Source: Candidatus Nomurabacteria bacterium (GTDB lineage: Bacteria > Patescibacteriota > Dojkabacteria > SC72 > JAHDCA01). From it: DNA of 64,000 bases. Positions 1 to 64,000 of this stretch are shown here, piece after piece. The notes below the pieces were generated by a model. It worked only from the letters and a program-made list of their open reading frames with translations. It was not told the DNA's origin and made no database searches. Location: NCBI GenBank assembly GCA_020632375.1, contig JACKFR010000004.1, forward strand, positions 1,921-65,920. The letters run 5' to 3'. The position numbers and the translations under genes were made by a program. The first letter of the stretch is position 1, and the number at the start of each line of letters is the position of its first letter.

Positions 1-77
1 CTTATTTATCAGCATGAATGAAATACTTCATTCAATCATTGAGCTGACTAAAATTTGTTTGAAATTTCTACCTGTAC

Positions 78-171
78 GAAAATGTAGTAGAAAAATGACT
101 GAATTTTATAGCTTGGAGACTATAGCGAGGACACTATATTTTAACTTTTATCTAAACTCTGAAAATGACTG
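78..171. repeat. Iteron-like direct repeats with a GAAAATG core; the 10-mer AAAATGACTG occurs at 92-101 and 162-171
   Basis: Read directly: GAAAATG at 78-84 and 161-167, GAAAAATG at 90-97. The 10-mer AAAATGACTG is repeated 70 bp apart, upstream of the RepO-like gene. Confidence 0.35.
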
Positions 172-266
172 TAAATACGATATAAAGGAGAGATTCTAAA
201 AGCTTACCAATCGTCAAAAAATTAGCATGAAATTAGAACTCAGGCGATAATAAAGATAGAAAAAAA

Positions 267-348
267 GAATCACCTGCAAACAGTGGACGGGCATCCAAAC
301 AGTAGGAGGTGATTCAATATAGATTATAACAAATAAAGCTTCCTACTG
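267..348. repeat. Two overlapping, mutually exclusive inverted repeats with an internal direct repeat; possible origin or regulatory structure of the element
   Basis: GAATCACCT (267-275) pairs with AGGTGATTC (307-315) as a perfect 9-bp inverted repeat with a 31-nt spacer. The spacer contains CAAACAGT twice (277-284, 296-303). CAGTAGGA (300-307) pairs with TCCTACTG (341-348). Confidence 0.6.
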
Positions 349-368
349 GGCTTGATTAAATATTGCTT

Positions 369-950
369 ATGCAGTCAGTAGGAGAAATATTACAAACAGA
401 ACAATTCAAAGGAAATTTAAAAGACCTTTCGAAGCCAAATTTCAAAGAAGTTTCTAAACTTCCATTTCTCAAACTCCCACTCCTCATTGAAAATCTCATC
501 TTCTTTGACACTCAGATAACTAAACGACAGATAAAAATTCTCCTGTTCATAATGCGATTCTCATTCGGTTGTAAGAAGGCTACAGCGTATCTAAAACTAA
601 CTGATTTCTACAAGATAGGATTTTACTCGGGTGACATAACAAAAGAGCTTACAAAGCTAATTGAGAAACAATATATCGGTTGGAATAAGGCCAATGAAGA
701 AATGTGGATAAACCGGAGATTGCTTAGTAAGTTACTAGCAAAAGATGAAGAATTTGCTAGTGAAATACTTCGTAGAAATCTAGTAAGTCACTTCCAAAAG
801 AAGAAGTATTCTACTAGCACCGATGATCAACTAGCTACCGATACAAAAGGCAAATCAGACCCCTATAGATATAAACAGATAAATATAGATAGTAGTAATA
901 GATATCAAAGTGACTTTGTGGATAAGTTGAAAAATGAGGTCAAGCCATGA
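369..950 (+). CDS. Phage replication protein O-like (N-terminal winged-helix) protein
   Basis: The segment FLKLPLLIENLIFFDTQITKRQIKILLFIMRFSFGCKKATAYLKLTDFYKIGFYSGDITKELTKLIEKQYI follows the pattern of the Phage_rep_O N-terminal domain (xLxxLLxIxRxTxGxxKxxxxISxxxxxxxTGxxxxxVxxALxxLxxxxxI). The ATG at 369 is preferred over the TTG at 363. The stop overlaps the next ATG (ATGA at 947-950). Confidence 0.45.
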   Translation: MQSVGEILQTEQFKGNLKDLSKPNFKEVSKLPFLKLPLLIENLIFFDTQITKRQIKILLFIMRFSFGCKKATAYLKLTDFYKIGFYSGDITKELTKLIEKQYIGWNKANEEMWINRRLLSKLLAKDEEFASEILRRNLVSHFQKKKYSTSTDDQLATDTKGKSDPYRYKQINIDSSNRYQSDFVDKLKNEVKP

Positions 951-1168
951 ACCAGCCTATTCAACTATCCGAAATCGAAATACAGGAATTCATTAAAACT
1001 CATAAAAAGGTAACTGGTGAGACTTTAGACTATGAGAAAGCAAAAAGACAGGCTACTAAGCTAATGAAACTTATGATTTTAGCGGTGTCAAAAGTACCAA
1101 AATCTGATAAAAAGAAAGTGGACACAACTAATAAATCGCAATTACGAGCCTTTCCATTTAAGGATTAG
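947..1168 (+). CDS. Hypothetical small basic protein (73 aa), translationally coupled to the RepO-like gene
   Basis: ATGA start/stop overlap with the upstream gene. Lys-rich, with no motif I recognise. Confidence 0.5.
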   Translation: MNQPIQLSEIEIQEFIKTHKKVTGETLDYEKAKRQATKLMKLMILAVSKVPKSDKKKVDTTNKSQLRAFPFKD

Positions 1169-1174
1169 ATGGAT

Positions 1175-1234
1175 AAAAGGGGGATTCGTACAATTTCGTT
1201 TTTGCGAAGTTGTGTCCAACGAGTTCCCCTTTTT
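1175..1234 (+). repeat. Nested hairpin between the 73-aa ORF and the recombinase start; terminator-like, or a recombinase or regulator binding site
   Basis: The outer arms AAAAGGGG(G)A (1175-1184) and TTCCCCTTTTT (1224-1234) enclose an inner hairpin ACAATTTCG (1190-1198) / CGAAGTTGT (1205-1213). The inner hairpin is 9 bp with one G-U pair and a 6-nt loop. A T-run follows. Confidence 0.5.
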
Positions 1235-1261
1235 GTTTATCTAAATTCATAATAAAACAAC

Positions 1262-2934
1262 ATGGAAAAACTAAACATCTCATACAATCGTAAGTCAACA
1301 GAAGATAAAGGCAGGCAAGCCCAATCAATAGAAGACCAGAGAAAATCAACAAACAAACTGCTAAACAACTTGGCTTTAAGATAGATCATGAATTCATAGA
1401 CGAAAAAACAGCACTTGAACCGTATGTCAGAGATGGTTTTCTCGAAATGACTAAACTAATCAATGAAGGCAAAGTAGATAATCTATTTTGTTGGAAACTG
1501 GATAGACTAGCTAGAAACCCAATAGAAGCAGGAATTGTTACCCATTTACTCCAAACTCGAAAAATATCTTCAATCGTTACACCAAACAAAACCTTCTATC
1601 CAGAAGACAATGCAATACTTACAGCAGTAGAATTTGGAATGGCGAATCAATACAGCCGAGATTTGAGGGGAAATGTACTCAGAGGGCTTAAAAGCAAACG
1701 AGAAAAAGGCTGGATGCCTAACTATGCCCCTAATGGCTATCTAAACGAACGATATAACGAAAAAGGACTCAATAGAATACTTGAAGATCCTAAACGTTTT
1801 AAACCTATTCAGAAGCTTTGGAAATTAGCTTTAACAGGTAACTACAGCATTGCTGATCTAGCAGATATCATAAACAACGAATACAAGGTTAAAACAAAAG
1901 GAGGAAAAGAGTTTTCAAAATCTACACTTCATCGAATGTTTAATAATCCGTTCTATTACGGCTATTTCAAAAACAAGGATACTTATGTCAAAGGAAAGCA
2001 TAAGCCAATGGTTACAAAGAAAGAATTTGATGAACTCCAATCAATATTTAATGCTCACAACGGCAGACCGCAGGATTCAAAAGCAGAAAACAAATACAAT
2101 GGACTTATTAAATGTGGTGAATGTGGCTATACAGTTATTCCAGAACCACTCAAATACAAGAAAATTAAATCTACAGGAGAAACAAAATCATACAAATATT
2201 GGCACTGTTCGCATAAGTCAAAAGCCATTGATTGTAAGCAGAAATCTATCAATGAATCCGAACTCGAAAATCAGATGAACGAGTTTCTATCTAGTCTTGA
2301 AATTGACGAAGCTTACATTGAATGGGGGATGAAATTTGTAGAGCATCATCTTGATGAAGATATAAAGGAACGAAAGAACTTACAACGCAAATACAAAAAA
2401 CTACTTACTGAAACAACTGATGAGCTTGATTCACTTGTAAAGCTAATGATTAGCAAAGGCAACAAAGATCATTCACTACTCACTGAACAGGAATTCGAAA
2501 AACAAAAACTAGATCTATCCTACAAAAGAGATGAAATAACCCAGCAACTTAAAGATTTAAACAAAAGACAAGACCACATAATCAACGAAGTTAGAACCAA
2601 CCTTGAGTTCTGTACAAACTTAATAAATAGGTTTAATGATGGGTCAATTGATGACAAAAGAGAGATACTTCTCAATTTGGGTCGAACCGTAGATCTAAGA
2701 GATAAAATACTTAGTATAAAGCCTGAAATCCCGTTTAAGTCTATGCAAAAAGTCAAAAAGTTTACAACCACCTATCCGAAGTGGGTCGAACTAAATCCGA
2801 GCCTAGATAACAATGAAAATGAAGCGTTAGCGACTGTCAGTCGATTCTGGCGGAGAGACAGGGATTCCCCGCCGCCCGTTGTGCAGCGGGACAAGCTCAC
2901 TTATCTCTTGCTTCGCAAGAAGGGTTCTCATTAG
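1262..2934 (+). pseudogene. Large serine recombinase (resolvase domain, recombinase domain, zinc ribbon and coiled coil) interrupted by a 1-nt frameshift near 1340-1347
   Basis: Frame 2 from the ATG at 1262 gives MEKLNISYNRKSTEDKGRQAQSIEDQRK..., with the catalytic Y-x-R-x-S and SIExQ motifs, and stops at 1382-1384. Frame 1 is open from 1309 and continues ...EKINKQTAKQLGFKIDHEFIDEKTALEPYVRDGFLEMTKLINEGKVDNLFCWKLDRLARN, which is the rest of the resolvase domain. Next come the recombinase domain (YAPNGYLNERY), the zinc ribbon (CGECGYTV...YWHCSH...DC) and a coiled coil. The last ~28 codons read through a tRNA-Ser 3' fragment. Confidence 0.8.
2850..2866. repeat. 17-bp perfect direct repeat of the tRNA-Ser 3' end (att-like core); the second copy is at 2983-2999
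   Basis: CGGAGAGACAGGGATTC occurs at 2850-2866 and at 2983-2999. The sequences flanking the two copies differ on both sides. Confidence 0.9.
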
Positions 2935-2953
2935 ACACAGGTATACTAAAAAC

Positions 2954-2976
2954 CCCGACATAAAGTCGGGATTTTT
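2954..2976. terminator. Bidirectional rho-independent terminator between the recombinase stop and the tRNA-Ser 3' end
   Basis: CCCGAC (2954-2959), loop ATAAA, GTCGGG (2965-2970), then ATTTTT on the + strand. An A-run precedes the stem, so the minus strand also reads as a hairpin followed by a T-run. Confidence 0.6.
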
Positions 2977-2982
2977 AGTATA

Positions 2983-3069
2983 CGGAGAGACAGGGATTCG
3001 AACCCTGGGTCCCGTTTCCGGGACGCACGCACTCCAAGCGTGTCCGTTCGACCACTCCGGCATCTCTCC
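2983..3069 (-). tRNA. tRNA-Ser (anticodon GGA), class II with a long variable arm; no encoded CCA
   Basis: The reverse complement folds by hand as follows. Acceptor stem: GGAGAGA/TCTCTCC. D arm: CCG-AGTGGTCGAA-CGG. Anticodon stem: CACGC/GCGTG. Anticodon loop: TTGGAGT. Variable arm: CCCGGAAACGGG. T arm: CAGGG-TTCGAAT-CCCTG. Discriminator: G. Confidence 0.95.
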
Positions 3070-3134
3070 ATGGCAGATATTTTAGCAGAAAAAGCTTAGC
3101 CGATTAAATTGAAACATGGCTTGAAGGAGAGAAT

Positions 3135-3253
3135 TACTCAAATAACGACAGTACAAACTCAAGTTTACTCAAGTTGATATGTCCTATAGGGGTTATTATA
3201 CGCCTAATAAGTTGATATCAGGTTTTTAATGATGAGTCCTATAGTACCCCTAT
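3135..3253 (+). promoter_or_regulatory. Promoter-like region with clustered repeats upstream of, and overlapping, the start of the orphan gene pair
   Basis: TTGATA (3174-3179), a 17-nt spacer, then TATACG (3197-3202). Tandem ACTCAAGTT at 3157-3165 and 3167-3175. AAGTTGATAT at 3171-3180 and 3209-3218. GTCCTATAG at 3181-3189 and 3236-3244. CCTATAGG (3183-3190) is a perfect palindrome. ATAGGGGT (3186-3193) is inverted to ACCCCTAT (3246-3253). Confidence 0.4.
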
Positions 3254-3798
3254 GTGAGAACCGCGTGGCCTTAATGAAAAATTGTGTACTCACTCCTTGG
3301 CTCAATGTAATACGAGTTGCTTTGCAGAATGATCTTTATTCTGCGATAACAGTAATTAATGTAGATGGGCCGCCTGGTGAAGTATTGTCTGCACTAACTT
3401 TTTGTTCCACTTTGCTCGGGAGCGATCCTCTACCTGAATCTTCACCTGGTGTAAATTTAGATATCGCAATGAGAGTTTCTTTTTCTCCAGAAATTATCCA
3501 ACAGCATCTTGCTGCGTTTGCCGAGGTCGATCAGGAAGCAGCAGATGTTTTATTGCCTAGTCTTCCTGATATCGTGGATACTTTAGGAAAGATTCGAGAC
3601 GGAGTAAACAGATCTTCATTAATCAATCCAGATCTGTTTGATTTGGCTATGCTTGAAGAAACAATTTTGTATATGGCTATAAAGCCCGAAGATATATTAG
3701 AAAGACTGGTCCTATGCAGTAACTTTGAGGATGCTTCTGATCTAATCAATGATGCGGTCGAAAAATATATTTCAAGTTTTGAAGGTCAAGTCAAATGA
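3229..3798 (+). CDS. Orphan acidic, Lys-poor cytoplasmic protein (189 aa), unknown function
   Basis: Long ORF in AT-rich DNA. No TM segment or signal peptide. Only 5 Lys in 189 aa by my count. The stop overlaps the next start (ATGA at 3795-3798). The start is uncertain: M1, M2 or M16. Confidence 0.7.
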   Translation: MMSPIVPLCENRVALMKNCVLTPWLNVIRVALQNDLYSAITVINVDGPPGEVLSALTFCSTLLGSDPLPESSPGVNLDIAMRVSFSPEIIQQHLAAFAEVDQEAADVLLPSLPDIVDTLGKIRDGVNRSSLINPDLFDLAMLEETILYMAIKPEDILERLVLCSNFEDASDLINDAVEKYISSFEGQVK

Positions 3799-4985
3799 AA
3801 ACACCTTTAAATGCTGAATATAATAATCAGTTGGCTCAACTGCACCCTGGTGAGAATATACAATTCTCTAATGGGAGTAGTATATTTACAATATCTGATT
3901 TGGGGAGTGATGCCTTTCCTCCCGAGTTAGTTAAAGCGGCTAAAGAAAACGAGCTTAGCCCACTTACTATAGAGGTTGCTGCTTGGGATCCGTCATTGAG
4001 AGGAAGATTGGAACGGTTGGGTAACATCTACTCGGAGGGGGATTCTACCTATGTTGTCATTGAGTCTGGGGTTTTAGGGGTCGTTTGGGCAGGATATCTT
4101 GAAGAAGGTAGTATAAAGCTATTACCTCGGTCGTACATGCCAGATTTGCCGGGTATTTCGGTTCCATTTGTCACGGAAGTAGAGAAAGAAGACCTAATTT
4201 TAAATTTGATGTTACTTCTTAAAAAGCTTGGTGATGGCTCTGAACTATCTAGAATTCCGGATTCATCGATTGAACTGGGTGACCCGATCTATCAAAGGCT
4301 TTTTTCTGGGGGCTCTGCATCTGGATTGGTCGGAGCACCGATATATGTAGATTTTATGACTGGCATACCTGACAGGTTGCTTTTGCAATCAGCTGATAAA
4401 AGTAGTTTAGAATATTTTGAGAAAGCATCGGAGGATTTCATTCGGGCACTTGTTTGCAATATCAGATATATCTTCAAAGTTAACCCTAATACAGCTGGTC
4501 TTTTACGTCAAGCTGTGCAGGTCTCTCGCGAATGGGATGAAGCAACTATTTCGGGGCCTCCTGCATTAATGAATATGTTTAGTAAGGAATTAACGTCTCT
4601 CAGTAATTGCATTGCTTTTGGAAGAGCAAGCTTTCGAGAGATTAATAAAGTATTACAAGTTGTCCAGACTGAGATGGCAAAGTTAGCAATTAATATATAT
4701 GATTCTGAAGATCCTGAGGGAAAGCGGTCTCAAATACGAATTCTTCGAAAAAAGTGTGCGGATCTACTATTTGATGAGTTTTTACGTATAGCTAGGCGAA
4801 AAGGAATTAATGAAAATGTAGATGGAAAAGAGATCTACTCGATCAAAAATAAGGGGATTTTCACTACTAGGCTGATTAAGTATATAGAGACAGATCCGAA
4901 ACTTGTAGAGCTTGCAATTCTCTGGACGTTTGCATCGGGAGATAGCGATTTATTAACTGACCTTAATGCGACATTACGATATTAG
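3795..4985 (+). CDS. Orphan protein (396 aa), unknown function, translationally coupled to the 189-aa ORF
   Basis: Uninterrupted 1.19-kb ORF with an ATGA overlap to the upstream gene. I recognise no TM segment, signal peptide or catalytic motif. Confidence 0.8.
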   Translation: MKTPLNAEYNNQLAQLHPGENIQFSNGSSIFTISDLGSDAFPPELVKAAKENELSPLTIEVAAWDPSLRGRLERLGNIYSEGDSTYVVIESGVLGVVWAGYLEEGSIKLLPRSYMPDLPGISVPFVTEVEKEDLILNLMLLLKKLGDGSELSRIPDSSIELGDPIYQRLFSGGSASGLVGAPIYVDFMTGIPDRLLLQSADKSSLEYFEKASEDFIRALVCNIRYIFKVNPNTAGLLRQAVQVSREWDEATISGPPALMNMFSKELTSLSNCIAFGRASFREINKVLQVVQTEMAKLAINIYDSEDPEGKRSQIRILRKKCADLLFDEFLRIARRKGINENVDGKEIYSIKNKGIFTTRLIKYIETDPKLVELAILWTFASGDSDLLTDLNATLRY

Positions 4986-5014
4986 CCGCCCTCCAGGACG
5001 TTTCAAGCCGAAAT

Positions 5015-7051
5015 CTAGTTCGTTGGCTCAACTACTTGTGGTTCAACCTCTTTCACTGTTATCAAGATTCTCCCTTGTCTATTTGGGAAGTACCTGAGAC
5101 TTTTCGGGAAATAGTCAGGTAAGAACTCTACTTCGGTATTTTGCGCAACAAAAGATAGGTCTCCGAGGTACTTGATTCCGTCATCCCAGTTTTTTCCACT
5201 CAAATCTTTTGCGATAAGCTCTTTGTCAACAGTAGGTTTTACTGCACCGGAAGCAGTAATGGTTACTTTTACAGTAGATCCTTTTACGCTTTTTACTTTT
5301 ACTGAAGTCACAATATCTTTATCAAGCTTGAGATCAAGATCTTTACTGCTTTCAAATAGATTCTCATCTTGAGCTGCTTTCAGAAGCAATTCATCAGCGT
5401 TATCTAAAAGGTCTTTTTTATTGTAATAAAGTGCTGTTGAGCTTGTCTTTGCGGTTACGTTGACAATGTCTACTTCTGCACCTGAAGGAAAGTCTGAGCT
5501 GATTGTGGGGTTGTCGCCAGCCTTGATTGTTGATTCAATTATTTCCCACTCGTCATTGCTCAACTCTTTTAGCTTGTTTTCTGCATCTTTTGCTGCAGCT
5601 TCTTTAATCTTTTCTGCGAGGTTGTTTATATCTGACTGAGTTATTACTGTAAAAGTCTCTTTTGAGCCTCCGGAGAAAGAAGCAGAGTCGTTTACTGCGT
5701 TGATTTCATCGATAGTATAGCCAGCAACACTGAATGCGGTGCCTGATGCGAGATTGTATTCTTCACCAACATCTGCGGCTTCGACTGTTGCTTCAGTTGT
5801 TGTAGGGCATTCTAGGCTTACATCTGACACTATTGTATAGGAGAGATTGTCTTCGCTCGCGATCGCTGTACCAGCAGCTATCTGAGTTGCGCCATCTAAA
5901 AAACACTTTACCGTTACAATCCCACCCGCCTTTGTTCCACGTGAACCTACTCCAGTCGCAGCAGCGCTATCAGATGTTTCATCTGAAATTGTTTCCTTCT
6001 TTACGCGGAGTTTAGAGCCTTCAAGACTAAACTCTGTTGTACTTGGATCACCTGTAAAGACTTCTTTTGCTGCAACAGGTCTGCTTTCGATAAATATATT
6101 TACCTTAACTAACGGTGCATATGTATATACTGCCCAGAGAGAAGCAGCTGTTATAACTAAAAGTGGAAGCACAAACAGTAATAAGATTTTTTTACCGTTC
6201 ATCTTTTTGAATATATTCAGACTCATTTTGATCTTCGGTTTATCTGGAGATTTTCTATCAGTTGGAATAGGGCTGAAGTGCTTGGTTTTCATTGCATTCT
6301 GTTCGGTTGTGTGAGGGTTGGAAGTAAAGACTTCTCTTGGGGCTTCTGGCTTGAAGTTTTTACCGACCAAGCTTTCGTTTGAAGAGGAGTCGTGAGTCGA
6401 AGTCTTAGCCATCATACCTTTATCTTCTGTCTGGTTTGGGGGCACTTCTGAATCTTCTTCAATATCGTGGTCAAGAGCTATGAGCATACCGTCTTGTTCG
6501 ATAGTTTTTGATTTTATGTGTTGTAGTTCACTTTTAGATTTTGCTAATACGTCTTCAATTTTCTTTTGGAATGCTGAGATAGGTTTATCCGGTTCTTTGT
6601 TTTCGTTTTTATCATTAGGTTGATTACCTTCTTCAGAGGGTGATTCTGTTGCTGGAGTTTGCGGGATAATAACCGAACCAGCTTTCTGATTTACACCTTT
6701 CAAGACTCTTTCACGGTCACGACGTCGGGCATCTAATGAACTCTCTATATCCTGCCACATTTGTTCGGTAATATTTCCAAGAGATTCTAGTATTGTAACA
6801 GAGGCTTTTTCAGCATTTCGAATACCTGCAGGATTTTGGATAATTTGAAAAACCAGGGCTTTATTTTCTTCATCGGCAGTTTCTTGCAAGACCTTGAAGT
6901 TAACAGGACTGATTAGAAGATCGCTTTCTTCTGCAAATACAACAATTAGTCTATTTTCTTTAGAATTTTTGATCTCACGAACAATATCGATGAGTTCTTG
7001 GTTTTGTTGAACGACTATTTTTTTGTAGCTGTTATTCTTTCCGTCAGGCAT
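5015..7051 (-). CDS. Bitopic membrane protein: small cytoplasmic N-domain, long polar linker, one TM segment and a large beta-rich extracytoplasmic domain
   Basis: TM segment ILLLFVLPLLVITAASLWAVYTY. The extracytoplasmic part (…ATGVGSRGTKAGGIVTVKCFLDGATQIAAGTAIAS…) resembles proteins often annotated as baseplate-J-like in CPR genomes; this comes from memory and is unverified. Located immediately downstream of the FtsA/PilM-like gene. Confidence 0.5.
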   Translation of the reverse strand: MPDGKNNSYKKIVVQQNQELIDIVREIKNSKENRLIVVFAEESDLLISPVNFKVLQETADEENKALVFQIIQNPAGIRNAEKASVTILESLGNITEQMWQDIESSLDARRRDRERVLKGVNQKAGSVIIPQTPATESPSEEGNQPNDKNENKEPDKPISAFQKKIEDVLAKSKSELQHIKSKTIEQDGMLIALDHDIEEDSEVPPNQTEDKGMMAKTSTHDSSSNESLVGKNFKPEAPREVFTSNPHTTEQNAMKTKHFSPIPTDRKSPDKPKIKMSLNIFKKMNGKKILLLFVLPLLVITAASLWAVYTYAPLVKVNIFIESRPVAAKEVFTGDPSTTEFSLEGSKLRVKKETISDETSDSAAATGVGSRGTKAGGIVTVKCFLDGATQIAAGTAIASEDNLSYTIVSDVSLECPTTTEATVEAADVGEEYNLASGTAFSVAGYTIDEINAVNDSASFSGGSKETFTVITQSDINNLAEKIKEAAAKDAENKLKELSNDEWEIIESTIKAGDNPTISSDFPSGAEVDIVNVTAKTSSTALYYNKKDLLDNADELLLKAAQDENLFESSKDLDLKLDKDIVTSVKVKSVKGSTVKVTITASGAVKPTVDKELIAKDLSGKNWDDGIKYLGDLSFVAQNTEVEFLPDYFPKSLRYFPNRQGRILITVKEVEPQVVEPTN

Positions 7052-7056
7052 TGTTT

Positions 7057-8328
7057 CTAGCTTCCTTTATAGTAGTTTTCCGGGTTTGTAAATTTATCAT
7101 ACGCAAACCTAGCAATTGCTACCGGAGTTACATCATAAGGATGCGCAAGGTCTCCTGTATGATCCGTTACTCCACTTAATCTGTCTGGCAGGAATATGTT
7201 TACTTTAGGGATCTTTGCAAATGGTAACAACTTTGTCCACGGATATTCCAGCATAACATTTTTAATATCTGGAAGCATAGCACCACCTCCGCATAGATAG
7301 ATTTGAGGGGGAAAAACGTCAACATCTTCAATTTCACCTAGTGCTGCAGCAAAAGTTTTCATCCACAGCTCGGTAGTAGGGTATACGATCTGCTTTACTT
7401 CACTGTGTACTTTCGATTCAAGGTCGTTGTTGCTGTACTTTCTTTTGCGTGATTCAGCGTGCCTGTAGTCCAAATTCATCCCTTTTGCGATTTCTTTAGT
7501 AAAAGCCCGTCCTCCAAATGCAAACATCTGTGTGTCTAAAACATTTCCATGGTCTACAACCGCAATATCAGTCGTTCCACCTCCTATGTCTACAAAAATC
7601 GCTGAGAAATCAGACCTTCTGGCATCACCATAGGCTCTTGCGACTGCAAACGGCTGTGCCACCACACCAATCATTTGCAACTTTAGTGCATCGGCGATCT
7701 TCTTGAGAGATTCAACATAAGTCTTAGGTGCAAAAGAAGCGTAAAAGTACAGTTTGACACTTTTACCTCTAAAGCCGACAAGTGTGTTTACATTCATCCC
7801 TCCAATCTCCATTCCAGTTACTGTGATGTGTAAGATCTCTATGTCTTCGTGGACAAGCCCGGTTCTTGCGGCCAAGTCATTTTTTCCTTCGTTAATGATC
7901 TGTTCATGGACTTTGCTAATAATCTTTTCTTCTTCTTCTTTTGTAACTTCGTTGTCAAACTTCGCTTCTCGTTCATAGTTCACGATAATTGAGACGCCTT
8001 GGATATATTCTCCTGCAATTCCCATAACGACATGAGTTGGCATTTCATTTGGTTCTAATCCCGAAGTAATTTCTGAAATCGCCAAGTCACAGTTTTCTAA
8101 AACCGTGTTGAGATTTTGTATTTGGCCTTTGCTCATAGCGCTTTGTTGCTGTTGAATTCTCGCTACTTTGTGGATATTAATACCATGGGGATTTGCGTTG
8201 AAAAGAACAACTTTAAGAATCTCTGTCCCGATGTCTATCGACAGCATATTGCTGTTAGGGGGGGGCTGAACGTCACTACTTGTGCTCTTTGAAAAAGGCA
8301 GTTTAAACATGAAAATAGTATACCACAA
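7057..8328 (-). CDS. Actin-fold ATPase of the FtsA/PilM family
   Basis: Motifs LSIDIGTEILKVV, MGIAGEYIQG, FVDIGGGTTDIAV, FGGRAFTKEIA and LCGGGAMLPDI. The 27-aa N-terminal extension contains a C8 (PPP) tract. An alternative start at MLSIDIG lies at about 8247. Confidence 0.75.
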   Translation of the reverse strand: MWYTIFMFKLPFSKSTSSDVQPPPNSNMLSIDIGTEILKVVLFNANPHGINIHKVARIQQQQSAMSKGQIQNLNTVLENCDLAISEITSGLEPNEMPTHVVMGIAGEYIQGVSIIVNYEREAKFDNEVTKEEEEKIISKVHEQIINEGKNDLAARTGLVHEDIEILHITVTGMEIGGMNVNTLVGFRGKSVKLYFYASFAPKTYVESLKKIADALKLQMIGVVAQPFAVARAYGDARRSDFSAIFVDIGGGTTDIAVVDHGNVLDTQMFAFGGRAFTKEIAKGMNLDYRHAESRKRKYSNNDLESKVHSEVKQIVYPTTELWMKTFAAALGEIEDVDVFPPQIYLCGGGAMLPDIKNVMLEYPWTKLLPFAKIPKVNIFLPDRLSGVTDHTGDLAHPYDVTPVAIARFAYDKFTNPENYYKGS

Positions 8329-8351
8329 GGAAGCCCTCTGCTAGAACAGAA

Positions 8352-9923
8352 TCAACTTCGCCCTCCTCCTTTTTCAGTTGCGTAGTACTCACCACGGAAT
8401 TTGTTAAGAAGCATCTCTGTCTGAGCTTGGATTTTAGGTATAAATCCAAAAGTAAGCATGTTTACTGTGATGAGTTGAATTTCGACAATATCTAAAAGTT
8501 TTCTTAAAAAATTCCAGTTTTTGGGCATCTTTATTAATTTCGTCTTAACAATATAAACAGGAATATTTAGAGTCATAAGTGCACCAAGCACATAACTCAT
8601 TGCTTTTGTGAGATTGTAGGACGCTGAGCTATATTGGAATCCGTTGCTAATCAAGTGCATTATGGGGACAGAAAACGTGATTGTATAGACTGCTGTTGTA
8701 AAAGCGATTTGGTTGTGGACGAGCCTTCTGACTAGATCAGCTTTTTTAAACGGTTTAATCTTTTTATTTTTGTAAAATCCTGCAAATGTCATCGGAAAAA
8801 CAATTACACCCCAGCCCCAGCGAAGTTGCTGTTTATATAGAGCTTGGTGGCTTTTCCAGTAGCTTTCATTTTCAACTGCGTCGTTATAAGTTGGAATATA
8901 GACCTCTTCTCCAACAAAATCTCCATCAAATTTTAAGACAGCTTCCCAATAAAAAGTAGTATCGTCTATTCCGACATCTGGATGCCAGAATCCAACATCC
9001 TTTACCGTCTTCAAGCTGACGACATAGGCCGACCATGTATCGCGCATGTTCCGTTCAACAACCCATGAATGCATTATTGCCAATGTCAACGAATTTGCAA
9101 AAACGCGATTTAGAACCGGGACAGCCCAGATATTATTTTTAAATGTATGGACTGCTGAAGCAAAAAATTTCTTATAATTATCTTCTGTTGTTAGATACTT
9201 ATAAGTAATTGATGAGAGATACTTTGGATGCGGTCTTAAATCACAGTCATTAGTTATTAAAAGGTAATCGTCAGGTTTTTCACCTCTCTCTTCAATTTTT
9301 TTGACAAATCTGCGGGTAGCCCAATTTATGTTTGCACCTTTTACGCCTTTTATTTCACCGGGGATACCAGCTGGATGCACATCGTAATACATTTCTCTAA
9401 ATTTGTTTTTATATTTCTTTATAAGTTTTTCACATGTGGGGATACTCATGTCTGTAAATCTTTCTTCGAGTGCGAAAACAATTGAAATTTTATCTGCTCC
9501 TATATCTTGCTCGGAAAAAAGCTTAATTGCAGGATCTAGTGTCTCTAGTCCCTCTTTCACCATCGGGCAAATGTAGACATATTTCATCTCTTTTGCATCT
9601 AACATTTTGACTTTCTTGACCCAGTCTATAGACAAGTCTCGCTTCATTCGCTTGTAACCCACGACTATTCCGTATGCAAATTTAAAACCTCTATAGCTCC
9701 AATAAGCTGTTATCAAAGCGACATAAACAACGAGAAGCTCAAACTGGTTTGTTAGCGATAGGATTACGGGAAGAAGAATCAAAACCCAGGTGATAGCACC
9801 AGGAACTTTTTCAAATATTTTTGTATACCATTCTGGAACCCAAACAGGATAGCCTCTTTTTTTATCTGGATGACGGTAGTCGTTATAGTTGAAGTCTCTA
9901 TCTACCTTGTATTTTTGGGGCAT
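8352..9923 (-). CDS. Polytopic family-2 glycosyltransferase of the processive (cellulose/chitin-synthase-like) type
   Basis: DxD-like motif LLITNDCDLRP, the segment GIDDTTFYWEA, and a Q-x-x-R-W motif (KQQLRWGWG). TM segments flank the catalytic domain on both the N- and C-terminal sides. Confidence 0.8.
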   Translation of the reverse strand: MPQKYKVDRDFNYNDYRHPDKKRGYPVWVPEWYTKIFEKVPGAITWVLILLPVILSLTNQFELLVVYVALITAYWSYRGFKFAYGIVVGYKRMKRDLSIDWVKKVKMLDAKEMKYVYICPMVKEGLETLDPAIKLFSEQDIGADKISIVFALEERFTDMSIPTCEKLIKKYKNKFREMYYDVHPAGIPGEIKGVKGANINWATRRFVKKIEERGEKPDDYLLITNDCDLRPHPKYLSSITYKYLTTEDNYKKFFASAVHTFKNNIWAVPVLNRVFANSLTLAIMHSWVVERNMRDTWSAYVVSLKTVKDVGFWHPDVGIDDTTFYWEAVLKFDGDFVGEEVYIPTYNDAVENESYWKSHQALYKQQLRWGWGVIVFPMTFAGFYKNKKIKPFKKADLVRRLVHNQIAFTTAVYTITFSVPIMHLISNGFQYSSASYNLTKAMSYVLGALMTLNIPVYIVKTKLIKMPKNWNFLRKLLDIVEIQLITVNMLTFGFIPKIQAQTEMLLNKFRGEYYATEKGGGRS

Positions 9924-9926
9924 TTT

Positions 9927-11669
9927 CTAAACAAAAACAGGTAAAATCATTGGCTCTCGCTCAGTTTTTTTGTAAATATACTTTGAAAGCCTTGTTTCGA
10001 GAAGTTTTCGGAGTTCCTTTCGGTCTGGATTTGCTTTTCTGGATGACAGCCATTCTCGGTGAGTGTCTTTGACAATGTTATCGAGCTCTTTGAAAAGCTT
10101 TTGAGAGTTTTTCACATACACAAAACCTCTTGATAAGAAATTGAGATTTCCAATAATCTGATTTGTCTTGTTGTTTAAATTCATTATAACTGCAACCATA
10201 CCGTATTCTGCAAGTTGTGTTCGATCTTTTAGGACAATGTCTCCAATATCTCCTACACCTAGTCCATCAATCATTACTGGCTTGGACTCAATCTGCTTAC
10301 CTCTTTTCCAGTCTCTTCCTTCGTAGATCCACATTTGGCCATCATCTGTGAGCAAGACTTTATCTTCAGGAGTGCCCCAGCTGACATAGTTCTTTTTATT
10401 GTAATAACGCATTGTCAGGCTGCCGTGAATTGGCATTACATATCTCGGTTCTGTCAGTTTATACATTATTCTCATGTCTTCTTTTAGACCGTGGCCGCTT
10501 TCATGAACCTGCATGAATGAGTTTTGAACCAGCTCTGCGCCTCTTTTAATTAGCCGGTCTGTCATTTCTCCGATTTTTGTTACATTCCCAGGAATTTCTG
10601 ACGCAGATAAGATAACCAGGTCACCTTGTTTTACTTTGAAATGGGCGTGTTCGCCTAGTGAAACACGATTTAATGCAGAATATCTTTCTGCCTGGCTGCC
10701 GGTGCAGATAAACATAATCTGATTATCTTGAAATTTGGACATATTCTTTTCGGGCTGGATGAGATCTCTTGGAACTGAGATATAATGTTGTTCTTGAGCT
10801 ATTGCTATTGAATTTCTAAGACTTCTTCCCGAAATAAAGACTTTTCGGTTTAATTTCTCTGCAATTTTTATAACTGAATAGAGACGAGAAATAATACTTG
10901 AAAACGCAGCGACAACTATTCTTCCATCATGCTTCGCTATAATATCTTCAAGATTATGTGCAATTTCAGCACCTGATTTTGCTTTCCCTTCACTTTTTGA
11001 ATTGGTGCTTTCCATGAGAGCAAGGTCTACTTTGCCCCTGAGCTGTTTTAGAGCCTCATAATCTGTTTCTGCTTCATTCGCAGGATCAGTATCAATCTTG
11101 TAATCACCGGAGAAAAAAACATTTCCGCTTGGTGATTGGACAAAGATAGAGAATGCGTTTGGAATCGAGTGGGTGACACCAATAAATGAAACTTTAAACC
11201 GACCAATACTCATTTGTGTGTTGCGATCAATGTCATGTAGCTTAACTTTGTTAAGCATTCCAGCTTCTTTAAGCTTGCTTGCTATTAATGCATTTGCGAA
11301 TTTTCCTCCATAGATTGGTGGGTAGTCTAGTTCTGGCAATATATATTCAAGTCCTCCTGTATGGTCGAGATGACCGTGGGTTATTAAGATCGCTTTGACG
11401 CGTTTTTTGTTTCTTTTCAGATAGGCGATATTAGGGATTAGATAGTCAATTCCTAAAAGTTCCTGGCCTGGAAACGAAAATCCGCAATCGATTATTAAAA
11501 TATCTTTACCGAATTCGATGAAATTGCAGTTACGGCCGACTTCTTCAGTTCCTGAAAGAGTACATACCTTAAGCTGCTGTTTTGTATTTCGGGAAAAACG
11601 GTTCGGGCGAGATTTCCTGCTGCGAAAGCGACTGTCAGGTTGCTTAGTGCCTTTATTTTCTTCTGTCAT
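9927..11669 (-). CDS. rnj: Ribonuclease J (metallo-beta-lactamase / beta-CASP)
   Basis: ILITHGHLDHTGG (HxHxDH motif) and the N-terminal segment LSGTEEVGRNCNFIEFGKDILIIDCGFSFPG…GIDYLIPN. The length (~580 aa) and overall layout are typical of RNase J. Confidence 0.9.
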   Translation of the reverse strand: MTEENKGTKQPDSRFRSRKSRPNRFSRNTKQQLKVCTLSGTEEVGRNCNFIEFGKDILIIDCGFSFPGQELLGIDYLIPNIAYLKRNKKRVKAILITHGHLDHTGGLEYILPELDYPPIYGGKFANALIASKLKEAGMLNKVKLHDIDRNTQMSIGRFKVSFIGVTHSIPNAFSIFVQSPSGNVFFSGDYKIDTDPANEAETDYEALKQLRGKVDLALMESTNSKSEGKAKSGAEIAHNLEDIIAKHDGRIVVAAFSSIISRLYSVIKIAEKLNRKVFISGRSLRNSIAIAQEQHYISVPRDLIQPEKNMSKFQDNQIMFICTGSQAERYSALNRVSLGEHAHFKVKQGDLVILSASEIPGNVTKIGEMTDRLIKRGAELVQNSFMQVHESGHGLKEDMRIMYKLTEPRYVMPIHGSLTMRYYNKKNYVSWGTPEDKVLLTDDGQMWIYEGRDWKRGKQIESKPVMIDGLGVGDIGDIVLKDRTQLAEYGMVAVIMNLNNKTNQIIGNLNFLSRGFVYVKNSQKLFKELDNIVKDTHREWLSSRKANPDRKELRKLLETRLSKYIYKKTEREPMILPVFV

Positions 11670-11707
11670 AGGTCTGATTATATCATGAGATGCAGGAGGT
11701 GCCTCGT

Positions 11708-12208
11708 CTACTGTTCAGTGTTTTCTTCACAAATATACAACCTGCTATATGCTTGCCGCTCGGAACTTGAAGTAGGGGTGTATCCGGATTCTGTTAAGAT
11801 ATGTATTGCATCCGAAAAAGCGTCGGCATTTAGATCTACGTTTCCAAGATGGATTGTATGAAAGAGAACATTGATGTGGCGTTTTTTTACGATGGCTTGT
11901 AGGATATTGGTTACCAAAGTAACCCTTCTTTCCAATTCTTTTCCTGGATGATCACCAAGATTGTCAGTTAAAGCGTGTTCTTCATGCTCTTCTTTCTGCC
12001 ATTTTATAGAACAATACTGATCCGGGCTTTCTCCATGGATGCGGATAGTAACAGCTTCTGCCGCCTGAAGTCCTTCTGAACCAGGGGTTGATGCAACGAA
12101 TGCAGGTAAACCCTTTTGTTCAGTCTCTTGTATTACGAATCTCGTAGAGTCTTCTCTGTGTTCAGGACTATTAACTTCTAAGCTAAAAACAGAATAGATA
12201 TTACCCAT
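11708..12208 (-). CDS. Hypothetical acidic, His-rich protein (166 aa)
   Basis: ORF located between rnj and the valS leader. I recognise no motif: I looked for 2H-phosphoesterase HxTx pairs and PTPS motifs and did not find them. Confidence 0.5.
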   Translation of the reverse strand: MGNIYSVFSLEVNSPEHREDSTRFVIQETEQKGLPAFVASTPGSEGLQAAEAVTIRIHGESPDQYCSIKWQKEEHEEHALTDNLGDHPGKELERRVTLVTNILQAIVKKRHINVLFHTIHLGNVDLNADAFSDAIHILTESGYTPTSSSERQAYSRLYICEENTEQ

Positions 12209-12391
12209 TTCTCGTGTAAGTGTGAAATTTTAATATTCCTGTATTATACGTTACTTACTATGGGTTGACAAAGCACTCTGAAGGATTTGCTTTCTGTGAA
12301 AAACAAATTCATGATATAATCGCTCAAATTAAAACAGAACCATTTGAGAAGGCTTGTCACCTTCAAGGTCCAGAAAGAAATTCAAATCTAC

Positions 12392-12575
12392 TTGCGATAG
12401 GCGATTTGAAGATTAGAGTCTGGCAGAACCCGACTGTATAAATAGGGAGCGCATGTCAGTTTCAGAGTGCGCACAAGCCGGATACAGTGATGTATTTGGG
12501 AAGTAAGGTGGTACCACGGTAAACCCGTCCTTATGTGATGCTAGTTCATTGGCATTATATTAGGGCGGTTTTTTT
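12392..12575 (+). promoter_or_regulatory. T-box riboswitch leader (transcription-termination type) controlling valS; tentative specifier GUC (Val)
   Basis: An extended -10 (TGATATAAT, 12312-20) lies upstream. Stem I opens with CTTGCGATAG, and GATTAGAGTC resembles the AG bay. The T-box sequence is AAGGTGGTACCACGG (12505-12519). The terminator pairs CCGTCCTTATGTGATGC (12525-41) with GCATTATATTAGGGCGG (12552-68) and is followed by T7. GTC-A at 12455-12458 sits where a specifier is expected. Confidence 0.8.
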
Positions 12576-12613
12576 ATGCTCGACCAATTATTGTATAGTT
12601 TAATTATTAATTA

Positions 12614-14968
12614 ATGAAAATGTCAGAAAAACAAGATAAAACAAAACAGATGGAGAGTGCTTTTGATGCCTCGACAGAAGAGTCTTTATATAAGCTTTGG
12701 GAAGAGTCGGGCTTTTTTACCCCCGAAAATGTTGAAAAATATTTGAAAGAAAATGGAAATGAAATTAAAAAGCCTTTTACGATAACCCTACCGCCTCCAA
12801 ATGCAAACGGGCAGCTTCATTTGGGGCATACTTGTGGGTATTCATTTCAGGACGCAATGGGTCGATTTAACCGAATGATGGGTCATCCTACACTTCTACT
12901 TCCTGGAAAAGACCATGCGAGCATCCAAACTGAAGCTGTTTTTTCAAGAATCCTTGAAGAACAGGGTGAAAACAAATGGGATCTCGGCAGAGATGAGTTT
13001 TATAAGCGTTGTTACGAATTTTGTATGAGTGCTGCGAAAAATGCTCAAGAGCAAGAGAAACGTATTGGGCTTTCAGCTGACTGGAGCCGTGATTTTTTCA
13101 CACTTGACCCAAGGCTTAATGAAATTATTAATGAAACTTTTTTTGAAATGTTTAAAGATGGGCTAATATACCGTGGTAAATATATAATTAACCAGTGCCC
13201 TCACTGTAGAACTGCTCTTGCAGATATCGATACTGAGCGAAAGGAAATGCCAGGGATTTTTGCGTATATAGTTTATCCATTTACTGATGAAAAAGATAAT
13301 GATCTTGCCGAAAAGAAGCTTGGTCAAAGAGGGATTATGATCGCAACAACCCGCCCTGAGACAATGCTTGCAGACACTGCTGTTGCCGTTAATCCAGATG
13401 ACGATAGATACAAAGAATTTGTTGGGAAAAAAGTAATGCTCCCTGTTGCTAATCGCGAAATCCCAATAATCGCAGATGAAGCGGTTGACATTGAAAATGG
13501 TACTGGAGCTTTGAAAGTTACACCAGCTCACTCACCAATTGACTTTGATATCGGACTTACTCACAATCTAGATGTCATCAATGTTATTGATGAAAACGGT
13601 CATATGACAGGTGAAATCCCTGAACGATTTAAAGGAATGGAAACAATTGAATGCTCAAAAGCTTTGGTCAAAGAATTGGAAGAAATGGGGCTTCTCAATA
13701 AGATTGAAAGAATAAAGCATGAAGTTACCGTTTGTGAAAGATGCCAGACACCGATTGAGCCAATTGTTTCATATCAGTGGTTTGTTGATGTAAAACCGCT
13801 TGCAGAAAAAGCACTTGAAGCTATCCGAACTGGGAAAACAATTGTTATCCCTGACGGTCAGCAGTCAGCGTTAATTCATTTCTTCGAGAATATTAAGCCT
13901 TGGTGTATTTCGAGACAGCTGTGGTGGGGACAAAGGATTCCTGTCTGGTACAGTGGAGGAAAGAAATTGTACGATTGGCTACAAGATAACCCAGAGTCAA
14001 CAATTGAAGATTGGGAAGAAGAAACAGGTGATAAAGCTAAAGGATCGGGTAAAATTATTGCCTCGCTTGATAAACCAGAAAATGACCCTGAATGGAAAGG
14101 AAGTTCTATGGATCTTTGGCTAGAAGAAGAATCTGATATCTTTGATACTTGGTTCAGCTCCGGTCAGTGGCCATTTTCTACGCTTGGTGGGCGGGAAGGT
14201 GAAGACTTTAAGAAGTATTATCCAACTCAAGTCATGGAAACAGCCCGAGACATCCTCTTTTGGTGGGTTGCTAGAATGATGATGCTCGGAATTTATAAGA
14301 CAGGTGAGACACCCTTTGCAAGAGTCTTTCTGCATGGTCTTATTCTTGCCGCAGATGGTTCCAAGATGTCAAAGTCTAGAAATAACGGTGTAGCACCAGC
14401 TGAAGTTTTTAAAAAGTATGGCGCAGATGCACTGAGACTTTGGTATTTTACAGATTCTTTGCCAGGATCGAATACTCTTCTTCAAGAAGAAAAGATCAAA
14501 GGTAATAGATTTTTCATTAACAAAATCTGGAATGCGAGCCGGTTTATACTTTTGAATCTTGAGGAGAGTGAAATTCCTGCCCTCAGAAGCAGGTTAGAAG
14601 CAATTGATAATGGTTGGAAAAATGGTGATCTTAGTGCGAGTGAAATTTTAATGAAAACTAAAGAGCACACAGAGAAGATTATTGAGTATATGGATCAGCT
14701 CAGGTTTCATTTGGCAGCAGAGTCAATAAGAGAATTTTTCTGGAAATATTTCTGTGATATCTGCATCGAGGACACAAAAAACGAAATAAAGGGTAAAGAA
14801 ATTGGTAGCGATGAGAGAATTGAGTCTCTTGCAATTCTTCTTTACGTACTCAAGCAAAACTTAAAGATCATGCATCCTTTGATTCCGTATATCACAGAAG
14901 CAGTCTGGCAAGAATTAACTAAAGCTGGCCTTGCAGAAGGATTCATAATGGTTCAGCAAATCGGTTAG
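12614..14968 (+). CDS. valS: Valyl-tRNA synthetase (short form without the C-terminal coiled coil)
   Basis: PPPNANGQLHLGH (HIGH region, ValRS-type PPPN), KMSKSRNN (KMSKS motif), an editing domain with TRPETMLADTAVAVNP, and a Val-type T-box leader upstream. Confidence 0.9.
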   Translation: MKMSEKQDKTKQMESAFDASTEESLYKLWEESGFFTPENVEKYLKENGNEIKKPFTITLPPPNANGQLHLGHTCGYSFQDAMGRFNRMMGHPTLLLPGKDHASIQTEAVFSRILEEQGENKWDLGRDEFYKRCYEFCMSAAKNAQEQEKRIGLSADWSRDFFTLDPRLNEIINETFFEMFKDGLIYRGKYIINQCPHCRTALADIDTERKEMPGIFAYIVYPFTDEKDNDLAEKKLGQRGIMIATTRPETMLADTAVAVNPDDDRYKEFVGKKVMLPVANREIPIIADEAVDIENGTGALKVTPAHSPIDFDIGLTHNLDVINVIDENGHMTGEIPERFKGMETIECSKALVKELEEMGLLNKIERIKHEVTVCERCQTPIEPIVSYQWFVDVKPLAEKALEAIRTGKTIVIPDGQQSALIHFFENIKPWCISRQLWWGQRIPVWYSGGKKLYDWLQDNPESTIEDWEEETGDKAKGSGKIIASLDKPENDPEWKGSSMDLWLEEESDIFDTWFSSGQWPFSTLGGREGEDFKKYYPTQVMETARDILFWWVARMMMLGIYKTGETPFARVFLHGLILAADGSKMSKSRNNGVAPAEVFKKYGADALRLWYFTDSLPGSNTLLQEEKIKGNRFFINKIWNASRFILLNLEESEIPALRSRLEAIDNGWKNGDLSASEILMKTKEHTEKIIEYMDQLRFHLAAESIREFFWKYFCDICIEDTKNEIKGKEIGSDERIESLAILLYVLKQNLKIMHPLIPYITEAVWQELTKAGLAEGFIMVQQIG

Positions 14969-14987
14969 CTTTTGAGCTGTAAGAAAG

Positions 14988-16772
14988 TTAAACAATTCCT
15001 GTACTGTCTTGCTCTTCGAGCTCTTTTGTATACTCGAATTTCTTGAACAAAAGCTTTGGTTCACTAATTTTGCTCCCTGGGCGGACTTCATTAAAGAACC
15101 ATGAATCTTTAATGGTCTCAACACGCCCCTTTTCATCAAGTTCGGCATTTGGATCGGGCTCTAGGCAGTTTAAAATTCTAGCTAATTCAGCTGCAGCAAA
15201 TGGAGTAAATGGCTTTAGAAGTGACTGGAGTGCGCTAACGAGCTGGATCGCATTGTAGATTATCTGCTCTGCTTCATGGGGTGAACTTTTAATTTTTACC
15301 CAAGGCTCGCTATCATTAAAGTATTTATTTGCGAAATGGCCTAATTTCAAAATTGTTTCTATAGCTTTTATGAACTGTGCTTTTTCCAGATACTTAGAAG
15401 TTTTCTCAAATGCAGAATAAATCTCTTTTTCAACTTCTTCATCAAGAATACCGTTTGGAACTTTTTTGCCAAAGTGGCTCCTTGAGAAAGTAAGTGCTCT
15501 GTTAATGAAATTTCCGATATTCCCGACAAGTTCATTATTATTTGCTTCTATAAAATCTTTCATTGTAAATTCACGATCCTGTTTTTCCGGAGCATATTTA
15601 ACAAAAAAGTATCTTAATGGATCAGGCCCATACTCTTCTAATAGATGAGAAACTGTAAGACTATTGCCATCGCCCTTTGACATCTTTTTCCCTTTATACA
15701 TGAGCATGTTGTTTGCAGGAATATCGTAAGGAAGGTTCAGCGGCTTTCTTAAAGATTCTCCAGGAAGAGGTCTTTCAAGTGGCACTTTCTGATACTTCTG
15801 GTTGTAAGCGATAATTTCTCCTGGCCATATGATTGTATGGAATGGGACATTACCACCTGCGATGAAATAGTAATGCTTACATTCTGAATCTTTCCAGAAA
15901 TCTTCCCATGAAGAAGGATTGCCATTTTTCTGTGCCCATTCAATTGCAGCAGATAGATAGCCAACCACGGCTTCAATCCAAACATAAAGAACCTTGTTCT
16001 CCCAACCTTTAACTGGCACTGGAACTCCGAAGTCCATGTCTCTTGTAACTGGTCTCGGCTCCAAGCCTTGTTTAATCCACCCAAGTGAAAATTCTCTAAC
16101 CCATTTTCTCCACGGTTTACTCTTTTTTGAAATCCACTCACCAAGGTCTTTCTGAAGAGCTGATAGATCCATGTAAAAATGCTCAGTTTCTTTCATTATT
16201 GGAACGCTTTCTGATAGAGTGCTGTAAGGATCTATTAAATCTTCAGGTTCTAGAAAAGCTCCACACTCAGGACACTCATCGCCACGTGCATTTGTAGCAC
16301 CACACTTTGGGCAAGTCCCTCTTACATATCTGTCTGGAAGAAATCTTTTGACCGTCTCATCAAAATACTGTTTAGACTTCTTTATATCTAGGTAACCGTA
16401 TTCTTTGAGTGTAAGAAAAATATTTTGTGATACTTCTGCATGTAGTTCTGTTGTAGTTGATGTGTAATTCTCATACAACAACCCGAGCGCTTTATATGAA
16501 GCGACAATTGACTCGTGTGATTTCTTTGCCATTTCTTCTGGTGTGATGCCAAGCTCTTCTGCTTTAAAAACAACTGGTGCGCCATGAGAATCGCTGCCTG
16601 AGACCATCAAAACATTATTTCCTTTTAGACGGTGGTATCTTGCAAAAACATCTGCTACAACGTTTTGACCAGCAAGATGACCAATATGAATATCTCCATT
16701 TGCATATGGCCAGGAGACACCGATAAATATTTTTTGTGGGGTTATTTCTTTATTAAAGAAGAGGCGAATCAC
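14988..16772 (-). CDS. metG: Methionyl-tRNA synthetase
   Basis: WPYANGDIHIGHLAG, the zinc knuckles CPKCGATNARGDECPECG, and KMSKGDGN. Confidence 0.95.
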   Translation of the reverse strand: MIRLFFNKEITPQKIFIGVSWPYANGDIHIGHLAGQNVVADVFARYHRLKGNNVLMVSGSDSHGAPVVFKAEELGITPEEMAKKSHESIVASYKALGLLYENYTSTTTELHAEVSQNIFLTLKEYGYLDIKKSKQYFDETVKRFLPDRYVRGTCPKCGATNARGDECPECGAFLEPEDLIDPYSTLSESVPIMKETEHFYMDLSALQKDLGEWISKKSKPWRKWVREFSLGWIKQGLEPRPVTRDMDFGVPVPVKGWENKVLYVWIEAVVGYLSAAIEWAQKNGNPSSWEDFWKDSECKHYYFIAGGNVPFHTIIWPGEIIAYNQKYQKVPLERPLPGESLRKPLNLPYDIPANNMLMYKGKKMSKGDGNSLTVSHLLEEYGPDPLRYFFVKYAPEKQDREFTMKDFIEANNNELVGNIGNFINRALTFSRSHFGKKVPNGILDEEVEKEIYSAFEKTSKYLEKAQFIKAIETILKLGHFANKYFNDSEPWVKIKSSPHEAEQIIYNAIQLVSALQSLLKPFTPFAAAELARILNCLEPDPNAELDEKGRVETIKDSWFFNEVRPGSKISEPKLLFKKFEYTKELEEQDSTGIV

Positions 16773-16925
16773 ATTTTATTCGGGTAATTCTAACAAATTT
16801 CATTAAAATATGAAACGTTGACGGCTTTTTTAGCAAATAGGAGTCTGATTTAAAAATCGAAGGCGGCATTATTACATAGAAATTCCCTTCGTGCTATTAT
16901 AATGACATAAATAACTGCCAAAAGT

Positions 16926-17480
16926 ATGCCGTCTAAGATTCCGAAATCAATAAATCTGCTTAATCCTGTTGCTGCTCCCGAAGATATGTGGGAGAAGCTG
17001 TATGACTGGCTTTTCAATTTCGGTAAATATATCTTAATCTCTGTTGAAGCTGTTGTTCTGGTTGTTTTTATAGCGCGGTTCTCTTTAGACAGACAAAATA
17101 ATGATTTAACCGATCAGATAAATGCTCAGGTTGTCACTCTCGAGCAGCCTAAATACCGCCTGGATGAAGTTAAGTTTAAAAATTTTCATGAGCTTTTAAA
17201 AGCGATTAAAAAAGTCTCAGATACTCAACAGATTAATTCAACTGTAATAACGTCTATTTTAGACAGCGTTCCCGCGTATTTGGATCTCCAAAATATCAGC
17301 TACTCTTCGGGTACTGTAAATATGGTCTTTACCGCAAACGATTTTGAAGATGTTCAAAATTACGAGTCTATACTTAGAACAAATCCTTTATATGAAAACA
17401 TTCAGCTTAACCTTTCAAAAAGTGGCGATCAAAATTCAAAAGTAGATTTTTCAGTAACCTTTGATATTAAGAGTAGTTAG
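16926..17480 (+). CDS. PilN-like single-pass membrane protein (type IV pilus alignment complex), tentative
   Basis: N-terminal SINLLNP resembles the PilN INLLP motif. It is followed by one TM segment and a periplasmic-type domain, and the next gene is PilO-like. Confidence 0.4.
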   Translation: MPSKIPKSINLLNPVAAPEDMWEKLYDWLFNFGKYILISVEAVVLVVFIARFSLDRQNNDLTDQINAQVVTLEQPKYRLDEVKFKNFHELLKAIKKVSDTQQINSTVITSILDSVPAYLDLQNISYSSGTVNMVFTANDFEDVQNYESILRTNPLYENIQLNLSKSGDQNSKVDFSVTFDIKSS

Positions 17481-17500
17481 ATAATCTAAAACATTATTTG

Positions 17501-18091
17501 ATGGCAGTTGATGAAGTCGAGATAATCCAAACAAAGAAAAAACAGGTCTTTACTGTTGGGCTTCTTACAGCTTTTGTGTTGCTTGTTCTTATTGTTGGGG
17601 CAATACGTCCTTCAATTGCGACAATTGTAAAACTCAGAGAAGATATCGATAAGAAAGGGGTATTGTTAGAAGATCTCACAGACAAAATAAACACAATTGC
17701 TGGTTTAAATATTCAGTATAAAGATGTTGAAACCCGGGCTAAAGAAATAAGTCTGGTTTATCCTGATTCGGGCGATTTCAGTCTTGTGATGGCGAATATT
17801 GAAGAGGTGGCAAATAGAAGCGGATTTGAATTAAGTTCAATAAACTTTAATGGTGGATCATCTGAATACGAGATAAAAAGTGAGCTTTTCCAGGCCGAAG
17901 CCGTATCACTTAATGTAGTAGGGAGTAAATCAGATCTTCCAAATTTAATGAAGAATCTTGAAGCCATGCCGATGTTCCCTGTCATTGACCGGATCGGGTT
18001 TGCAAATGATCCAGACGAAAATGGCAACATAGACTTTAATATTTCACTTATTTTATTCCAGATTCATGATCGTGAAGACTTTTACCAATAA
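17501..18091 (+). CDS. PilO-like single-pass membrane protein, tentative
   Basis: Short N-terminus, a TM segment (LLTAFVLLVLIVGAI), a coiled-coil segment, then an alpha/beta domain. Adjacent to the PilN-like gene. The ATG at 17501 is preferred over the TTG at 17498. Confidence 0.35.
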   Translation: MAVDEVEIIQTKKKQVFTVGLLTAFVLLVLIVGAIRPSIATIVKLREDIDKKGVLLEDLTDKINTIAGLNIQYKDVETRAKEISLVYPDSGDFSLVMANIEEVANRSGFELSSINFNGGSSEYEIKSELFQAEAVSLNVVGSKSDLPNLMKNLEAMPMFPVIDRIGFANDPDENGNIDFNISLILFQIHDREDFYQ

Positions 18092-18109
18092 ATTAATGAA
18101 TACAAGATC

Positions 18110-18379
18110 TTGAGGTCATATATAATATTGATATTGGTTATTCTTTTTGTTGCAGCAGCTGCGTGGGTGGGTATTTCTGTCTACGATTCCGCAAATGGAG
18201 ATGATGTTAATCCTAGTGCCCAGCAGTATCTTACTCCTGTAGAGCCAACTTTTGATAAAGAAACAATAGATGCAGTAGGGGAAAGAATAGACTCTCTTCA
18301 GGTTAAACCGAAGATATTCATTGACCTTGAAAATACTACAGCTTCTTCACAAACAGATACAACGAATTCGTCTAACTAA
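18110..18379 (+). CDS. Small membrane-anchored protein (89 aa) of unknown function
   Basis: N-terminal TM segment ILILVILFVAAAAWVGISV. TTG start, which is uncertain. Last gene of the PilN/PilO-like cluster. Confidence 0.4.
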   Translation: MRSYIILILVILFVAAAAWVGISVYDSANGDDVNPSAQQYLTPVEPTFDKETIDAVGERIDSLQVKPKIFIDLENTTASSQTDTTNSSN

Positions 18380-18391
18380 ACCTTACAGGCT

Positions 18392-19483
18392 TTAGTCAGT
18401 TTCGATATAATCTTCGAGACGCTTTTGCATTGATTTTTCTTTGAGCTTTTTCAAAGCTTTTGCTTCTATTTGCCGTATTCTTTCGCGAGTGACACCAAAT
18501 TCTCTGCCAACTTCTTCCAATGTTCTGCTCACTCCGTCTTCTAATCCAAATCTAAGTATCAAGACGCGCTTTTCTCTTTCTTGGAGCGTGCCAAGGATTA
18601 ACTTCATTTGGTTTCTTAAATATTCGGTTGTTGCGATCTGTTCGGGTGATCTAGAAGCTTCATCAGGAAGGACATCTCTTAAATCGCTGTCTCCATCTTC
18701 TCCAATCGGTGTCGACAATGAAGAAGGATTTTGTGAAATCTTGAGAATCTCAAGGACTTTAGAGACTTCGATCCCCATCTCTTTGGCAATTTCTTCATTT
18801 GTGGGCTTTCGACCAAGCTTACTTGTTAGTGTCGCCTGGATCTTGTTAAATTTGTTTATTGTTTCAATCATGTGTACAGGAATGCGGATTGTTCTTGCCT
18901 GATCTGCGATAGCTCTTGTTATTGCCTGTCTTATCCACCATGTCGCATAGGTAGAAAATTTGTATCCTCTTTTGTAATCGAATTTTTCGACTGCTCTCAT
19001 AAGACCCATATTTCCTTCTTGAATCAAATCGAGTAGCTCTAAGCCTCTTTTGGCGTATTTCTTTGCAATGCTTACAACAAGTCGGAGATTTGCTGTTGTA
19101 AGAAGCTGTGTCGCTTCGTCATCACCAGCTTCTATTCGCTTTGCTAGAATGACTTCTTCTGCTTTTGTGAGAAGAGGAATTTTACCTATTTCATGAAGAT
19201 AGGAGCGAATTGCATCATTTGAGATCGTTGATTGGATAGTTTTGAGAATGCGAATTTTTTTCTCAAGAGTTAGTGTCTCTGCACCTTTCTCTTCATGTTC
19301 TTCTTCCGGTTCTAAAACAGCGACACCTGAGTCTTGCAATTGAGCAAAAACCTTGTCTAAAAAAACTATATCTTCTTCGGCCTGTGGGATCTCCGAGATT
19401 ATATCTTCTTGAGTAAGAAAGCCTTGATCTGTACCTTTCTTAACGAGACTAGAGAGAATATCTTCTTTGGTCTTTTTAGCCAT
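18392..19483 (-). CDS. rpoD: Primary RNA polymerase sigma factor (sigma-70 family)
   Basis: [27 protein letters not shown] (region 2.4/3.0), region 4 with [24 protein letters not shown], and an acidic region 1.1. Confidence 0.95.
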
Positions 19484-19514
19484 AGAAAAGTTTTATGCTA
19501 TAATATTAGGTACT

Positions 19515-19907
19515 ATGCAAAACCTAAACAAAACCGGTCCTAACGGTGACAATAGTAACACACAATCACCTTCTAGTAAATCTGATTCTGTAAACAGGAA
19601 GAGATTTTTCATAGATAATGTCGCTAGATTTTGTGATAAATGCGGACTCGAATATCGGGAAGAAGATGTTCATATTGTCCAAGAATCAAGGTTTTCTAGC
19701 ATTGTGCATTTTTCTTGTCCAGGCTGTAAATCCAATCATATAGCAACTTTCATTAAGCCAATGGGCATGAGCAATCGAGTGCCGATTAATACGGATCTAA
19801 ATGTTGATGAGATATCATCATTTGCCAGTAAGCCAGCAATCTCTTCTGATGATGTCCTAGAAATCTATGCGATTTTAGAAGAAATTGAGGTTCTGAAATC
19901 TTTTTAA
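19515..19907 (+). CDS. Zinc-ribbon protein of unknown function, divergent from rpoD
   Basis: CDKCG … CPGCKS (C-x2-C … C-x2-C). The start was moved to the ATG at 19515 because the longer ORF would overlap the rpoD start. Confidence 0.5.
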   Translation: MQNLNKTGPNGDNSNTQSPSSKSDSVNRKRFFIDNVARFCDKCGLEYREEDVHIVQESRFSSIVHFSCPGCKSNHIATFIKPMGMSNRVPINTDLNVDEISSFASKPAISSDDVLEIYAILEEIEVLKSF

Positions 19908-19918
19908 TCCGGGAAACT

Positions 19919-22900
19919 TTATTTGTATTGCCACGATAGATTAAGCTTTTTATCCTTTTTCATTTCAAGCTGGCCTGTAAGTGAGCTTATTGCATGGTTC
20001 AGTTCTGAAGAGTCAGTAACAGCCCAGTTGTCAGGGTAGATTATATCTACAGTGTATTTATATGGATCGGTACCTGGCTGTTTGTAAAGGTCCAAATCCA
20101 TATAGATGTTATCGCCTTCAATTGTGATTGGGAAGGCTCCGCTGGAAGTCTTCGTAGACGTATAGCTGACATTTAAGGAGTTCGCTGAACGGATTGGAAC
20201 ATTGAACCATCCAGAAACTACTTTGAAGCCGTCTTCTAAATATGTGTCATACTGGTTATCAAGCATCCCTATTATTGATGAAATCTGTGCTTGTTCTGGT
20301 AGGTAAACTCTTGCTCGATTGATATAGTCACCTTCTGGATAGATGTCTGTTTCTGCATTGTTCTTTATATCAAGAGAGTAGGTGTACCTTATTTCATCTT
20401 CGCTGAGTATTTCAACTCGAAGATTTACATTTCTTTCTAAAAATAGATTCGATTTATTCGCACCCCAATTCCATTCGACAGCAAATGGAGCCGATTCAAA
20501 CTCTTCTCCAACCTGACCAGTCCATTTATTATCATTGAAGTATTTGTTTGCATTTTTATTGTCGAGAGATATGAGCACATGCTTTTCTTCTAGGCCTTTA
20601 TAGAGTGATTTCAAAATAGTAGAATACTCTTTTTTGTCAGATAGAGCTTTTTTAATAACTTCATTTGCCAGATTCGCTATAAAAGTGGTCTTCTGAGTCG
20701 ATCCCGGAGTAAATTCTCTATGGATTTCAAAGATTTTGTTATATAGATTATCTCGTGTAACGAGTTCGTTTTCTCCAGGCACGCTAATACCTCCCCATCT
20801 ATCAAGAAGATCTTGTATAACACTTACATCAAGTGCAATTGCACCATCGATACTTGATGCTTTCCCTGCTTCTTTTACAAAAAATTCAGCGTCTTTTGAA
20901 GCTTTATCAAAATTGGGACTCCAGTTAGACAATGACATAGACCAATTAGAGATTCCAAGAGCACTTTGCATACTAATCGGTGCTGCAAAGGTTTTTTCTT
21001 CAACCGAAAGCTGCCCGTCGATATTGTAAATATCGTCTACATCGAGCTGTCTTATTTGCCCCCCCTCGATACCAATAACTGCATAACTTGATAGCCATCC
21101 TCCAGTACTTCTCAGTTCAGACGGGTTTTGCAAAAGAATTAAGTATCTCTGTCTCTCATCAACTCCTAATAGTTCTGGCAAGAAAGTTACCGTGCCTTTT
21201 ATTGGGTCGAGTAACTCTTGCACAGAGAGATTTTCTTTCTTAATGTCATTTACGAAAGGCTTTATTTTTTTAGGGAATGAATTTGTGTCTATTTCCTCAA
21301 CAATGTTGCTTGCCAGAGAAAGGTTGTAACTAGCCTTATCTAGCTGGCTGCGGTTAGATCTGAGCTGTTCAAGATACTCTCGGTATTCTCTTGTTGTTGT
21401 CGGGGTTTTGCTGTCAAAAGATATCGCTGGCTCGAATTGGTCTATATATTGAGCAAGCGGTATAAGTGCAACTGACATGTCATTTGCTCCTTTTGCTGCA
21501 TATTTTCCCGCAAAGACCATTTTTGAAAGATTTTGGTAGAGTTCTTCTTTCTGAGTAATGTCAAAAACCCATTGTAATCTTTGAAGAGAATTTTCAATAT
21601 TTCCGACTCTGGTTTCAATTTCACTGAGCTGGCTGTGTGCTTTATCTAAATTGAATTTGCGAGTATTGGAATAGGCTTCTTTGGAAAGGCTGTAAATTTT
21701 ATACCCGTTATATCCTAGTGAAGCTGCTGGAGTGAACAGAAAGTATGAAGCAACGCTTAGCACACTGAGAAGGATTAGAAAAACTCCAAAATTTCTCCAA
21801 CTTATATTGAACTTTTCTTTTCCTGTTGAGATTTTCAAGTAGCTTCCAATCTTTTTAAATGGAGAGAAAATCTTGTCTATAGCTTTTCCGAAATCTGTTT
21901 TCACAACTTGTGTGCTCTCTTTTTTCTTTTTTAATTCGGCTTCGCGAGCCTCCGGTTGTATTGGTTTGATGTTTTCTGACGGTTTTTTAGACCACTTTTT
22001 CTTCGAGACTCGGTAAATACTTTCAATCACTTCAATAAGTGCTTTTTCAAGAGTTACTTTTTGGACCCAACCATATTTTTCAGCATTTGGCGCAGGGGTA
22101 TATTGAGATTGCATTAGGAACTTGTCTTTTTCATCTTCTTTAAAAACAATATTTGTCGCATTTGTATTTAGCTCAAGTAGCTTGTAGGCAATTGAGAGTG
22201 TTGTTAGGGGTTTCGGGTTTGCAAGTGAGATTACTTCTCCGAGTGTGTCTTGTGAAAAGGTTAACTTCAGTATGCCGTAAACTAAATCATCAGCGTGTAT
22301 GACATAGTGAAGATCAAGACCTTCACCAAGTATTGTTATTCTGTCTTTTTTGACGCTATCATTTAAGATTTCACTTAATGAAGTGTCATCATTTATTTCA
22401 AAGGATTTTCCAAGGATAGAACCAACCCTGATAATTCTTGCATTCAATTTTGACCTATCGTGATACTCTGCTACCAATGTTTCTGAGTATCTTTGGACTT
22501 CTATTGCTGAATAAGGAGAGAGTTTGGCACCGTTCTGGTTCATTTGCTCTTCGGCAAGGCGTTTATTTAGACTTAATGAAGTGATTAACGCTGTTTTTGC
22601 GTCAAATTTCAGTGCAGATTTGAGTGCGGTGTCGAGATAGTTCGACTCTTCCAAAAAATCTTTGCTCCGGAAATCGTTTTTCAGGGTTAAGAGGTTGTTC
22701 TGCAGATAGAAGAGATAATCAAAACGCTTAATATTTTTGAAAAGCTCTTCAATCCCTTCAAAAGCAATAAAGTCTGTATCTGCAATCTTTTTGATTTTCG
22801 AAATATACTCTTTTTTTTCTGAACTGAATTTATCGACAACAATGATTCGGCTTCCTTGTTCATGAAGTCGTGTTGCAAGCTGAAGACCAAGCTCATTTGC

Positions 22901-22963
22901 TCCATGTACTAAAACTGAGACAAGCTTGGAGGACTTTACTTTTTTGAGATTACTCTGAGACAT
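19919..22963 (-). CDS. Giant envelope protein: degenerate Rossmann/epimerase-like N-domain, a TM segment and a DUF4012-type extracytoplasmic domain
   Basis: The N-terminus VLVHGANELGLQLATRL…IIVVDKF has G-A-N-E-L-G in place of GxxGxxG. The TM segment is FGVFLILLSVLSVASYFLF. LLQNPSELRSTGGWLSSYAVI matches the DUF4012 signature as I remember it. Confidence 0.7.
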   Translation of the reverse strand: MSQSNLKKVKSSKLVSVLVHGANELGLQLATRLHEQGSRIIVVDKFSSEKKEYISKIKKIADTDFIAFEGIEELFKNIKRFDYLFYLQNNLLTLKNDFRSKDFLEESNYLDTALKSALKFDAKTALITSLSLNKRLAEEQMNQNGAKLSPYSAIEVQRYSETLVAEYHDRSKLNARIIRVGSILGKSFEINDDTSLSEILNDSVKKDRITILGEGLDLHYVIHADDLVYGILKLTFSQDTLGEVISLANPKPLTTLSIAYKLLELNTNATNIVFKEDEKDKFLMQSQYTPAPNAEKYGWVQKVTLEKALIEVIESIYRVSKKKWSKKPSENIKPIQPEAREAELKKKKESTQVVKTDFGKAIDKIFSPFKKIGSYLKISTGKEKFNISWRNFGVFLILLSVLSVASYFLFTPAASLGYNGYKIYSLSKEAYSNTRKFNLDKAHSQLSEIETRVGNIENSLQRLQWVFDITQKEELYQNLSKMVFAGKYAAKGANDMSVALIPLAQYIDQFEPAISFDSKTPTTTREYREYLEQLRSNRSQLDKASYNLSLASNIVEEIDTNSFPKKIKPFVNDIKKENLSVQELLDPIKGTVTFLPELLGVDERQRYLILLQNPSELRSTGGWLSSYAVIGIEGGQIRQLDVDDIYNIDGQLSVEEKTFAAPISMQSALGISNWSMSLSNWSPNFDKASKDAEFFVKEAGKASSIDGAIALDVSVIQDLLDRWGGISVPGENELVTRDNLYNKIFEIHREFTPGSTQKTTFIANLANEVIKKALSDKKEYSTILKSLYKGLEEKHVLISLDNKNANKYFNDNKWTGQVGEEFESAPFAVEWNWGANKSNLFLERNVNLRVEILSEDEIRYTYSLDIKNNAETDIYPEGDYINRARVYLPEQAQISSIIGMLDNQYDTYLEDGFKVVSGWFNVPIRSANSLNVSYTSTKTSSGAFPITIEGDNIYMDLDLYKQPGTDPYKYTVDIIYPDNWAVTDSSELNHAISSLTGQLEMKKDKKLNLSWQYK

Positions 22964-23618
22964 CTGGAGCAGTTTGTTTCGATAAATTAGTCGGTATGGC
23001 TAATAGTTGGGCGTTTATATTTAGATTAAATCCTTGTCGGATAATAATTGGAATCTCAACTGTTTCGTACCCTTTCTTACTTAATTTTATCTTATATTCT
23101 CCTTCAGTAACTTTTGCTAGGTCTAGTGGTGTTCTACCCATTGTCTCATCGTCAATCAATATCGTGGCATCTATTTGGTTTGATGTTATTGTCATAAAGC
23201 CTTCATTTGCGGAGGTATTTGGCGAAGGGGTGTAATAGATGATATATCCCGCAAGTGAGTCATCTGGTCCGATTTCAATATTAATTACAGATTCAGTGTT
23301 TTGGTATAGATCAACCGCAAAAGAATGCTCCTTATAAAAGGTCTCTTTTTCGCTTGTAGTCGTACGCTTTAAAGTAACTTCATATTGGCCCTCTTTTAGT
23401 TCTTGGAGTGTTAATGGTGTCTCACCATACGAGGTCCCATTTATTGATATCTCTGCAATTCCGTTGATGCTCGTTATTGTAAGTGATGTGTTTTGATAAA
23501 GATCTTTAAATATTGGGAATTTAGACAGAATTTCTTCTGTAGATTGTGAAAATACAAAAATTGAGAGTAGCACAACTATTACAAAAGAGATAATTATTAG
23601 TACAAGATTCTTCTTCAT
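22950..23618 (-). CDS. PEGA-domain protein (two PEGA repeats), secreted or membrane-anchored
   Basis: N-terminal TM segment or signal sequence, then two PEGA-like repeats: ISINGTSYGETPLTLQELKEGQYEVTLK and ILIDDETMGRTPLDLAKVTEGEYKIKLSKKGYE. Confidence 0.7.
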   Translation of the reverse strand: MKKNLVLIIISFVIVVLLSIFVFSQSTEEILSKFPIFKDLYQNTSLTITSINGIAEISINGTSYGETPLTLQELKEGQYEVTLKRTTTSEKETFYKEHSFAVDLYQNTESVINIEIGPDDSLAGYIIYYTPSPNTSANEGFMTITSNQIDATILIDDETMGRTPLDLAKVTEGEYKIKLSKKGYETVEIPIIIRQGFNLNINAQLLAIPTNLSKQTAPDVSE

Positions 23619-23681
23619 GATGGTTCATTATAGTGTAGGCATTTGTCTATGTCTATCTGGAGTTATTGCCTAAGTATTGTT

Positions 23682-24944
23682 TTAGTAGGAGTATTTGGAT
23701 TCGGGGGTTTCCTTATCAGACTTAAACTTTTTTTTGGCTTCTTTTTTTGTCGAAACCATATGGATTGAAAGTATTCCAAGCCCGATTATAAAGACTCCAA
23801 ATATCACATAGAAAAATTTGTAAGCTTCAGTTGTCAATATCGCAAGAGAGCCGACAAACATTGTCACTGTGACTTCAATTAAGACAATTTGCCTGACATT
23901 AAAGTCTAATTTAAGAAGCTGGTGATGAATATGATTTGAATCTGAAGTTCTCATAATATTAACAGGCAAAAGAAGAAAATCTTTAAAGGTCTTTGGTTTT
24001 TGAAGAGCTAGTCTTTTGAGAATTACAAAGCAAAAATCAGCGAAAGGTAAGAGTAGAATGAGTATTGTTGTTGCAACTTTTGCTTCATTGACGATTGACA
24101 TTACAGCTACGATAAAGCCGTAGGTCGCTCTCGTTCCAGCAGATCCAATCTTTGCAGGGGGAAGATTGAAGATTGTAAAACCACTAATGCTGCCTGCCAT
24201 AATGATGCTTACTACTGCAACTAATAAAATCTCAAACCTAATCGCAAGTATAAATAGCAACAGGAAGGTAACAATAAGATTGCTTTCCATCAGTGCATCG
24301 ACTCCAGATATCCATTTGACTGCATTGATTGTTGCGACAATCCAAAGAATCATCAAAAGGTCACCCGGAAATACAAATTCTAGCGGGATCTTGAGAAACT
24401 CTGCTTTCCAGATAAAAGAATCAAGTGTTAATATGCCATAAATCGGCAGATTTATAAGTGTTATATTAACTACTGATATTGCAACGATAAGTGCCGCTAA
24501 GAACTGGATAATAAAAGCAGTCGTTGCCGGAAGATTATAAATATCGTCTACTATGCCTCCGGCAGTAAGAATCAGTATACCGATGATAAAGGGGATAGTG
24601 ACTGCTCCAGGGTGAATAAATAATGCTAACAATACTAAGAGCGGGATTATGACTCCGAGACCACCCAATAAAGCGTATTGGTTGGGATTTATTCTTCTGT
24701 TTTGATTTTCAAATCTATTTAACTTATTTCTGCTCCTTTTTTGAGTATCGTTTACAACATCATACTTTCTCGCAAGATATCCGACAATTGGGGTTAAGAG
24801 AAAACTCGCTGCAAATGCAATCAAGAAGATCGGTATAAACTTAGTATATCTGTGGTACGCATCGGGTAACCAGCTCAGACCTGTGCTGTTGTAGTAAAGG
24901 GTTGTTAATACTTTTGTTGCTCCATCAAACATTGTAACTTGCAA
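23682..24944 (-). CDS. Family-4 glycosyltransferase (WecA/MraY-like polyprenyl-phosphate sugar-1-phosphate transferase)
   Basis: About 10 TM segments, GGIVDDIYNLPA (DD motif), and histidines in a C-terminal cytoplasmic loop (SDSNHIHHQLL). Confidence 0.8.
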   Translation of the reverse strand: MQVTMFDGATKVLTTLYYNSTGLSWLPDAYHRYTKFIPIFLIAFAASFLLTPIVGYLARKYDVVNDTQKRSRNKLNRFENQNRRINPNQYALLGGLGVIIPLLVLLALFIHPGAVTIPFIIGILILTAGGIVDDIYNLPATTAFIIQFLAALIVAISVVNITLINLPIYGILTLDSFIWKAEFLKIPLEFVFPGDLLMILWIVATINAVKWISGVDALMESNLIVTFLLLFILAIRFEILLVAVVSIIMAGSISGFTIFNLPPAKIGSAGTRATYGFIVAVMSIVNEAKVATTILILLLPFADFCFVILKRLALQKPKTFKDFLLLPVNIMRTSDSNHIHHQLLKLDFNVRQIVLIEVTVTMFVGSLAILTTEAYKFFYVIFGVFIIGLGILSIHMVSTKKEAKKKFKSDKETPESKYSY

Positions 24945-25395
24945 TCAATTTGGCCAAAGAAAGAGTTAATATAAGTGCGCAAGAAAACATAACGATAAGT
25001 GCGAAATTAATAGTGTGAGGCCGCCGATTGAAAACCTTGTATCCTGCAAGTGAATTTATCACTATAGAGACAATTGTTATTGTTGGGAAGAGGTAAAGGA
25101 ATTCTTTTTCTGCGAGTCGTAAGCTTAGGTCGCTATAGCCTTTAAAAACAGGTAGCACCCCCGGAAGTTTTGGAAGGTACCTATTGAGATAGTAAAACTG
25201 AACGATAACTAAGAATACTGTAAATCCAATAAGGATCCATGTCGGAGAGTTTCTTATAAAAAGCTTGCTTTCAAAAATTCTCAATCTCTTGAAAAAAAAG
25301 TTTTTAACAGCATATAGGTTATTAGAAAAAGGCTCTTTAAGCTGTAAATCGAATTGGGGATCTTGTTCTGAAATTTTCTTTGTCTCTTTATTCAT
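24925..25395 (-). CDS. Hypothetical polytopic membrane protein (156 aa)
   Basis: Three to four hydrophobic segments. Overlaps the GT4 gene start by 20 nt. Confidence 0.5.
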   Translation of the reverse strand: MNKETKKISEQDPQFDLQLKEPFSNNLYAVKNFFFKRLRIFESKLFIRNSPTWILIGFTVFLVIVQFYYLNRYLPKLPGVLPVFKGYSDLSLRLAEKEFLYLFPTITIVSIVINSLAGYKVFNRRPHTINFALIVMFSCALILTLSLAKLIASYNV

Positions 25396-25458
25396 CGATT
25401 AATTATATCAAATGATTTCGATACTCCAGAAGAATTCTCTTGAATAGTAGCCGTCTGG

Positions 25459-26385
25459 TTACGAGATTCTAAAATCCCAAACCCCAGCTTTTTGTACAAA
25501 TTTCTTTTTACATGATTTGCAACTTGCCGTATTCCCGTCTATTGAAATCTCACTTTTGCACTCAGGGCAGGCTAAGATATCTTCAAAATTGCTATCAATA
25601 AACTGCTCATTCCCGGGATTTACAGCTTGTGCTTTATAAATAATACTTGGGGAAATATTTAGGCTATTTATTGGGGAAGCTTGCAATAATTTTTCAAAGG
25701 TCAATAAAATCCCCAATGAAAGGTTCTTTTTAAGCCAGGAGACTCGTAGAAAAGATACACATTGAGACTTTGATATCTTAAAAAGATTCTCCAGAAGTTT
25801 AAAGCGGATATATCTGGGAGCGAAGTTTAAGAAAACTGTCTCTTCCTTGCTGCCTGAAGCAGTATCCTTGTGTTTTTGCTGGTATGGAGTTAGGTCAAAA
25901 TTTCTAAAATCAAGTTGAAGAAGCCATTTTATGACGGCCTTAATATGAAATTTGTTGGCAAATTCGAGAATAAATATTGATTTATCGATAAAGATTTGGC
26001 TTAGCTCATTAAAAAGAGTCTCAATGTCTTCGATATGGTGAATTGTCCTGAACATTATACCTCCATCAAAAGACCCCGCTTTGAAAGGCAATTTGTAAGC
26101 ATTTGCGGCGACAAGGGTTACATTGGGGAATCTTTCAGTAATTTCCTTCTGATATTTTTTAAGAGTGTCATATGAGTAATCTACAATGACAACTGAATCA
26201 AAATGGGAGTAGTAAATATCTAGCAAGCGACCATATGATCCACCTAGATCAATCATTCTTTTACCCTGGACATCACTAAAAAGCTTTTTTAACGCATAGA
26301 CCTCTGCTTCGTGCTCATACTCCCTGCCGCTCCAGTATGTCTTGTAGTCATACTTATATTTGTCGTAGTTAGCTAATTTTGTCAT
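25459..26385 (-). CDS. Class I SAM-dependent methyltransferase with a C-terminal Trm112-like zinc ribbon
   Basis: Motif I MIDLGGSYGRL. C-terminal CPECKSEISIDGNTASCKSCKKKF. Confidence 0.75.
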   Translation of the reverse strand: MTKLANYDKYKYDYKTYWSGREYEHEAEVYALKKLFSDVQGKRMIDLGGSYGRLLDIYYSHFDSVVIVDYSYDTLKKYQKEITERFPNVTLVAANAYKLPFKAGSFDGGIMFRTIHHIEDIETLFNELSQIFIDKSIFILEFANKFHIKAVIKWLLQLDFRNFDLTPYQQKHKDTASGSKEETVFLNFAPRYIRFKLLENLFKISKSQCVSFLRVSWLKKNLSLGILLTFEKLLQASPINSLNISPSIIYKAQAVNPGNEQFIDSNFEDILACPECKSEISIDGNTASCKSCKKKFVQKAGVWDFRIS

Positions 26386-28126
26386 TTTTTAAATTCTTTA
26401 TTTTGTTACTAAGCTTTTTAATTTTTTCTACTAATTCTTCTGCACTTTTAGTGTCTTCTTGGTTTTCGGCAATTACAAGTTTTGTTCTTAAATTTGAGAG
26501 ACGTTTATCCATATATCCTCTATAAATTAACAAATATATATGGTTAAGCTCTTTATTTGTATCTACGTTTCCTGACATTATAATATCAGATTGTAATAAA
26601 AGGGTTTTTACTAAGTTTACTGCATCTTCGGAAAGATCTTCAGTCTCGGCTAGCTGCTTTAGTGCGATATCTGGCTTTTGTTTAAGATAATTAAGAACCT
26701 CTTTAACAAGAGGGTCTTGAAAGATCGAGGTCTTAAGTTTACTCAGCTTTTTTGTAAAATCTGCCTTCAATATGATAGCCAGAAAATACTGTTCTCTATT
26801 ATCTGGGTGGTTTTTAATATCCTTTTTTGTCTCAAAATTTCGTGAAACCGATTTTGCTGGATCTAGAGTTTCTTGGTTGTTGATTCCGGTAATTTTTTCA
26901 GCTTTCTTTGAGTAGAAACTGTATAGCTGTTTTTCTTTAATTGGAGATAAGAGAATATTAATGAACTTTCTTGTCTGGTTATAATCTTCAAGATCTGAAA
27001 GATCTTTGTTTTCTATTTCTTTTGTCAGCAGATAGGTGAATGCATCAGTTTTCTTTTTAAGCAATTCAATATAAGACTCTGGTGCTTTCTGAATCATTTC
27101 ATCAATATCTTTGTATGGAGATGGAGAGGCCGCATACACATCCATTCCTTGTGCAGCTGCTAACGTAAAAGCTCTCTTTACAGCTGAAATTCCTGCTGTA
27201 TCTGAGTCGAACATCAAGACAATATCATTAGTATAATTTTTAAGTAATGAAATTTGTTTCTCAGTTAGCCCTGTACCAAGCGGCGCCACAATATTCTTTA
27301 CTCCTGCTGCATGTGAAGAAATGACATCGGTTTGCCCTTCGCACATTATGCAATATCCACTTTTTCTAATTTCATTTTTGCTTTCATAGATACCGAAAAG
27401 CGTTTCTCCCTTATGAAAAACTGCTGTTTCCGGTGTATTCATATATTTAGGTCCATAGTCGTTTCCTGGAAGCACTCTTCCTGAGAAACCTATGACAGCT
27501 CCGCCTACTGAGCGGATCGGAAACATGATTCTATTGAAAAATTTATCTCTTATGCCGGAGCCTTTATCTACAAAAAGTCCAGAAGAAAGAAGCTCAGCGT
27601 TCCTATACTTGTTGCGATTCTTTGTCGTAATAAATTTGTACAGACTGTTATATCCTGGTGCAAAGCCTATTCCAAATTTTGAGATGGATTCTTTTCTAAT
27701 CTTTCTACCTTCAAGATATCCACGTGCATGTGCGCCTGTCTTTGAATTCAGCTCTTCTTGGAAAAAGTCTAGTGCTATTTGATTGATCTCTTCAAGTATC
27801 GATATTGCTTTCGGCTTGACGCCTTTCTCAATCTTTATTCCTAGCTCATCAGCAAGTTTATCTCGAGCTTCTACAAAATCGATTCCTTCTATTTCCTGGA
27901 GAAAAGAAAAAACATCTCCTCCTTTTCCGCATCCAAAACACTTGTAAATTTGTATATCAGGGCTGACGATAAATGAAGGGGTCTTTTCTTGATGAAATGG
28001 ACAGATGCCCTGGTAATTTTTGCCTGACTTCCTTAATTTTACATATCTCTCAACAATTGAAACAATATCAGCTCTTGATTTGATTTCTTGAGTTATATTT
28101 TGAAGACTACTTTCTCCTGTCGCCAT
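26369..28126 (-). CDS. dnaG: DNA primase
   Basis: Zinc finger CPFHQEKTPSFIVSPDIQIYKCFGCGKGGDVFSF. TOPRIM region with EGQTDVIS and MFDSDTAG. Confidence 0.95.
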   Translation of the reverse strand: MATGESSLQNITQEIKSRADIVSIVERYVKLRKSGKNYQGICPFHQEKTPSFIVSPDIQIYKCFGCGKGGDVFSFLQEIEGIDFVEARDKLADELGIKIEKGVKPKAISILEEINQIALDFFQEELNSKTGAHARGYLEGRKIRKESISKFGIGFAPGYNSLYKFITTKNRNKYRNAELLSSGLFVDKGSGIRDKFFNRIMFPIRSVGGAVIGFSGRVLPGNDYGPKYMNTPETAVFHKGETLFGIYESKNEIRKSGYCIMCEGQTDVISSHAAGVKNIVAPLGTGLTEKQISLLKNYTNDIVLMFDSDTAGISAVKRAFTLAAAQGMDVYAASPSPYKDIDEMIQKAPESYIELLKKKTDAFTYLLTKEIENKDLSDLEDYNQTRKFINILLSPIKEKQLYSFYSKKAEKITGINNQETLDPAKSVSRNFETKKDIKNHPDNREQYFLAIILKADFTKKLSKLKTSIFQDPLVKEVLNYLKQKPDIALKQLAETEDLSEDAVNLVKTLLLQSDIIMSGNVDTNKELNHIYLLIYRGYMDKRLSNLRTKLVIAENQEDTKSAEELVEKIKKLSNKIKNLKNDKIS

Positions 28127-28134
28127 TTCTGTTT

Positions 28135-29112
28135 CTATTCACAGGTTAAAGCTTCCTGGTTAACTTTGCATGTTACGGTTGCTACGCCGGTAGATGGGCT
28201 TGCAATCAGCTGCTCAGGGCTTCCGTTTACAGTAACTTTTGTATTTGAAGCTCGCCCAGTTGTCAGCAAAAAATCACTTTTAATCTCGTACTCCTGAGAA
28301 AACCCCTCCGGTAAGATTTCAGCAGCTTCCTGATCTCCATCTACAATAATTTCGACCCAAGCCTCTGCACCAACAATCTCTACCTTCATCTTATTGACTT
28401 TCGGTTTCTCTGGAACCTTAGCTTCTTCTTTTTTCTTTACCTCTTCTTTTGGTTTTGTATAGTTAATAGTCAAAATCTTAACTGTCTCTCGGCTCTCGTT
28501 ATTAATTTTTCTTGCCCTGATAGTTACTGTATTTGAGCCTTCAGACAGTGTTATCTCTTTTTCAAACTCAAGGCTTTGGCTAACTTTTATTGGCTCATCA
28601 TTTATTTCAATTATAGTTTCTGCTTCAGTTGAACCATTGATTAGTATAGTCTCCTCAGTTACGGTTGAATTGTTTGAAGGAGAAGAGATTTGGAGTTTTG
28701 GTGGTCTTTGGAAATTGTAAAACTGCACAAATAAATAAGCTAGTATTCCTAAGATAATAAGTACAATTAGTGACAATGTAAGTGCCTGAGGTGTGATAGG
28801 AATTTTGTTTTTGAAGAACTTGCTGTTTAGAGAGCTTTTCTTTTTATGGTTCGGTTTACTCTCTTTTGATGATTCATACATTTTATATGTTCTACGGTAG
28901 AGTGCTAAGACTCTGCTTACATTAAGTCCTAAATAGTCTGCGTAGATCTTAATAAAGCCGGTCATGAAAATCTCGGGATTTCCTGTATCATATTTGTCTT
29001 CTTCGATCTGCTCAAGATACTTTTTTTGAATTTTGGTATCAGCGGAAACAAGGTCAATCGTTTTGCCTAATGCTATTCTCTTGTCTTTGAGGATTTTCCC
29101 CGCTGTTAACAT
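28135..29112 (-). CDS. RodZ-like protein (HTH, TM segment and DUF4115-type C-domain)
   Basis: N-terminal HTH (GKILKDKRIALGKTIDLVSADTKIQKKYLEQIE), a single TM segment, and a C-terminal WVEIIVDGDQ…KVTVNG pattern. Confidence 0.6.
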   Translation of the reverse strand: MLTAGKILKDKRIALGKTIDLVSADTKIQKKYLEQIEEDKYDTGNPEIFMTGFIKIYADYLGLNVSRVLALYRRTYKMYESSKESKPNHKKKSSLNSKFFKNKIPITPQALTLSLIVLIILGILAYLFVQFYNFQRPPKLQISSPSNNSTVTEETILINGSTEAETIIEINDEPIKVSQSLEFEKEITLSEGSNTVTIRARKINNESRETVKILTINYTKPKEEVKKKEEAKVPEKPKVNKMKVEIVGAEAWVEIIVDGDQEAAEILPEGFSQEYEIKSDFLLTTGRASNTKVTVNGSPEQLIASPSTGVATVTCKVNQEALTCE

Positions 29113-29144
29113 AAGTAACTTGATTTAAATTGATAAGAATCTGG

Positions 29145-31400
29145 CTATTCCTGTGGGGCATTTTCATTATTAAGAATTTGATCTGCACTACTCGCTAAGA
29201 CCTTTCTGCTGCTGCTTCCTTCTTGTGGTCCAATTGCTCCTGCGGCCTCAAGTTCATCGATTAATCTTGCTGCTCTATTATATCCTATTCGAAACTTTCT
29301 CTGTAACATTGAAGAAGATGCTTTTTGTGCGTTAATGACCGCTTCAAGAGCATCTTTAAAAAGCTCATCTTCAGAAAGCTCACCATTTGCTGCGGTCGTA
29401 GCATCTGCTTTTGGCTTTGTGACTTCTTCTGCGTATTCTACATCTTGGGCTTGATCTTTTATGAAAGAAACTAGCTTTTCTGTGTCTACAGTATCTGTCC
29501 ATGCACCTTGTAGTCTAATCGGCCTGCCAGTTTCTGGAGATTTGAAAAGCATGTCACCTTTGCCAATAAGCGTTTCGGCGCCGCTTTGGTCAATTATTAC
29601 TCTAGAGTCGATTGCTGTCGACACACTGAAAGCCATTCTCCCAGGGACATTCGCTTTAATAAGGCCTGTAATTACATCTACAGAAGGACGCTGTGTAGCA
29701 AGAATAAGATGTATTCCCACTGCACGAGCCATTTGAGTTAGTCTAACTATTTTAGATTCAACATCTACTCCGGTCGAGAGCATCAAGTCAGCCATTTCAT
29801 CAATTATTAGAATGATATATGGCATAGTCGTTGCATTTGTCTTCTTATTGTACTCTCTTATATTACGTACGCCTGTTTGCTTTAAAATCCTATATCTTCT
29901 AAGCATCTCTTCAACTGCCCACTGAAGCGAGTTTGCTACAAGCTCCATATCTGTAATTACCGGTGTGAGTAGATGGGCAATTCCATTATATGGCGCAAGC
30001 TCGACCATCTTGGGATCTACAAGAATAAAGCGGAGCTGATCTGGGGTCTTGGTCATCAGCAACCCTGTGAGAATAGAGTTTATTCCTACAGATTTACCAG
30101 TCCCTGTTGCGCCTGCTACTAAAAGGTGTGGCAGAGTAGCAAGGTCTTTAATTAGTGTCTTCCCACCTACGTTTTTACCAAGAATAAGAGGTAGTTCGTA
30201 GTTATCAATCTCTTTCTTTAGCGTAAGCATCATTTCTTTTATATAGACAAAGTTTGGGGTAGGGTTAGGAACTTCAATACCAATCAATGACGTGCCGGGG
30301 ATAGGGGCCTCTATTCTAATCTGAGACTCAGGTGTCGCTAATGCCAAAGCTATGTCGTTTGACAGATTTCTCACTCTGGCGACTTTTGTACCTACAGTTA
30401 TGCTCAAAGCATATTGGACTATGGTCGGACCGATAGTGATTTTGCTTATTCGTGACTCAATTCCGAAGCTTCTGAGAGTTTTTTCTATTATGATGCCATT
30501 TCGGGTATAGGCTTCTTCGTTAATTTTTTTAGCAACCGGCTGTTGTAACAGTTCGATAGGTGGAAATTTCCAGCTCAAGTATTTCGGCGGAGCAACTAGA
30601 CCTTGTGAGTCGTCATCACCATTGTCGCTTTCATCTGAACTTGTATTTGCTTCTACAAATTGAAGCTGTTCCTGCTCTATTTGTTTAGGGGTTTTCTTAT
30701 CTTCTTCAAAGCTTTCTTTTCCTAGCGGTTCAATGACTGTTTGAGTCTCGATAAATTCTTTGCTTGAAGCATTGTCTTGGCTTGCTGATATATTGGAGTT
30801 GTTGTCTACTATCTGTACAAGTTCTTTCTCTGTTTCAAGTTTGTTCATGCCTTCTTTCACATTTTGTATTGTTTTAGGTACGATTCCAAATATGCCAGCT
30901 ACAGAATTCACTATTATACCGACCGTTTTGCTGAGACTTGTATTAGAAAGAAGAGTAAAGCCAATAAGAGCTAATACTATTAATAGTATAAACTCTATAA
31001 AATCTCCTACTGAAGCCTGCAGAATATTGTGAAGATGTATTCCAACAAGCCCACCATTCTGTGAGAAATCGGCTCCTTCAACGATTCTCGTATCTTCGAC
31101 CCAAAAACTAAAAAAAATATTTGCAGCAACTGCAAGGAGGATGCTGCCTAAAAAAGTTTTATTTGAGTGAACATATTCTGACTCGGTTATTAAGCGAAGA
31201 GAGAGGATTAGCAATACAACTCCCCACACCGTAGAGCTTAAACCTAGATAAAAAGTTATTTTTGTAAATACCGATCCATCAAGAAATGGTGCAAGGGCGA
31301 CAGTTAAACCTGCTATAAAAAAAAGGATTCCGAGGAAAACACGAGTTTCTTTGCTATGGATCGTTATTTCTGTTTTTTTCTTGGAGCTTCTGACTGCCAT
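29145..31400 (-). CDS. ftsK: DNA translocase FtsK/SpoIIIE
   Basis: N-terminal TM segments, Walker A VAGATGTGKSV, Walker B IILIIDEMADL, and a gamma domain SMLQRKFRIGYNRAARLIDELE. Confidence 0.95.
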   Translation of the reverse strand: MAVRSSKKKTEITIHSKETRVFLGILFFIAGLTVALAPFLDGSVFTKITFYLGLSSTVWGVVLLILSLRLITESEYVHSNKTFLGSILLAVAANIFFSFWVEDTRIVEGADFSQNGGLVGIHLHNILQASVGDFIEFILLIVLALIGFTLLSNTSLSKTVGIIVNSVAGIFGIVPKTIQNVKEGMNKLETEKELVQIVDNNSNISASQDNASSKEFIETQTVIEPLGKESFEEDKKTPKQIEQEQLQFVEANTSSDESDNGDDDSQGLVAPPKYLSWKFPPIELLQQPVAKKINEEAYTRNGIIIEKTLRSFGIESRISKITIGPTIVQYALSITVGTKVARVRNLSNDIALALATPESQIRIEAPIPGTSLIGIEVPNPTPNFVYIKEMMLTLKKEIDNYELPLILGKNVGGKTLIKDLATLPHLLVAGATGTGKSVGINSILTGLLMTKTPDQLRFILVDPKMVELAPYNGIAHLLTPVITDMELVANSLQWAVEEMLRRYRILKQTGVRNIREYNKKTNATTMPYIILIIDEMADLMLSTGVDVESKIVRLTQMARAVGIHLILATQRPSVDVITGLIKANVPGRMAFSVSTAIDSRVIIDQSGAETLIGKGDMLFKSPETGRPIRLQGAWTDTVDTEKLVSFIKDQAQDVEYAEEVTKPKADATTAANGELSEDELFKDALEAVINAQKASSSMLQRKFRIGYNRAARLIDELEAAGAIGPQEGSSSRKVLASSADQILNNENAPQE

Positions 31401-31829
31401 TCTTGTTCGATTTTACAAAGTATTTTATGCTATTGCTAGCTCTTGTCGAGATGCAATGACTATTTTGTAGCATTTTCTGCTTACTTAGAATAGCATATTA
31501 GGCTTGATATTTTGGTTTGTTTAATAAAATAGCTTTGATAATTTTGATATTGGGTTTGAATAGTCTTTGATAGAAGGGTTTTCTGCGGTACCCCAGGTTT
31601 ATTTGGAAAGAATGCTGAATTCAAACAAGCATTAATTTTTGCTGTAGGCTAGAGATCTGTTGACTTGCTTGAAGTGATGTGTTACGATCCCTTCGATTCC
31701 AATTCTAGATTTCGTGTAATTACACTGACAGTTTGCAAAAAAAATCAATCAACACAGTAATTTAGTGACAGAAATTTTAGGCGGTCATTTGACCGTTAGG
31801 TCTTTCTTAATATCAAAATATACCAAAAT

Positions 31830-34800
31830 ATGGCAGCAAGAAAACCTCTAGTAAGTAAAGCTTCCCGTGTGAATCTAGGAACAAGCGATTTGTCTAAAAT
31901 CGAGTATCCAAATTTAATAGAAGCACAAGTTAAGTCATTTAATGAATTTCTCAAGAATGGGTTTGAGACTCTTTTTGGCGAAATTGTACCTGTAAAAGAT
32001 TCTATGGAACGAATGTGGACGCTTGATTTTAAAGATTTTCGATTCGGAGATCCAAATCGGACAATCATGGAAGCTTCTGATAAAGGACTTACATATGATG
32101 CTCCTGTCTATGTAACTGCACAACTACTAAATAACAAGACAGGGGAAATAAAACAGCAAGAGATCTTCCTTGCAGATATGCCACTTATGACCGATCATGG
32201 CTATTTTGTTATCAATGGAGTAAGTAGAGTCGTGACCCATCAGATAGTTAGATCAGAAGGGGTGTTATTTGATGTCGCTGAAAAACTCCCAACAAGAACT
32301 CTCTATAAAGCTAAGCTTGTTCCTGCAAGAGGGCAATGGTATGAATTTGAAGTAAATAAACATAATGTTATTTCAATTAGACTTGTTCAGAAAAGGCCTA
32401 AAGTTCTTCTTACAGAGCTTTTAAGAGTCTTCGGGTTTGAGACTGATGATGATATTAGAGATCTTTTTAAAGATGTCGATATACACGAAGAATTCAAGTA
32501 TGTCGAATCAACGTTAGCGCGTGACTTTACTCGAAATAAAGAAGAAGCGGTTATCAACCTATATAATAAGATTCGTCCTGATGAAACAGTTACAGTCGAG
32601 AGTGCAGAAAAATATATAAAGAGCTTGTTCTTCAACGATAGACGCTTTGATTTAGGGAAAGTCGGGAGATACCAAGTCAATAGAAAATTGGGAACAGAGT
32701 ATCCTCTTGAAGGTGACGGATGTAAACTTTATGTAGACGATATAGTACTTCTGATTAAAAGGCTAATTCAAGTTAATAATGGTACTGCTCCACCTGATGA
32801 TATAGATAGTCTTTCAAATAGACGAATCCGAAGTGTTGGCGAGGTTTTGATTGACCAACTTAGAGTTGGTGTCCGCCGGGTTGAGAAAAATATTAAAGAC
32901 AAAATGAGCATGTATGGAGAAGATGCGAAACTAACACCCTCAATGCTTATCAGTACAAAGCCTGTATCGGCAGCTGTTCTGACTTTTTTCGGGTCAAACC
33001 AGCTTTCAATGTTCATGGATCAGTCAAACATTTTGTCTGAGCTTGAAAATAAAAGGAAAATTACAGCATCCGGACCAGGTGGTCTCGGAAAAGAAAGGGC
33101 TCCATTCTCAGTTCGTGAAGTTCATCACTCTCATTACTCAAGACTTTGCCCCGTTACAAGTCCTGAGAGTCAGTCAATTGGAGTCGTTAACCAACTCGCT
33201 ACATTTGCACATATTAATGAATATGGATTTATTGAAGCACCATACAGACAAATTCTGCATACTGTTAAAAATGACGGGAAGTCTGCTGTCGGCAGATTGG
33301 CTGTTGAGGATATCAAGTCCGGATCAAAAATAATAGTCAAATCAGGTAAAGAAATAACTGCCACTGCTGCGAAAGAGCTTGCAAAAAATAAAGATTTAAA
33401 AGAAATTGAAGTAAGATCATATGCTACTGACAAGGTGGTTTATATCGATGCCGCAGAAGAAAGAGAAAAGGCCATTACTATGGCAGATATCGTTCTTGAC
33501 GACAATTTAAATATTGTCGATACTCTGCTTCCTGTAAGGCATAAAGGAGATTTCTTGCTCCAAGATGTTCAATCAATTGATTATATGGATATCGTGCCTT
33601 CTCAGCAAGCTGGAGTAGGAATGGCACTGATTCCTTTTGTTGCACATGATGATTCTAAACGAGCTTTAACGGGTTCGAACCAACAAAGACAGGCAGTCCC
33701 GCTTGTTAAACAACAGTCTCCACTTGTAGGTACTGGACAGGAAGAACTTGTTGCAAAGCAATCTGGGTGGGGTGTATATGCTGAGGAAGCTGGGGAAGTT
33801 GTCGAAGTTGATGCTTCTCATCTTATTGTTAAGTATGCGAAAGCAGGTCTGAAAGAATATCCGCTTATTAAATTCTTCAGATCAAATCACGATACGACAT
33901 TTTCACAGAGACCGCTTGTTAATATTGGTGATAGGGTTAAAGCAGGAGATATTTTGGTTGATGGCCCCACTATGGATAATGGTGAGTTGGCTCTTGGTAC
34001 AAATCTCCGAGCGGCTTTGATGTTCTATGAAGGCTATAACTATGAAGATTCAGTTGTAATTTCTGAAAGAGTTATTAAGAAAGACTTGCTGACATCAATT
34101 CATATCCGCCAGCATACAATTGATTTAAGAGATACCGATCTTGGGCCAGAAACATTGACTGCTGACATTGCACATGTGAGCGATAGAATTCTTCAAAAAT
34201 TAGATGCAATAGGGATGGTTCGAATCGGAGCCAGAGTCGGAGGTGGAGATATTTTAGCAGGGGTTGTCGCCCCAAGAGGAGAACAAGAACTTACTGCTGA
34301 AGAAAGACTATTAAGGGCAATATTTGGTAAAGCAGCAAGCGAAGTAAGAGATGTTTCTCTGCGGGTTCCACACGGTAGTAAGGGTATTGTTATAAAAACA
34401 CAGCTTCTTTCATTAGAACAAAATGATAAACTCCCTCCTGGAGTTCTTAAACAAGTAAAGGTCTGGGTTGCTGAGACTAAGTCTGTTAATTACGGTGATA
34501 AATTCTCAGGTAGGCACGGTGATAAGATGACTTGTGCTGCGATCCGTCCAGTTGAAGATATGCCTTTCACAGAAGATGGCGAGCCAATCGACATTATCCT
34601 TACACCTACGTTTGTCAAGCGAATGAACATGGGACAGGCAGTTGAGGTGCATTATGGTAGGTATGCACAATTGTTGGGAAAGAAGTTCGCATTCCCAGTT
34701 TTTGAAGATGTGAATGACGAATGGATTAAAGAAGAATTAGAAAAAAGTGGATATGAAATGACCCAAAAAGTTGATCTTTATGACGGGCGTACAGGTAAAA

Positions 34801-35210
34801 AGTTCCCAAGACAGGTAACAGTGGGAATGAAGTATGTTCTCAAGCTGCATCATATAGCAGATGAAAAAGTTCATGCTAGATCGACAGGGCCTTACACACT
34901 GGTAACTCAACAGCCTTTAGGGGGCAAAGCTCAAATGGGTGGTCAGAGATTTGGAGAAATGGAAGTGTGGGCAATGGAAGCTCATGGAGCACCATATGCA
35001 CTTCAGGAAATGCTTACGATAAAGTCTGATGATGTACAAGGCCGAGCTCAGGCCTATAAAGCGATTATTCATGGAGAAAAAATAGAGAGTAATGAAGTTC
35101 CGGCCTCATTCAGGGTTCTGATGAAAGAGCTGAACTCTCTCTGTATAAATGTAGACTTAATTTCATTCAAGAATGAAGATGGCGAAGACGAAACAAAGGA
35201 AGAATTATAG
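31830..35210 (+). CDS. rpoB: DNA-directed RNA polymerase subunit beta
   Basis: Canonical beta motifs: FMDQSNILSELENKRKITASGPGGL, NYEDSVVISE, GDKFSGRHGDK and GGQRFGEMEVWA. Confidence 0.98.
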   Translation: MAARKPLVSKASRVNLGTSDLSKIEYPNLIEAQVKSFNEFLKNGFETLFGEIVPVKDSMERMWTLDFKDFRFGDPNRTIMEASDKGLTYDAPVYVTAQLLNNKTGEIKQQEIFLADMPLMTDHGYFVINGVSRVVTHQIVRSEGVLFDVAEKLPTRTLYKAKLVPARGQWYEFEVNKHNVISIRLVQKRPKVLLTELLRVFGFETDDDIRDLFKDVDIHEEFKYVESTLARDFTRNKEEAVINLYNKIRPDETVTVESAEKYIKSLFFNDRRFDLGKVGRYQVNRKLGTEYPLEGDGCKLYVDDIVLLIKRLIQVNNGTAPPDDIDSLSNRRIRSVGEVLIDQLRVGVRRVEKNIKDKMSMYGEDAKLTPSMLISTKPVSAAVLTFFGSNQLSMFMDQSNILSELENKRKITASGPGGLGKERAPFSVREVHHSHYSRLCPVTSPESQSIGVVNQLATFAHINEYGFIEAPYRQILHTVKNDGKSAVGRLAVEDIKSGSKIIVKSGKEITATAAKELAKNKDLKEIEVRSYATDKVVYIDAAEEREKAITMADIVLDDNLNIVDTLLPVRHKGDFLLQDVQSIDYMDIVPSQQAGVGMALIPFVAHDDSKRALTGSNQQRQAVPLVKQQSPLVGTGQEELVAKQSGWGVYAEEAGEVVEVDASHLIVKYAKAGLKEYPLIKFFRSNHDTTFSQRPLVNIGDRVKAGDILVDGPTMDNGELALGTNLRAALMFYEGYNYEDSVVISERVIKKDLLTSIHIRQHTIDLRDTDLGPETLTADIAHVSDRILQKLDAIGMVRIGARVGGGDILAGVVAPRGEQELTAEERLLRAIFGKAASEVRDVSLRVPHGSKGIVIKTQLLSLEQNDKLPPGVLKQVKVWVAETKSVNYGDKFSGRHGDKMTCAAIRPVEDMPFTEDGEPIDIILTPTFVKRMNMGQAVEVHYGRYAQLLGKKFAFPVFEDVNDEWIKEELEKSGYEMTQKVDLYDGRTGKKFPRQVTVGMKYVLKLHHIADEKVHARSTGPYTLVTQQPLGGKAQMGGQRFGEMEVWAMEAHGAPYALQEMLTIKSDDVQGRAQAYKAIIHGEKIESNEVPASFRVLMKELNSLCINVDLISFKNEDGEDETKEEL

Positions 35211-38200
35211 GCAGGATTTTTCAGACTTTGATGCATTAAAGATAACGCTTGCTTCTCCTGAGCAGGTTCTCCAATGGTCGTACGGTGAAGTTACTAAAGC
35301 AGAGACGATAAATTATCGTACTTTTAGAACTGAGCCAGATGGTTTGTTCTGTGAGAAAATATTCGGACCAACAAAAAATTACGAGTGCTTTTGCGGTAAA
35401 TATAAGAAAATCAGATACAAAGGCATTGTTTGTGACAAGTGCGGAGTTGAAGTTACAAGAAAAGATGTGCGAAGAGAACGAATGGGGCACATTAACCTTG
35501 CTGTTCCAGTGACCCATGTTTGGTTTGCTTTTGGTGTACCTAGCAAGATGGCGATTGTTTTAGATATCGCTCATAAGAAATTGCTCTCAGTTATCTATTA
35601 CACAAGATATCTGGTTACAACAGTTACTGAAGATGAGAGAGAAGCAATGGCAAAAAAACTTGAAAGCCATTTAAAGGAAGAAAAAGAGATGCTCCAAACA
35701 AGCCTAGAAGAAGATATTAAAGAAGCAGAACAGGCTCAGAAAGACGAAATCACGAAGCTTAAAAAAGGAAAGAAGGATAAGTCTAAAACAGAATTCCAAA
35801 TAAGCCAGATGGATCACGAGCTAAAGCAAAAGATTGCTAGAATAAGAAAAGATTATGCCGAGAAAGAAGAAGATCTTGACGCTTATTTTGCAAAGCTTTC
35901 AAAACTGATCGCAGAAATTCAGGTGGGTTCAATTATGACTGAAGATGAGTATGTCGACCTAGTTGATAGAGAGCTTCTATTTTTTGAAGCAAAAATGGGT
36001 GCAGAGGCAGTGCAAGAGCTTTTAGAAAGCCTAGATTTAGATCATGAAATAAAGACTCTTAAATCAAGGCTAAAGAGTGAAAAAGGTAAAGCGAAGAAAG
36101 TAGCTATGATCCGTAGGCTTCAATATCTAGAAGGGTTTTACCAGAATAAGTTAGACCCCTCATGGATGATAATGACAGTTTTACCTGTTATCCCTCCAGA
36201 GTTGAGACCGATTATTCCTCTCTCAGGTGGTAAATTTGCTACTTCTGATCTTAATGACTTGTACAGAAGGATTATAAATAGAAATAACCGGTTGAAGAGG
36301 CTTATTGAAATCGGGGCGCCTGATGTTATTTTGCGAAACGAAAAAAGAATGCTTCAAGAATCAGTTGACGCACTTTTCGACAACAGTCATAGACCAGCAA
36401 GACCAATGGTGAACAATAAAAGGCTTCCGTATAGATCTCTTACTGATGAGCTTCGAGGTAAAAAAGGTATCTTTAGAAGAAACCTTCTTGGAAAAAGGGT
36501 TGATTATTCTGGTAGAGCGGTAATTATCGGAGATACAAGACTCAAACTCTCTCAGTGTGGCCTGCCTAAAGAAGTCGCTCTAGAGATGTTTAAGCCCTTT
36601 GTCATCCATGAGTTGATGGAAACAGAGCTTGCGCCTAATATCAAGGTCGCAAAAGAAATGATTGATGAGTCTGCAGACCAGGTTTGGGATATTTTGGAAC
36701 GAATAATTAAAGACAAGCCGGTTCTTCTTAATCGCGCTCCGACACTTCATAAATACAGTATTCAGGCGTTCTACCCTGTTCTTGTTGGTGGTGATGCAAT
36801 TCGTGTACATCCATTAGTGTGCAAGGCATTCAATGCTGATTTTGACGGAGATCAAATGGCTGTTCACGTTCTTCTTACCGAAGAAGCTTTGAAAGAGGGA
36901 ATCGAAAAGATGCTTTCAACCAAAAATATTATAAGTATCGCTCATGGTTCTGTTCTTGCCGTGCCTTCTAAAGACATGCTTCTCGGCTTCTTTCTTCTTA
37001 CAGATATGAATGAGGTTGATAAGCCAAAACTGTTTGGCTCTTTTGAAGAGGCTGTTCGTGCGTATCTGCGTGAACAGATTTCTATCAGTGAAATGATAAT
37101 TGCCAAAGGCAAAGATGGTGTTCATAAAACTTCCGTTGGTAGAATTATTTTTAATAATCATCTCCCCGAAGATTATCCTTTTGTTAATGAGAGGATCGGT
37201 AAGGGCGATGTTGACGGATTAATTACAGATATTAAAGATAAGTATGATAATGATGTCGTAGTAAAGCTTCTTGATGACCTAAAAATGCTTGGCTTCAAGT
37301 ATGCAACAAATCTCGCATTTTCATTTGGAATGGAAGATTGCAAGGTTGACATAGATTTGAAGACTAAGATACATGAAATGGAGAAAAAAGAAGAACAGCT
37401 CCAGGAGAACTTTTTACAAGGTCTTTCAACTGAGAAAGAAAAACGAAATCTTGCTACAAAGATGTGGAATGACTTCACTGACCAGCTCAGTGAAGAAGCG
37501 TGGGATAGTTTACAAAAAAACAATCCTGTTTATGAGATGGTTAAGTCCGGCGCAAACGGTGGTATGATTCAAGCCCGCCAGATTATGTCCATCAAAGGTT
37601 TGGTTAGGAATTCTGCTGGTGAATGGATCCCAATGGCTATTAAGGGTAATTACCGTGATGGACTATCAGCTTTTGAGTATTTTGTTGCCACTGGTGGTGG
37701 TAGAAAAGGTGTCGCTGATATGGCTTTAAGAACTGCTTCTTCCGGATATCTGACGCGAAAACTATCAGATGTCGCACATGATGTAATTGTTCGAATGGAT
37801 GATTGCGGCTATAAAGGAGCGGGCCATACAATTAAACGAGCAGACGATCGTAGAATTAGCTTTGAAGAAACTGTTACTGGCAGGGTTCTAGCGGTTGATT
37901 TAAAAGATAAAGATGGGAAAGTTCTTCTTAAAGCTAATGAAACAGTATCTCCTACTTTTGCCAAAGAGCTTGAAAAACACGGGATTAATGAGGTCTCTGT
38001 TCGGTCACCGATCACATGTCAGGCTCCCATAGGAATGTGCAAGATGTGCTATGGAAACGATATTGAGCAAGGGAAGCACGTTGAGATGGGTAAAGCAGTA
38101 GGTATTATTGCAGCTCAGTCAATCGGTGAGCCAGGTACACAGATGACTCTGAGATCGTTCCACTTCGGTGGCGCAATGAAAGTCGACATTACACAAGGTC

Positions 38201-39105
38201 TACCGAGAGTTGAAGAGCTCTTAGAAGCTAGAACGCCAAAAGCGGAAGCTGAGATTTCATCAATCGATGGGAAAGTATCATTGCTAAAGGCTGAAGACGA
38301 GTCTGCAACTATAGTCATTGTCGGGTCAAAGGATGTCACAAAGAATTATGTAATTTCCGATGCTAAAAAGGTAAGTCTAAAGGACGGTGACAAAGTAAAG
38401 GCGGGAACTGTAATGTACATAGATGCAAATGAAGCTGAAAAACAGGCTCCATTTGACGGAAATATTGAAATCGATCATGGGATTCTTACAGTCAGCGGAA
38501 CAATTAAAGCAGAAGAGACCGTAAATGTATTACCTGGATTCGAGATTTTTGTAAATGATGGGCAAGAGATTGAAGCGGGAACCCAGTTAACCGAAGGTTC
38601 TGTCGATCCGAAGAGACTTGCTGAAGTTGCGGGGATACAAAAAGCACAAGAGTATATCATCCGAGGCGTGCAGGCTGTTTTCGCAGAGCAGGGAGTACCT
38701 ATTGATGATGTACATGTCGAGGTAATTGTCAGACAGACTGCAAGAATGGCGCTTGTGATGGAATCAGGTGATAGTAATTATTTAGTCGGATCTTTAGTAA
38801 ACAGATTTCTCGCAAATGTTAAGAATCAGATCCTCCGAGAGGAAAATAGAAATATTGCCTTAGTAACTCCGAAGCTTCTAGGTATAAAAATGGCAGCTCT
38901 GAAAACAGAGAGTTTCTTGTCTGCAATGTCCTTCCAGGAGCAAGTAAGAGTACTTACAGAATCATCAATTATGGGTAAAGTTGACTACCTGAGAGGGATG
39001 AAAGAGAACGTCCTTATTGGTAGAAGAATTCCTGCTGATGATGCAGCCGAGATTGAAGATATAGAAGATTTGAGAGAGGTAAGTTCAATGGAAGATTCGC
39101 TCTAG
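35173..39105 (+). CDS. rpoC: DNA-directed RNA polymerase subunit beta-prime, with a lineage-specific coiled-coil insertion
   Basis: Zinc motif [23 protein letters not shown], the catalytic [12 protein letters not shown], and the trigger-loop and bridge-helix regions. Overlaps the rpoB end by 38 nt (alternative start at 35179). Confidence 0.98.
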   Translation: [1310 protein letters not shown]

Positions 39106-39155
39106 GAAGCTGAATAACTTTGAACATAAAGATATTTATAGTATAATCCGTTGCT

Positions 39156-39566
39156 ATGCCAACAATAAACCAATTAGTAAGAAAACCAAGAAAACAACCA
39201 AGTAAGAAGCTACGACACAAAGCTTTGGGTACAAACTTTAACCCTTTGAAAAATAGGTATAAGAGAGCGAAGAATCCTTTTAAAAGAGGGGTTTGCCTCC
39301 AAGTAATGACTATGACACCTAGAAAGCCTAATTCTGCATTACGAAAAGTTGCAAGAGTGCGTCTTTCTAACGGAATGGAGGTGACAGCTTATATTCCAGG
39401 TGAGGGACATAACTTGCAAGAGCATTCGGTTGTATTGCTTAAAGCTGGTAAAAAACGAGATTTAGCTGGTGTCAGGTATATTGTTGTTAGAGGAAAGTTT
39501 GATACTGCTGGTGTTGAGAATAGAAGAAAAGCTCGATCTAAATATGGCCGTAAGAAAGTCGAATAA
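39156..39566 (+). CDS. rpsL: 30S ribosomal protein S12
   Basis: [12 protein letters not shown]…, [16 protein letters not shown]. Confidence 0.98.
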
Positions 39567-39586
39567 CTTAAAATTGTGTTTATTAG

Positions 39587-40054
39587 ATGAGAGGCAAGCG
39601 TGCTAAAAAGAAAAATGTATTGAAAGACCATAAATATGAAAGCGAGCTGGTAACGAGATTTATCAGCAAGGTAATGCTTCACGGCCAGAAAAAGAAAGCC
39701 GAAGGAATCTTTTATACTGTTCTTGAAACTGCATCAAAAGAAGTCGGATTAGAAGCTATGGATTTCCTTAATCAAGTAGTCGATAATCTTCGTCCTTCAC
39801 TTGAAGTCAAAGCGAGACGAGTCGGTGGTGCAAACTATCATATACCTCTTCCGGTTACCCCGCACAGGCAAGAAACTCTTGCTATCAGATGGCTGATTGA
39901 TTCTGCGAGAAAGAAATCAGGCTCTTCATTCACAGATATTCTTAAGAAAGAAATGCTGGAAACATACAACGGTTCTGGTGATGCGATGAAGAAAAAAGAA
40001 GAGACTGAGAGGATGGCAGAAGCGAACAAGGCATTCGCACATTTCAGATGGTAA
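39587..40054 (+). CDS. rpsG: 30S ribosomal protein S7
   Basis: LVTRFISKVMLHGQKKKAE…VEVKARRVGGANYHIPLPV…. Confidence 0.98.
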   Translation: MRGKRAKKKNVLKDHKYESELVTRFISKVMLHGQKKKAEGIFYTVLETASKEVGLEAMDFLNQVVDNLRPSLEVKARRVGGANYHIPLPVTPHRQETLAIRWLIDSARKKSGSSFTDILKKEMLETYNGSGDAMKKKEETERMAEANKAFAHFRW

Positions 40055-40984
40055 TTATTTTGTAGTCACTATGCGTTCCCAGGTTTTTTTCTGGGGGTCT
40101 TTACTCTTTCGCTGCGGAATAAGAACATATAACCATGTTAGAAGTCTAAGAGGGTAGAGCAGTATTGACCAAATGTATTCTTTTGGCATTTCGGCATATT
40201 TAATTGGAGCCAAAAAGTATTCTAGCTCACTTAAAAAAGATCTGTGGTCTTTCTGACCTTCAGCTATAGCCGAGTGTTGGATCTCTCTGTGACCTCTTAA
40301 ATTTCGCTTGCGTTGAATTAAATAATCTTTAAGTGTTCTCGGAAACTTAACGATTGCCCTAGCCTCAGGTACATATGCAAGCTTATAACCCTTTTTAGCA
40401 ATTGCAAGAGTCATAAAAGCATCATCAATAAAGTTTTCTGCATACTCTACGTCTAAGTTTCTATTTGCTCTTATGTAGCCGCTTAGCAGGAATTGGTCTG
40501 ATTCTCCTTTGAAGTATCCATTTTCTTTTTTTGAAAATACAGCCCGCCTTTTAAGGTCGGCAACATAGGTAAAAAAATTCGCAGAATATCCCATAAATGT
40601 GCTTTTGGAATTATTTGGTATTGGTTGTCCAGTGACTGCACCAATCTCAGGGTCGGAAAAAGGCTTGATTAAAAGTCCTGCTGCATTTTTATCGAAATAA
40701 ACATCACCATCAGTTAAAATAATGATTTCTCCTCTTACTTGTTTCAATGCAAGGTTAAGCGCAGTAGACTTACCTTCTCGTGCATCTTTGATCTGAATAA
40801 AACGTTTCCCAAGTCTAAGTCTCTGTGCTTCTCTTTTACCTGCGGTGAGTGTTTTTTGATCGGGACTTACTTGAATAATTTCTGGGGCTGATGGAAGACC
40901 TGAATATCTTAAATCAGCAATTGATCTGATAGTACGGCCAATGGTTTTGGGTTCCTTGTATGAAGTGATTACTACAGAAACCAT
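40055..40984 (-). CDS. Family-2 glycosyltransferase (soluble/peripheral catalytic domain with a C-terminal hydrophobic helix)
   Basis: VSVVITSYKEPKTI, the DxD motif ILTDGDVYFD, and the C-terminal hydrophobic segment WSILLYPLRLLTWLYVLI. Confidence 0.8.
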   Translation of the reverse strand: MVSVVITSYKEPKTIGRTIRSIADLRYSGLPSAPEIIQVSPDQKTLTAGKREAQRLRLGKRFIQIKDAREGKSTALNLALKQVRGEIIILTDGDVYFDKNAAGLLIKPFSDPEIGAVTGQPIPNNSKSTFMGYSANFFTYVADLKRRAVFSKKENGYFKGESDQFLLSGYIRANRNLDVEYAENFIDDAFMTLAIAKKGYKLAYVPEARAIVKFPRTLKDYLIQRKRNLRGHREIQHSAIAEGQKDHRSFLSELEYFLAPIKYAEMPKEYIWSILLYPLRLLTWLYVLIPQRKSKDPQKKTWERIVTTK

Positions 40985-41008
40985 TAATAATGTATGAGGT
41001 AAATATTT

Positions 41009-41701
41009 TTACTTCTCTTCAGCTGCCACTTCAGTAGATGCGTTGTTATCTTCTCCGCCTTCTGCGCTTTCTGTTGCTTCACCGTCTTCTCCACCTTCGC
41101 CCTCAGTCTCTTCGTCTGAGGTTGTCTGTTCTTCTTCTTCAACGAGTTTTTGCAGCTGGCCGACAGTGGCCAAAGCAACATCAAGCTGGTCTTTGTGAAG
41201 CAACTCAATCCCTTCTGGCAGTGCAATCGACTCTAGAGTGATACTCTGGCCTGGTTGGGTAAGCTTTTCTACATTAATTTCGATATCCTCTACAAGACTG
41301 CTTACTTTTGCCCTGACAGTGATAGATTTTGTTGGCTGAATAAGTACTCCAAGGTTATTTTTAACTGCTGGAGACTCGCCTACAATCCTTACTGGAAGTT
41401 CAAATGTCATCAACTCGTTTGGATCAATTTCAAAAAATGCGATATGTCTAATTTGACCTGTAATCGGGTGATAGTCGACATCTTTAACAAGAACCTGCTT
41501 CTCATCTCCTTCAATACTAGCTTTTACAATAGAGGAGGTTTTAACATGATGGAGTAACCTCTCAATAGCACCTCGTTCGACTTTGAAATTTGCTGAGTGT
41601 GTCTTATTATCATAAATCACAGCTGGTACATAGCCTTCATTGAGAACCCTTTTAGCTTTGTTTCCAGTCTTTTCTCTTGCTTTTAATTCTATAGTTATCA
41701 T
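41009..41701 (-). CDS. rplY: 50S ribosomal protein L25 (Ctc form) with an extended acidic tail
   Basis: LKAREKTGNKAKRVLNEGYVPAVIY…, a two-domain Ctc-type length, and a C-terminal E/G/D-rich tail. Confidence 0.85.
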   Translation of the reverse strand: MITIELKAREKTGNKAKRVLNEGYVPAVIYDNKTHSANFKVERGAIERLLHHVKTSSIVKASIEGDEKQVLVKDVDYHPITGQIRHIAFFEIDPNELMTFELPVRIVGESPAVKNNLGVLIQPTKSITVRAKVSSLVEDIEINVEKLTQPGQSITLESIALPEGIELLHKDQLDVALATVGQLQKLVEEEEQTTSDEETEGEGGEDGEATESAEGGEDNNASTEVAAEEK

Positions 41702-41796
41702 AACGGTGAGATTCTATCAGATGGAGTAGCTTTTTTCAATGTTTTTCCTTATTAAAAGGAGATTTTCACTCTTTTCTTTTTGAGGAGGTGTGTTTC

Positions 41797-41851
41797 TTGA
41801 CACCAATATAAGCATGCTTTATCATTAGCAGATAAATAGTTGAAGTGCTAG
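41797..41851 (+). promoter_or_regulatory. hrcA promoter (TTGACA-N17-TATCAT) with an overlapping degenerate CIRCE operator
   Basis: TTGACA at 41797-41802 and TATCAT at 41820-41825. TTAGCAGAT-AAATAGTTG-AAGTGCTAG at 41825-41851 has the 9-9-9 CIRCE layout (consensus TTAGCACTC-N9-GAGTGCTAA). Confidence 0.6.
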
Positions 41852-41852
41852 A

Positions 41853-42578
41853 ATGGAACTGACTGAAAGACAGAAAAACATACTGCTCGCTATTATTGAG
41901 GAGTATATGGAAAGCGCAAAGGAAGTTGGCTCTGTACAGCTTCTCGATAGCAAAGACTTTAACGTGAGCTCAGCGACTATCCGAAATGAGATGGTTCATC
42001 TTATGGATATGGGTTATCTTGATAAGAGTCACGTCTCTTCTGGCCGAATGCCTACTGATATGGCGTTTCGGTTCTATGTAAATGAAGAAGCAGTAAAAGC
42101 GAGACCTGATTCGGTCAGGTTGGTAAAGATTAAGCAAGGAATTTTTCGTGAAAGGTTTTCGCCAGAGGGATTAATTCAGTCAATACTTCACATATTAGTA
42201 GAAAATTCTAATGCAGCAGCTTTTGTACTAATGGATGATATGTCCCGTCACTATGGTGTCTCTTCACTTATGAATTATGAAGAGCTTCACAATCTTAAAT
42301 CGCTTCAGAGAATTCTAGATCTCTTAGAAGATGAAGACCTGCTTAAAAGTGTTTTTTCTAAATTTGATAGAGATGAAGTGACTGTTTTAATTGGTTCTGA
42401 GTTGGGAATTCGAGATTTAGATGATTGCACTATGCTTTTTACAAAGCTGCGAATGCTTGACGGTAGAGCAGGTCATATGGGGATTGTTGGGTCACGAAGA
42501 ATTAATTACCGGGTTGCGATCCCAGTTCTTTCGGCAGTAAGAGACTCTGTTCAAGATGCTCTCAAAGCTTGGAATTAA
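41853..42578 (+). CDS. hrcA: Heat-inducible transcription repressor HrcA (short, 241 aa)
   Basis: LTERQKNILLAIIEEYMESAKEVGS…VSSATIRNEMVHLMDMGYLDKSHVSSGRMPTDMAFRFYV. First gene of the hrcA-grpE-dnaK operon. Confidence 0.85.
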   Translation: MELTERQKNILLAIIEEYMESAKEVGSVQLLDSKDFNVSSATIRNEMVHLMDMGYLDKSHVSSGRMPTDMAFRFYVNEEAVKARPDSVRLVKIKQGIFRERFSPEGLIQSILHILVENSNAAAFVLMDDMSRHYGVSSLMNYEELHNLKSLQRILDLLEDEDLLKSVFSKFDRDEVTVLIGSELGIRDLDDCTMLFTKLRMLDGRAGHMGIVGSRRINYRVAIPVLSAVRDSVQDALKAWN

Positions 42579-42592
42579 ACTTTTTTGAATGA

Positions 42593-43153
42593 ATGATGAA
42601 TAGTTCCGCTAAGCACGGTCATAAAAAAAATAGCTCTGAAGAAAATAGAAATGTCGAAGAGCTTTTAAAAAAGATTCAAGAGCTTACAAACATGGTTGAT
42701 TCAATTGAAGAGGCAAAGATTGGCCTGCAAAATCAGTTACAGAAAGCTTTAGCAGATTATCGAAATCTTGAAAAAAATATGGAAGATCGTGTGGGCTTGA
42801 GCGTTATGCGTGAGAAGCGATCTTTATTAAGCGGCTTTATAGAGTTAATGGATGATATTAAATTTGCGTTAAAAGCTGGGGAAAAACTGGGTCTTAAAGG
42901 CGAGGGTAAAGCTTGGCTTGATGGTGTTGTAGACACGCTTTCAAAGATGGAACATGTCTTATCTTCGGTTGGAGTTCAGATTATTGAAGTAAAAGCTGGA
43001 GACCAGTTTGACTCAAAAATTCATGAAGCAATTGCTGTAATTTCTGTAAAGACAGCTGACAATACTATTGTCGAAGTCTCTCAGCCAGGTTATATGATGG
43101 ACAATGTTGTTATTAGGCCTGCAAGGGTCGTGATTAATAAGTCAAATAAATAA
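42593..43153 (+). CDS. grpE: Nucleotide exchange factor GrpE
   Basis: Coiled-coil N-terminus, C-terminal [14 protein letters not shown]…V.QPGY, and the position between hrcA and dnaK. Confidence 0.85.
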
Positions 43154-43172
43154 ATTATTAACTACTATTTAT

Positions 43173-45128
43173 ATGTCTAAAGTAATCGGTATTGATCTGG
43201 GTACTACCAACTCGGTCGCTGCATACCTTTCCGGAGGTAAGCCTACAGTTATTTCGAATTCTCAAGGTGAAAGACTGACTCCTTCTGTTGTTGCAATTGA
43301 CGATAAGGGGCAAGAGCTTTGCGGTCGCCCCGCAAAGAATCAGGCAGTTATTAACCCTACTGGAACAATCTACTCTGTAAAAAGGTTGATCGGTCGGAAT
43401 TGGGACGACAAATCAGTGCAGCAGGACAAAGAGCTTCTTCCTTTTGATATGAGAAAGTCTAAATCAGGAGGAGTTGAAGTTCAAATGGGGGATTCTTGGT
43501 TTTCTCCTCAAGAGATCTCGGCAAAAGTTCTCGCAAAAATTAAAAAAGATGCTGAAGATTTCTTGGGTGAAGAAGTAAAAGAGGCTGTCATAACTGTGCC
43601 AGCATATTTTGATGACTCGCAAAGAAAAGCGACAAAGGACGCTGGTAAGATTGCTGGTCTTGAAGTAAAAAGAGTTGTTAATGAGCCTACTGCGGCAGCA
43701 CTTGCATATGGTTTGGATAGTAAGAAAGAAGAAACAATCGCTGTCTACGACCTTGGTGGTGGTACTTTTGATATCTCTATTCTTGAAATAGGTGATGGAG
43801 TTTTTGAAGTTCTTTCTACTAATGGTGATACCCATCTCGGAGGCGACAGCTTTGACCAAGTGATAATTAATCACTTAGCCGATGGGTTTAAATCTGAGTA
43901 TGGTATAGATCTGAAAGAAGATAAAACTGCTCTGCAAAGATTGAAAGAAGCTGCTGAAAAAGCAAAGATTGAGCTCTCAACTTCTGAGAAAACTGAAATT
44001 AACATTCCATACATAACTGCAGACGCTAAAGGACCTAAGCATCTTAAGATTGAAATGACCAGAGCCGAATTAGAGAAACTAGTTTCTGACTTAATAGACG
44101 CTACTATTCCGCCGTGTGAAAAGGCTCTGAAAGACGCGAAGCTGTCTAAATCGGATATAAATGAGATTCTTCTTGTCGGTGGGATGACAAGAATGCCTGC
44201 CGTTCAGAAAAAAGTTCAAGAGTTTTTTGGTAAGGAGCCTAATAAGGGTGTAAACCCAGACGAGGTTGTTGCTATTGGTGCCGCTATTCAGGGTGGTGTA
44301 ATCGCTGGAGATGTCCACGACATAACACTTCTCGATGTTACTCCGCTTTCGCTTGGGCTTGAAACTCTTGGCGGTGTAATGACGAAAATCATTGAAAGAA
44401 ATACAACAATTCCTGCTGAAAAGAAGCAGATCTTTTCTACTGCTGCTGATAACCAGAGCACTGTTGAGATCCATATCCTTCAAGGTGAGAGAGAAATGGC
44501 ATCTGACAACAAAACGCTTGGTAAGTTTATTCTGGATGGAATCCCTCCTGCACCTAGAGGGGTGCCACAGATCGAAGTGACTTTTTCTATTGACGCAAAT
44601 GGAATCTTGAATGTAAAAGCAGTAGATAGGGCAACAAACAAAGAACAGAAGATCACGATAACAGCTTCTACTGGTTTGAGTGACGATGAAATAGAGAAAA
44701 TGGTTGAAGATGCTGCAAAGCACGCTAAAGAAGACAAAGAGAAGCGAGAAGAGATTGAGGTTAAGAATGAAGCCGAGTCGCTTATCTTTAGTACTGAAAA
44801 GCTTCTTGAGGATGCGGGGGATAAAATCAGCAAGAAAGAGAAAGAAGAGGCAGAAGAAAAAATTGCAGCTCTTAAGAAAATTCTTGAAACAGAGAACCCC
44901 AAAAAGGAAGATATCAAAAAGGGAATCGAAGAGCTAACAGAGTCTGTACAAGAAGTGAGTAAAAAGATGTATGAAGCTGCTGCAAAAGAGGTTGAGAAAG
45001 AAGAAAAAGATAAAGCAGAATCAGCTGATGCTGATAAAAAGAAGTCTTCTGATGATTCTGACAATAAAGGCAACAATGACGAAAAAGATGATAATGGCGA
45101 TGTGAAAGAAGGTGACGTTGTTGAATAG
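43173..45128 (+). CDS. dnaK: Molecular chaperone DnaK (Hsp70) with a K/E/D-rich C-terminal extension
   Basis: [33 protein letters not shown]. Confidence 0.98.
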
Positions 45129-45132
45129 GCGG

Positions 45133-45849
45133 TTAAGGGTCGGTCAAGCTGTATCTTGGCCGGCCTCTAAATAAGCAGATTGCTTCTCGCTCTATGTTTC
45201 CAATGCGAGATTTAATAAGGTATGAGATTTCATCTAATGTTGAACCCGTTGTTATAACATCATCGACTATAATAACTTTTCTGTATTTTTTAAGTTCATA
45301 AGCTGAGCCTTTACTTAGTTTGAAGGCATTTCTCATGTTATGCACTCTTTGTTCTTTATTTAAGGAGTGCTGTTTCTGAGTGTGTTTAGATCGTATAAGT
45401 AAATTATCAGAAAAGTTGCATTCAGTTAGAGTTGAGATTGCTCGACCAATAAGAGCTGCTTGGTTAAATCCTCTTTCGTTGTATCGTGTTTTATGTACAG
45501 GGACGGGTATGACGATAGCTTTACTGATCGTGGGGTTATTGTAGAGATTTCTTTCTGCCAAAAGCTCTGATATCTCTTGTGCAACTTTATATCCGCTTTT
45601 GTATTTAAGTGCAGCAAGAATCTTCTTAGCAATATGGTCATACCTCCATCCGATAAGAACCCGGTTTAATGATCCGCTCATGAGGCATTTCTGATGTGTG
45701 CAGAAGTTTTTACTTAATCTCCTGCATTGGTAACATTCAGGTAAATGAGGTTGTAGTCGGTTTCTACACCCAGTGCATAAAAATTGACCCTTTGATTTAC
45801 AATTTAAACAAAATCTAGGGAATAATAATTTCTCTAGATGATTAAGCAT
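45133..45849 (-). CDS. comF: ComF-family phosphoribosyltransferase-like protein
   Basis: N-terminal zinc-finger cysteines ([15 protein letters not shown]…CYQC) and the PRPP-binding motif [14 protein letters not shown]. The start was set at the ATG at 45849 (MLNHLEK). The longer ORF to 46266 overlaps murJ and looks spurious. Confidence 0.8.
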
Positions 45850-45958
45850 AAGAAAATCATATACGTACTTTTTGAACTTTTTGTTAAATATATTTGATGT
45901 TTGGTTAAGAATTAGTTGTTGCTTATTTAATCTTGTTCGTTTATTATGATGACCAATA

Positions 45959-47776
45959 TTGAGACTCTTACATATGTCTTTTCTAAAGCGAGTTTTTATA
46001 ATTCGAGATTCGGTTTCAGTTGTTGCACTACTCCTCTTTCTTACTAAGATTTTGGGGTTTATAAAGTTTAGGATGATTGCTTCACTTTTTGGTGCATCTG
46101 GAGAACTGGATATCTTTTGGGCGGCATTTATTGTCCCGGATACTTTATTTAATATCCTTGTTGCAGGAAGTTTAAATGCTTCTATTATCCCTGTATTCAG
46201 CGATATTCTTACAAAAGACGGCGAAAAGAAATTACTGAAACTGTTTATTGGGACATCTTTTATCACTGTTCTGATATCCGCAGCACTGATTCTAGTTTTG
46301 TTTATTACTGCTGACGATGTGAGCCGATTCTTGGTTTCTTCGGGTTATATCGGCACATTTCTTTCGCTCAAAGAGATATCTAATTCTGATATTGAACTTC
46401 TATCTTCTTTAATGAAGATTATGCTTCTATCCCCGCTGTTATTAGGGATTAGTTCTGTGATTACAGGCTTTTTACAAGTTCATAGGAAGTTTTTTATTAC
46501 TACTGTTTCGCCTCTTGTCTACAATGTTGGAATTATCTTTGGAGCAAAGATTCTAGTGGAAAATTTTGGACTCGGTGTAAAAGGTCTTGCTTGGGCTGTT
46601 ATAATTGGCTCTGTCTTACATTTTCTTATTCAGCTTCCACTTGTTTTAAGATTTATTACTGAGAGCCTTGATATCCACTCTTTGAAAAGAATCGGTGGTA
46701 GCATTAAGTACTACACTCGGGCAATCTTTAGAATTTTTACATTAGCAGTCCCAAGAGCAGTCTCGTATCTTGGAGAGCAGTTTAATGTTGGTGTTAACAC
46801 GATTATTAGTCTTAGTCTTACTGAAGGGGCTCTAAGTGCGTATAAGTTCGCCATTAGCTTGCATCTTTTCCCTGTCCATGTTTTCGGGGGTGCGGTTGCA
46901 CAAGTTTCATTGCCAGATTTTTCTGAGTTGTATTCAAAGGGTAAGCTTGTAGAACTCAGAGCTTCATTTAATAAAGCTCTGAGAAGGACTCTTTTTATAA
47001 TTTTTCCTTCGGTTGCGATCATTGTTGTTTTAAGATTGCCTCTCGTTAGGCTTGCTTACGGGGTGGGACAATTTGATTGGTGGGATACAGTTGTAACTTC
47101 GTGGGCACTTGCGCTTTTAGGACCTGCGATAATTGGACAGGCCGTGGTTGCTCTTGCTTTAAGGGTCTTGTATTCGGCTGAAGAGACAAAATGGCCTCTG
47201 ATTGCTACCTTTGTTACTGCGGTTGTAAATATCATGGGGAGCTACTACTTTACAAACTTTTTCAGTCATTATTTAGACTGGCGTCCAATTATTTCTCAGA
47301 TAGGCCTCCAGCTGGGTCATGCTTTTTCCGGAGGGGAAGCTGCGACGGTCATTGCTACAAGCAAAAGCCTTTCTGCAGATTTGGGGAAGTGGTTCACAAC
47401 GAGAAATGTTTATGATGCAGCGGTCGGAGGGTTGTCATTGAGTCTAAGTCTTGCCTTTATGGTTGAAATGGTGATTAATATGTGGTTTGTTCATTTGAAA
47501 GTAAGGGCGGTCTCATGGAAGGAAACTGTTAAGCCAAATCTAGTTATGGCAATTGCTGCCACCATAATGGGTATTGTGATGTACTTCCTTTTTAGGTTAA
47601 CAGATTTCTCTCTTGATACAACAAGAACGATTCAAGTCGCTATACTCTTTGTTGTGACTTCTTTCGCCGGAATCGTAACTTATCTGCTGCTTTGTTATGC
47701 GTTCGGAGTGAAAGAGATTGAGATTCTTTATTCAAGGGGTCGAGCTCTCGTATATTCAGTGCTCAGGCGGTCTTAG
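45959..47776 (+). CDS. murJ: Lipid II flippase MurJ/MviN
   Basis: ILGFIKFRMIASLFGASGELDIFWAAFIVPDTLFNILVAGSLNASIIPVF and about 14 TM segments. An alternative start lies at 45974. Confidence 0.85.
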   Translation: MRLLHMSFLKRVFIIRDSVSVVALLLFLTKILGFIKFRMIASLFGASGELDIFWAAFIVPDTLFNILVAGSLNASIIPVFSDILTKDGEKKLLKLFIGTSFITVLISAALILVLFITADDVSRFLVSSGYIGTFLSLKEISNSDIELLSSLMKIMLLSPLLLGISSVITGFLQVHRKFFITTVSPLVYNVGIIFGAKILVENFGLGVKGLAWAVIIGSVLHFLIQLPLVLRFITESLDIHSLKRIGGSIKYYTRAIFRIFTLAVPRAVSYLGEQFNVGVNTIISLSLTEGALSAYKFAISLHLFPVHVFGGAVAQVSLPDFSELYSKGKLVELRASFNKALRRTLFIIFPSVAIIVVLRLPLVRLAYGVGQFDWWDTVVTSWALALLGPAIIGQAVVALALRVLYSAEETKWPLIATFVTAVVNIMGSYYFTNFFSHYLDWRPIISQIGLQLGHAFSGGEAATVIATSKSLSADLGKWFTTRNVYDAAVGGLSLSLSLAFMVEMVINMWFVHLKVRAVSWKETVKPNLVMAIAATIMGIVMYFLFRLTDFSLDTTRTIQVAILFVVTSFAGIVTYLLLCYAFGVKEIEILYSRGRALVYSVLRRS

Positions 47777-47794
47777 TAGTGTACAATTATAAAT

Positions 47795-48991
47795 ATGAGA
47801 CGCCTGATTCATTACTTTTTTTGCATTCTGGTAAGTTCAGCTGTATTTGCTGTGTGTGTAAATTCGCATGTTTATGCAAAAAGCTCCGCTGAGCTTTATT
47901 TGGGAAAAGTTGTCTCAATGGCTGATTCTACAGTTGAAATTATCACAAATATATCTACCGATAAGCAACTTAACGGTTATGACGTTGAAGTCTCGTTTGA
48001 CCATGAGTTAATACTTGACAGCTACCAGGCAGAAAACTCTTGCGATGGTCAAATACAAGTTGCTCAAACCAGAAAAGATACTGTCACAATTCTTTGTTTA
48101 CTTACGCCCGGTCGGGTCTTCACTGGTAATGATAGTGTAAATCTCACTTTTGTGGCTCCGGAAAACTCTGAAACTGTTCTTTTCTCCGTGGTTAAAGCTG
48201 ATATGACTGATGACGATGGAGTCTCTACAAGAGACCTTACTGTTGATTTTAAGCCAAGCAATGTTCAGTTTGAAGCTCCATTGTCTGTTAATCATGATTT
48301 TTCCACGCCGATTTTAGTAATTGCTGGAATAATTGTTTTGCTTGCTGGGGGGAGTTACATATACCGTTTTACTAAACAGAGAGCTCCAACTCAGATGAGA
48401 ATGTTCGATTTTATCGGAGTTCTCTCTTTGACATTTGCTATTGCAGCGACAGTTCTTGTTGTCGGTAGCGATAATTTCGATTTGAGAGAAAAAGCTGCAA
48501 CCCCGGAAGTAGGAATTACCGCTGAAAATGGAAATCTAAAGCTGCAAGATCGGCCTCTTAAAGAAGAATGGATCCAATGTAAAAAGGATTCAGACTGTAT
48601 AAACGTTTCTACTGGATGTTGTTTATGCGCCTCGTCCAAGTTGGCAATTAATCGAAAATATCTTGAAGAATTTAATATCCAATACGATTGCAATGATAAT
48701 ATTCGCTGCACTCAGGCTTATTGTGAACCAAGTGTATCTTACTGTTACAATAATTTCTGTACACTTGCCGAAGCTGGTACTAAAAAATGTTCCAACAGTA
48801 ATCTAGATCCTGACCTTAACTCGGATGGTAAAGTCTCAATTAGTGATTATAATATTTTTTTGGTTAGATATCTTGACTATCGATTCAGTGGAAAGTTCGA
48901 TGCAATTGCAGATCTGAATTGTGACGGAATCCTTTCTTTGAAAGATTATAATACTTTTGTTTTAAATTATCTTAAATTACGTAAAAGATAA
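47795..48991 (+). CDS. Surface protein with a signal peptide, a cohesin-like beta domain (weak call), two TM segments, a 12-Cys module and a C-terminal type-I-dockerin-like pair of Ca-binding repeats
   Basis: Both DLNSDGKVSISDYNIFLVRYL and DLNCDGILSLKDYNTFVLNYL fit D-x-N-x-D-G-x(5)-D-Y. The Cys-rich stretch runs from CKKDSDC to KKCS. The N-terminal segment NGYDVEVSFDHELIL is cohesin-like. Confidence 0.6.
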   Translation: MRRLIHYFFCILVSSAVFAVCVNSHVYAKSSAELYLGKVVSMADSTVEIITNISTDKQLNGYDVEVSFDHELILDSYQAENSCDGQIQVAQTRKDTVTILCLLTPGRVFTGNDSVNLTFVAPENSETVLFSVVKADMTDDDGVSTRDLTVDFKPSNVQFEAPLSVNHDFSTPILVIAGIIVLLAGGSYIYRFTKQRAPTQMRMFDFIGVLSLTFAIAATVLVVGSDNFDLREKAATPEVGITAENGNLKLQDRPLKEEWIQCKKDSDCINVSTGCCLCASSKLAINRKYLEEFNIQYDCNDNIRCTQAYCEPSVSYCYNNFCTLAEAGTKKCSNSNLDPDLNSDGKVSISDYNIFLVRYLDYRFSGKFDAIADLNCDGILSLKDYNTFVLNYLKLRKR

Positions 48992-48993
48992 TT

Positions 48994-49659
48994 TTGACAA
49001 GGAATGATCTCTCTAAAAGAAAAAAACTCGGCTGTCAAAGAGCGTTTATACTTGTCTTGAGTCCATTTATTGTTCTCTTTGTAGCGTTTGTTACTGCTTT
49101 TTTACTCGCTCGCAGTTCATATCTATCCTGGGAGAGAGATTTTGAATCAGAGATAGACCGTACTAACGAGGTAATTCCGCCTCAAGATGATAAAGATACG
49201 TTACAGTCAATTGAAGAGAAAGTGAGGCAGTATTCTTTAAGCCAAGAAAAGATCGATTTTGTAATATTTACCCCAAAAGAGTTTTTGTACATGATAAGTA
49301 CTGGTATTGAAGAGGCACTGCCAAATGGGGTTTTGCTTAAAAAGTCTTATATTATTTGCCAAGAAGCTAGGGCAAACGTCTATTTCAAAATGTCTTTCAA
49401 TGGAATAGACCTTCCGTGGTTTGGGTTTACGATTAGAAAAGATAGTATTGAGACTGCAGAAATATTTATCGAAAAGGCTTATATTGGCAATTGGGATCTA
49501 GATGCAATCGGTCTCGGAAGATTTTCAGACGAGGTTAACGATGGGTACAGAGACGCATTGATCTTTGTTAATGAGAACCAAATCACTGTGAGAAATTTTC
49601 AGAATATAGAAATCGAAAAACAGGCGGTAATCTTCAAAGGAGAACTGGTCGGGAAATAA
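48994..49659 (+). CDS. Hypothetical single-pass membrane protein (221 aa)
   Basis: TM segment AFILVLSPFIVLFVAFVTAFLL. TTG start, which is uncertain. I recognise no domain. Confidence 0.5.
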   Translation: MTRNDLSKRKKLGCQRAFILVLSPFIVLFVAFVTAFLLARSSYLSWERDFESEIDRTNEVIPPQDDKDTLQSIEEKVRQYSLSQEKIDFVIFTPKEFLYMISTGIEEALPNGVLLKKSYIICQEARANVYFKMSFNGIDLPWFGFTIRKDSIETAEIFIEKAYIGNWDLDAIGLGRFSDEVNDGYRDALIFVNENQITVRNFQNIEIEKQAVIFKGELVGK

Positions 49660-49662
49660 CCC

Positions 49663-49721
49663 TTGACATAAAAAACTCATTTGAATTAAAATCATTAGCA
49701 GCCGCAACTCAGGATTGCTAA
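49663..49721 (+). promoter_or_regulatory. groES promoter (TTGACA-N18-TAAAAT) followed by a degenerate CIRCE operator
   Basis: TTGACA at 49663-49668 and TAAAAT at 49687-49692. TTAGCAGCC-GCAACTCAG-GATTGCTAA at 49695-49721. Confidence 0.6.
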
Positions 49722-49767
49722 GAGATGATGCGGCGCAACCGCTAAATAATTTAATTCTATTAATTCT

Positions 49768-50061
49768 ATGGCTAAAAGTGATATCAAAATTCAGCCACTA
49801 GGTAAAAGGGTTGTAATAAAGGCAGAAGAAGCCGAAGGGACTACAAAAGGTGGTCTAATAATTCCTCCAACTGCTCAAGAAGACCAGAAGCCTGAAGTTG
49901 GTCTTGTAGTAAGACTTGGAACAGGAGAAAAAGACTTTACTTTTTCAGTTAAAGTAGGAGATCGTATATTTTTTAGAAAGTATTCTCCAGATAAAATGGA
50001 GATAGACGGAGAGCCTTACTTTATTATTTCGGAAGAAGATATTCTTGCAATTATTAGCTAG
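49768..50061 (+). CDS. groES: Co-chaperonin GroES
   Basis: IQPLGKRVVIKAEEAEGTTKGGLIIP… and its position upstream of groEL. Confidence 0.95.
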   Translation: MAKSDIKIQPLGKRVVIKAEEAEGTTKGGLIIPPTAQEDQKPEVGLVVRLGTGEKDFTFSVKVGDRIFFRKYSPDKMEIDGEPYFIISEEDILAIIS

Positions 50062-50064
50062 TAA

Positions 50065-51708
<1,644 letters not shown>

Positions 51709-51734
51709 TCCCTTTTATTTGGGAGGCATTGAAA

Positions 51735-51758
51735 GGGGGAGCGTGGCTCTCCCTTTTT
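51735..51758. terminator. Rho-independent terminator after groEL, overlapping the stop codon of the convergent repressor gene
   Basis: GGGGGAGC (51735-42), loop GTG, GCTCTCCC (51746-53), then TTTTT. The stem has one G-U pair. Confidence 0.6.
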
Positions 51759-52311
51759 ATTTGAATCGAAGTTCCTGAGCCAGGACAACCCCGGCTATTT
51801 TTGCTTCCTGAGGGATTCTTGGGAGTATATCTATACATGCTTTGCCCGAATCTAGATAGAGAACCATGTCTTCTGTACTAGGTTCTGAAGATGGTGAAAT
51901 ATAAATTGGGCCAAAGTCCTTGAGCTGGATTGTGTTTATCTGTATTGCGGAAGCTTCGATTAAGAATACATCTGGATCTATCTGAGTTACCCAGTCTGGA
52001 GCAGAGTAGTAGTAATGTTTAGGTGCCTTCATAAAGTCATTTCCTTCTGGCACCGAAGAAAAGATAGGTATTTTGCTTGCACCAGTATCTTTTAGAAAGT
52101 TTGTTTTGTAAGGCTTTTGTAACAATTCAAGTGGGTCAACGTTTAACGCTTTAGATATGGGATCAATTCTACCCAGAGGTGAGCTCACTCCTCTTTCGTA
52201 TCTAGAAATCATCTCCCAAGACACTCCAACGAGTCTCCCAAGCTCTTGTTGGGTAAGCGACATTTTTCGCCTGTATATTCGGATATTTTCTCCTATTAAC
52301 TTTGAGTTCAT
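51757..52311 (-). CDS. XRE-family HTH regulator with a LexA/CI-like (S24-like) C-terminal domain; the catalytic dyad is not evident
   Basis: HTH IRIYRRKMSLTQQELGRLVGVSWEMISRYERG. The C-terminus IPIFSSVPEGNDF…FLIEASAIQ…GKACIDIL…IAGVVLAQ follows the LexA C-domain layout, but I cannot find a G-x-S-M serine motif. Confidence 0.7.
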   Translation of the reverse strand: MNSKLIGENIRIYRRKMSLTQQELGRLVGVSWEMISRYERGVSSPLGRIDPISKALNVDPLELLQKPYKTNFLKDTGASKIPIFSSVPEGNDFMKAPKHYYYSAPDWVTQIDPDVFLIEASAIQINTIQLKDFGPIYISPSSEPSTEDMVLYLDSGKACIDILPRIPQEAKIAGVVLAQELRFK

Positions 52312-52456
52312 ATATCTGAAATCGTAATTGGATACTTATCTATCGAATATAGAGTCAGGGTTTGTATCTATGCAATAAGACTTCCTATTATTTATTCTGT
52401 TTGAGTGACCCCGAGGTATTAAAATCGATAGCAAAATAAATTAATCGAATAACTAT

Positions 52457-52663
52457 ATGAATCGGAACTTCTTGCCAGACCCTAAGAGTAACTCTTATGA
52501 GATAGGTGTTCTCCTTGGAGATATTGTAGAATATTTACATAATTTTTACCAAAAGCTTACGACTGACCTCTTTGTAAATGAGAATGAGTTGGGAGAGATG
52601 GTTAAGAGCCTGGACACATGTGTCGAGAAGATCATCCAGATTAAGGAAATGCTCGTGAAGTAG
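52457..52663 (+). CDS. Hypothetical small helical protein (68 aa), divergent from the XRE/S24-like regulator
   Basis: ORF only. I see no HTH, signal peptide or double-glycine leader. Confidence 0.4.
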   Translation: MNRNFLPDPKSNSYEIGVLLGDIVEYLHNFYQKLTTDLFVNENELGEMVKSLDTCVEKIIQIKEMLVK

Positions 52664-52750
52664 CTGCTAAATACTATTAACAAGGCAATAGTCTATTGAA
52701 TAGTGTTGATATTCGTACTGAATCATATGCTCCTATGATATTATTTCTCT

Positions 52751-54568
52751 ATGGCTTCTGAAAATTTTTTAAAAACAAAGCAAACAGTACAGACTTTAGT
52801 GCGCTCTTTGAAGTATGTTTATGAACTAGATAAAGGGGCTTTCGTTGTCAGAAACATTGTGTTAACAATTATTACATTTTCAGAAATCTTTTTAATTGAT
52901 GTTGTTGGTAAGTTTATTGATTCAACTGCAGAAATTCTGACCAGTTGGAGTACGTTTACATTTAGAGGCTATTTTGTTTCAGAGTCTTTTAGATGGTTGG
53001 CAGTTAGTCTTGTTGTTTGGATTGTTATAAAGGGTGCAACAAATATTGGAGACTTTATGTCTCGGAGAATCTCCTACGCTATCGATATTGATTCGTTTTC
53101 GTCTGTGATTAAAAAAATAGGCAGCGAAAACATGCAAGAAGTTGAGCAGAGGAGATTTCAGGATTTACTAACATTTGTTCCTACATACTCTATAACCAGG
53201 ATATATCAGGCATATGACACTTTTGTGCAGGTTGTAAGGCAGCTTGTAAAGTTTGTTATGTCGATGGTGATTCTTTATCAAGCAGCAGGAATTTCAGTTC
53301 TATTTATCTTCTTGATAAGTATAGCAGAACCTGTGGCACAATATCTCGGCGAGAAGAAGATACTGAAATATAGGAAAAACAATGTTGAAAAACTTAAATA
53401 TGTAGACTACCAGTTTGCGACAGCAATAACGGTTTCTAATTTCGCAGAACTGAGGGTTGATGGGATTTTTGGACATCTAAGAGATAATTATGTGAAAAGA
53501 TACGCACAATTTATTAAATCCTTAATAAATATGCTGAAACACTACTATATAGATGGAGCATTCTTTGCAGTGATCGGCCAAGTGCTGCTTAATCTGTACA
53601 ATGTGTTTCTTCTATATAAATCTTTTATTGAGAAAATCACAATTGGTGAGTTTACGGCTTTGTATAATTACGCTTCCGTTGCCTACGATAGCTCGTATAA
53701 TATGATCAGCAGCTCTTTCAAGCTTTTAGATCATATATCTTATGTAGACGAATTTTTCAGCCTTTTGGATTATGAAGGTTTTGGAGATGTAGATAGCGGA
53801 ATTAAGAGGCTGAAAAAAGGGGCACCTCGACTTGAGCTTTTAAAACTAGATTTTGCTTTCCAAGACGATCCTGACACAAAAGTTTTAGAAGATGTAACTC
53901 TTTCAATTAAGCCAGGAGAGAAAATCGCACTTGTCGGAGGCGATGGCTCCGGAAAATCTACCTTAGCTAAAATTTTATGTGGTTTATACCAGATTCAATC
54001 TGGTGACTATATTATTGACAATTATTCAATTAGAGAAATTGAAAGGGGGCAGTTAAAGCAGAAGCTATCTGTAGTGCTTCAGGATTTTGTTAGATATAAT
54101 TTCTCGATTCAAGAAAATATTTCACTCTCCGCCGAAAAAAAGGCTCTTAATAAAGACCTGTACAATGAGGTAAAAAAGATTACAGGTGTAGATAAGTTTA
54201 TGAAGAAAGAAAACCTGACAGATAGTCAGAAGCTTGGAAAACATTTTTCAGACGGAATTGGGATATCACCTGGTTACTGGCAAAGAATTGCGATTGCAAG
54301 AATGCTTTATCGTAACAGGCAAGTTTTTATAATGGACGAACCTTTTACATATATTGATGGACCATCTAGAGCTGATATCTTGGACAGAGTAATCGATTTT
54401 ATTGGTGAAGAGAGGACTCTTATCTATATTAGCCAAAACACTGATCATTTAAAGAAATTCGACAGAGTATATTATCTGCATAATGGAAAAGTTGTTGAAG
54501 AAGGCACATACCGTGAATTAATAAAAAAACATGGTGAATTTTATAAAGAAACGAAAGCGAATCAGTGA
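52751..54568 (+). CDS. Fused ABC exporter (transmembrane domain plus ATPase)
   Basis: Walker A GGDGSGKST, an atypical signature ISPGYWQRIAIARML, Walker B VFIMDEP, and an N-terminal 6-TM exporter-type domain. Confidence 0.85.
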   Translation: MASENFLKTKQTVQTLVRSLKYVYELDKGAFVVRNIVLTIITFSEIFLIDVVGKFIDSTAEILTSWSTFTFRGYFVSESFRWLAVSLVVWIVIKGATNIGDFMSRRISYAIDIDSFSSVIKKIGSENMQEVEQRRFQDLLTFVPTYSITRIYQAYDTFVQVVRQLVKFVMSMVILYQAAGISVLFIFLISIAEPVAQYLGEKKILKYRKNNVEKLKYVDYQFATAITVSNFAELRVDGIFGHLRDNYVKRYAQFIKSLINMLKHYYIDGAFFAVIGQVLLNLYNVFLLYKSFIEKITIGEFTALYNYASVAYDSSYNMISSSFKLLDHISYVDEFFSLLDYEGFGDVDSGIKRLKKGAPRLELLKLDFAFQDDPDTKVLEDVTLSIKPGEKIALVGGDGSGKSTLAKILCGLYQIQSGDYIIDNYSIREIERGQLKQKLSVVLQDFVRYNFSIQENISLSAEKKALNKDLYNEVKKITGVDKFMKKENLTDSQKLGKHFSDGIGISPGYWQRIAIARMLYRNRQVFIMDEPFTYIDGPSRADILDRVIDFIGEERTLIYISQNTDHLKKFDRVYYLHNGKVVEEGTYRELIKKHGEFYKETKANQ

Positions 54569-55143
54569 GAATACTACTCTCGGTTTTGATAATGGCAGTA
54601 GGCTATTCTATCGCGATCTATACAATTGCGCGAGTTTTTATAACAGCATTTTCTTTTAGATCAAGGGTTCCATTTGTTCCCTCGTCACGTGCAAGTGTGA
54701 TTGAAATTGCAAAGCTTCTTTCTATAAAGGCAGGAGACAATGTTATAGATATCGGTTCCGGAAGCGGAACTTTGGTTTGTGCTCTTGCAAGAGCTTTTCC
54801 AAAGGGAGGATTTACTGGAATAGAAATAAACCGGATGCTCATTTTAATCGCTACAATCAGGAAATCAATTTTACGTCTTGGTAATGTTGAATTTGTTGCG
54901 GAGAATGCTTTCAATTATGACTTTAGCAGATTTAACAAGGTGTGCATGTATATGACATCGGATTTTAATGACAAGATAATGACTTTTTTAGAAAAACAGC
55001 TGCCAATTGATGCGATAGTGGTTTCGAGCGTCTTCGACTTTGGTAAAAATTTCATGGAAATACACGAATCTGAAATTTCGGTTTATAATATTGTCAGTTC
55101 AAAAAACAGTAAAAAACTTTACCTTTGGATTAAAAAACAGTGA
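54565..55143 (+). CDS. Membrane-anchored class I SAM-dependent methyltransferase
   Basis: N-terminal TM segment, motif I VIDIGSGSGTL, and a GTG start overlapping the ABC stop (GTGA). Confidence 0.7.
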   Translation: MRILLSVLIMAVGYSIAIYTIARVFITAFSFRSRVPFVPSSRASVIEIAKLLSIKAGDNVIDIGSGSGTLVCALARAFPKGGFTGIEINRMLILIATIRKSILRLGNVEFVAENAFNYDFSRFNKVCMYMTSDFNDKIMTFLEKQLPIDAIVVSSVFDFGKNFMEIHESEISVYNIVSSKNSKKLYLWIKKQ

Positions 55144-55988
55144 AAATTCTAGATGGAAAAACCCTTTCGGAAAAGATCTTGAAGCAGATCTCTGAAACTG
55201 TACAGTCAATCAGTGCAAGACCGCCCCGTCTTGATATGATAATTGTCGGAAACGATTTCGCAAGTGAAAAATATGTCATGATGAAAGAAAAGAAAGCAAA
55301 AGAAGTTGGCTTTGACGGAGCTATTCACCGACTAGCTCGAGACTGTGCAGAAAGTGAAATTCTCCAGAAGATTTCGGAGCTTAACAGTTATGACCTCGTT
55401 GACGGATTTATGGTTCAGCTTCCTATACCTGGGAATCACGATAGTAGAAAGCTTATCGATACTATTTCTGTAGAGAAAGATGTCGATGGACTGACAAGTA
55501 CAAGCTTAGGACGTGTTTTCAAAGGCCAAGAAGGTTTTGCTCCAGCTACAGCCGTCGGAGTTATGAAATTATTTGCGGAATATGAAATCGGTATTAAAGG
55601 AGCAAGAGTCGTTATCATAGGTGCTAGCGATATTATCGGGCTACCACTTCTCGGATTAATGCAGTTACAAGGAGCGACTGTCACTATTGCAAATGAGTTT
55701 ACGAAGGATCTTTCAGAGATCACAAGTCAAGCTGATATCGTTGTATCAGCCGTGGGACAACCAAAATTAATTAAATCTAAATATATTAAACTAGGTGCCG
55801 TGGTAATTGATGTCGGTATCTCGAAAGACCCTTTGACAGGAAAACTTTCTGGAGATGTTGATTTTGAGGATGTGTCTAATGTGGCTGCTTATATAACACC
55901 TGTCCCCGGTGGAGTAGGGCCAATGACTGTAGCTTGCTTACTAGAAAACACTCTTTCCGCATGGAAATTAAAAACACAAGTGTCTTAG
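55140..55988 (+). CDS. folD: Bifunctional methylenetetrahydrofolate dehydrogenase/cyclohydrolase
   Basis: ILDGK…, VQLPIP, VIIGASDIIGLPL, and ITPVPGGVGPMTVA. The GTG start overlaps the previous stop (GTGA). Confidence 0.95.
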   Translation: MKILDGKTLSEKILKQISETVQSISARPPRLDMIIVGNDFASEKYVMMKEKKAKEVGFDGAIHRLARDCAESEILQKISELNSYDLVDGFMVQLPIPGNHDSRKLIDTISVEKDVDGLTSTSLGRVFKGQEGFAPATAVGVMKLFAEYEIGIKGARVVIIGASDIIGLPLLGLMQLQGATVTIANEFTKDLSEITSQADIVVSAVGQPKLIKSKYIKLGAVVIDVGISKDPLTGKLSGDVDFEDVSNVAAYITPVPGGVGPMTVACLLENTLSAWKLKTQVS

Positions 55989-56045
55989 TACTCACATAAA
56001 AGCTGTTTTAGTAGTATAATCGCAAACAAATTTATATTCAGGAGT

Positions 56046-57299
56046 ATGAACCAAATTCAAGAGATAATTAAAAAAGAGGAGCAGAGGATTCGTGAGCAGC
56101 TTCTTATGATCCCTTCAGAAAATTATGTAAGTAAAGCTGTTTTACAGGCACTTGGTTCTGTTGTAATAAACAAGTATTCAGAAGGGCAAGTTGGCAAGCG
56201 CTATTATCAGGGTAATAAAAATATTGATGAAATTGAGCAGCTGGCAAAAGACCGTGCGTTAGAGTTATTTGGGCTGGATCCAAACGAATGGGGTGTAAAT
56301 GTACAAGCTGTAACGGGTAGTATTGCTAATCTTGCAGTTTACTCTGCAATGCTTGAAATCGGCGATCCTATACTTTCAATGTTTTTATATGATGGGGGAC
56401 ATCTTTCACACGGATGGCAGCTTCCTGACGGGAAAAAGATAAGTTTTACATCAAAAATCTTCAAGCCGAACTATTATTATGTTGATCTGGAGACTGAGGT
56501 TTTTGATTACGATAAAGTCGAGCAACGCGCTCATGAAGTAAAACCAAAGATTATAATTTCGGGTGGTACGGCTTATCCGAGAGACCTCGACCATAGTCGC
56601 TTAAAAGAGATCGCACAATCAGTTGGTGCTTACTATATGGCAGATATTGCACATGAAGCTGGTCTGGTTGCTTCAGGACTGCTGAATAGCCCATTTGAAT
56701 CAGCAGATGTTGTTACTATGACTACAAGAAAAACGCTGCGAGGACCAATCGGGACAATAATTCTCTCAAGAAAGCAGTTCTCAGAAGAAATTGACCGTGC
56801 AGTTATGCCTGGATTACAAGGTGGACCCATGAATAATAATATTGCCGCTATTGCAGTTGCTCTCAGAGAGGCTATGACAGATGATTTTAAAGAGTATTCT
56901 CGCAACACCATTCTGAATGCAAAGACTCTTGCAGAAGAGCTTGTGAAACTCGACATCAGAGTTGTTTCTGGAGGTACTGATAAACACCTTCTGTTAATTG
57001 ACTTAAAAGAAAACCGATTTAGCGGTAAAGAAGTTGCAATTGCCTTAGAGAAAGCCAATATTATAACAAATAAAAATACTATACCTGGAGAGACTTCTAC
57101 CCCTTGGAATCCATCTGGGATAAGGCTTGGCACTCCAGCAATTACAAGCAGGGGGATAAAAGTAGAGAATATGCCTCAAATTGCATCTTGGATTTCTCAA
57201 ATAATTAAAAGTGTCGAGGATGAATCACAGCTTATGCAGATTGCCGATGAAGTCAGATCATTCGCAACAGATTTCCCAGTCCCGGGAGTTGATGACTAA
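56046..57299 (+). CDS. glyA: Serine hydroxymethyltransferase
   Basis: LMIPSENYVSKAVLQALGS, YSEGQVGKRYYQG, and the PLP-lysine context TTRKTLRGP. An AGGAG Shine-Dalgarno sequence lies at 56040-44. Confidence 0.95.
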   Translation: MNQIQEIIKKEEQRIREQLLMIPSENYVSKAVLQALGSVVINKYSEGQVGKRYYQGNKNIDEIEQLAKDRALELFGLDPNEWGVNVQAVTGSIANLAVYSAMLEIGDPILSMFLYDGGHLSHGWQLPDGKKISFTSKIFKPNYYYVDLETEVFDYDKVEQRAHEVKPKIIISGGTAYPRDLDHSRLKEIAQSVGAYYMADIAHEAGLVASGLLNSPFESADVVTMTTRKTLRGPIGTIILSRKQFSEEIDRAVMPGLQGGPMNNNIAAIAVALREAMTDDFKEYSRNTILNAKTLAEELVKLDIRVVSGGTDKHLLLIDLKENRFSGKEVAIALEKANIITNKNTIPGETSTPWNPSGIRLGTPAITSRGIKVENMPQIASWISQIIKSVEDESQLMQIADEVRSFATDFPVPGVDD

Positions 57300-57316
57300 G
57301 TTATAATAACCGGAAA

Positions 57317-58549
57317 ATGGGCTTAGAAGAGATCAGAAAACAGTTCCCTATACTAACCCGTCAAGTAAATGGCAAGCAGCTAGTTTATCTGGATAATGCT
57401 GCAACCACACAAAAACCGGAAGCTGTGATTAATGCTATCTCAGAGTTTTACTTGCAGTCAAACTCGAATGTTCATAGAGGGTTTCATACTCTTTCAGAAG
57501 AAGCTACGCAGCAGTATACAGCAGCACATGAAAAAGTCGCTAAATTTACAAACGCAACAGGGATAGAAGAGATTGTCTTCACTCGCAATGCGACTGAAGC
57601 GATAAATCTTGTGGCTCAGACAGTTGGTCGGCAGCTTCTTGTTTCCGGAGATGTCGTTGTTCTGACAGAAATGGAACATCATAGCAATATTGTCCCATGG
57701 CAACTTCTTGCAAAAGAAAAAGGTATTACCATTGAGTGGATCGGAGTTAAAGATGATTTCCAATTGGACGAAGAAAACTTGAGATTTATTCTTGGGCGAT
57801 ATGGAGACCGAGTAAAACTTCTCTCTGTGGTTGACGTGTCGAATGTTCTAGGTGTTCGGAATAATGTGAAACAGCTTATATCAATTGCTAAACAAGCAGG
57901 TGCTGCTACACTGGTTGACTGTGCTCAGAGTGTTTCACGATTTAAGATTGACGTGAAAGAGTGGGGGTGTGATTTTCTTGTTTTCTCTGGGCATAAGCTT
58001 TTTGGTCCTACTGGAACAGGCGTTTTGTATGCACGAAAACAATGGCTAGAGAAATTAGAACCTTGGATGGGCGGAGGAGAAATGGTTGTTTCTGTCAATA
58101 AAGCCTCTGCGATATGGGCAGACTCTCCTTGGAAATTTGAGGCTGGTACTCCGAATATTGCTGGGGGTATCGGTCTTGGAGCTGCTATCGATTGGGTTGA
58201 TAGAAATATCGACTTCTCTGAGCATGCTGTAAATGAAAAAGACCTCATAGATATAGCTTTGAAAGGTCTTAGTCAGATTTCGGGTATCTCTATTTTGGGG
58301 CCAACCGATAGCACAGAGAGATTTGGAGTCGTTGCTTTTTCTGTCGACAAGGTCCATCCTCATGATATTGCATCTTTTCTTGACGAAGATGGAATCGCTA
58401 TAAGAGCGGGTTACCACTGTGCAGAGCCAGTTCACAAACGCTTTGGTTTCGGTTCAACCGCAAGAATCAGCTTCGCACTATATAATACTAAACAAGAGGT
58501 TGAGGCTTTTCTAGATAGTCTCTCGAGATGTATTAAAAAATTTAGATAA
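57317..58549 (+). CDS. sufS: Cysteine desulfurase (SufS/CsdA group II)
   Basis: YLDNAATTQKP, FSGHKLFGPTGTGVLY (PLP lysine), and RAGYHCAEP (catalytic Cys). Confidence 0.9.
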   Translation: MGLEEIRKQFPILTRQVNGKQLVYLDNAATTQKPEAVINAISEFYLQSNSNVHRGFHTLSEEATQQYTAAHEKVAKFTNATGIEEIVFTRNATEAINLVAQTVGRQLLVSGDVVVLTEMEHHSNIVPWQLLAKEKGITIEWIGVKDDFQLDEENLRFILGRYGDRVKLLSVVDVSNVLGVRNNVKQLISIAKQAGAATLVDCAQSVSRFKIDVKEWGCDFLVFSGHKLFGPTGTGVLYARKQWLEKLEPWMGGGEMVVSVNKASAIWADSPWKFEAGTPNIAGGIGLGAAIDWVDRNIDFSEHAVNEKDLIDIALKGLSQISGISILGPTDSTERFGVVAFSVDKVHPHDIASFLDEDGIAIRAGYHCAEPVHKRFGFGSTARISFALYNTKQEVEAFLDSLSRCIKKFR

Positions 58550-58912
58550 ATGGACACTTTGTATAAGGCCAGAATCATTGATCATTATAAGTCTCCCAGA
58601 AACTACGGGGAACTGGATGATTTAGATCATAAATCTCTACAGAAGAATCTTTCTTGTGGCGATGAAATAGAGGTTTTTCTCAAGGTCAAGGATGATCTTA
58701 TATCTGATATTAAGTTTACAGGCAGAGGTTGTGCGATAAGTATAGCTGCGATGTCGTTGTTGAGTGAGAAGCTTAAAGGATTGAGCTTATCCGAAGCAAG
58801 AGACATTTCTGAAAATGACATATTAGAATCCGTTGGCATAAAACATGGTAGCGCAAGAAGTAAATGCGCTCTATTAGGGTTTAAGGCTGTCAGTGAAGCT
58901 TTAAACTCCTAA
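58550..58912 (+). CDS. sufU: SufU/IscU-type Fe-S cluster scaffold or sulfur-acceptor protein
   Basis: NLSCGDEIEVFL, GRGCAISIAAMS, SKCALLG. The ATG directly abuts the sufS stop. Confidence 0.85.
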   Translation: MDTLYKARIIDHYKSPRNYGELDDLDHKSLQKNLSCGDEIEVFLKVKDDLISDIKFTGRGCAISIAAMSLLSEKLKGLSLSEARDISENDILESVGIKHGSARSKCALLGFKAVSEALNS

Positions 58913-58929
58913 ATCGGGTATAATTAAAG

Positions 58930-59514
58930 ATGCTTTTTCTAGATATTGAGACACAAAACGATTGGGTAAATGGAGATTCATTTAAAATCAAAGATTTAAA
59001 AATTTCATTTGTCGGTGTTATTAATGGAGATACCGGTGAAGAGCTTGGTTTTTGGGAGAAAGAGCTCGATTCTTTAGGCGAATTGCTCCGCAAAGGAGAT
59101 ACTGTTGTACACTATAACGGTTTTACATTTGACATGCCTGTTTTGGCGAATTACCTCGGAGATTCGATCACAGATATTCCTCAGATTGATCTTATGGTTG
59201 CAGCTTATAAAACAATTGGATTTCGCCCGAAGCTAGAGGATTTAGCAATGGCTACTCTTGGACATGGTAAGAACGGGAGCGGTGCTGATGCAGTCAAATA
59301 TTGGGCGGCTGGAGATACGAATAGTCTTCAGAAGCTGAGAGACTATTGTATTCAAGACGTTAGGGTTACAAAAGAGTTATACGAATTTGGCGAGGAAGAA
59401 GGGTATATTAAGTATTACGATCGGAATGGATTCGTAACTGAGGTTCAAATTGATTGGTCAACGGGTGAGAAGATAACTGAGAAGACTAATGTAGATGTCA
59501 TTAGTCTATTCTAG
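58930..59514 (+). CDS. RNase H-fold (DEDD/YprB-like) 3'-5' exonuclease domain protein
   Basis: LFLDIETQ (Exo I), HYNGFTFDMPVL (Exo II) and YCIQDVRVTKELY (Exo III-like). Confidence 0.6.
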   Translation: MLFLDIETQNDWVNGDSFKIKDLKISFVGVINGDTGEELGFWEKELDSLGELLRKGDTVVHYNGFTFDMPVLANYLGDSITDIPQIDLMVAAYKTIGFRPKLEDLAMATLGHGKNGSGADAVKYWAAGDTNSLQKLRDYCIQDVRVTKELYEFGEEEGYIKYYDRNGFVTEVQIDWSTGEKITEKTNVDVISLF

Positions 59515-60594
59515 CTCGATGATCTTTGCATCTTTTAAGAAATTTTTTGGAAATCCTTCTAATGAAATTGTTGTAATGATGACTTGATTGCCTTTTAGAA
59601 CGCTTTCATTTAGTATTTTTCCTGTATTCTCTTTATCAAGTTCAGAAGAGATATCGTCTAATAGCAGAGTTGGACGAAAGCCAACTTTGTCAGACAATAA
59701 ATCTTGAAATATAAATATAAGCCGACCTATTGCCATTCTTTTTTCCCCTCGAGATCCCTGAATTCTTATATCTTTGTCAGTCTGTATTGACCAGTCATCT
59801 CTATGCGGTCCTATATGGGTGTAACCGGTCGCAATGTCTCTTTTCACTGAACTTAGAATTTTTTCATTCGCTAGTTTTATAAGATCTTCGTCTACAGCCA
59901 TCTCTTCAAGTTCATTAAATGCCATTGATGGCTCATATTCGATTCGCATCTCCGATGTTGTAAGCTTTTGAATAAAGTCTTTTCTTGTTTTTGAAATCTT
60001 AATGCAACCTTCTGCAAATACTTTTGTCCAGTAAAGCAGTTGTTGGTCGTTGGCTCTTACTTCAGAGGTCTCATAGAATATCTTTGAAAGCTTTTTCAGA
60101 TAAGAGTTTCTTTGTTTTAAAGCTCTTCTGAGACGCTTGAGATCTTCTGGAAAATCTAAATCGTATCTTGACAGCAAATGGTCTAAGAAATCTCTTCTTT
60201 GTTGAGGAGATATCATTAAAATCTCAATCTGTTCAGGGCTAAAAATGTTTGAAGCAAGATTCTCTGTAAATTTACGCTTGGTAGTTTTAGAGCCGTTTCG
60301 GCTAAAGCTACGCTTCCGATTATCTTGATAAATACCGTAGGTTTCCGTTTCTTTATCTTGTTGTACCCCAAGGTCAATTCTGAAATATGAATTTTCTTTT
60401 TCTTGTTCCTTGCGAAAGAGATGGTTATGATCTGATGTGAAAGGAGAATTTTGGTTTGTTACAAAGTGTATCGCCTCCAGAATTGTACTTTTGCCTTTAG
60501 TGTTCTTAGCTAAGATGATTGTTAGCATTGAGTCTAGATCTAGCTCCAGTTTTTCAAATTGTCTAAAGTTTTGTAGCTTTATAGACTTGATCAT
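59506..60594 (-). CDS. recF: DNA replication and repair protein RecF
   Basis: IKSIKLQNFRQFEKLELD, a P-loop AKNTKGKSTILEAI, the signature-like GSRGEKRMAIGRLIF, and LLLDDISSELD. Confidence 0.85.
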   Translation of the reverse strand: MIKSIKLQNFRQFEKLELDLDSMLTIILAKNTKGKSTILEAIHFVTNQNSPFTSDHNHLFRKEQEKENSYFRIDLGVQQDKETETYGIYQDNRKRSFSRNGSKTTKRKFTENLASNIFSPEQIEILMISPQQRRDFLDHLLSRYDLDFPEDLKRLRRALKQRNSYLKKLSKIFYETSEVRANDQQLLYWTKVFAEGCIKISKTRKDFIQKLTTSEMRIEYEPSMAFNELEEMAVDEDLIKLANEKILSSVKRDIATGYTHIGPHRDDWSIQTDKDIRIQGSRGEKRMAIGRLIFIFQDLLSDKVGFRPTLLLDDISSELDKENTGKILNESVLKGNQVIITTISLEGFPKNFLKDAKIIELE

Positions 60595-60596
60595 TT

Positions 60597-62441
60597 TTAT
60601 GTCTTAAGAATTGCTAAAAAAGCTTCTTGAGGGATCGTGACTTTGCCTATTTCTTTAAGTCTTTTCTTTCCTTTTTTCTGTTTTTCTAGCAGCTTCTTCT
60701 TTCTTGAATAATCTCCGCCATAAAGCTTTGCAGTAACGTCTTTTCTAAAGCCCCGAATATCTTCTCTTGCAATAATTTTTGCTCCAATTGCAGCTTGAAT
60801 CGGCACCTGGAACTGCTGTCGCGGTATTGCATCTTTCATAATTTTAAGTAGCTTTATCGCTCTTGAGCGTGCATCCGCATTTGTCTCTAGAAAACTTAGT
60901 GAGGGAATCTCTTCTTTATTTACCAAGACCGCAACTTTAACTAAATCAACAGGGAAGAAATCGATCATTGTGTATTCCATCGAGGCATATCCGCTAGACA
61001 AATTTTTCATTTGATCAAAAAAATTTGAGATTAGCGACGCAAGGGGCATATCGTATAATAGATTGATATACTGCATATTTTCATGAAGCGTTGTTGACTC
61101 GCTTAAATACTTTGTATCTACATACTGCCCTCGACGACTTTGAAAAAGTTCCATCATGCTACCTATGTACATCTTCGGGCAGAAGAGCTCAACTCTGACC
61201 CAGGGCTCTAAAACTTCTTCTATTTCTGACGGATCGGGCATTTCTTGAGGAGTCTGAATTGTTAACTTTTCTTTGTTTGTCTTTATGATTTTATACTCTA
61301 CTGTCGGTGCTGTAATTATTAGCGAAACATCGTGCTCTCGTTCTAATCTTTCTTGGACTATTTCCATATGAAGCAGACCTAAAAATCCGCATCGGAAACC
61401 CGATCCGAGCAAATTCGATCTCTGCTCGGTAAAAACAAGTGCTGCATCGTTCATCGCAAGTTTGTTTAGCCCTATTTTCAAAGCTTCGTATCCGTCTGGC
61501 TCTGTAGGGAAGAAGGTCGCAAAAACATTTGGCTTGGGTGTTTTATAGCCAGGCAGGGGTGGTGTATCTTCTTTGTCGGATACAGTGTCTCCTACGGTAA
61601 AGTATCTGATATCTTTCATACCTGTTGCAATATAGCCAACTTCTCCTGCCGAAAGTATTGGGATAGGCTTAAGATCTGGCTCAAAAGTACCTATTTCAGT
61701 CGGAGTGAAGCTTTCTTGTTTTTGAATCATAAATAGCTGTTGTAAAGTATGTGAACTACCGTAGCTCTCACCTTCTCTACCGATTTTCCCATCTACTAGT
61801 CTCACAGCAACAATCACACCTCGATGTTCATCGTAGTAAGAATCAAAGATAAGTGCCTTTAATTGGGCTGAAGAGTCTCCGGATGGAGGGGGGCACCTAT
61901 CGATGATTGTATTCAGAAGCTCTTCTATCCCAGCACCGGTCTTTCCAGAAACAAGGCAGATCTCTTTTTTATCAAACCCTAGAAGTTGATGAAGCTCTTC
62001 TTTTCTCTGCTCTAAGTTTATATTGGGAAGGTCGATTTTGTTTATTACTGGGATAATTTTTAATCCTAGGTCTAAGGCTTTCTTGGTGTTTGAGATTGTT
62101 TGAGCCTGGATTCCTTGCTGTGCGTCTACTAAAAGCAAAACACCTTCACAGGCTGCCAATGATCTCGAAACTTCGTATGAGAAGTCTACATGACCAGGAG
62201 TGTCGATTAGGTTTAACTCATGGCCTTTCCACTCCATTCTTGCTGCTTGAAGTTTTATAGTAATGCCTTTCTCTTGTTCCAGCTCTAAGCGGTCAAGGAT
62301 CCGTTCTTTTTTACCTTTTTCCAGTTTAAAGTTATGGGTGATTTCAAGAATCCTGTCTGCGAGAGTTGATTTGCCATGATCAATGTGAGCAATGATCGAA
62401 AAGTTCCTGATTTTTTCTTGTGTGATTCGCTGAGTGCTCAT
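60597..62441 (-). CDS. lepA: Translation elongation factor 4 (LepA)
   Basis: IRNFSIIAHIDHGKSTLADR, DTPGHVDF, NKIDLP, and a LepA-specific C-terminal domain. Confidence 0.97.
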   Translation of the reverse strand: MSTQRITQEKIRNFSIIAHIDHGKSTLADRILEITHNFKLEKGKKERILDRLELEQEKGITIKLQAARMEWKGHELNLIDTPGHVDFSYEVSRSLAACEGVLLLVDAQQGIQAQTISNTKKALDLGLKIIPVINKIDLPNINLEQRKEELHQLLGFDKKEICLVSGKTGAGIEELLNTIIDRCPPPSGDSSAQLKALIFDSYYDEHRGVIVAVRLVDGKIGREGESYGSSHTLQQLFMIQKQESFTPTEIGTFEPDLKPIPILSAGEVGYIATGMKDIRYFTVGDTVSDKEDTPPLPGYKTPKPNVFATFFPTEPDGYEALKIGLNKLAMNDAALVFTEQRSNLLGSGFRCGFLGLLHMEIVQERLEREHDVSLIITAPTVEYKIIKTNKEKLTIQTPQEMPDPSEIEEVLEPWVRVELFCPKMYIGSMMELFQSRRGQYVDTKYLSESTTLHENMQYINLLYDMPLASLISNFFDQMKNLSSGYASMEYTMIDFFPVDLVKVAVLVNKEEIPSLSFLETNADARSRAIKLLKIMKDAIPRQQFQVPIQAAIGAKIIAREDIRGFRKDVTAKLYGGDYSRKKKLLEKQKKGKKRLKEIGKVTIPQEAFLAILKT

Positions 62442-62525
62442 TAAAATGTATAAAATAAAGATGATACAACGGTATTTTATCGTTTAATAAGAATAGAGTC
62501 TATAAAGACAAGGGGATATTCTGAC

Positions 62526-63107
62526 TTATCTATAAAGCTTTATAGCAGATTTGATTCCTATCGAGATTGAATCGTCGAACAAGACATTTGCATTATTGCG
62601 CAGTGTTATAGATATTGGCATAGACTGCCCAGGAGATAGTTTTAGTGTATGGGAGTAGGTCTCACCGTCGGGTGCAGATAAGAAATAGTTTGTACGATTA
62701 TACAAAACCCCTATGAGGGTGTCAGTGCTGTCACTCTTATTTAGAGTAAAGGTAATTTCTTGATCAAAAAGAGTGTTATTGGTGATTGTTAAAATAGGCT
62801 TGTCATAACTTCCTGTTGCTCTTTTTCTGATATATGTACTGTATTCATAGACATTTTCCGATGTTTGGATGAGTTTTTCGTTATACACAACAGGATGAGT
62901 TCCGCCAACTTTCTCTATTAAAACTTTGCTGTCGCTTGTGACACCCAAGACTTCTTGCTTTATAGAATCATTTTGCTTAAATCCAATAGATAGATTCAGG
63001 ACACTTGCTATAGGCAAAATAAACAGCGCAATCATAGCCAATATTGCAAATGGCTCTAGGAATTTACCGTATCGGTTTGCAAATCTCTTTATCTCTCTTT
63101 TGTACAT
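62526..63107 (-). CDS. Hypothetical single-pass membrane protein with a beta-rich ectodomain (193 aa)
   Basis: TM segment FAILAMIALFILPIASVL. I recognise no domain. Confidence 0.5.
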   Translation of the reverse strand: MYKREIKRFANRYGKFLEPFAILAMIALFILPIASVLNLSIGFKQNDSIKQEVLGVTSDSKVLIEKVGGTHPVVYNEKLIQTSENVYEYSTYIRKRATGSYDKPILTITNNTLFDQEITFTLNKSDSTDTLIGVLYNRTNYFLSAPDGETYSHTLKLSPGQSMPISITLRNNANVLFDDSISIGIKSAIKLYR

Positions 63108-63113
63108 GTCTCT

Positions 63114-63665
63114 CTATAAATAGTTATTGTCGTCTTTCGGATAAATTCTAGCAGTTTCCAGTTCAAAAGTCCTGACTAGGCTCCACATGAAAATAATTGA
63201 AATAATAAATGCAGACACCCCGAGCCAAGTAGGGCTAAGCTGTTGTACAGTTTTAGCTACAACTACAGCACAAGTTGAAAAAAGAAAAACATTCCATGTA
63301 AAAACCTTGGGAAAAACTGTTTCTTTATCTGTTACCCATCTAAGAAGGTTAAACTTTGTAAGTTTTACTATTGTTCTCGGGTCACCTTTGCTATGTCTGT
63401 AGAGATTGTATTTGACTAAGATATAAAGATTTATTGCAACCATTGTCCCTAGAAGAACTCCATCTGATATTGAGTTAATGAGAAACTGATTGTGAGCATT
63501 CTCTGTATAAAATGTAACAGTGAAAATGCCTGTTGCAGATGTCTCGGTAAAAATGCTTGCTCCCAGATACCAAGCAGATAAATATATCCCTAATGACTTG
63601 GCTGCAACCATTGTTGCTGCAGGGAGAAATGAATATTTAAGAAGTTTTCTTAGAAGCTTTGACAT
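63114..63665 (-). CDS. Hypothetical polytopic membrane protein (183 aa)
   Basis: Four to five hydrophobic segments. Overlaps the rpsT 3' end by 29 nt. Confidence 0.5.
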   Translation of the reverse strand: MSKLLRKLLKYSFLPAATMVAAKSLGIYLSAWYLGASIFTETSATGIFTVTFYTENAHNQFLINSISDGVLLGTMVAINLYILVKYNLYRHSKGDPRTIVKLTKFNLLRWVTDKETVFPKVFTWNVFLFSTCAVVVAKTVQQLSPTWLGVSAFIISIIFMWSLVRTFELETARIYPKDDNNYL

Positions 63666-63933
63666 CTGGGGCAGATAAACTATTAACTTTTCGACTCAGT
63701 CTTGATTTCTTTCTTGCAGCTGTCTGTATTTTTATTACTCCGGTCTTAGCTGCTTTATCGATTACCTTGTAAAGTCTTGGTAATGATTTTTCTGCTGCGG
63801 CCTGGTCTTCTTCACGAATATACTTTCGCATATCATGCTCGGCATTTCTAAGGCTGCTTCTGCGAGCTCGATTGTACTCTCTTCGCTTTTTGGACTGTCG
63901 TAAGTCTTTAATTGATGTTTTAAGATTTGGCAT
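63637..63933 (-). CDS. rpsT: 30S ribosomal protein S20
   Basis: MPNLKTSIKDLRQSKKRREYNRARRSSLRN… is a typical S20 N-terminus, and the size also fits. Confidence 0.9.
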   Translation of the reverse strand: MPNLKTSIKDLRQSKKRREYNRARRSSLRNAEHDMRKYIREEDQAAAEKSLPRLYKVIDKAAKTGVIKIQTAARKKSRLSRKVNSLSAPDVKASKKTS

Positions 63934-64000
63934 GGCTTGTCTTTAATTATGCCAGATTATATAGGTAATATCAGGGTTTGTAAACCAAATAGGCTCTCTA

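Follow-up and report, generated by a model that had tools for sequence, protein, structure and literature searches.

Between a tRNA-Ser gene and a conserved block of cell-envelope and division genes, a Dojkabacteria genome carries two overlapping open reading frames, A and B, which an earlier note put forward as a candidate for an undescribed accessory system. This raises the question of whether the two frames are genes, how they came to lie beside the tRNA, and what their products might do. We analysed them within a stretch of 64,000 nucleotides of this genome (the window) and in comparison with related genomes. The features discussed below are listed in Table 1.

Table 1. Positions of the features at the tRNA-Ser locus in the window
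Feature	Position	Strand	Basis or remark
Strain-specific low-GC element	1..2847	+	Genes for a Phage_rep_O-like protein, a 73-aa protein and a large serine recombinase; Pfam; GC 0.32–0.37
Displaced tRNA 3′ end	2848..2867	-	AATCCCTGTCTCTCCG + CCA; att-type scar
115-nt filler between tRNA and displaced 3′ end	2868..2982	.	In both strains
tRNA-Ser(GGA)	2982..3070	-	Intact, no encoded CCA; ARAGORN; Rfam tRNA, 51.3 bits
Divergent intergenic region	3071..3228	.	Identical in both strains; function putative
1,944-nt segment missing from genus-level relatives	3071..5014	.	Lineage-specific insertion
Orphan gene A	3229..3798	+	ORF, 189 aa from ATG 3229
ATGA start/stop overlap of A and B	3795..3798	+	Read directly from the sequence
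Orphan gene B	3795..4985	+	ORF, 396 aa
Gene for a 678-aa Baseplate_J-like protein	5015..7051	-	Pfam; last gene of an RNase J-GT-FtsA/PilM-like block

Coding evidence for genes A and B

The extent and strand of both frames, and the four nucleotides that they share, were as the earlier note had described them. The ATGA overlap suggests that translation of A and B is coupled. Start/stop overlaps of 4 nt are frequent in this genome, for example at 947, 54565 and 55140. Gene A has an alternative start at ATG 3274 (M16) that would yield a protein of 174 aa; this start is NCBI's choice in both carrier genomes, and the first 60 codons counted from 3229 had a negative coding score.

A run of 189 codons without a stop should arise by chance ∼0.33 times per window, compared with 2.5e-7 times for one of 396 codons, and therefore length by itself proves gene B only. 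The in-frame codon log-odds was +0.16 for gene A (+0.22 when counted from 3274) and +0.19 for gene B, where it was even along the whole gene, while the host genes had a mean of 0.284 (sd 0.081, minimum 0.152). For both genes the remaining five frames were negative, so that a frame-specific codon bias resembling that of host genes was found in the annotated frame alone. Both genes also follow the order GC1>GC2>GC3 seen in host genes, and their overall composition is host-like (GC 0.40, GC3 0.29–0.33). The case for gene A thus rests on the coupling and on the codon score of its frame, not on the length of its ORF. On this evidence A and B look like genuine genes.

Insertion of the pair between a conserved gene and tRNA-Ser

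In order to place the pair, we examined the junction between the Baseplate_J-like gene and the tRNA in the 11 genus-level relatives whose contig shows it, out of 17 Dojkabacteria relatives. All 11 have a tRNA gene 41–316 nt past the stop codon of the Baseplate_J-like orthologue. This is tRNA-Ser itself in seven of them (L001, L004–L007, L012 and L017; 41–55 nt in five), and tRNA-Arg, at 42–53 nt, followed by tRNA-Ser in the other four (L008–L010 and L015). In the window, by contrast, the segment that holds the pair separates the stop of the Baseplate_J-like gene from the tRNA-Ser 5′ end. Since the spacer between gene and tRNA is short in these relatives, the 1,944-nt segment is an insertion in the present lineage. 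In neighbour-joining (NJ) trees L001 is the sister of the window, which falls within the clade of these relatives.

The Baseplate_J-like gene has orthologues in all relatives (29–38% identity) and converges on gene B across a gap of 29 nt, in keeping with the convergence of the pair on a conserved block that had been proposed. For the pair itself, the syntenic orthologues expected of a conserved housekeeping gene were not found. Its proposed accessory character is borne out by its absence from the syntenic site in every genus-level relative that shows the junction and by its presence in L019, another strain of this species; occurrence at this tRNA-Ser locus is therefore variable, with L019 the only other carrier.

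L019 is a second Dojkabacteria MAG, assembly GCA_020429345.1, and has the same pair at the same place; across 7,360 nt its DNA is 99.74% identical to the window. The two assemblies have different accessions, are 18 substitutions apart and differ in their left flanks. Neither strain has a break in either frame or in the ATGA junction; the L019 copy of gene A carries one change, P153L, and that of gene B three amino acid changes. The pair is restricted to one species-level lineage of Dojkabacteria.

We found no terminal inverted repeat (TIR) or target-site duplication (TSD) above chance flanking the 1.9-kb insertion, and a repeat search of the region listed no border repeats. An 8-nt inverted match at the borders, spotted by eye, is about what chance would give according to a rough calculation by hand. 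No transposase family was matched in Pfam at the insertion, which has no recombinase of its own, and our searches gave neither a source for the inserted DNA nor a mechanism of insertion. A scan of positions 2700–5200 against Rfam returned the tRNA only.

The element on the 3′ side of the tRNA

The position of the tRNA given by ARAGORN agrees with the placement of the pair on its 5′ side, from which the pair is transcribed divergently. Some relatives' tRNA-Ser genes, in comparison, encode CCA. On the 3′ side, a 17-nt exact repeat of att type (2851–2867 and 2983–2999) joins the tRNA to its displaced 3′ end. The filler between them, probably left behind by an earlier integration, holds a 19-bp hairpin (2941–2983) with a T run after it; no exact match to this hairpin was found in viral contigs. 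Homology with L019 stops at window position 2844, at the displaced 3′ end, and beyond that point L019 has TspO, DUF2177, DUF1295 and NAD-binding genes in place of the recombinase element. The tRNA-Ser locus is thus remodelled on both sides.

The earlier note had tied the pair to this integrative module. We found otherwise. Cargo of such an element would lie 3′ of the tRNA, between att repeats and together with a recombinase; the pair instead lies 5′ of the tRNA and outside the att-type repeat. The element has a GC content of 0.34–0.36 and 12.7–19% Lys, compared with 0.40 and 2.6–5.6% for the pair. The element is also wholly missing from L019, which keeps the pair, so that neither co-inheritance nor a shared composition connects the two. 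This result shows that the pair is not the element's cargo.

The intergenic region

A dedicated promoter with palindromic sites had been proposed upstream of gene A. The letters are there: on the plus strand, TTGATA (3174–3179) and TATACG (3197–3202) are separated by a 17-nt spacer, and the palindrome CCTATAGG occupies 3183–3190. As a dedicated promoter, however, the match is no better than chance. TATACG is without the invariant final T of a −10 hexamer, and a scan of the region found 5 promoter-like sites compared with 5.4 expected by chance, TTGATA-N17-TATACG being unlisted. Two short repeats each occur twice, AAGTTGATAT at 3171 and 3209 and GTCCTATAG at 3181 and 3236. The minus strand has a perfect TATAAT (3199–3194), and a TAAAAT box lies 9–14 nt before the tRNA. 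A TATAAT-near-ATG signature is present at 18 of 41 genes here and is not found at the pair, for which we saw no recognizable promoter box or Shine–Dalgarno (SD) sequence.

Searches for homologues

Neither protein matched a family in Pfam (E ≤ 1) or NCBIfam, and no family in PADLOC-DB 2.0 reached E ≤ 1 for either; PHROGs gave a noise match alone (E 0.069). The HMM searches that the earlier note had recommended against Pfam, PDB and PADLOC models thus yielded no significant match, and its statement that no known domain is recognizable was confirmed for Pfam, NCBIfam and PADLOC. In a word-indexed search of 5.8e9 clusters the product of gene B matched itself only, as it did in an exhaustive phmmer (HMMER) search of 1.84e9 (1.84 billion) cluster representatives. 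Protein A had no relatives at the depth of the word-indexed search of the 5.8e9 clusters, and may yet have remote homologues. Against the PDB, phmmer found no match for A and a single one for B, the CdiA-CT toxin 4zqu_A (B residues 204–298, E = 0.07, 15 bits, ∼20% identity), which is not significant. No recognizable toxin, antitoxin or immunity domain and no solved homologue was found for A or B in Pfam, NCBIfam or the PDB.

We also searched collections of mobile and environmental DNA. Neither gene had relatives in phage and plasmid collections (tblastn), in the IMG/VR viral collection or in JGI metagenome contigs, and a search of metagenome contigs for closer relatives by way of a neighbouring gene returned none. 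The relatives' loci (18 loci fetched, 17 Dojkabacteria relatives) gave nothing by blastp, tblastn or phmmer --max. Four weak tblastn matches of A fell on the opposite strand of the conserved RNase J gene and are hence spurious. The window contains no paralogues of A or B; it does contain another orphan gene a few kb off, at 11708–12208. Literature searches on Dojkabacteria turned up nothing on either gene.

A resemblance of A to the clamp-loader subunit delta′/HolB (PF13177) was also pursued and rejected. An hhalign comparison with a 14-sequence delta′ alignment gave a probability of 0.2% and left the motif regions unaligned. BLASTP against E. coli HolB was empty, Pfam gave no DNA_pol3_delta2 or AAA match, and no clamp-loader chain was found in the PDB at E ≤ 10.

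Properties of the proteins

Protein A has a pI of 4.1, 26 Leu and 5 Lys (2.6%), its Lys share being the lowest among 46 ORFs of the window; these measurements support its earlier description as acidic and poor in Lys. Protein B has a pI of 4.9 and 3 Cys, and each protein has one His. The highest Kyte–Doolittle means over 19 residues, 1.16 for A and 1.28 for B, uphold the absence of a transmembrane (TM) segment from both. We found no NTP-binding, nuclease, HEPN, metal-binding or membrane motif in either. A PD-(D/E)xK nuclease motif considered at B residues ∼115–130 fails a strict regular expression, the sequence there being EVEK, not ExK. The faint echo between A and B that had been claimed was not recovered, since the best local BLASTP alignment had an E-value of 2.7 and lay at a different place.

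Single-sequence AlphaFold2 models had a pLDDT of 36.9 for A and 39.5 for B, and Foldseek searches of both low-pLDDT models against the PDB found nothing at E ≤ 0.001. Both models are too poor to support a complex or a binding role.

Substitutions between the two strains

Between the window and L019 the pair has 4 nonsynonymous changes and 1 synonymous change, a pN/pS of 1.18 on 5 substitutions. The neighbouring genes, in contrast, have 2 nonsynonymous and 10 synonymous changes (pN/pS 0.055). Pair and neighbours differ in a Fisher test (p = 0.028), and under the neighbours' omega 4 or more nonsynonymous changes among 5 would have a probability of 0.0026. Compared with neutrality, the pair gave a two-sided binomial p of 1.0 (n = 5 substitutions). 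Its divergence, 5/1,757 nt (0.28%), is lower than the synonymous divergence of the neighbours (pS 0.009), and the ratio of pN in the pair to pS in the neighbours is 0.33. Constraint on the pair is weak, or selection is diversifying; five substitutions are too few to tell neutral drift and diversifying selection apart. The pair thus comes near to what the earlier note said would count against it, a lack of homologues with dN/dS near 1, in that none was found outside the species and pN/pS is 1.18, on five changes.

Origin and possible function of the pair

We consider it probable that A and B form a genuine, ordinary orphan operon restricted to one species. A 1.9-kb piece of DNA with two co-oriented genes entered the short spacer between the cell-envelope/division block and tRNA-Ser(GGA), after the species' lineage split from its nearest sampled relative and independently of the serine-recombinase element across the tRNA. 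Transcription of A and B would run rightward from the tRNA-proximal intergenic region, and the ATGA overlap would couple their translation, so that products of 189/174 aa and 396 aa may be made together. These are predicted to be soluble, acidic cytoplasmic proteins, which most likely act as a complex. A role in binding, inhibition or scaffolding appears likelier than an enzymatic one, because no NTP-binding, nuclease, metal-binding or membrane motif was found and each protein has one His. The host-like codon usage and the two long intact frames argue for long-term maintenance by selection, a reading drawn from composition and from intactness in two nearly identical genomes. A constraint much weaker than that of the neighbours would fit an accessory function that is dispensable and evolves fast, for instance in inter-genome conflict or host interaction, or a first stage of decay.

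If decay is the whole explanation, the pair is leftover cargo of an old insertion, under no selection and intact for want of time. We regard this as a real possibility, though clearly less probable than a functional operon. A pN/pS indistinguishable from neutral, the lack of homologues anywhere searched, the missing promoter box and SD and codon scores at the bottom of the host range all agree with it. Set against them are the host-like composition by codon position, which points to a donor of similar composition or to a long stay in the genome, and the fact that over a long residence a neutral frame of 396 codons, at a stop-codon frequency of 6.6%, would close. Both frames and the junction are uninterrupted in two strains, and the pair has diverged less than its neighbours' synonymous sites. 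We are more doubtful that the pair is a two-protein conflict module with new folds (anti-phage defence, toxin/immunity or anti-defence) under diversifying selection, and equally doubtful of a variant of it, in which an acidic protein for inhibition or immunity is paired with an effector or sensor and the module acts against phages or in a putative episymbiont–host interaction. The coupled genes, the lineage-specific insertion, the synteny breakpoint beside a tRNA and the nonsynonymous excess relative to the neighbours would suit such a module, as would the very acidic protein A, which in this is like some inhibitor or immunity proteins, and the noise-level CdiA-CT match of B. But that match is not significant, PADLOC, Pfam, NCBIfam and PHROGs gave no family for either protein, and each protein has a single His and lacks any motif of a nuclease, NTPase, HEPN domain or TM segment. 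Positive evidence for the defence or toxin/immunity role that the earlier note had suggested, or for any other system, was not found. Nucleic-acid-targeting toxins are usually basic, unlike both of these acidic proteins, and defence systems normally spread horizontally, whereas the pair was found in no genome outside the species and in no phage or plasmid searched.

The other explanations fare worse. That the pair is cargo of the serine-recombinase/RepO element, in one island spanning the tRNA, would explain their proximity (∼380 nt across the tRNA), but is very unlikely given the position of the pair outside the repeat and its different GC and Lys content, and is refuted by L019. Still less credible is an artefact, be it a chimeric assembly or ORFs open by chance. 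The sequence does come from a MAG, and a frame of the length of gene A is possible by chance; one as long as gene B is not, the frame-specific codon signal favours coding, and the same arrangement recurs in two assemblies that differ in sequence and left flank. We give least credence to extremely diverged housekeeping genes, such as clamp-loader delta′/delta-like subunits. In protein A, PWL...GPPGEV...LL and EAADVLLPSLPD look, by eye, like HolB motifs, but hhalign, BLASTP, Pfam and the PDB gave no support, the pair is missing at the syntenic site in relatives, and B has no homologue among the representatives searched.

Comparison with known systems

If functional, the species-restricted operon would add two new protein families in a phylum about which little is known, and it would exemplify the gain of lineage-specific genes by tiny symbiotic bacteria. 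Genomes of the Candidate Phyla Radiation commonly carry orphan genes like these, and the pair opens no long-standing question. It is a clean case, in that insertion point, polarity and independence from the neighbouring mobile element can all be demonstrated for an orphan operon, and relaxed constraint can be measured from two strains.

With DNA polymerase III delta′ (HolB) the pair shares superficial motif look-alikes, in A only, and it differs in profile probability, synteny and conservation. Integrases that target tRNA genes place their islands, elements with a tyrosine or serine recombinase, 3′ of the tRNA. The other side of this tRNA-Ser bears the scar of such islands, a 17-nt duplicated 3′ end with CCA and strain-specific DNA beyond, whereas the pair lies outside the scar, and L019 shows that the two are inherited separately. 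Two-gene toxin–antitoxin, toxin–immunity and defence modules resemble the pair in having a small acidic protein coupled upstream of a larger one and in being accessory and fast-evolving; the pair differs in that no PADLOC, Pfam or NCBIfam model and no catalytic motif was found, both proteins are acidic and no horizontal spread to the other genomes, phages or plasmids searched was seen. From lineage-specific ORFan genes and small islets at synteny breakpoints beside tRNA genes it is set apart by its location 5′ of the tRNA, by having no integrase, att site, TIR or TSD of its own and by its host-like composition. With these same islets it shares restriction to one lineage, a position at the end of a conserved block, the lack of homologues and a pN/pS elevated relative to core genes.

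Coding status of the orphan pair

Two overlapping ORFs of 189 aa (A) and 396 aa (B), reported in the earlier note, were read in the sequence as described. Since the adjacent tRNA-Ser lies on the minus strand, the pair is upstream of the 5′ end of the tRNA and divergent from it. The composition also agreed with the note: A contains 5 Lys (2.6%, the lowest among 46 ORFs) with a pI of 4.1, and no hydrophobic segment was found in A or in B (pI 4.9). NCBI places the start of A at M16 (3274), giving 174 aa.

Features of the orphan pair and its borders (window coordinates)
Feature	Position	Strand	Remark
A	3229-3798	+	189 aa ORF
B	3795-4985	+	396 aa ORF
ATGA overlap of A stop and B start	3795-3798	+	read in sequence
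tRNA-Ser(GGA)	2982-3070	-	tRNA call
BpJ678, 678-aa Baseplate_J-like gene	5015-7051	-	converges on B, gap 29 nt
Displaced tRNA-Ser 3′ end	2848-2867		17-nt exact copy, then CCA; 115 nt beyond tRNA

The chance expectation per window is 2.5e-7 for an open frame of 396 codons and 0.33 for one of 189 codons, so that length by itself establishes B only. With a codon model based on 34 genes of the window that have Pfam support, all six frames were scored for each ORF. Only the annotated frame was positive in both A and B. A scored +0.16 bits/codon (+0.22 from 3274; −0.12 for the initial 60 codons) and B +0.19, evenly along its whole length, with a leave-one-out mean of 0.284 for host genes (sd 0.081, minimum 0.152). 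GC at the three codon positions (A 0.54/0.36/0.29, B 0.49/0.38/0.33) matched the host pattern. These results establish A and B as real coding frames with host-like usage, toward the bottom of the host range.

A dedicated promoter had been proposed upstream of A. TTGATA-N17-TATACG and CCTATAGG are both present, but the −10 hexamer lacks the invariant final T, and a scan gave 5 promoter-like sites versus 5.4 in shuffled sequence. Shine-Dalgarno sequences are rare in the window (3/41 genes versus 10.7% background), while a TATAAT-like box lies ≤24 nt from the start codon of 18/41 genes (10% background; e.g. 11669, 23618, 25395, 57317 and 58930). This pattern suggests that mRNAs in the organism are mostly leaderless or short-leader. 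No TATAAT-like box was found near either candidate start of A (3229, 3274). The short intergenic repeats AAGTTGATAT and GTCCTATAG, each present twice, might conjecturally be operator-like.

Homology and structure searches

Family searches, suggested in the earlier note, returned nothing for either protein in Pfam (E≤1), NCBIfam, PADLOC or PHROGs. In the PDB (phmmer, E≤10), the one match paired residues 204-298 of B with a chain of a CdiA-CT toxin (15 bits, E=0.07, roughly 20% identity) and was taken as noise. Translated searches (tblastn) of phages (50,697 records) and plasmids (72,556 records) found nothing, and neither IMG/VR nor JGI metagenome contigs contained a match. A word-indexed search of 5.8 billion clusters returned nothing but the query for A and for B, and B, compared exhaustively by phmmer with 1.84 billion representatives, again matched only itself. 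The suggested AlphaFold monomers, built from single sequences, were unusable (pLDDT 39.5 and 36.9), and Foldseek matched them to nothing. A ‘faint echo’ claimed between A and B was not recovered by BLASTP of the pair.

An eye-level motif likeness of A to the clamp-loader delta′ subunit (HolB) was rejected: HolB homologues were retrieved and 14 aligned, and hhalign gave a probability of 0.2% with the motif regions unaligned; BLASTP also found nothing. A suspected PD-(D/E)xK motif in B did not match the strict pattern.

Related loci and polarity of the insertion

Seventeen related loci were retrieved via the FtsA/PilM-like neighbour from GTDB species representatives of Dojkabacteria/WS6 (FtsA identity 41-67%); an 18th, from a Heimdallarchaeota MAG, was a weak match. 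The block of RNase J, glycosyltransferase, FtsA-like and BpJ678 genes is conserved among them, and no homologue of A or B was found in the fetched loci. In seven loci (L001, L004-L007, L012 and L017), tRNA-Ser(GGA) is encoded on the BpJ678 strand, 41-316 nt past the BpJ678 stop; in five of them the distance is 41-55 nt. In L008-L010 and L015, a tRNA-Arg lies 42-53 nt after the stop, with tRNA-Ser immediately behind. In NJ trees built from FtsA and from BpJ678, the window genome branches within this clade as the sister of L001. Given this position and the tRNA gene close behind BpJ678 in relatives, 3071-5014 (1,944 nt) is, by parsimony, an insertion in the window's lineage. Terminal inverted repeats or a target duplication were not found above chance at its borders, nor was a donor found.

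The tRNA-Arg(TCT) of the subclade L008-L010 and L015 (about 13135-13345) marks a further alteration of this junction. The BpJ678 product, whose gene lies directly behind that of the FtsA/PilM-like protein throughout the Dojkabacteria relatives (L001-L017, 23-38% identity), is a conserved and so far uncharacterised partner of this actin-like ATPase. The source genome bears the NCBI label Candidatus Nomurabacteria, but its nearest relatives and near-identical sister MAG are Dojkabacteria (WS6), and several related loci are labelled ‘uncultured Candidatus Saccharibacteria’; both labels are probably taxonomic mislabels.

Second strain and the 3′ side of the tRNA

The 90% clusters of A and B each hold one further member, from another MAG (KC622_02050/02055, GCA_020429345.1). 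Its contig, L019, differs from window 2844-10203 by 18 substitutions and 1 indel (99.74% identity). The pair has the same position in this second strain, and no match to it was found in the loci of the genus-level relatives.

Seven relatives encode the CCA end of tRNA-Ser; the window's tRNA ends in CTCTCCG followed by T, without CCA. A strong 19-bp hairpin terminator separates the tRNA's own 3′ end from the displaced copy, and the duplicated region (window 2848-2999, L019 3509-3659) is the typical scar left when an element integrates at the 3′ end of a tRNA. This scar is common to both strains. Strain homology stops exactly at the displaced CCA end, so that strain-specific islands are joined to it. 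To its left the window carries an element of low GC that encodes a Phage_rep_O-like protein and a large serine recombinase, and L019 carries TspO, DUF2177, DUF1295 and NAD-binding genes instead; neither set was found in genus-level relatives, whose DNA after tRNA-Ser holds varied accessory genes without integrases. The tRNA is therefore a synteny breakpoint.

The recombinase is frameshifted, with its catalytic N-terminus (MEKLNISYNRKSTEDK... / MEKLNISYNRKSTEDKGRQAQSIEDQ...) in another frame at about 1262-1390 (region 1262-1447), and the 495-aa ORF (1447-2934) matches Resolvase profile positions 56-143 only; the gene is a pseudogene unless the shift stems from a homopolymer sequencing error. 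In L019, the NAD_binding_10 gene (2187-2819), called as 210 aa, lacks a start codon where it was called to begin and splits into ATG-initiated ORFs of 43 aa and 129 aa; a frameshift or a wrongly called start may be the cause.

Selection and interpretation

Between the window and L019, the pair shows 4 nonsynonymous and 1 synonymous changes (pN/pS 1.18), versus 2 and 10 in four neighbouring genes (pN/pS 0.055; Fisher's exact p=0.028). The changes are P153L in A, a two-base codon change scored 1 N + 1 S, and A181P, I183M and D389N in B. Under the neighbours' omega, the probability of ≥4/5 nonsynonymous changes is 0.0026; with five changes only, the pair's pN/pS is not distinguishable from neutrality. 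The pN of the pair over the pS of the neighbours is 0.33, synonymous divergence being very uneven from neighbour to neighbour. Constraint on the pair, as judged from these five changes, is thus much weaker than on core genes, through drift or diversifying selection. Host-like codon usage and two long intact frames argue that selection acted over the longer term. A decaying relic, the likeliest of the rival readings, is considered unlikely.

That the pair is cargo of the recombinase element, as the earlier note had linked them, is effectively refuted and very improbable: L019 carries the pair without the element, and the two differ in GC (0.40 versus 0.34-0.36) and Lys content (2.6-5.6% versus 12.7-19%). 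The pair is thus inherited independently of the element. An artefact is more improbable still, since the same pair at the same place in L019 makes it real in two separately deposited assemblies. The least credible reading, diverged housekeeping genes, is refuted. A novel conflict system is improbable, and for the label ‘undescribed accessory system’ we found no positive evidence.

We favor, with moderate confidence, a genuine species-restricted orphan operon. It would have arrived by insertion between BpJ678 and tRNA-Ser and would encode two soluble acidic proteins, produced together and probably acting as a non-enzymatic complex. The operon would be dispensable and under weak constraint.

Two other adjacent ORFs that lack Pfam matches (398 aa and 221 aa; 47795-49659, +) follow MurJ and have no similarity to A or B. 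Another orphan besides A and B, ORF 11708-12208 (−; 166 aa, acidic, 3.6% Lys), lies between RNase J and LeuRS, where the gap in relatives varies in length; it has no Pfam match, and tblastn found no counterpart in any relative. Orphans are not rare here, and the pair is a real and well delimited, yet ordinary, finding.
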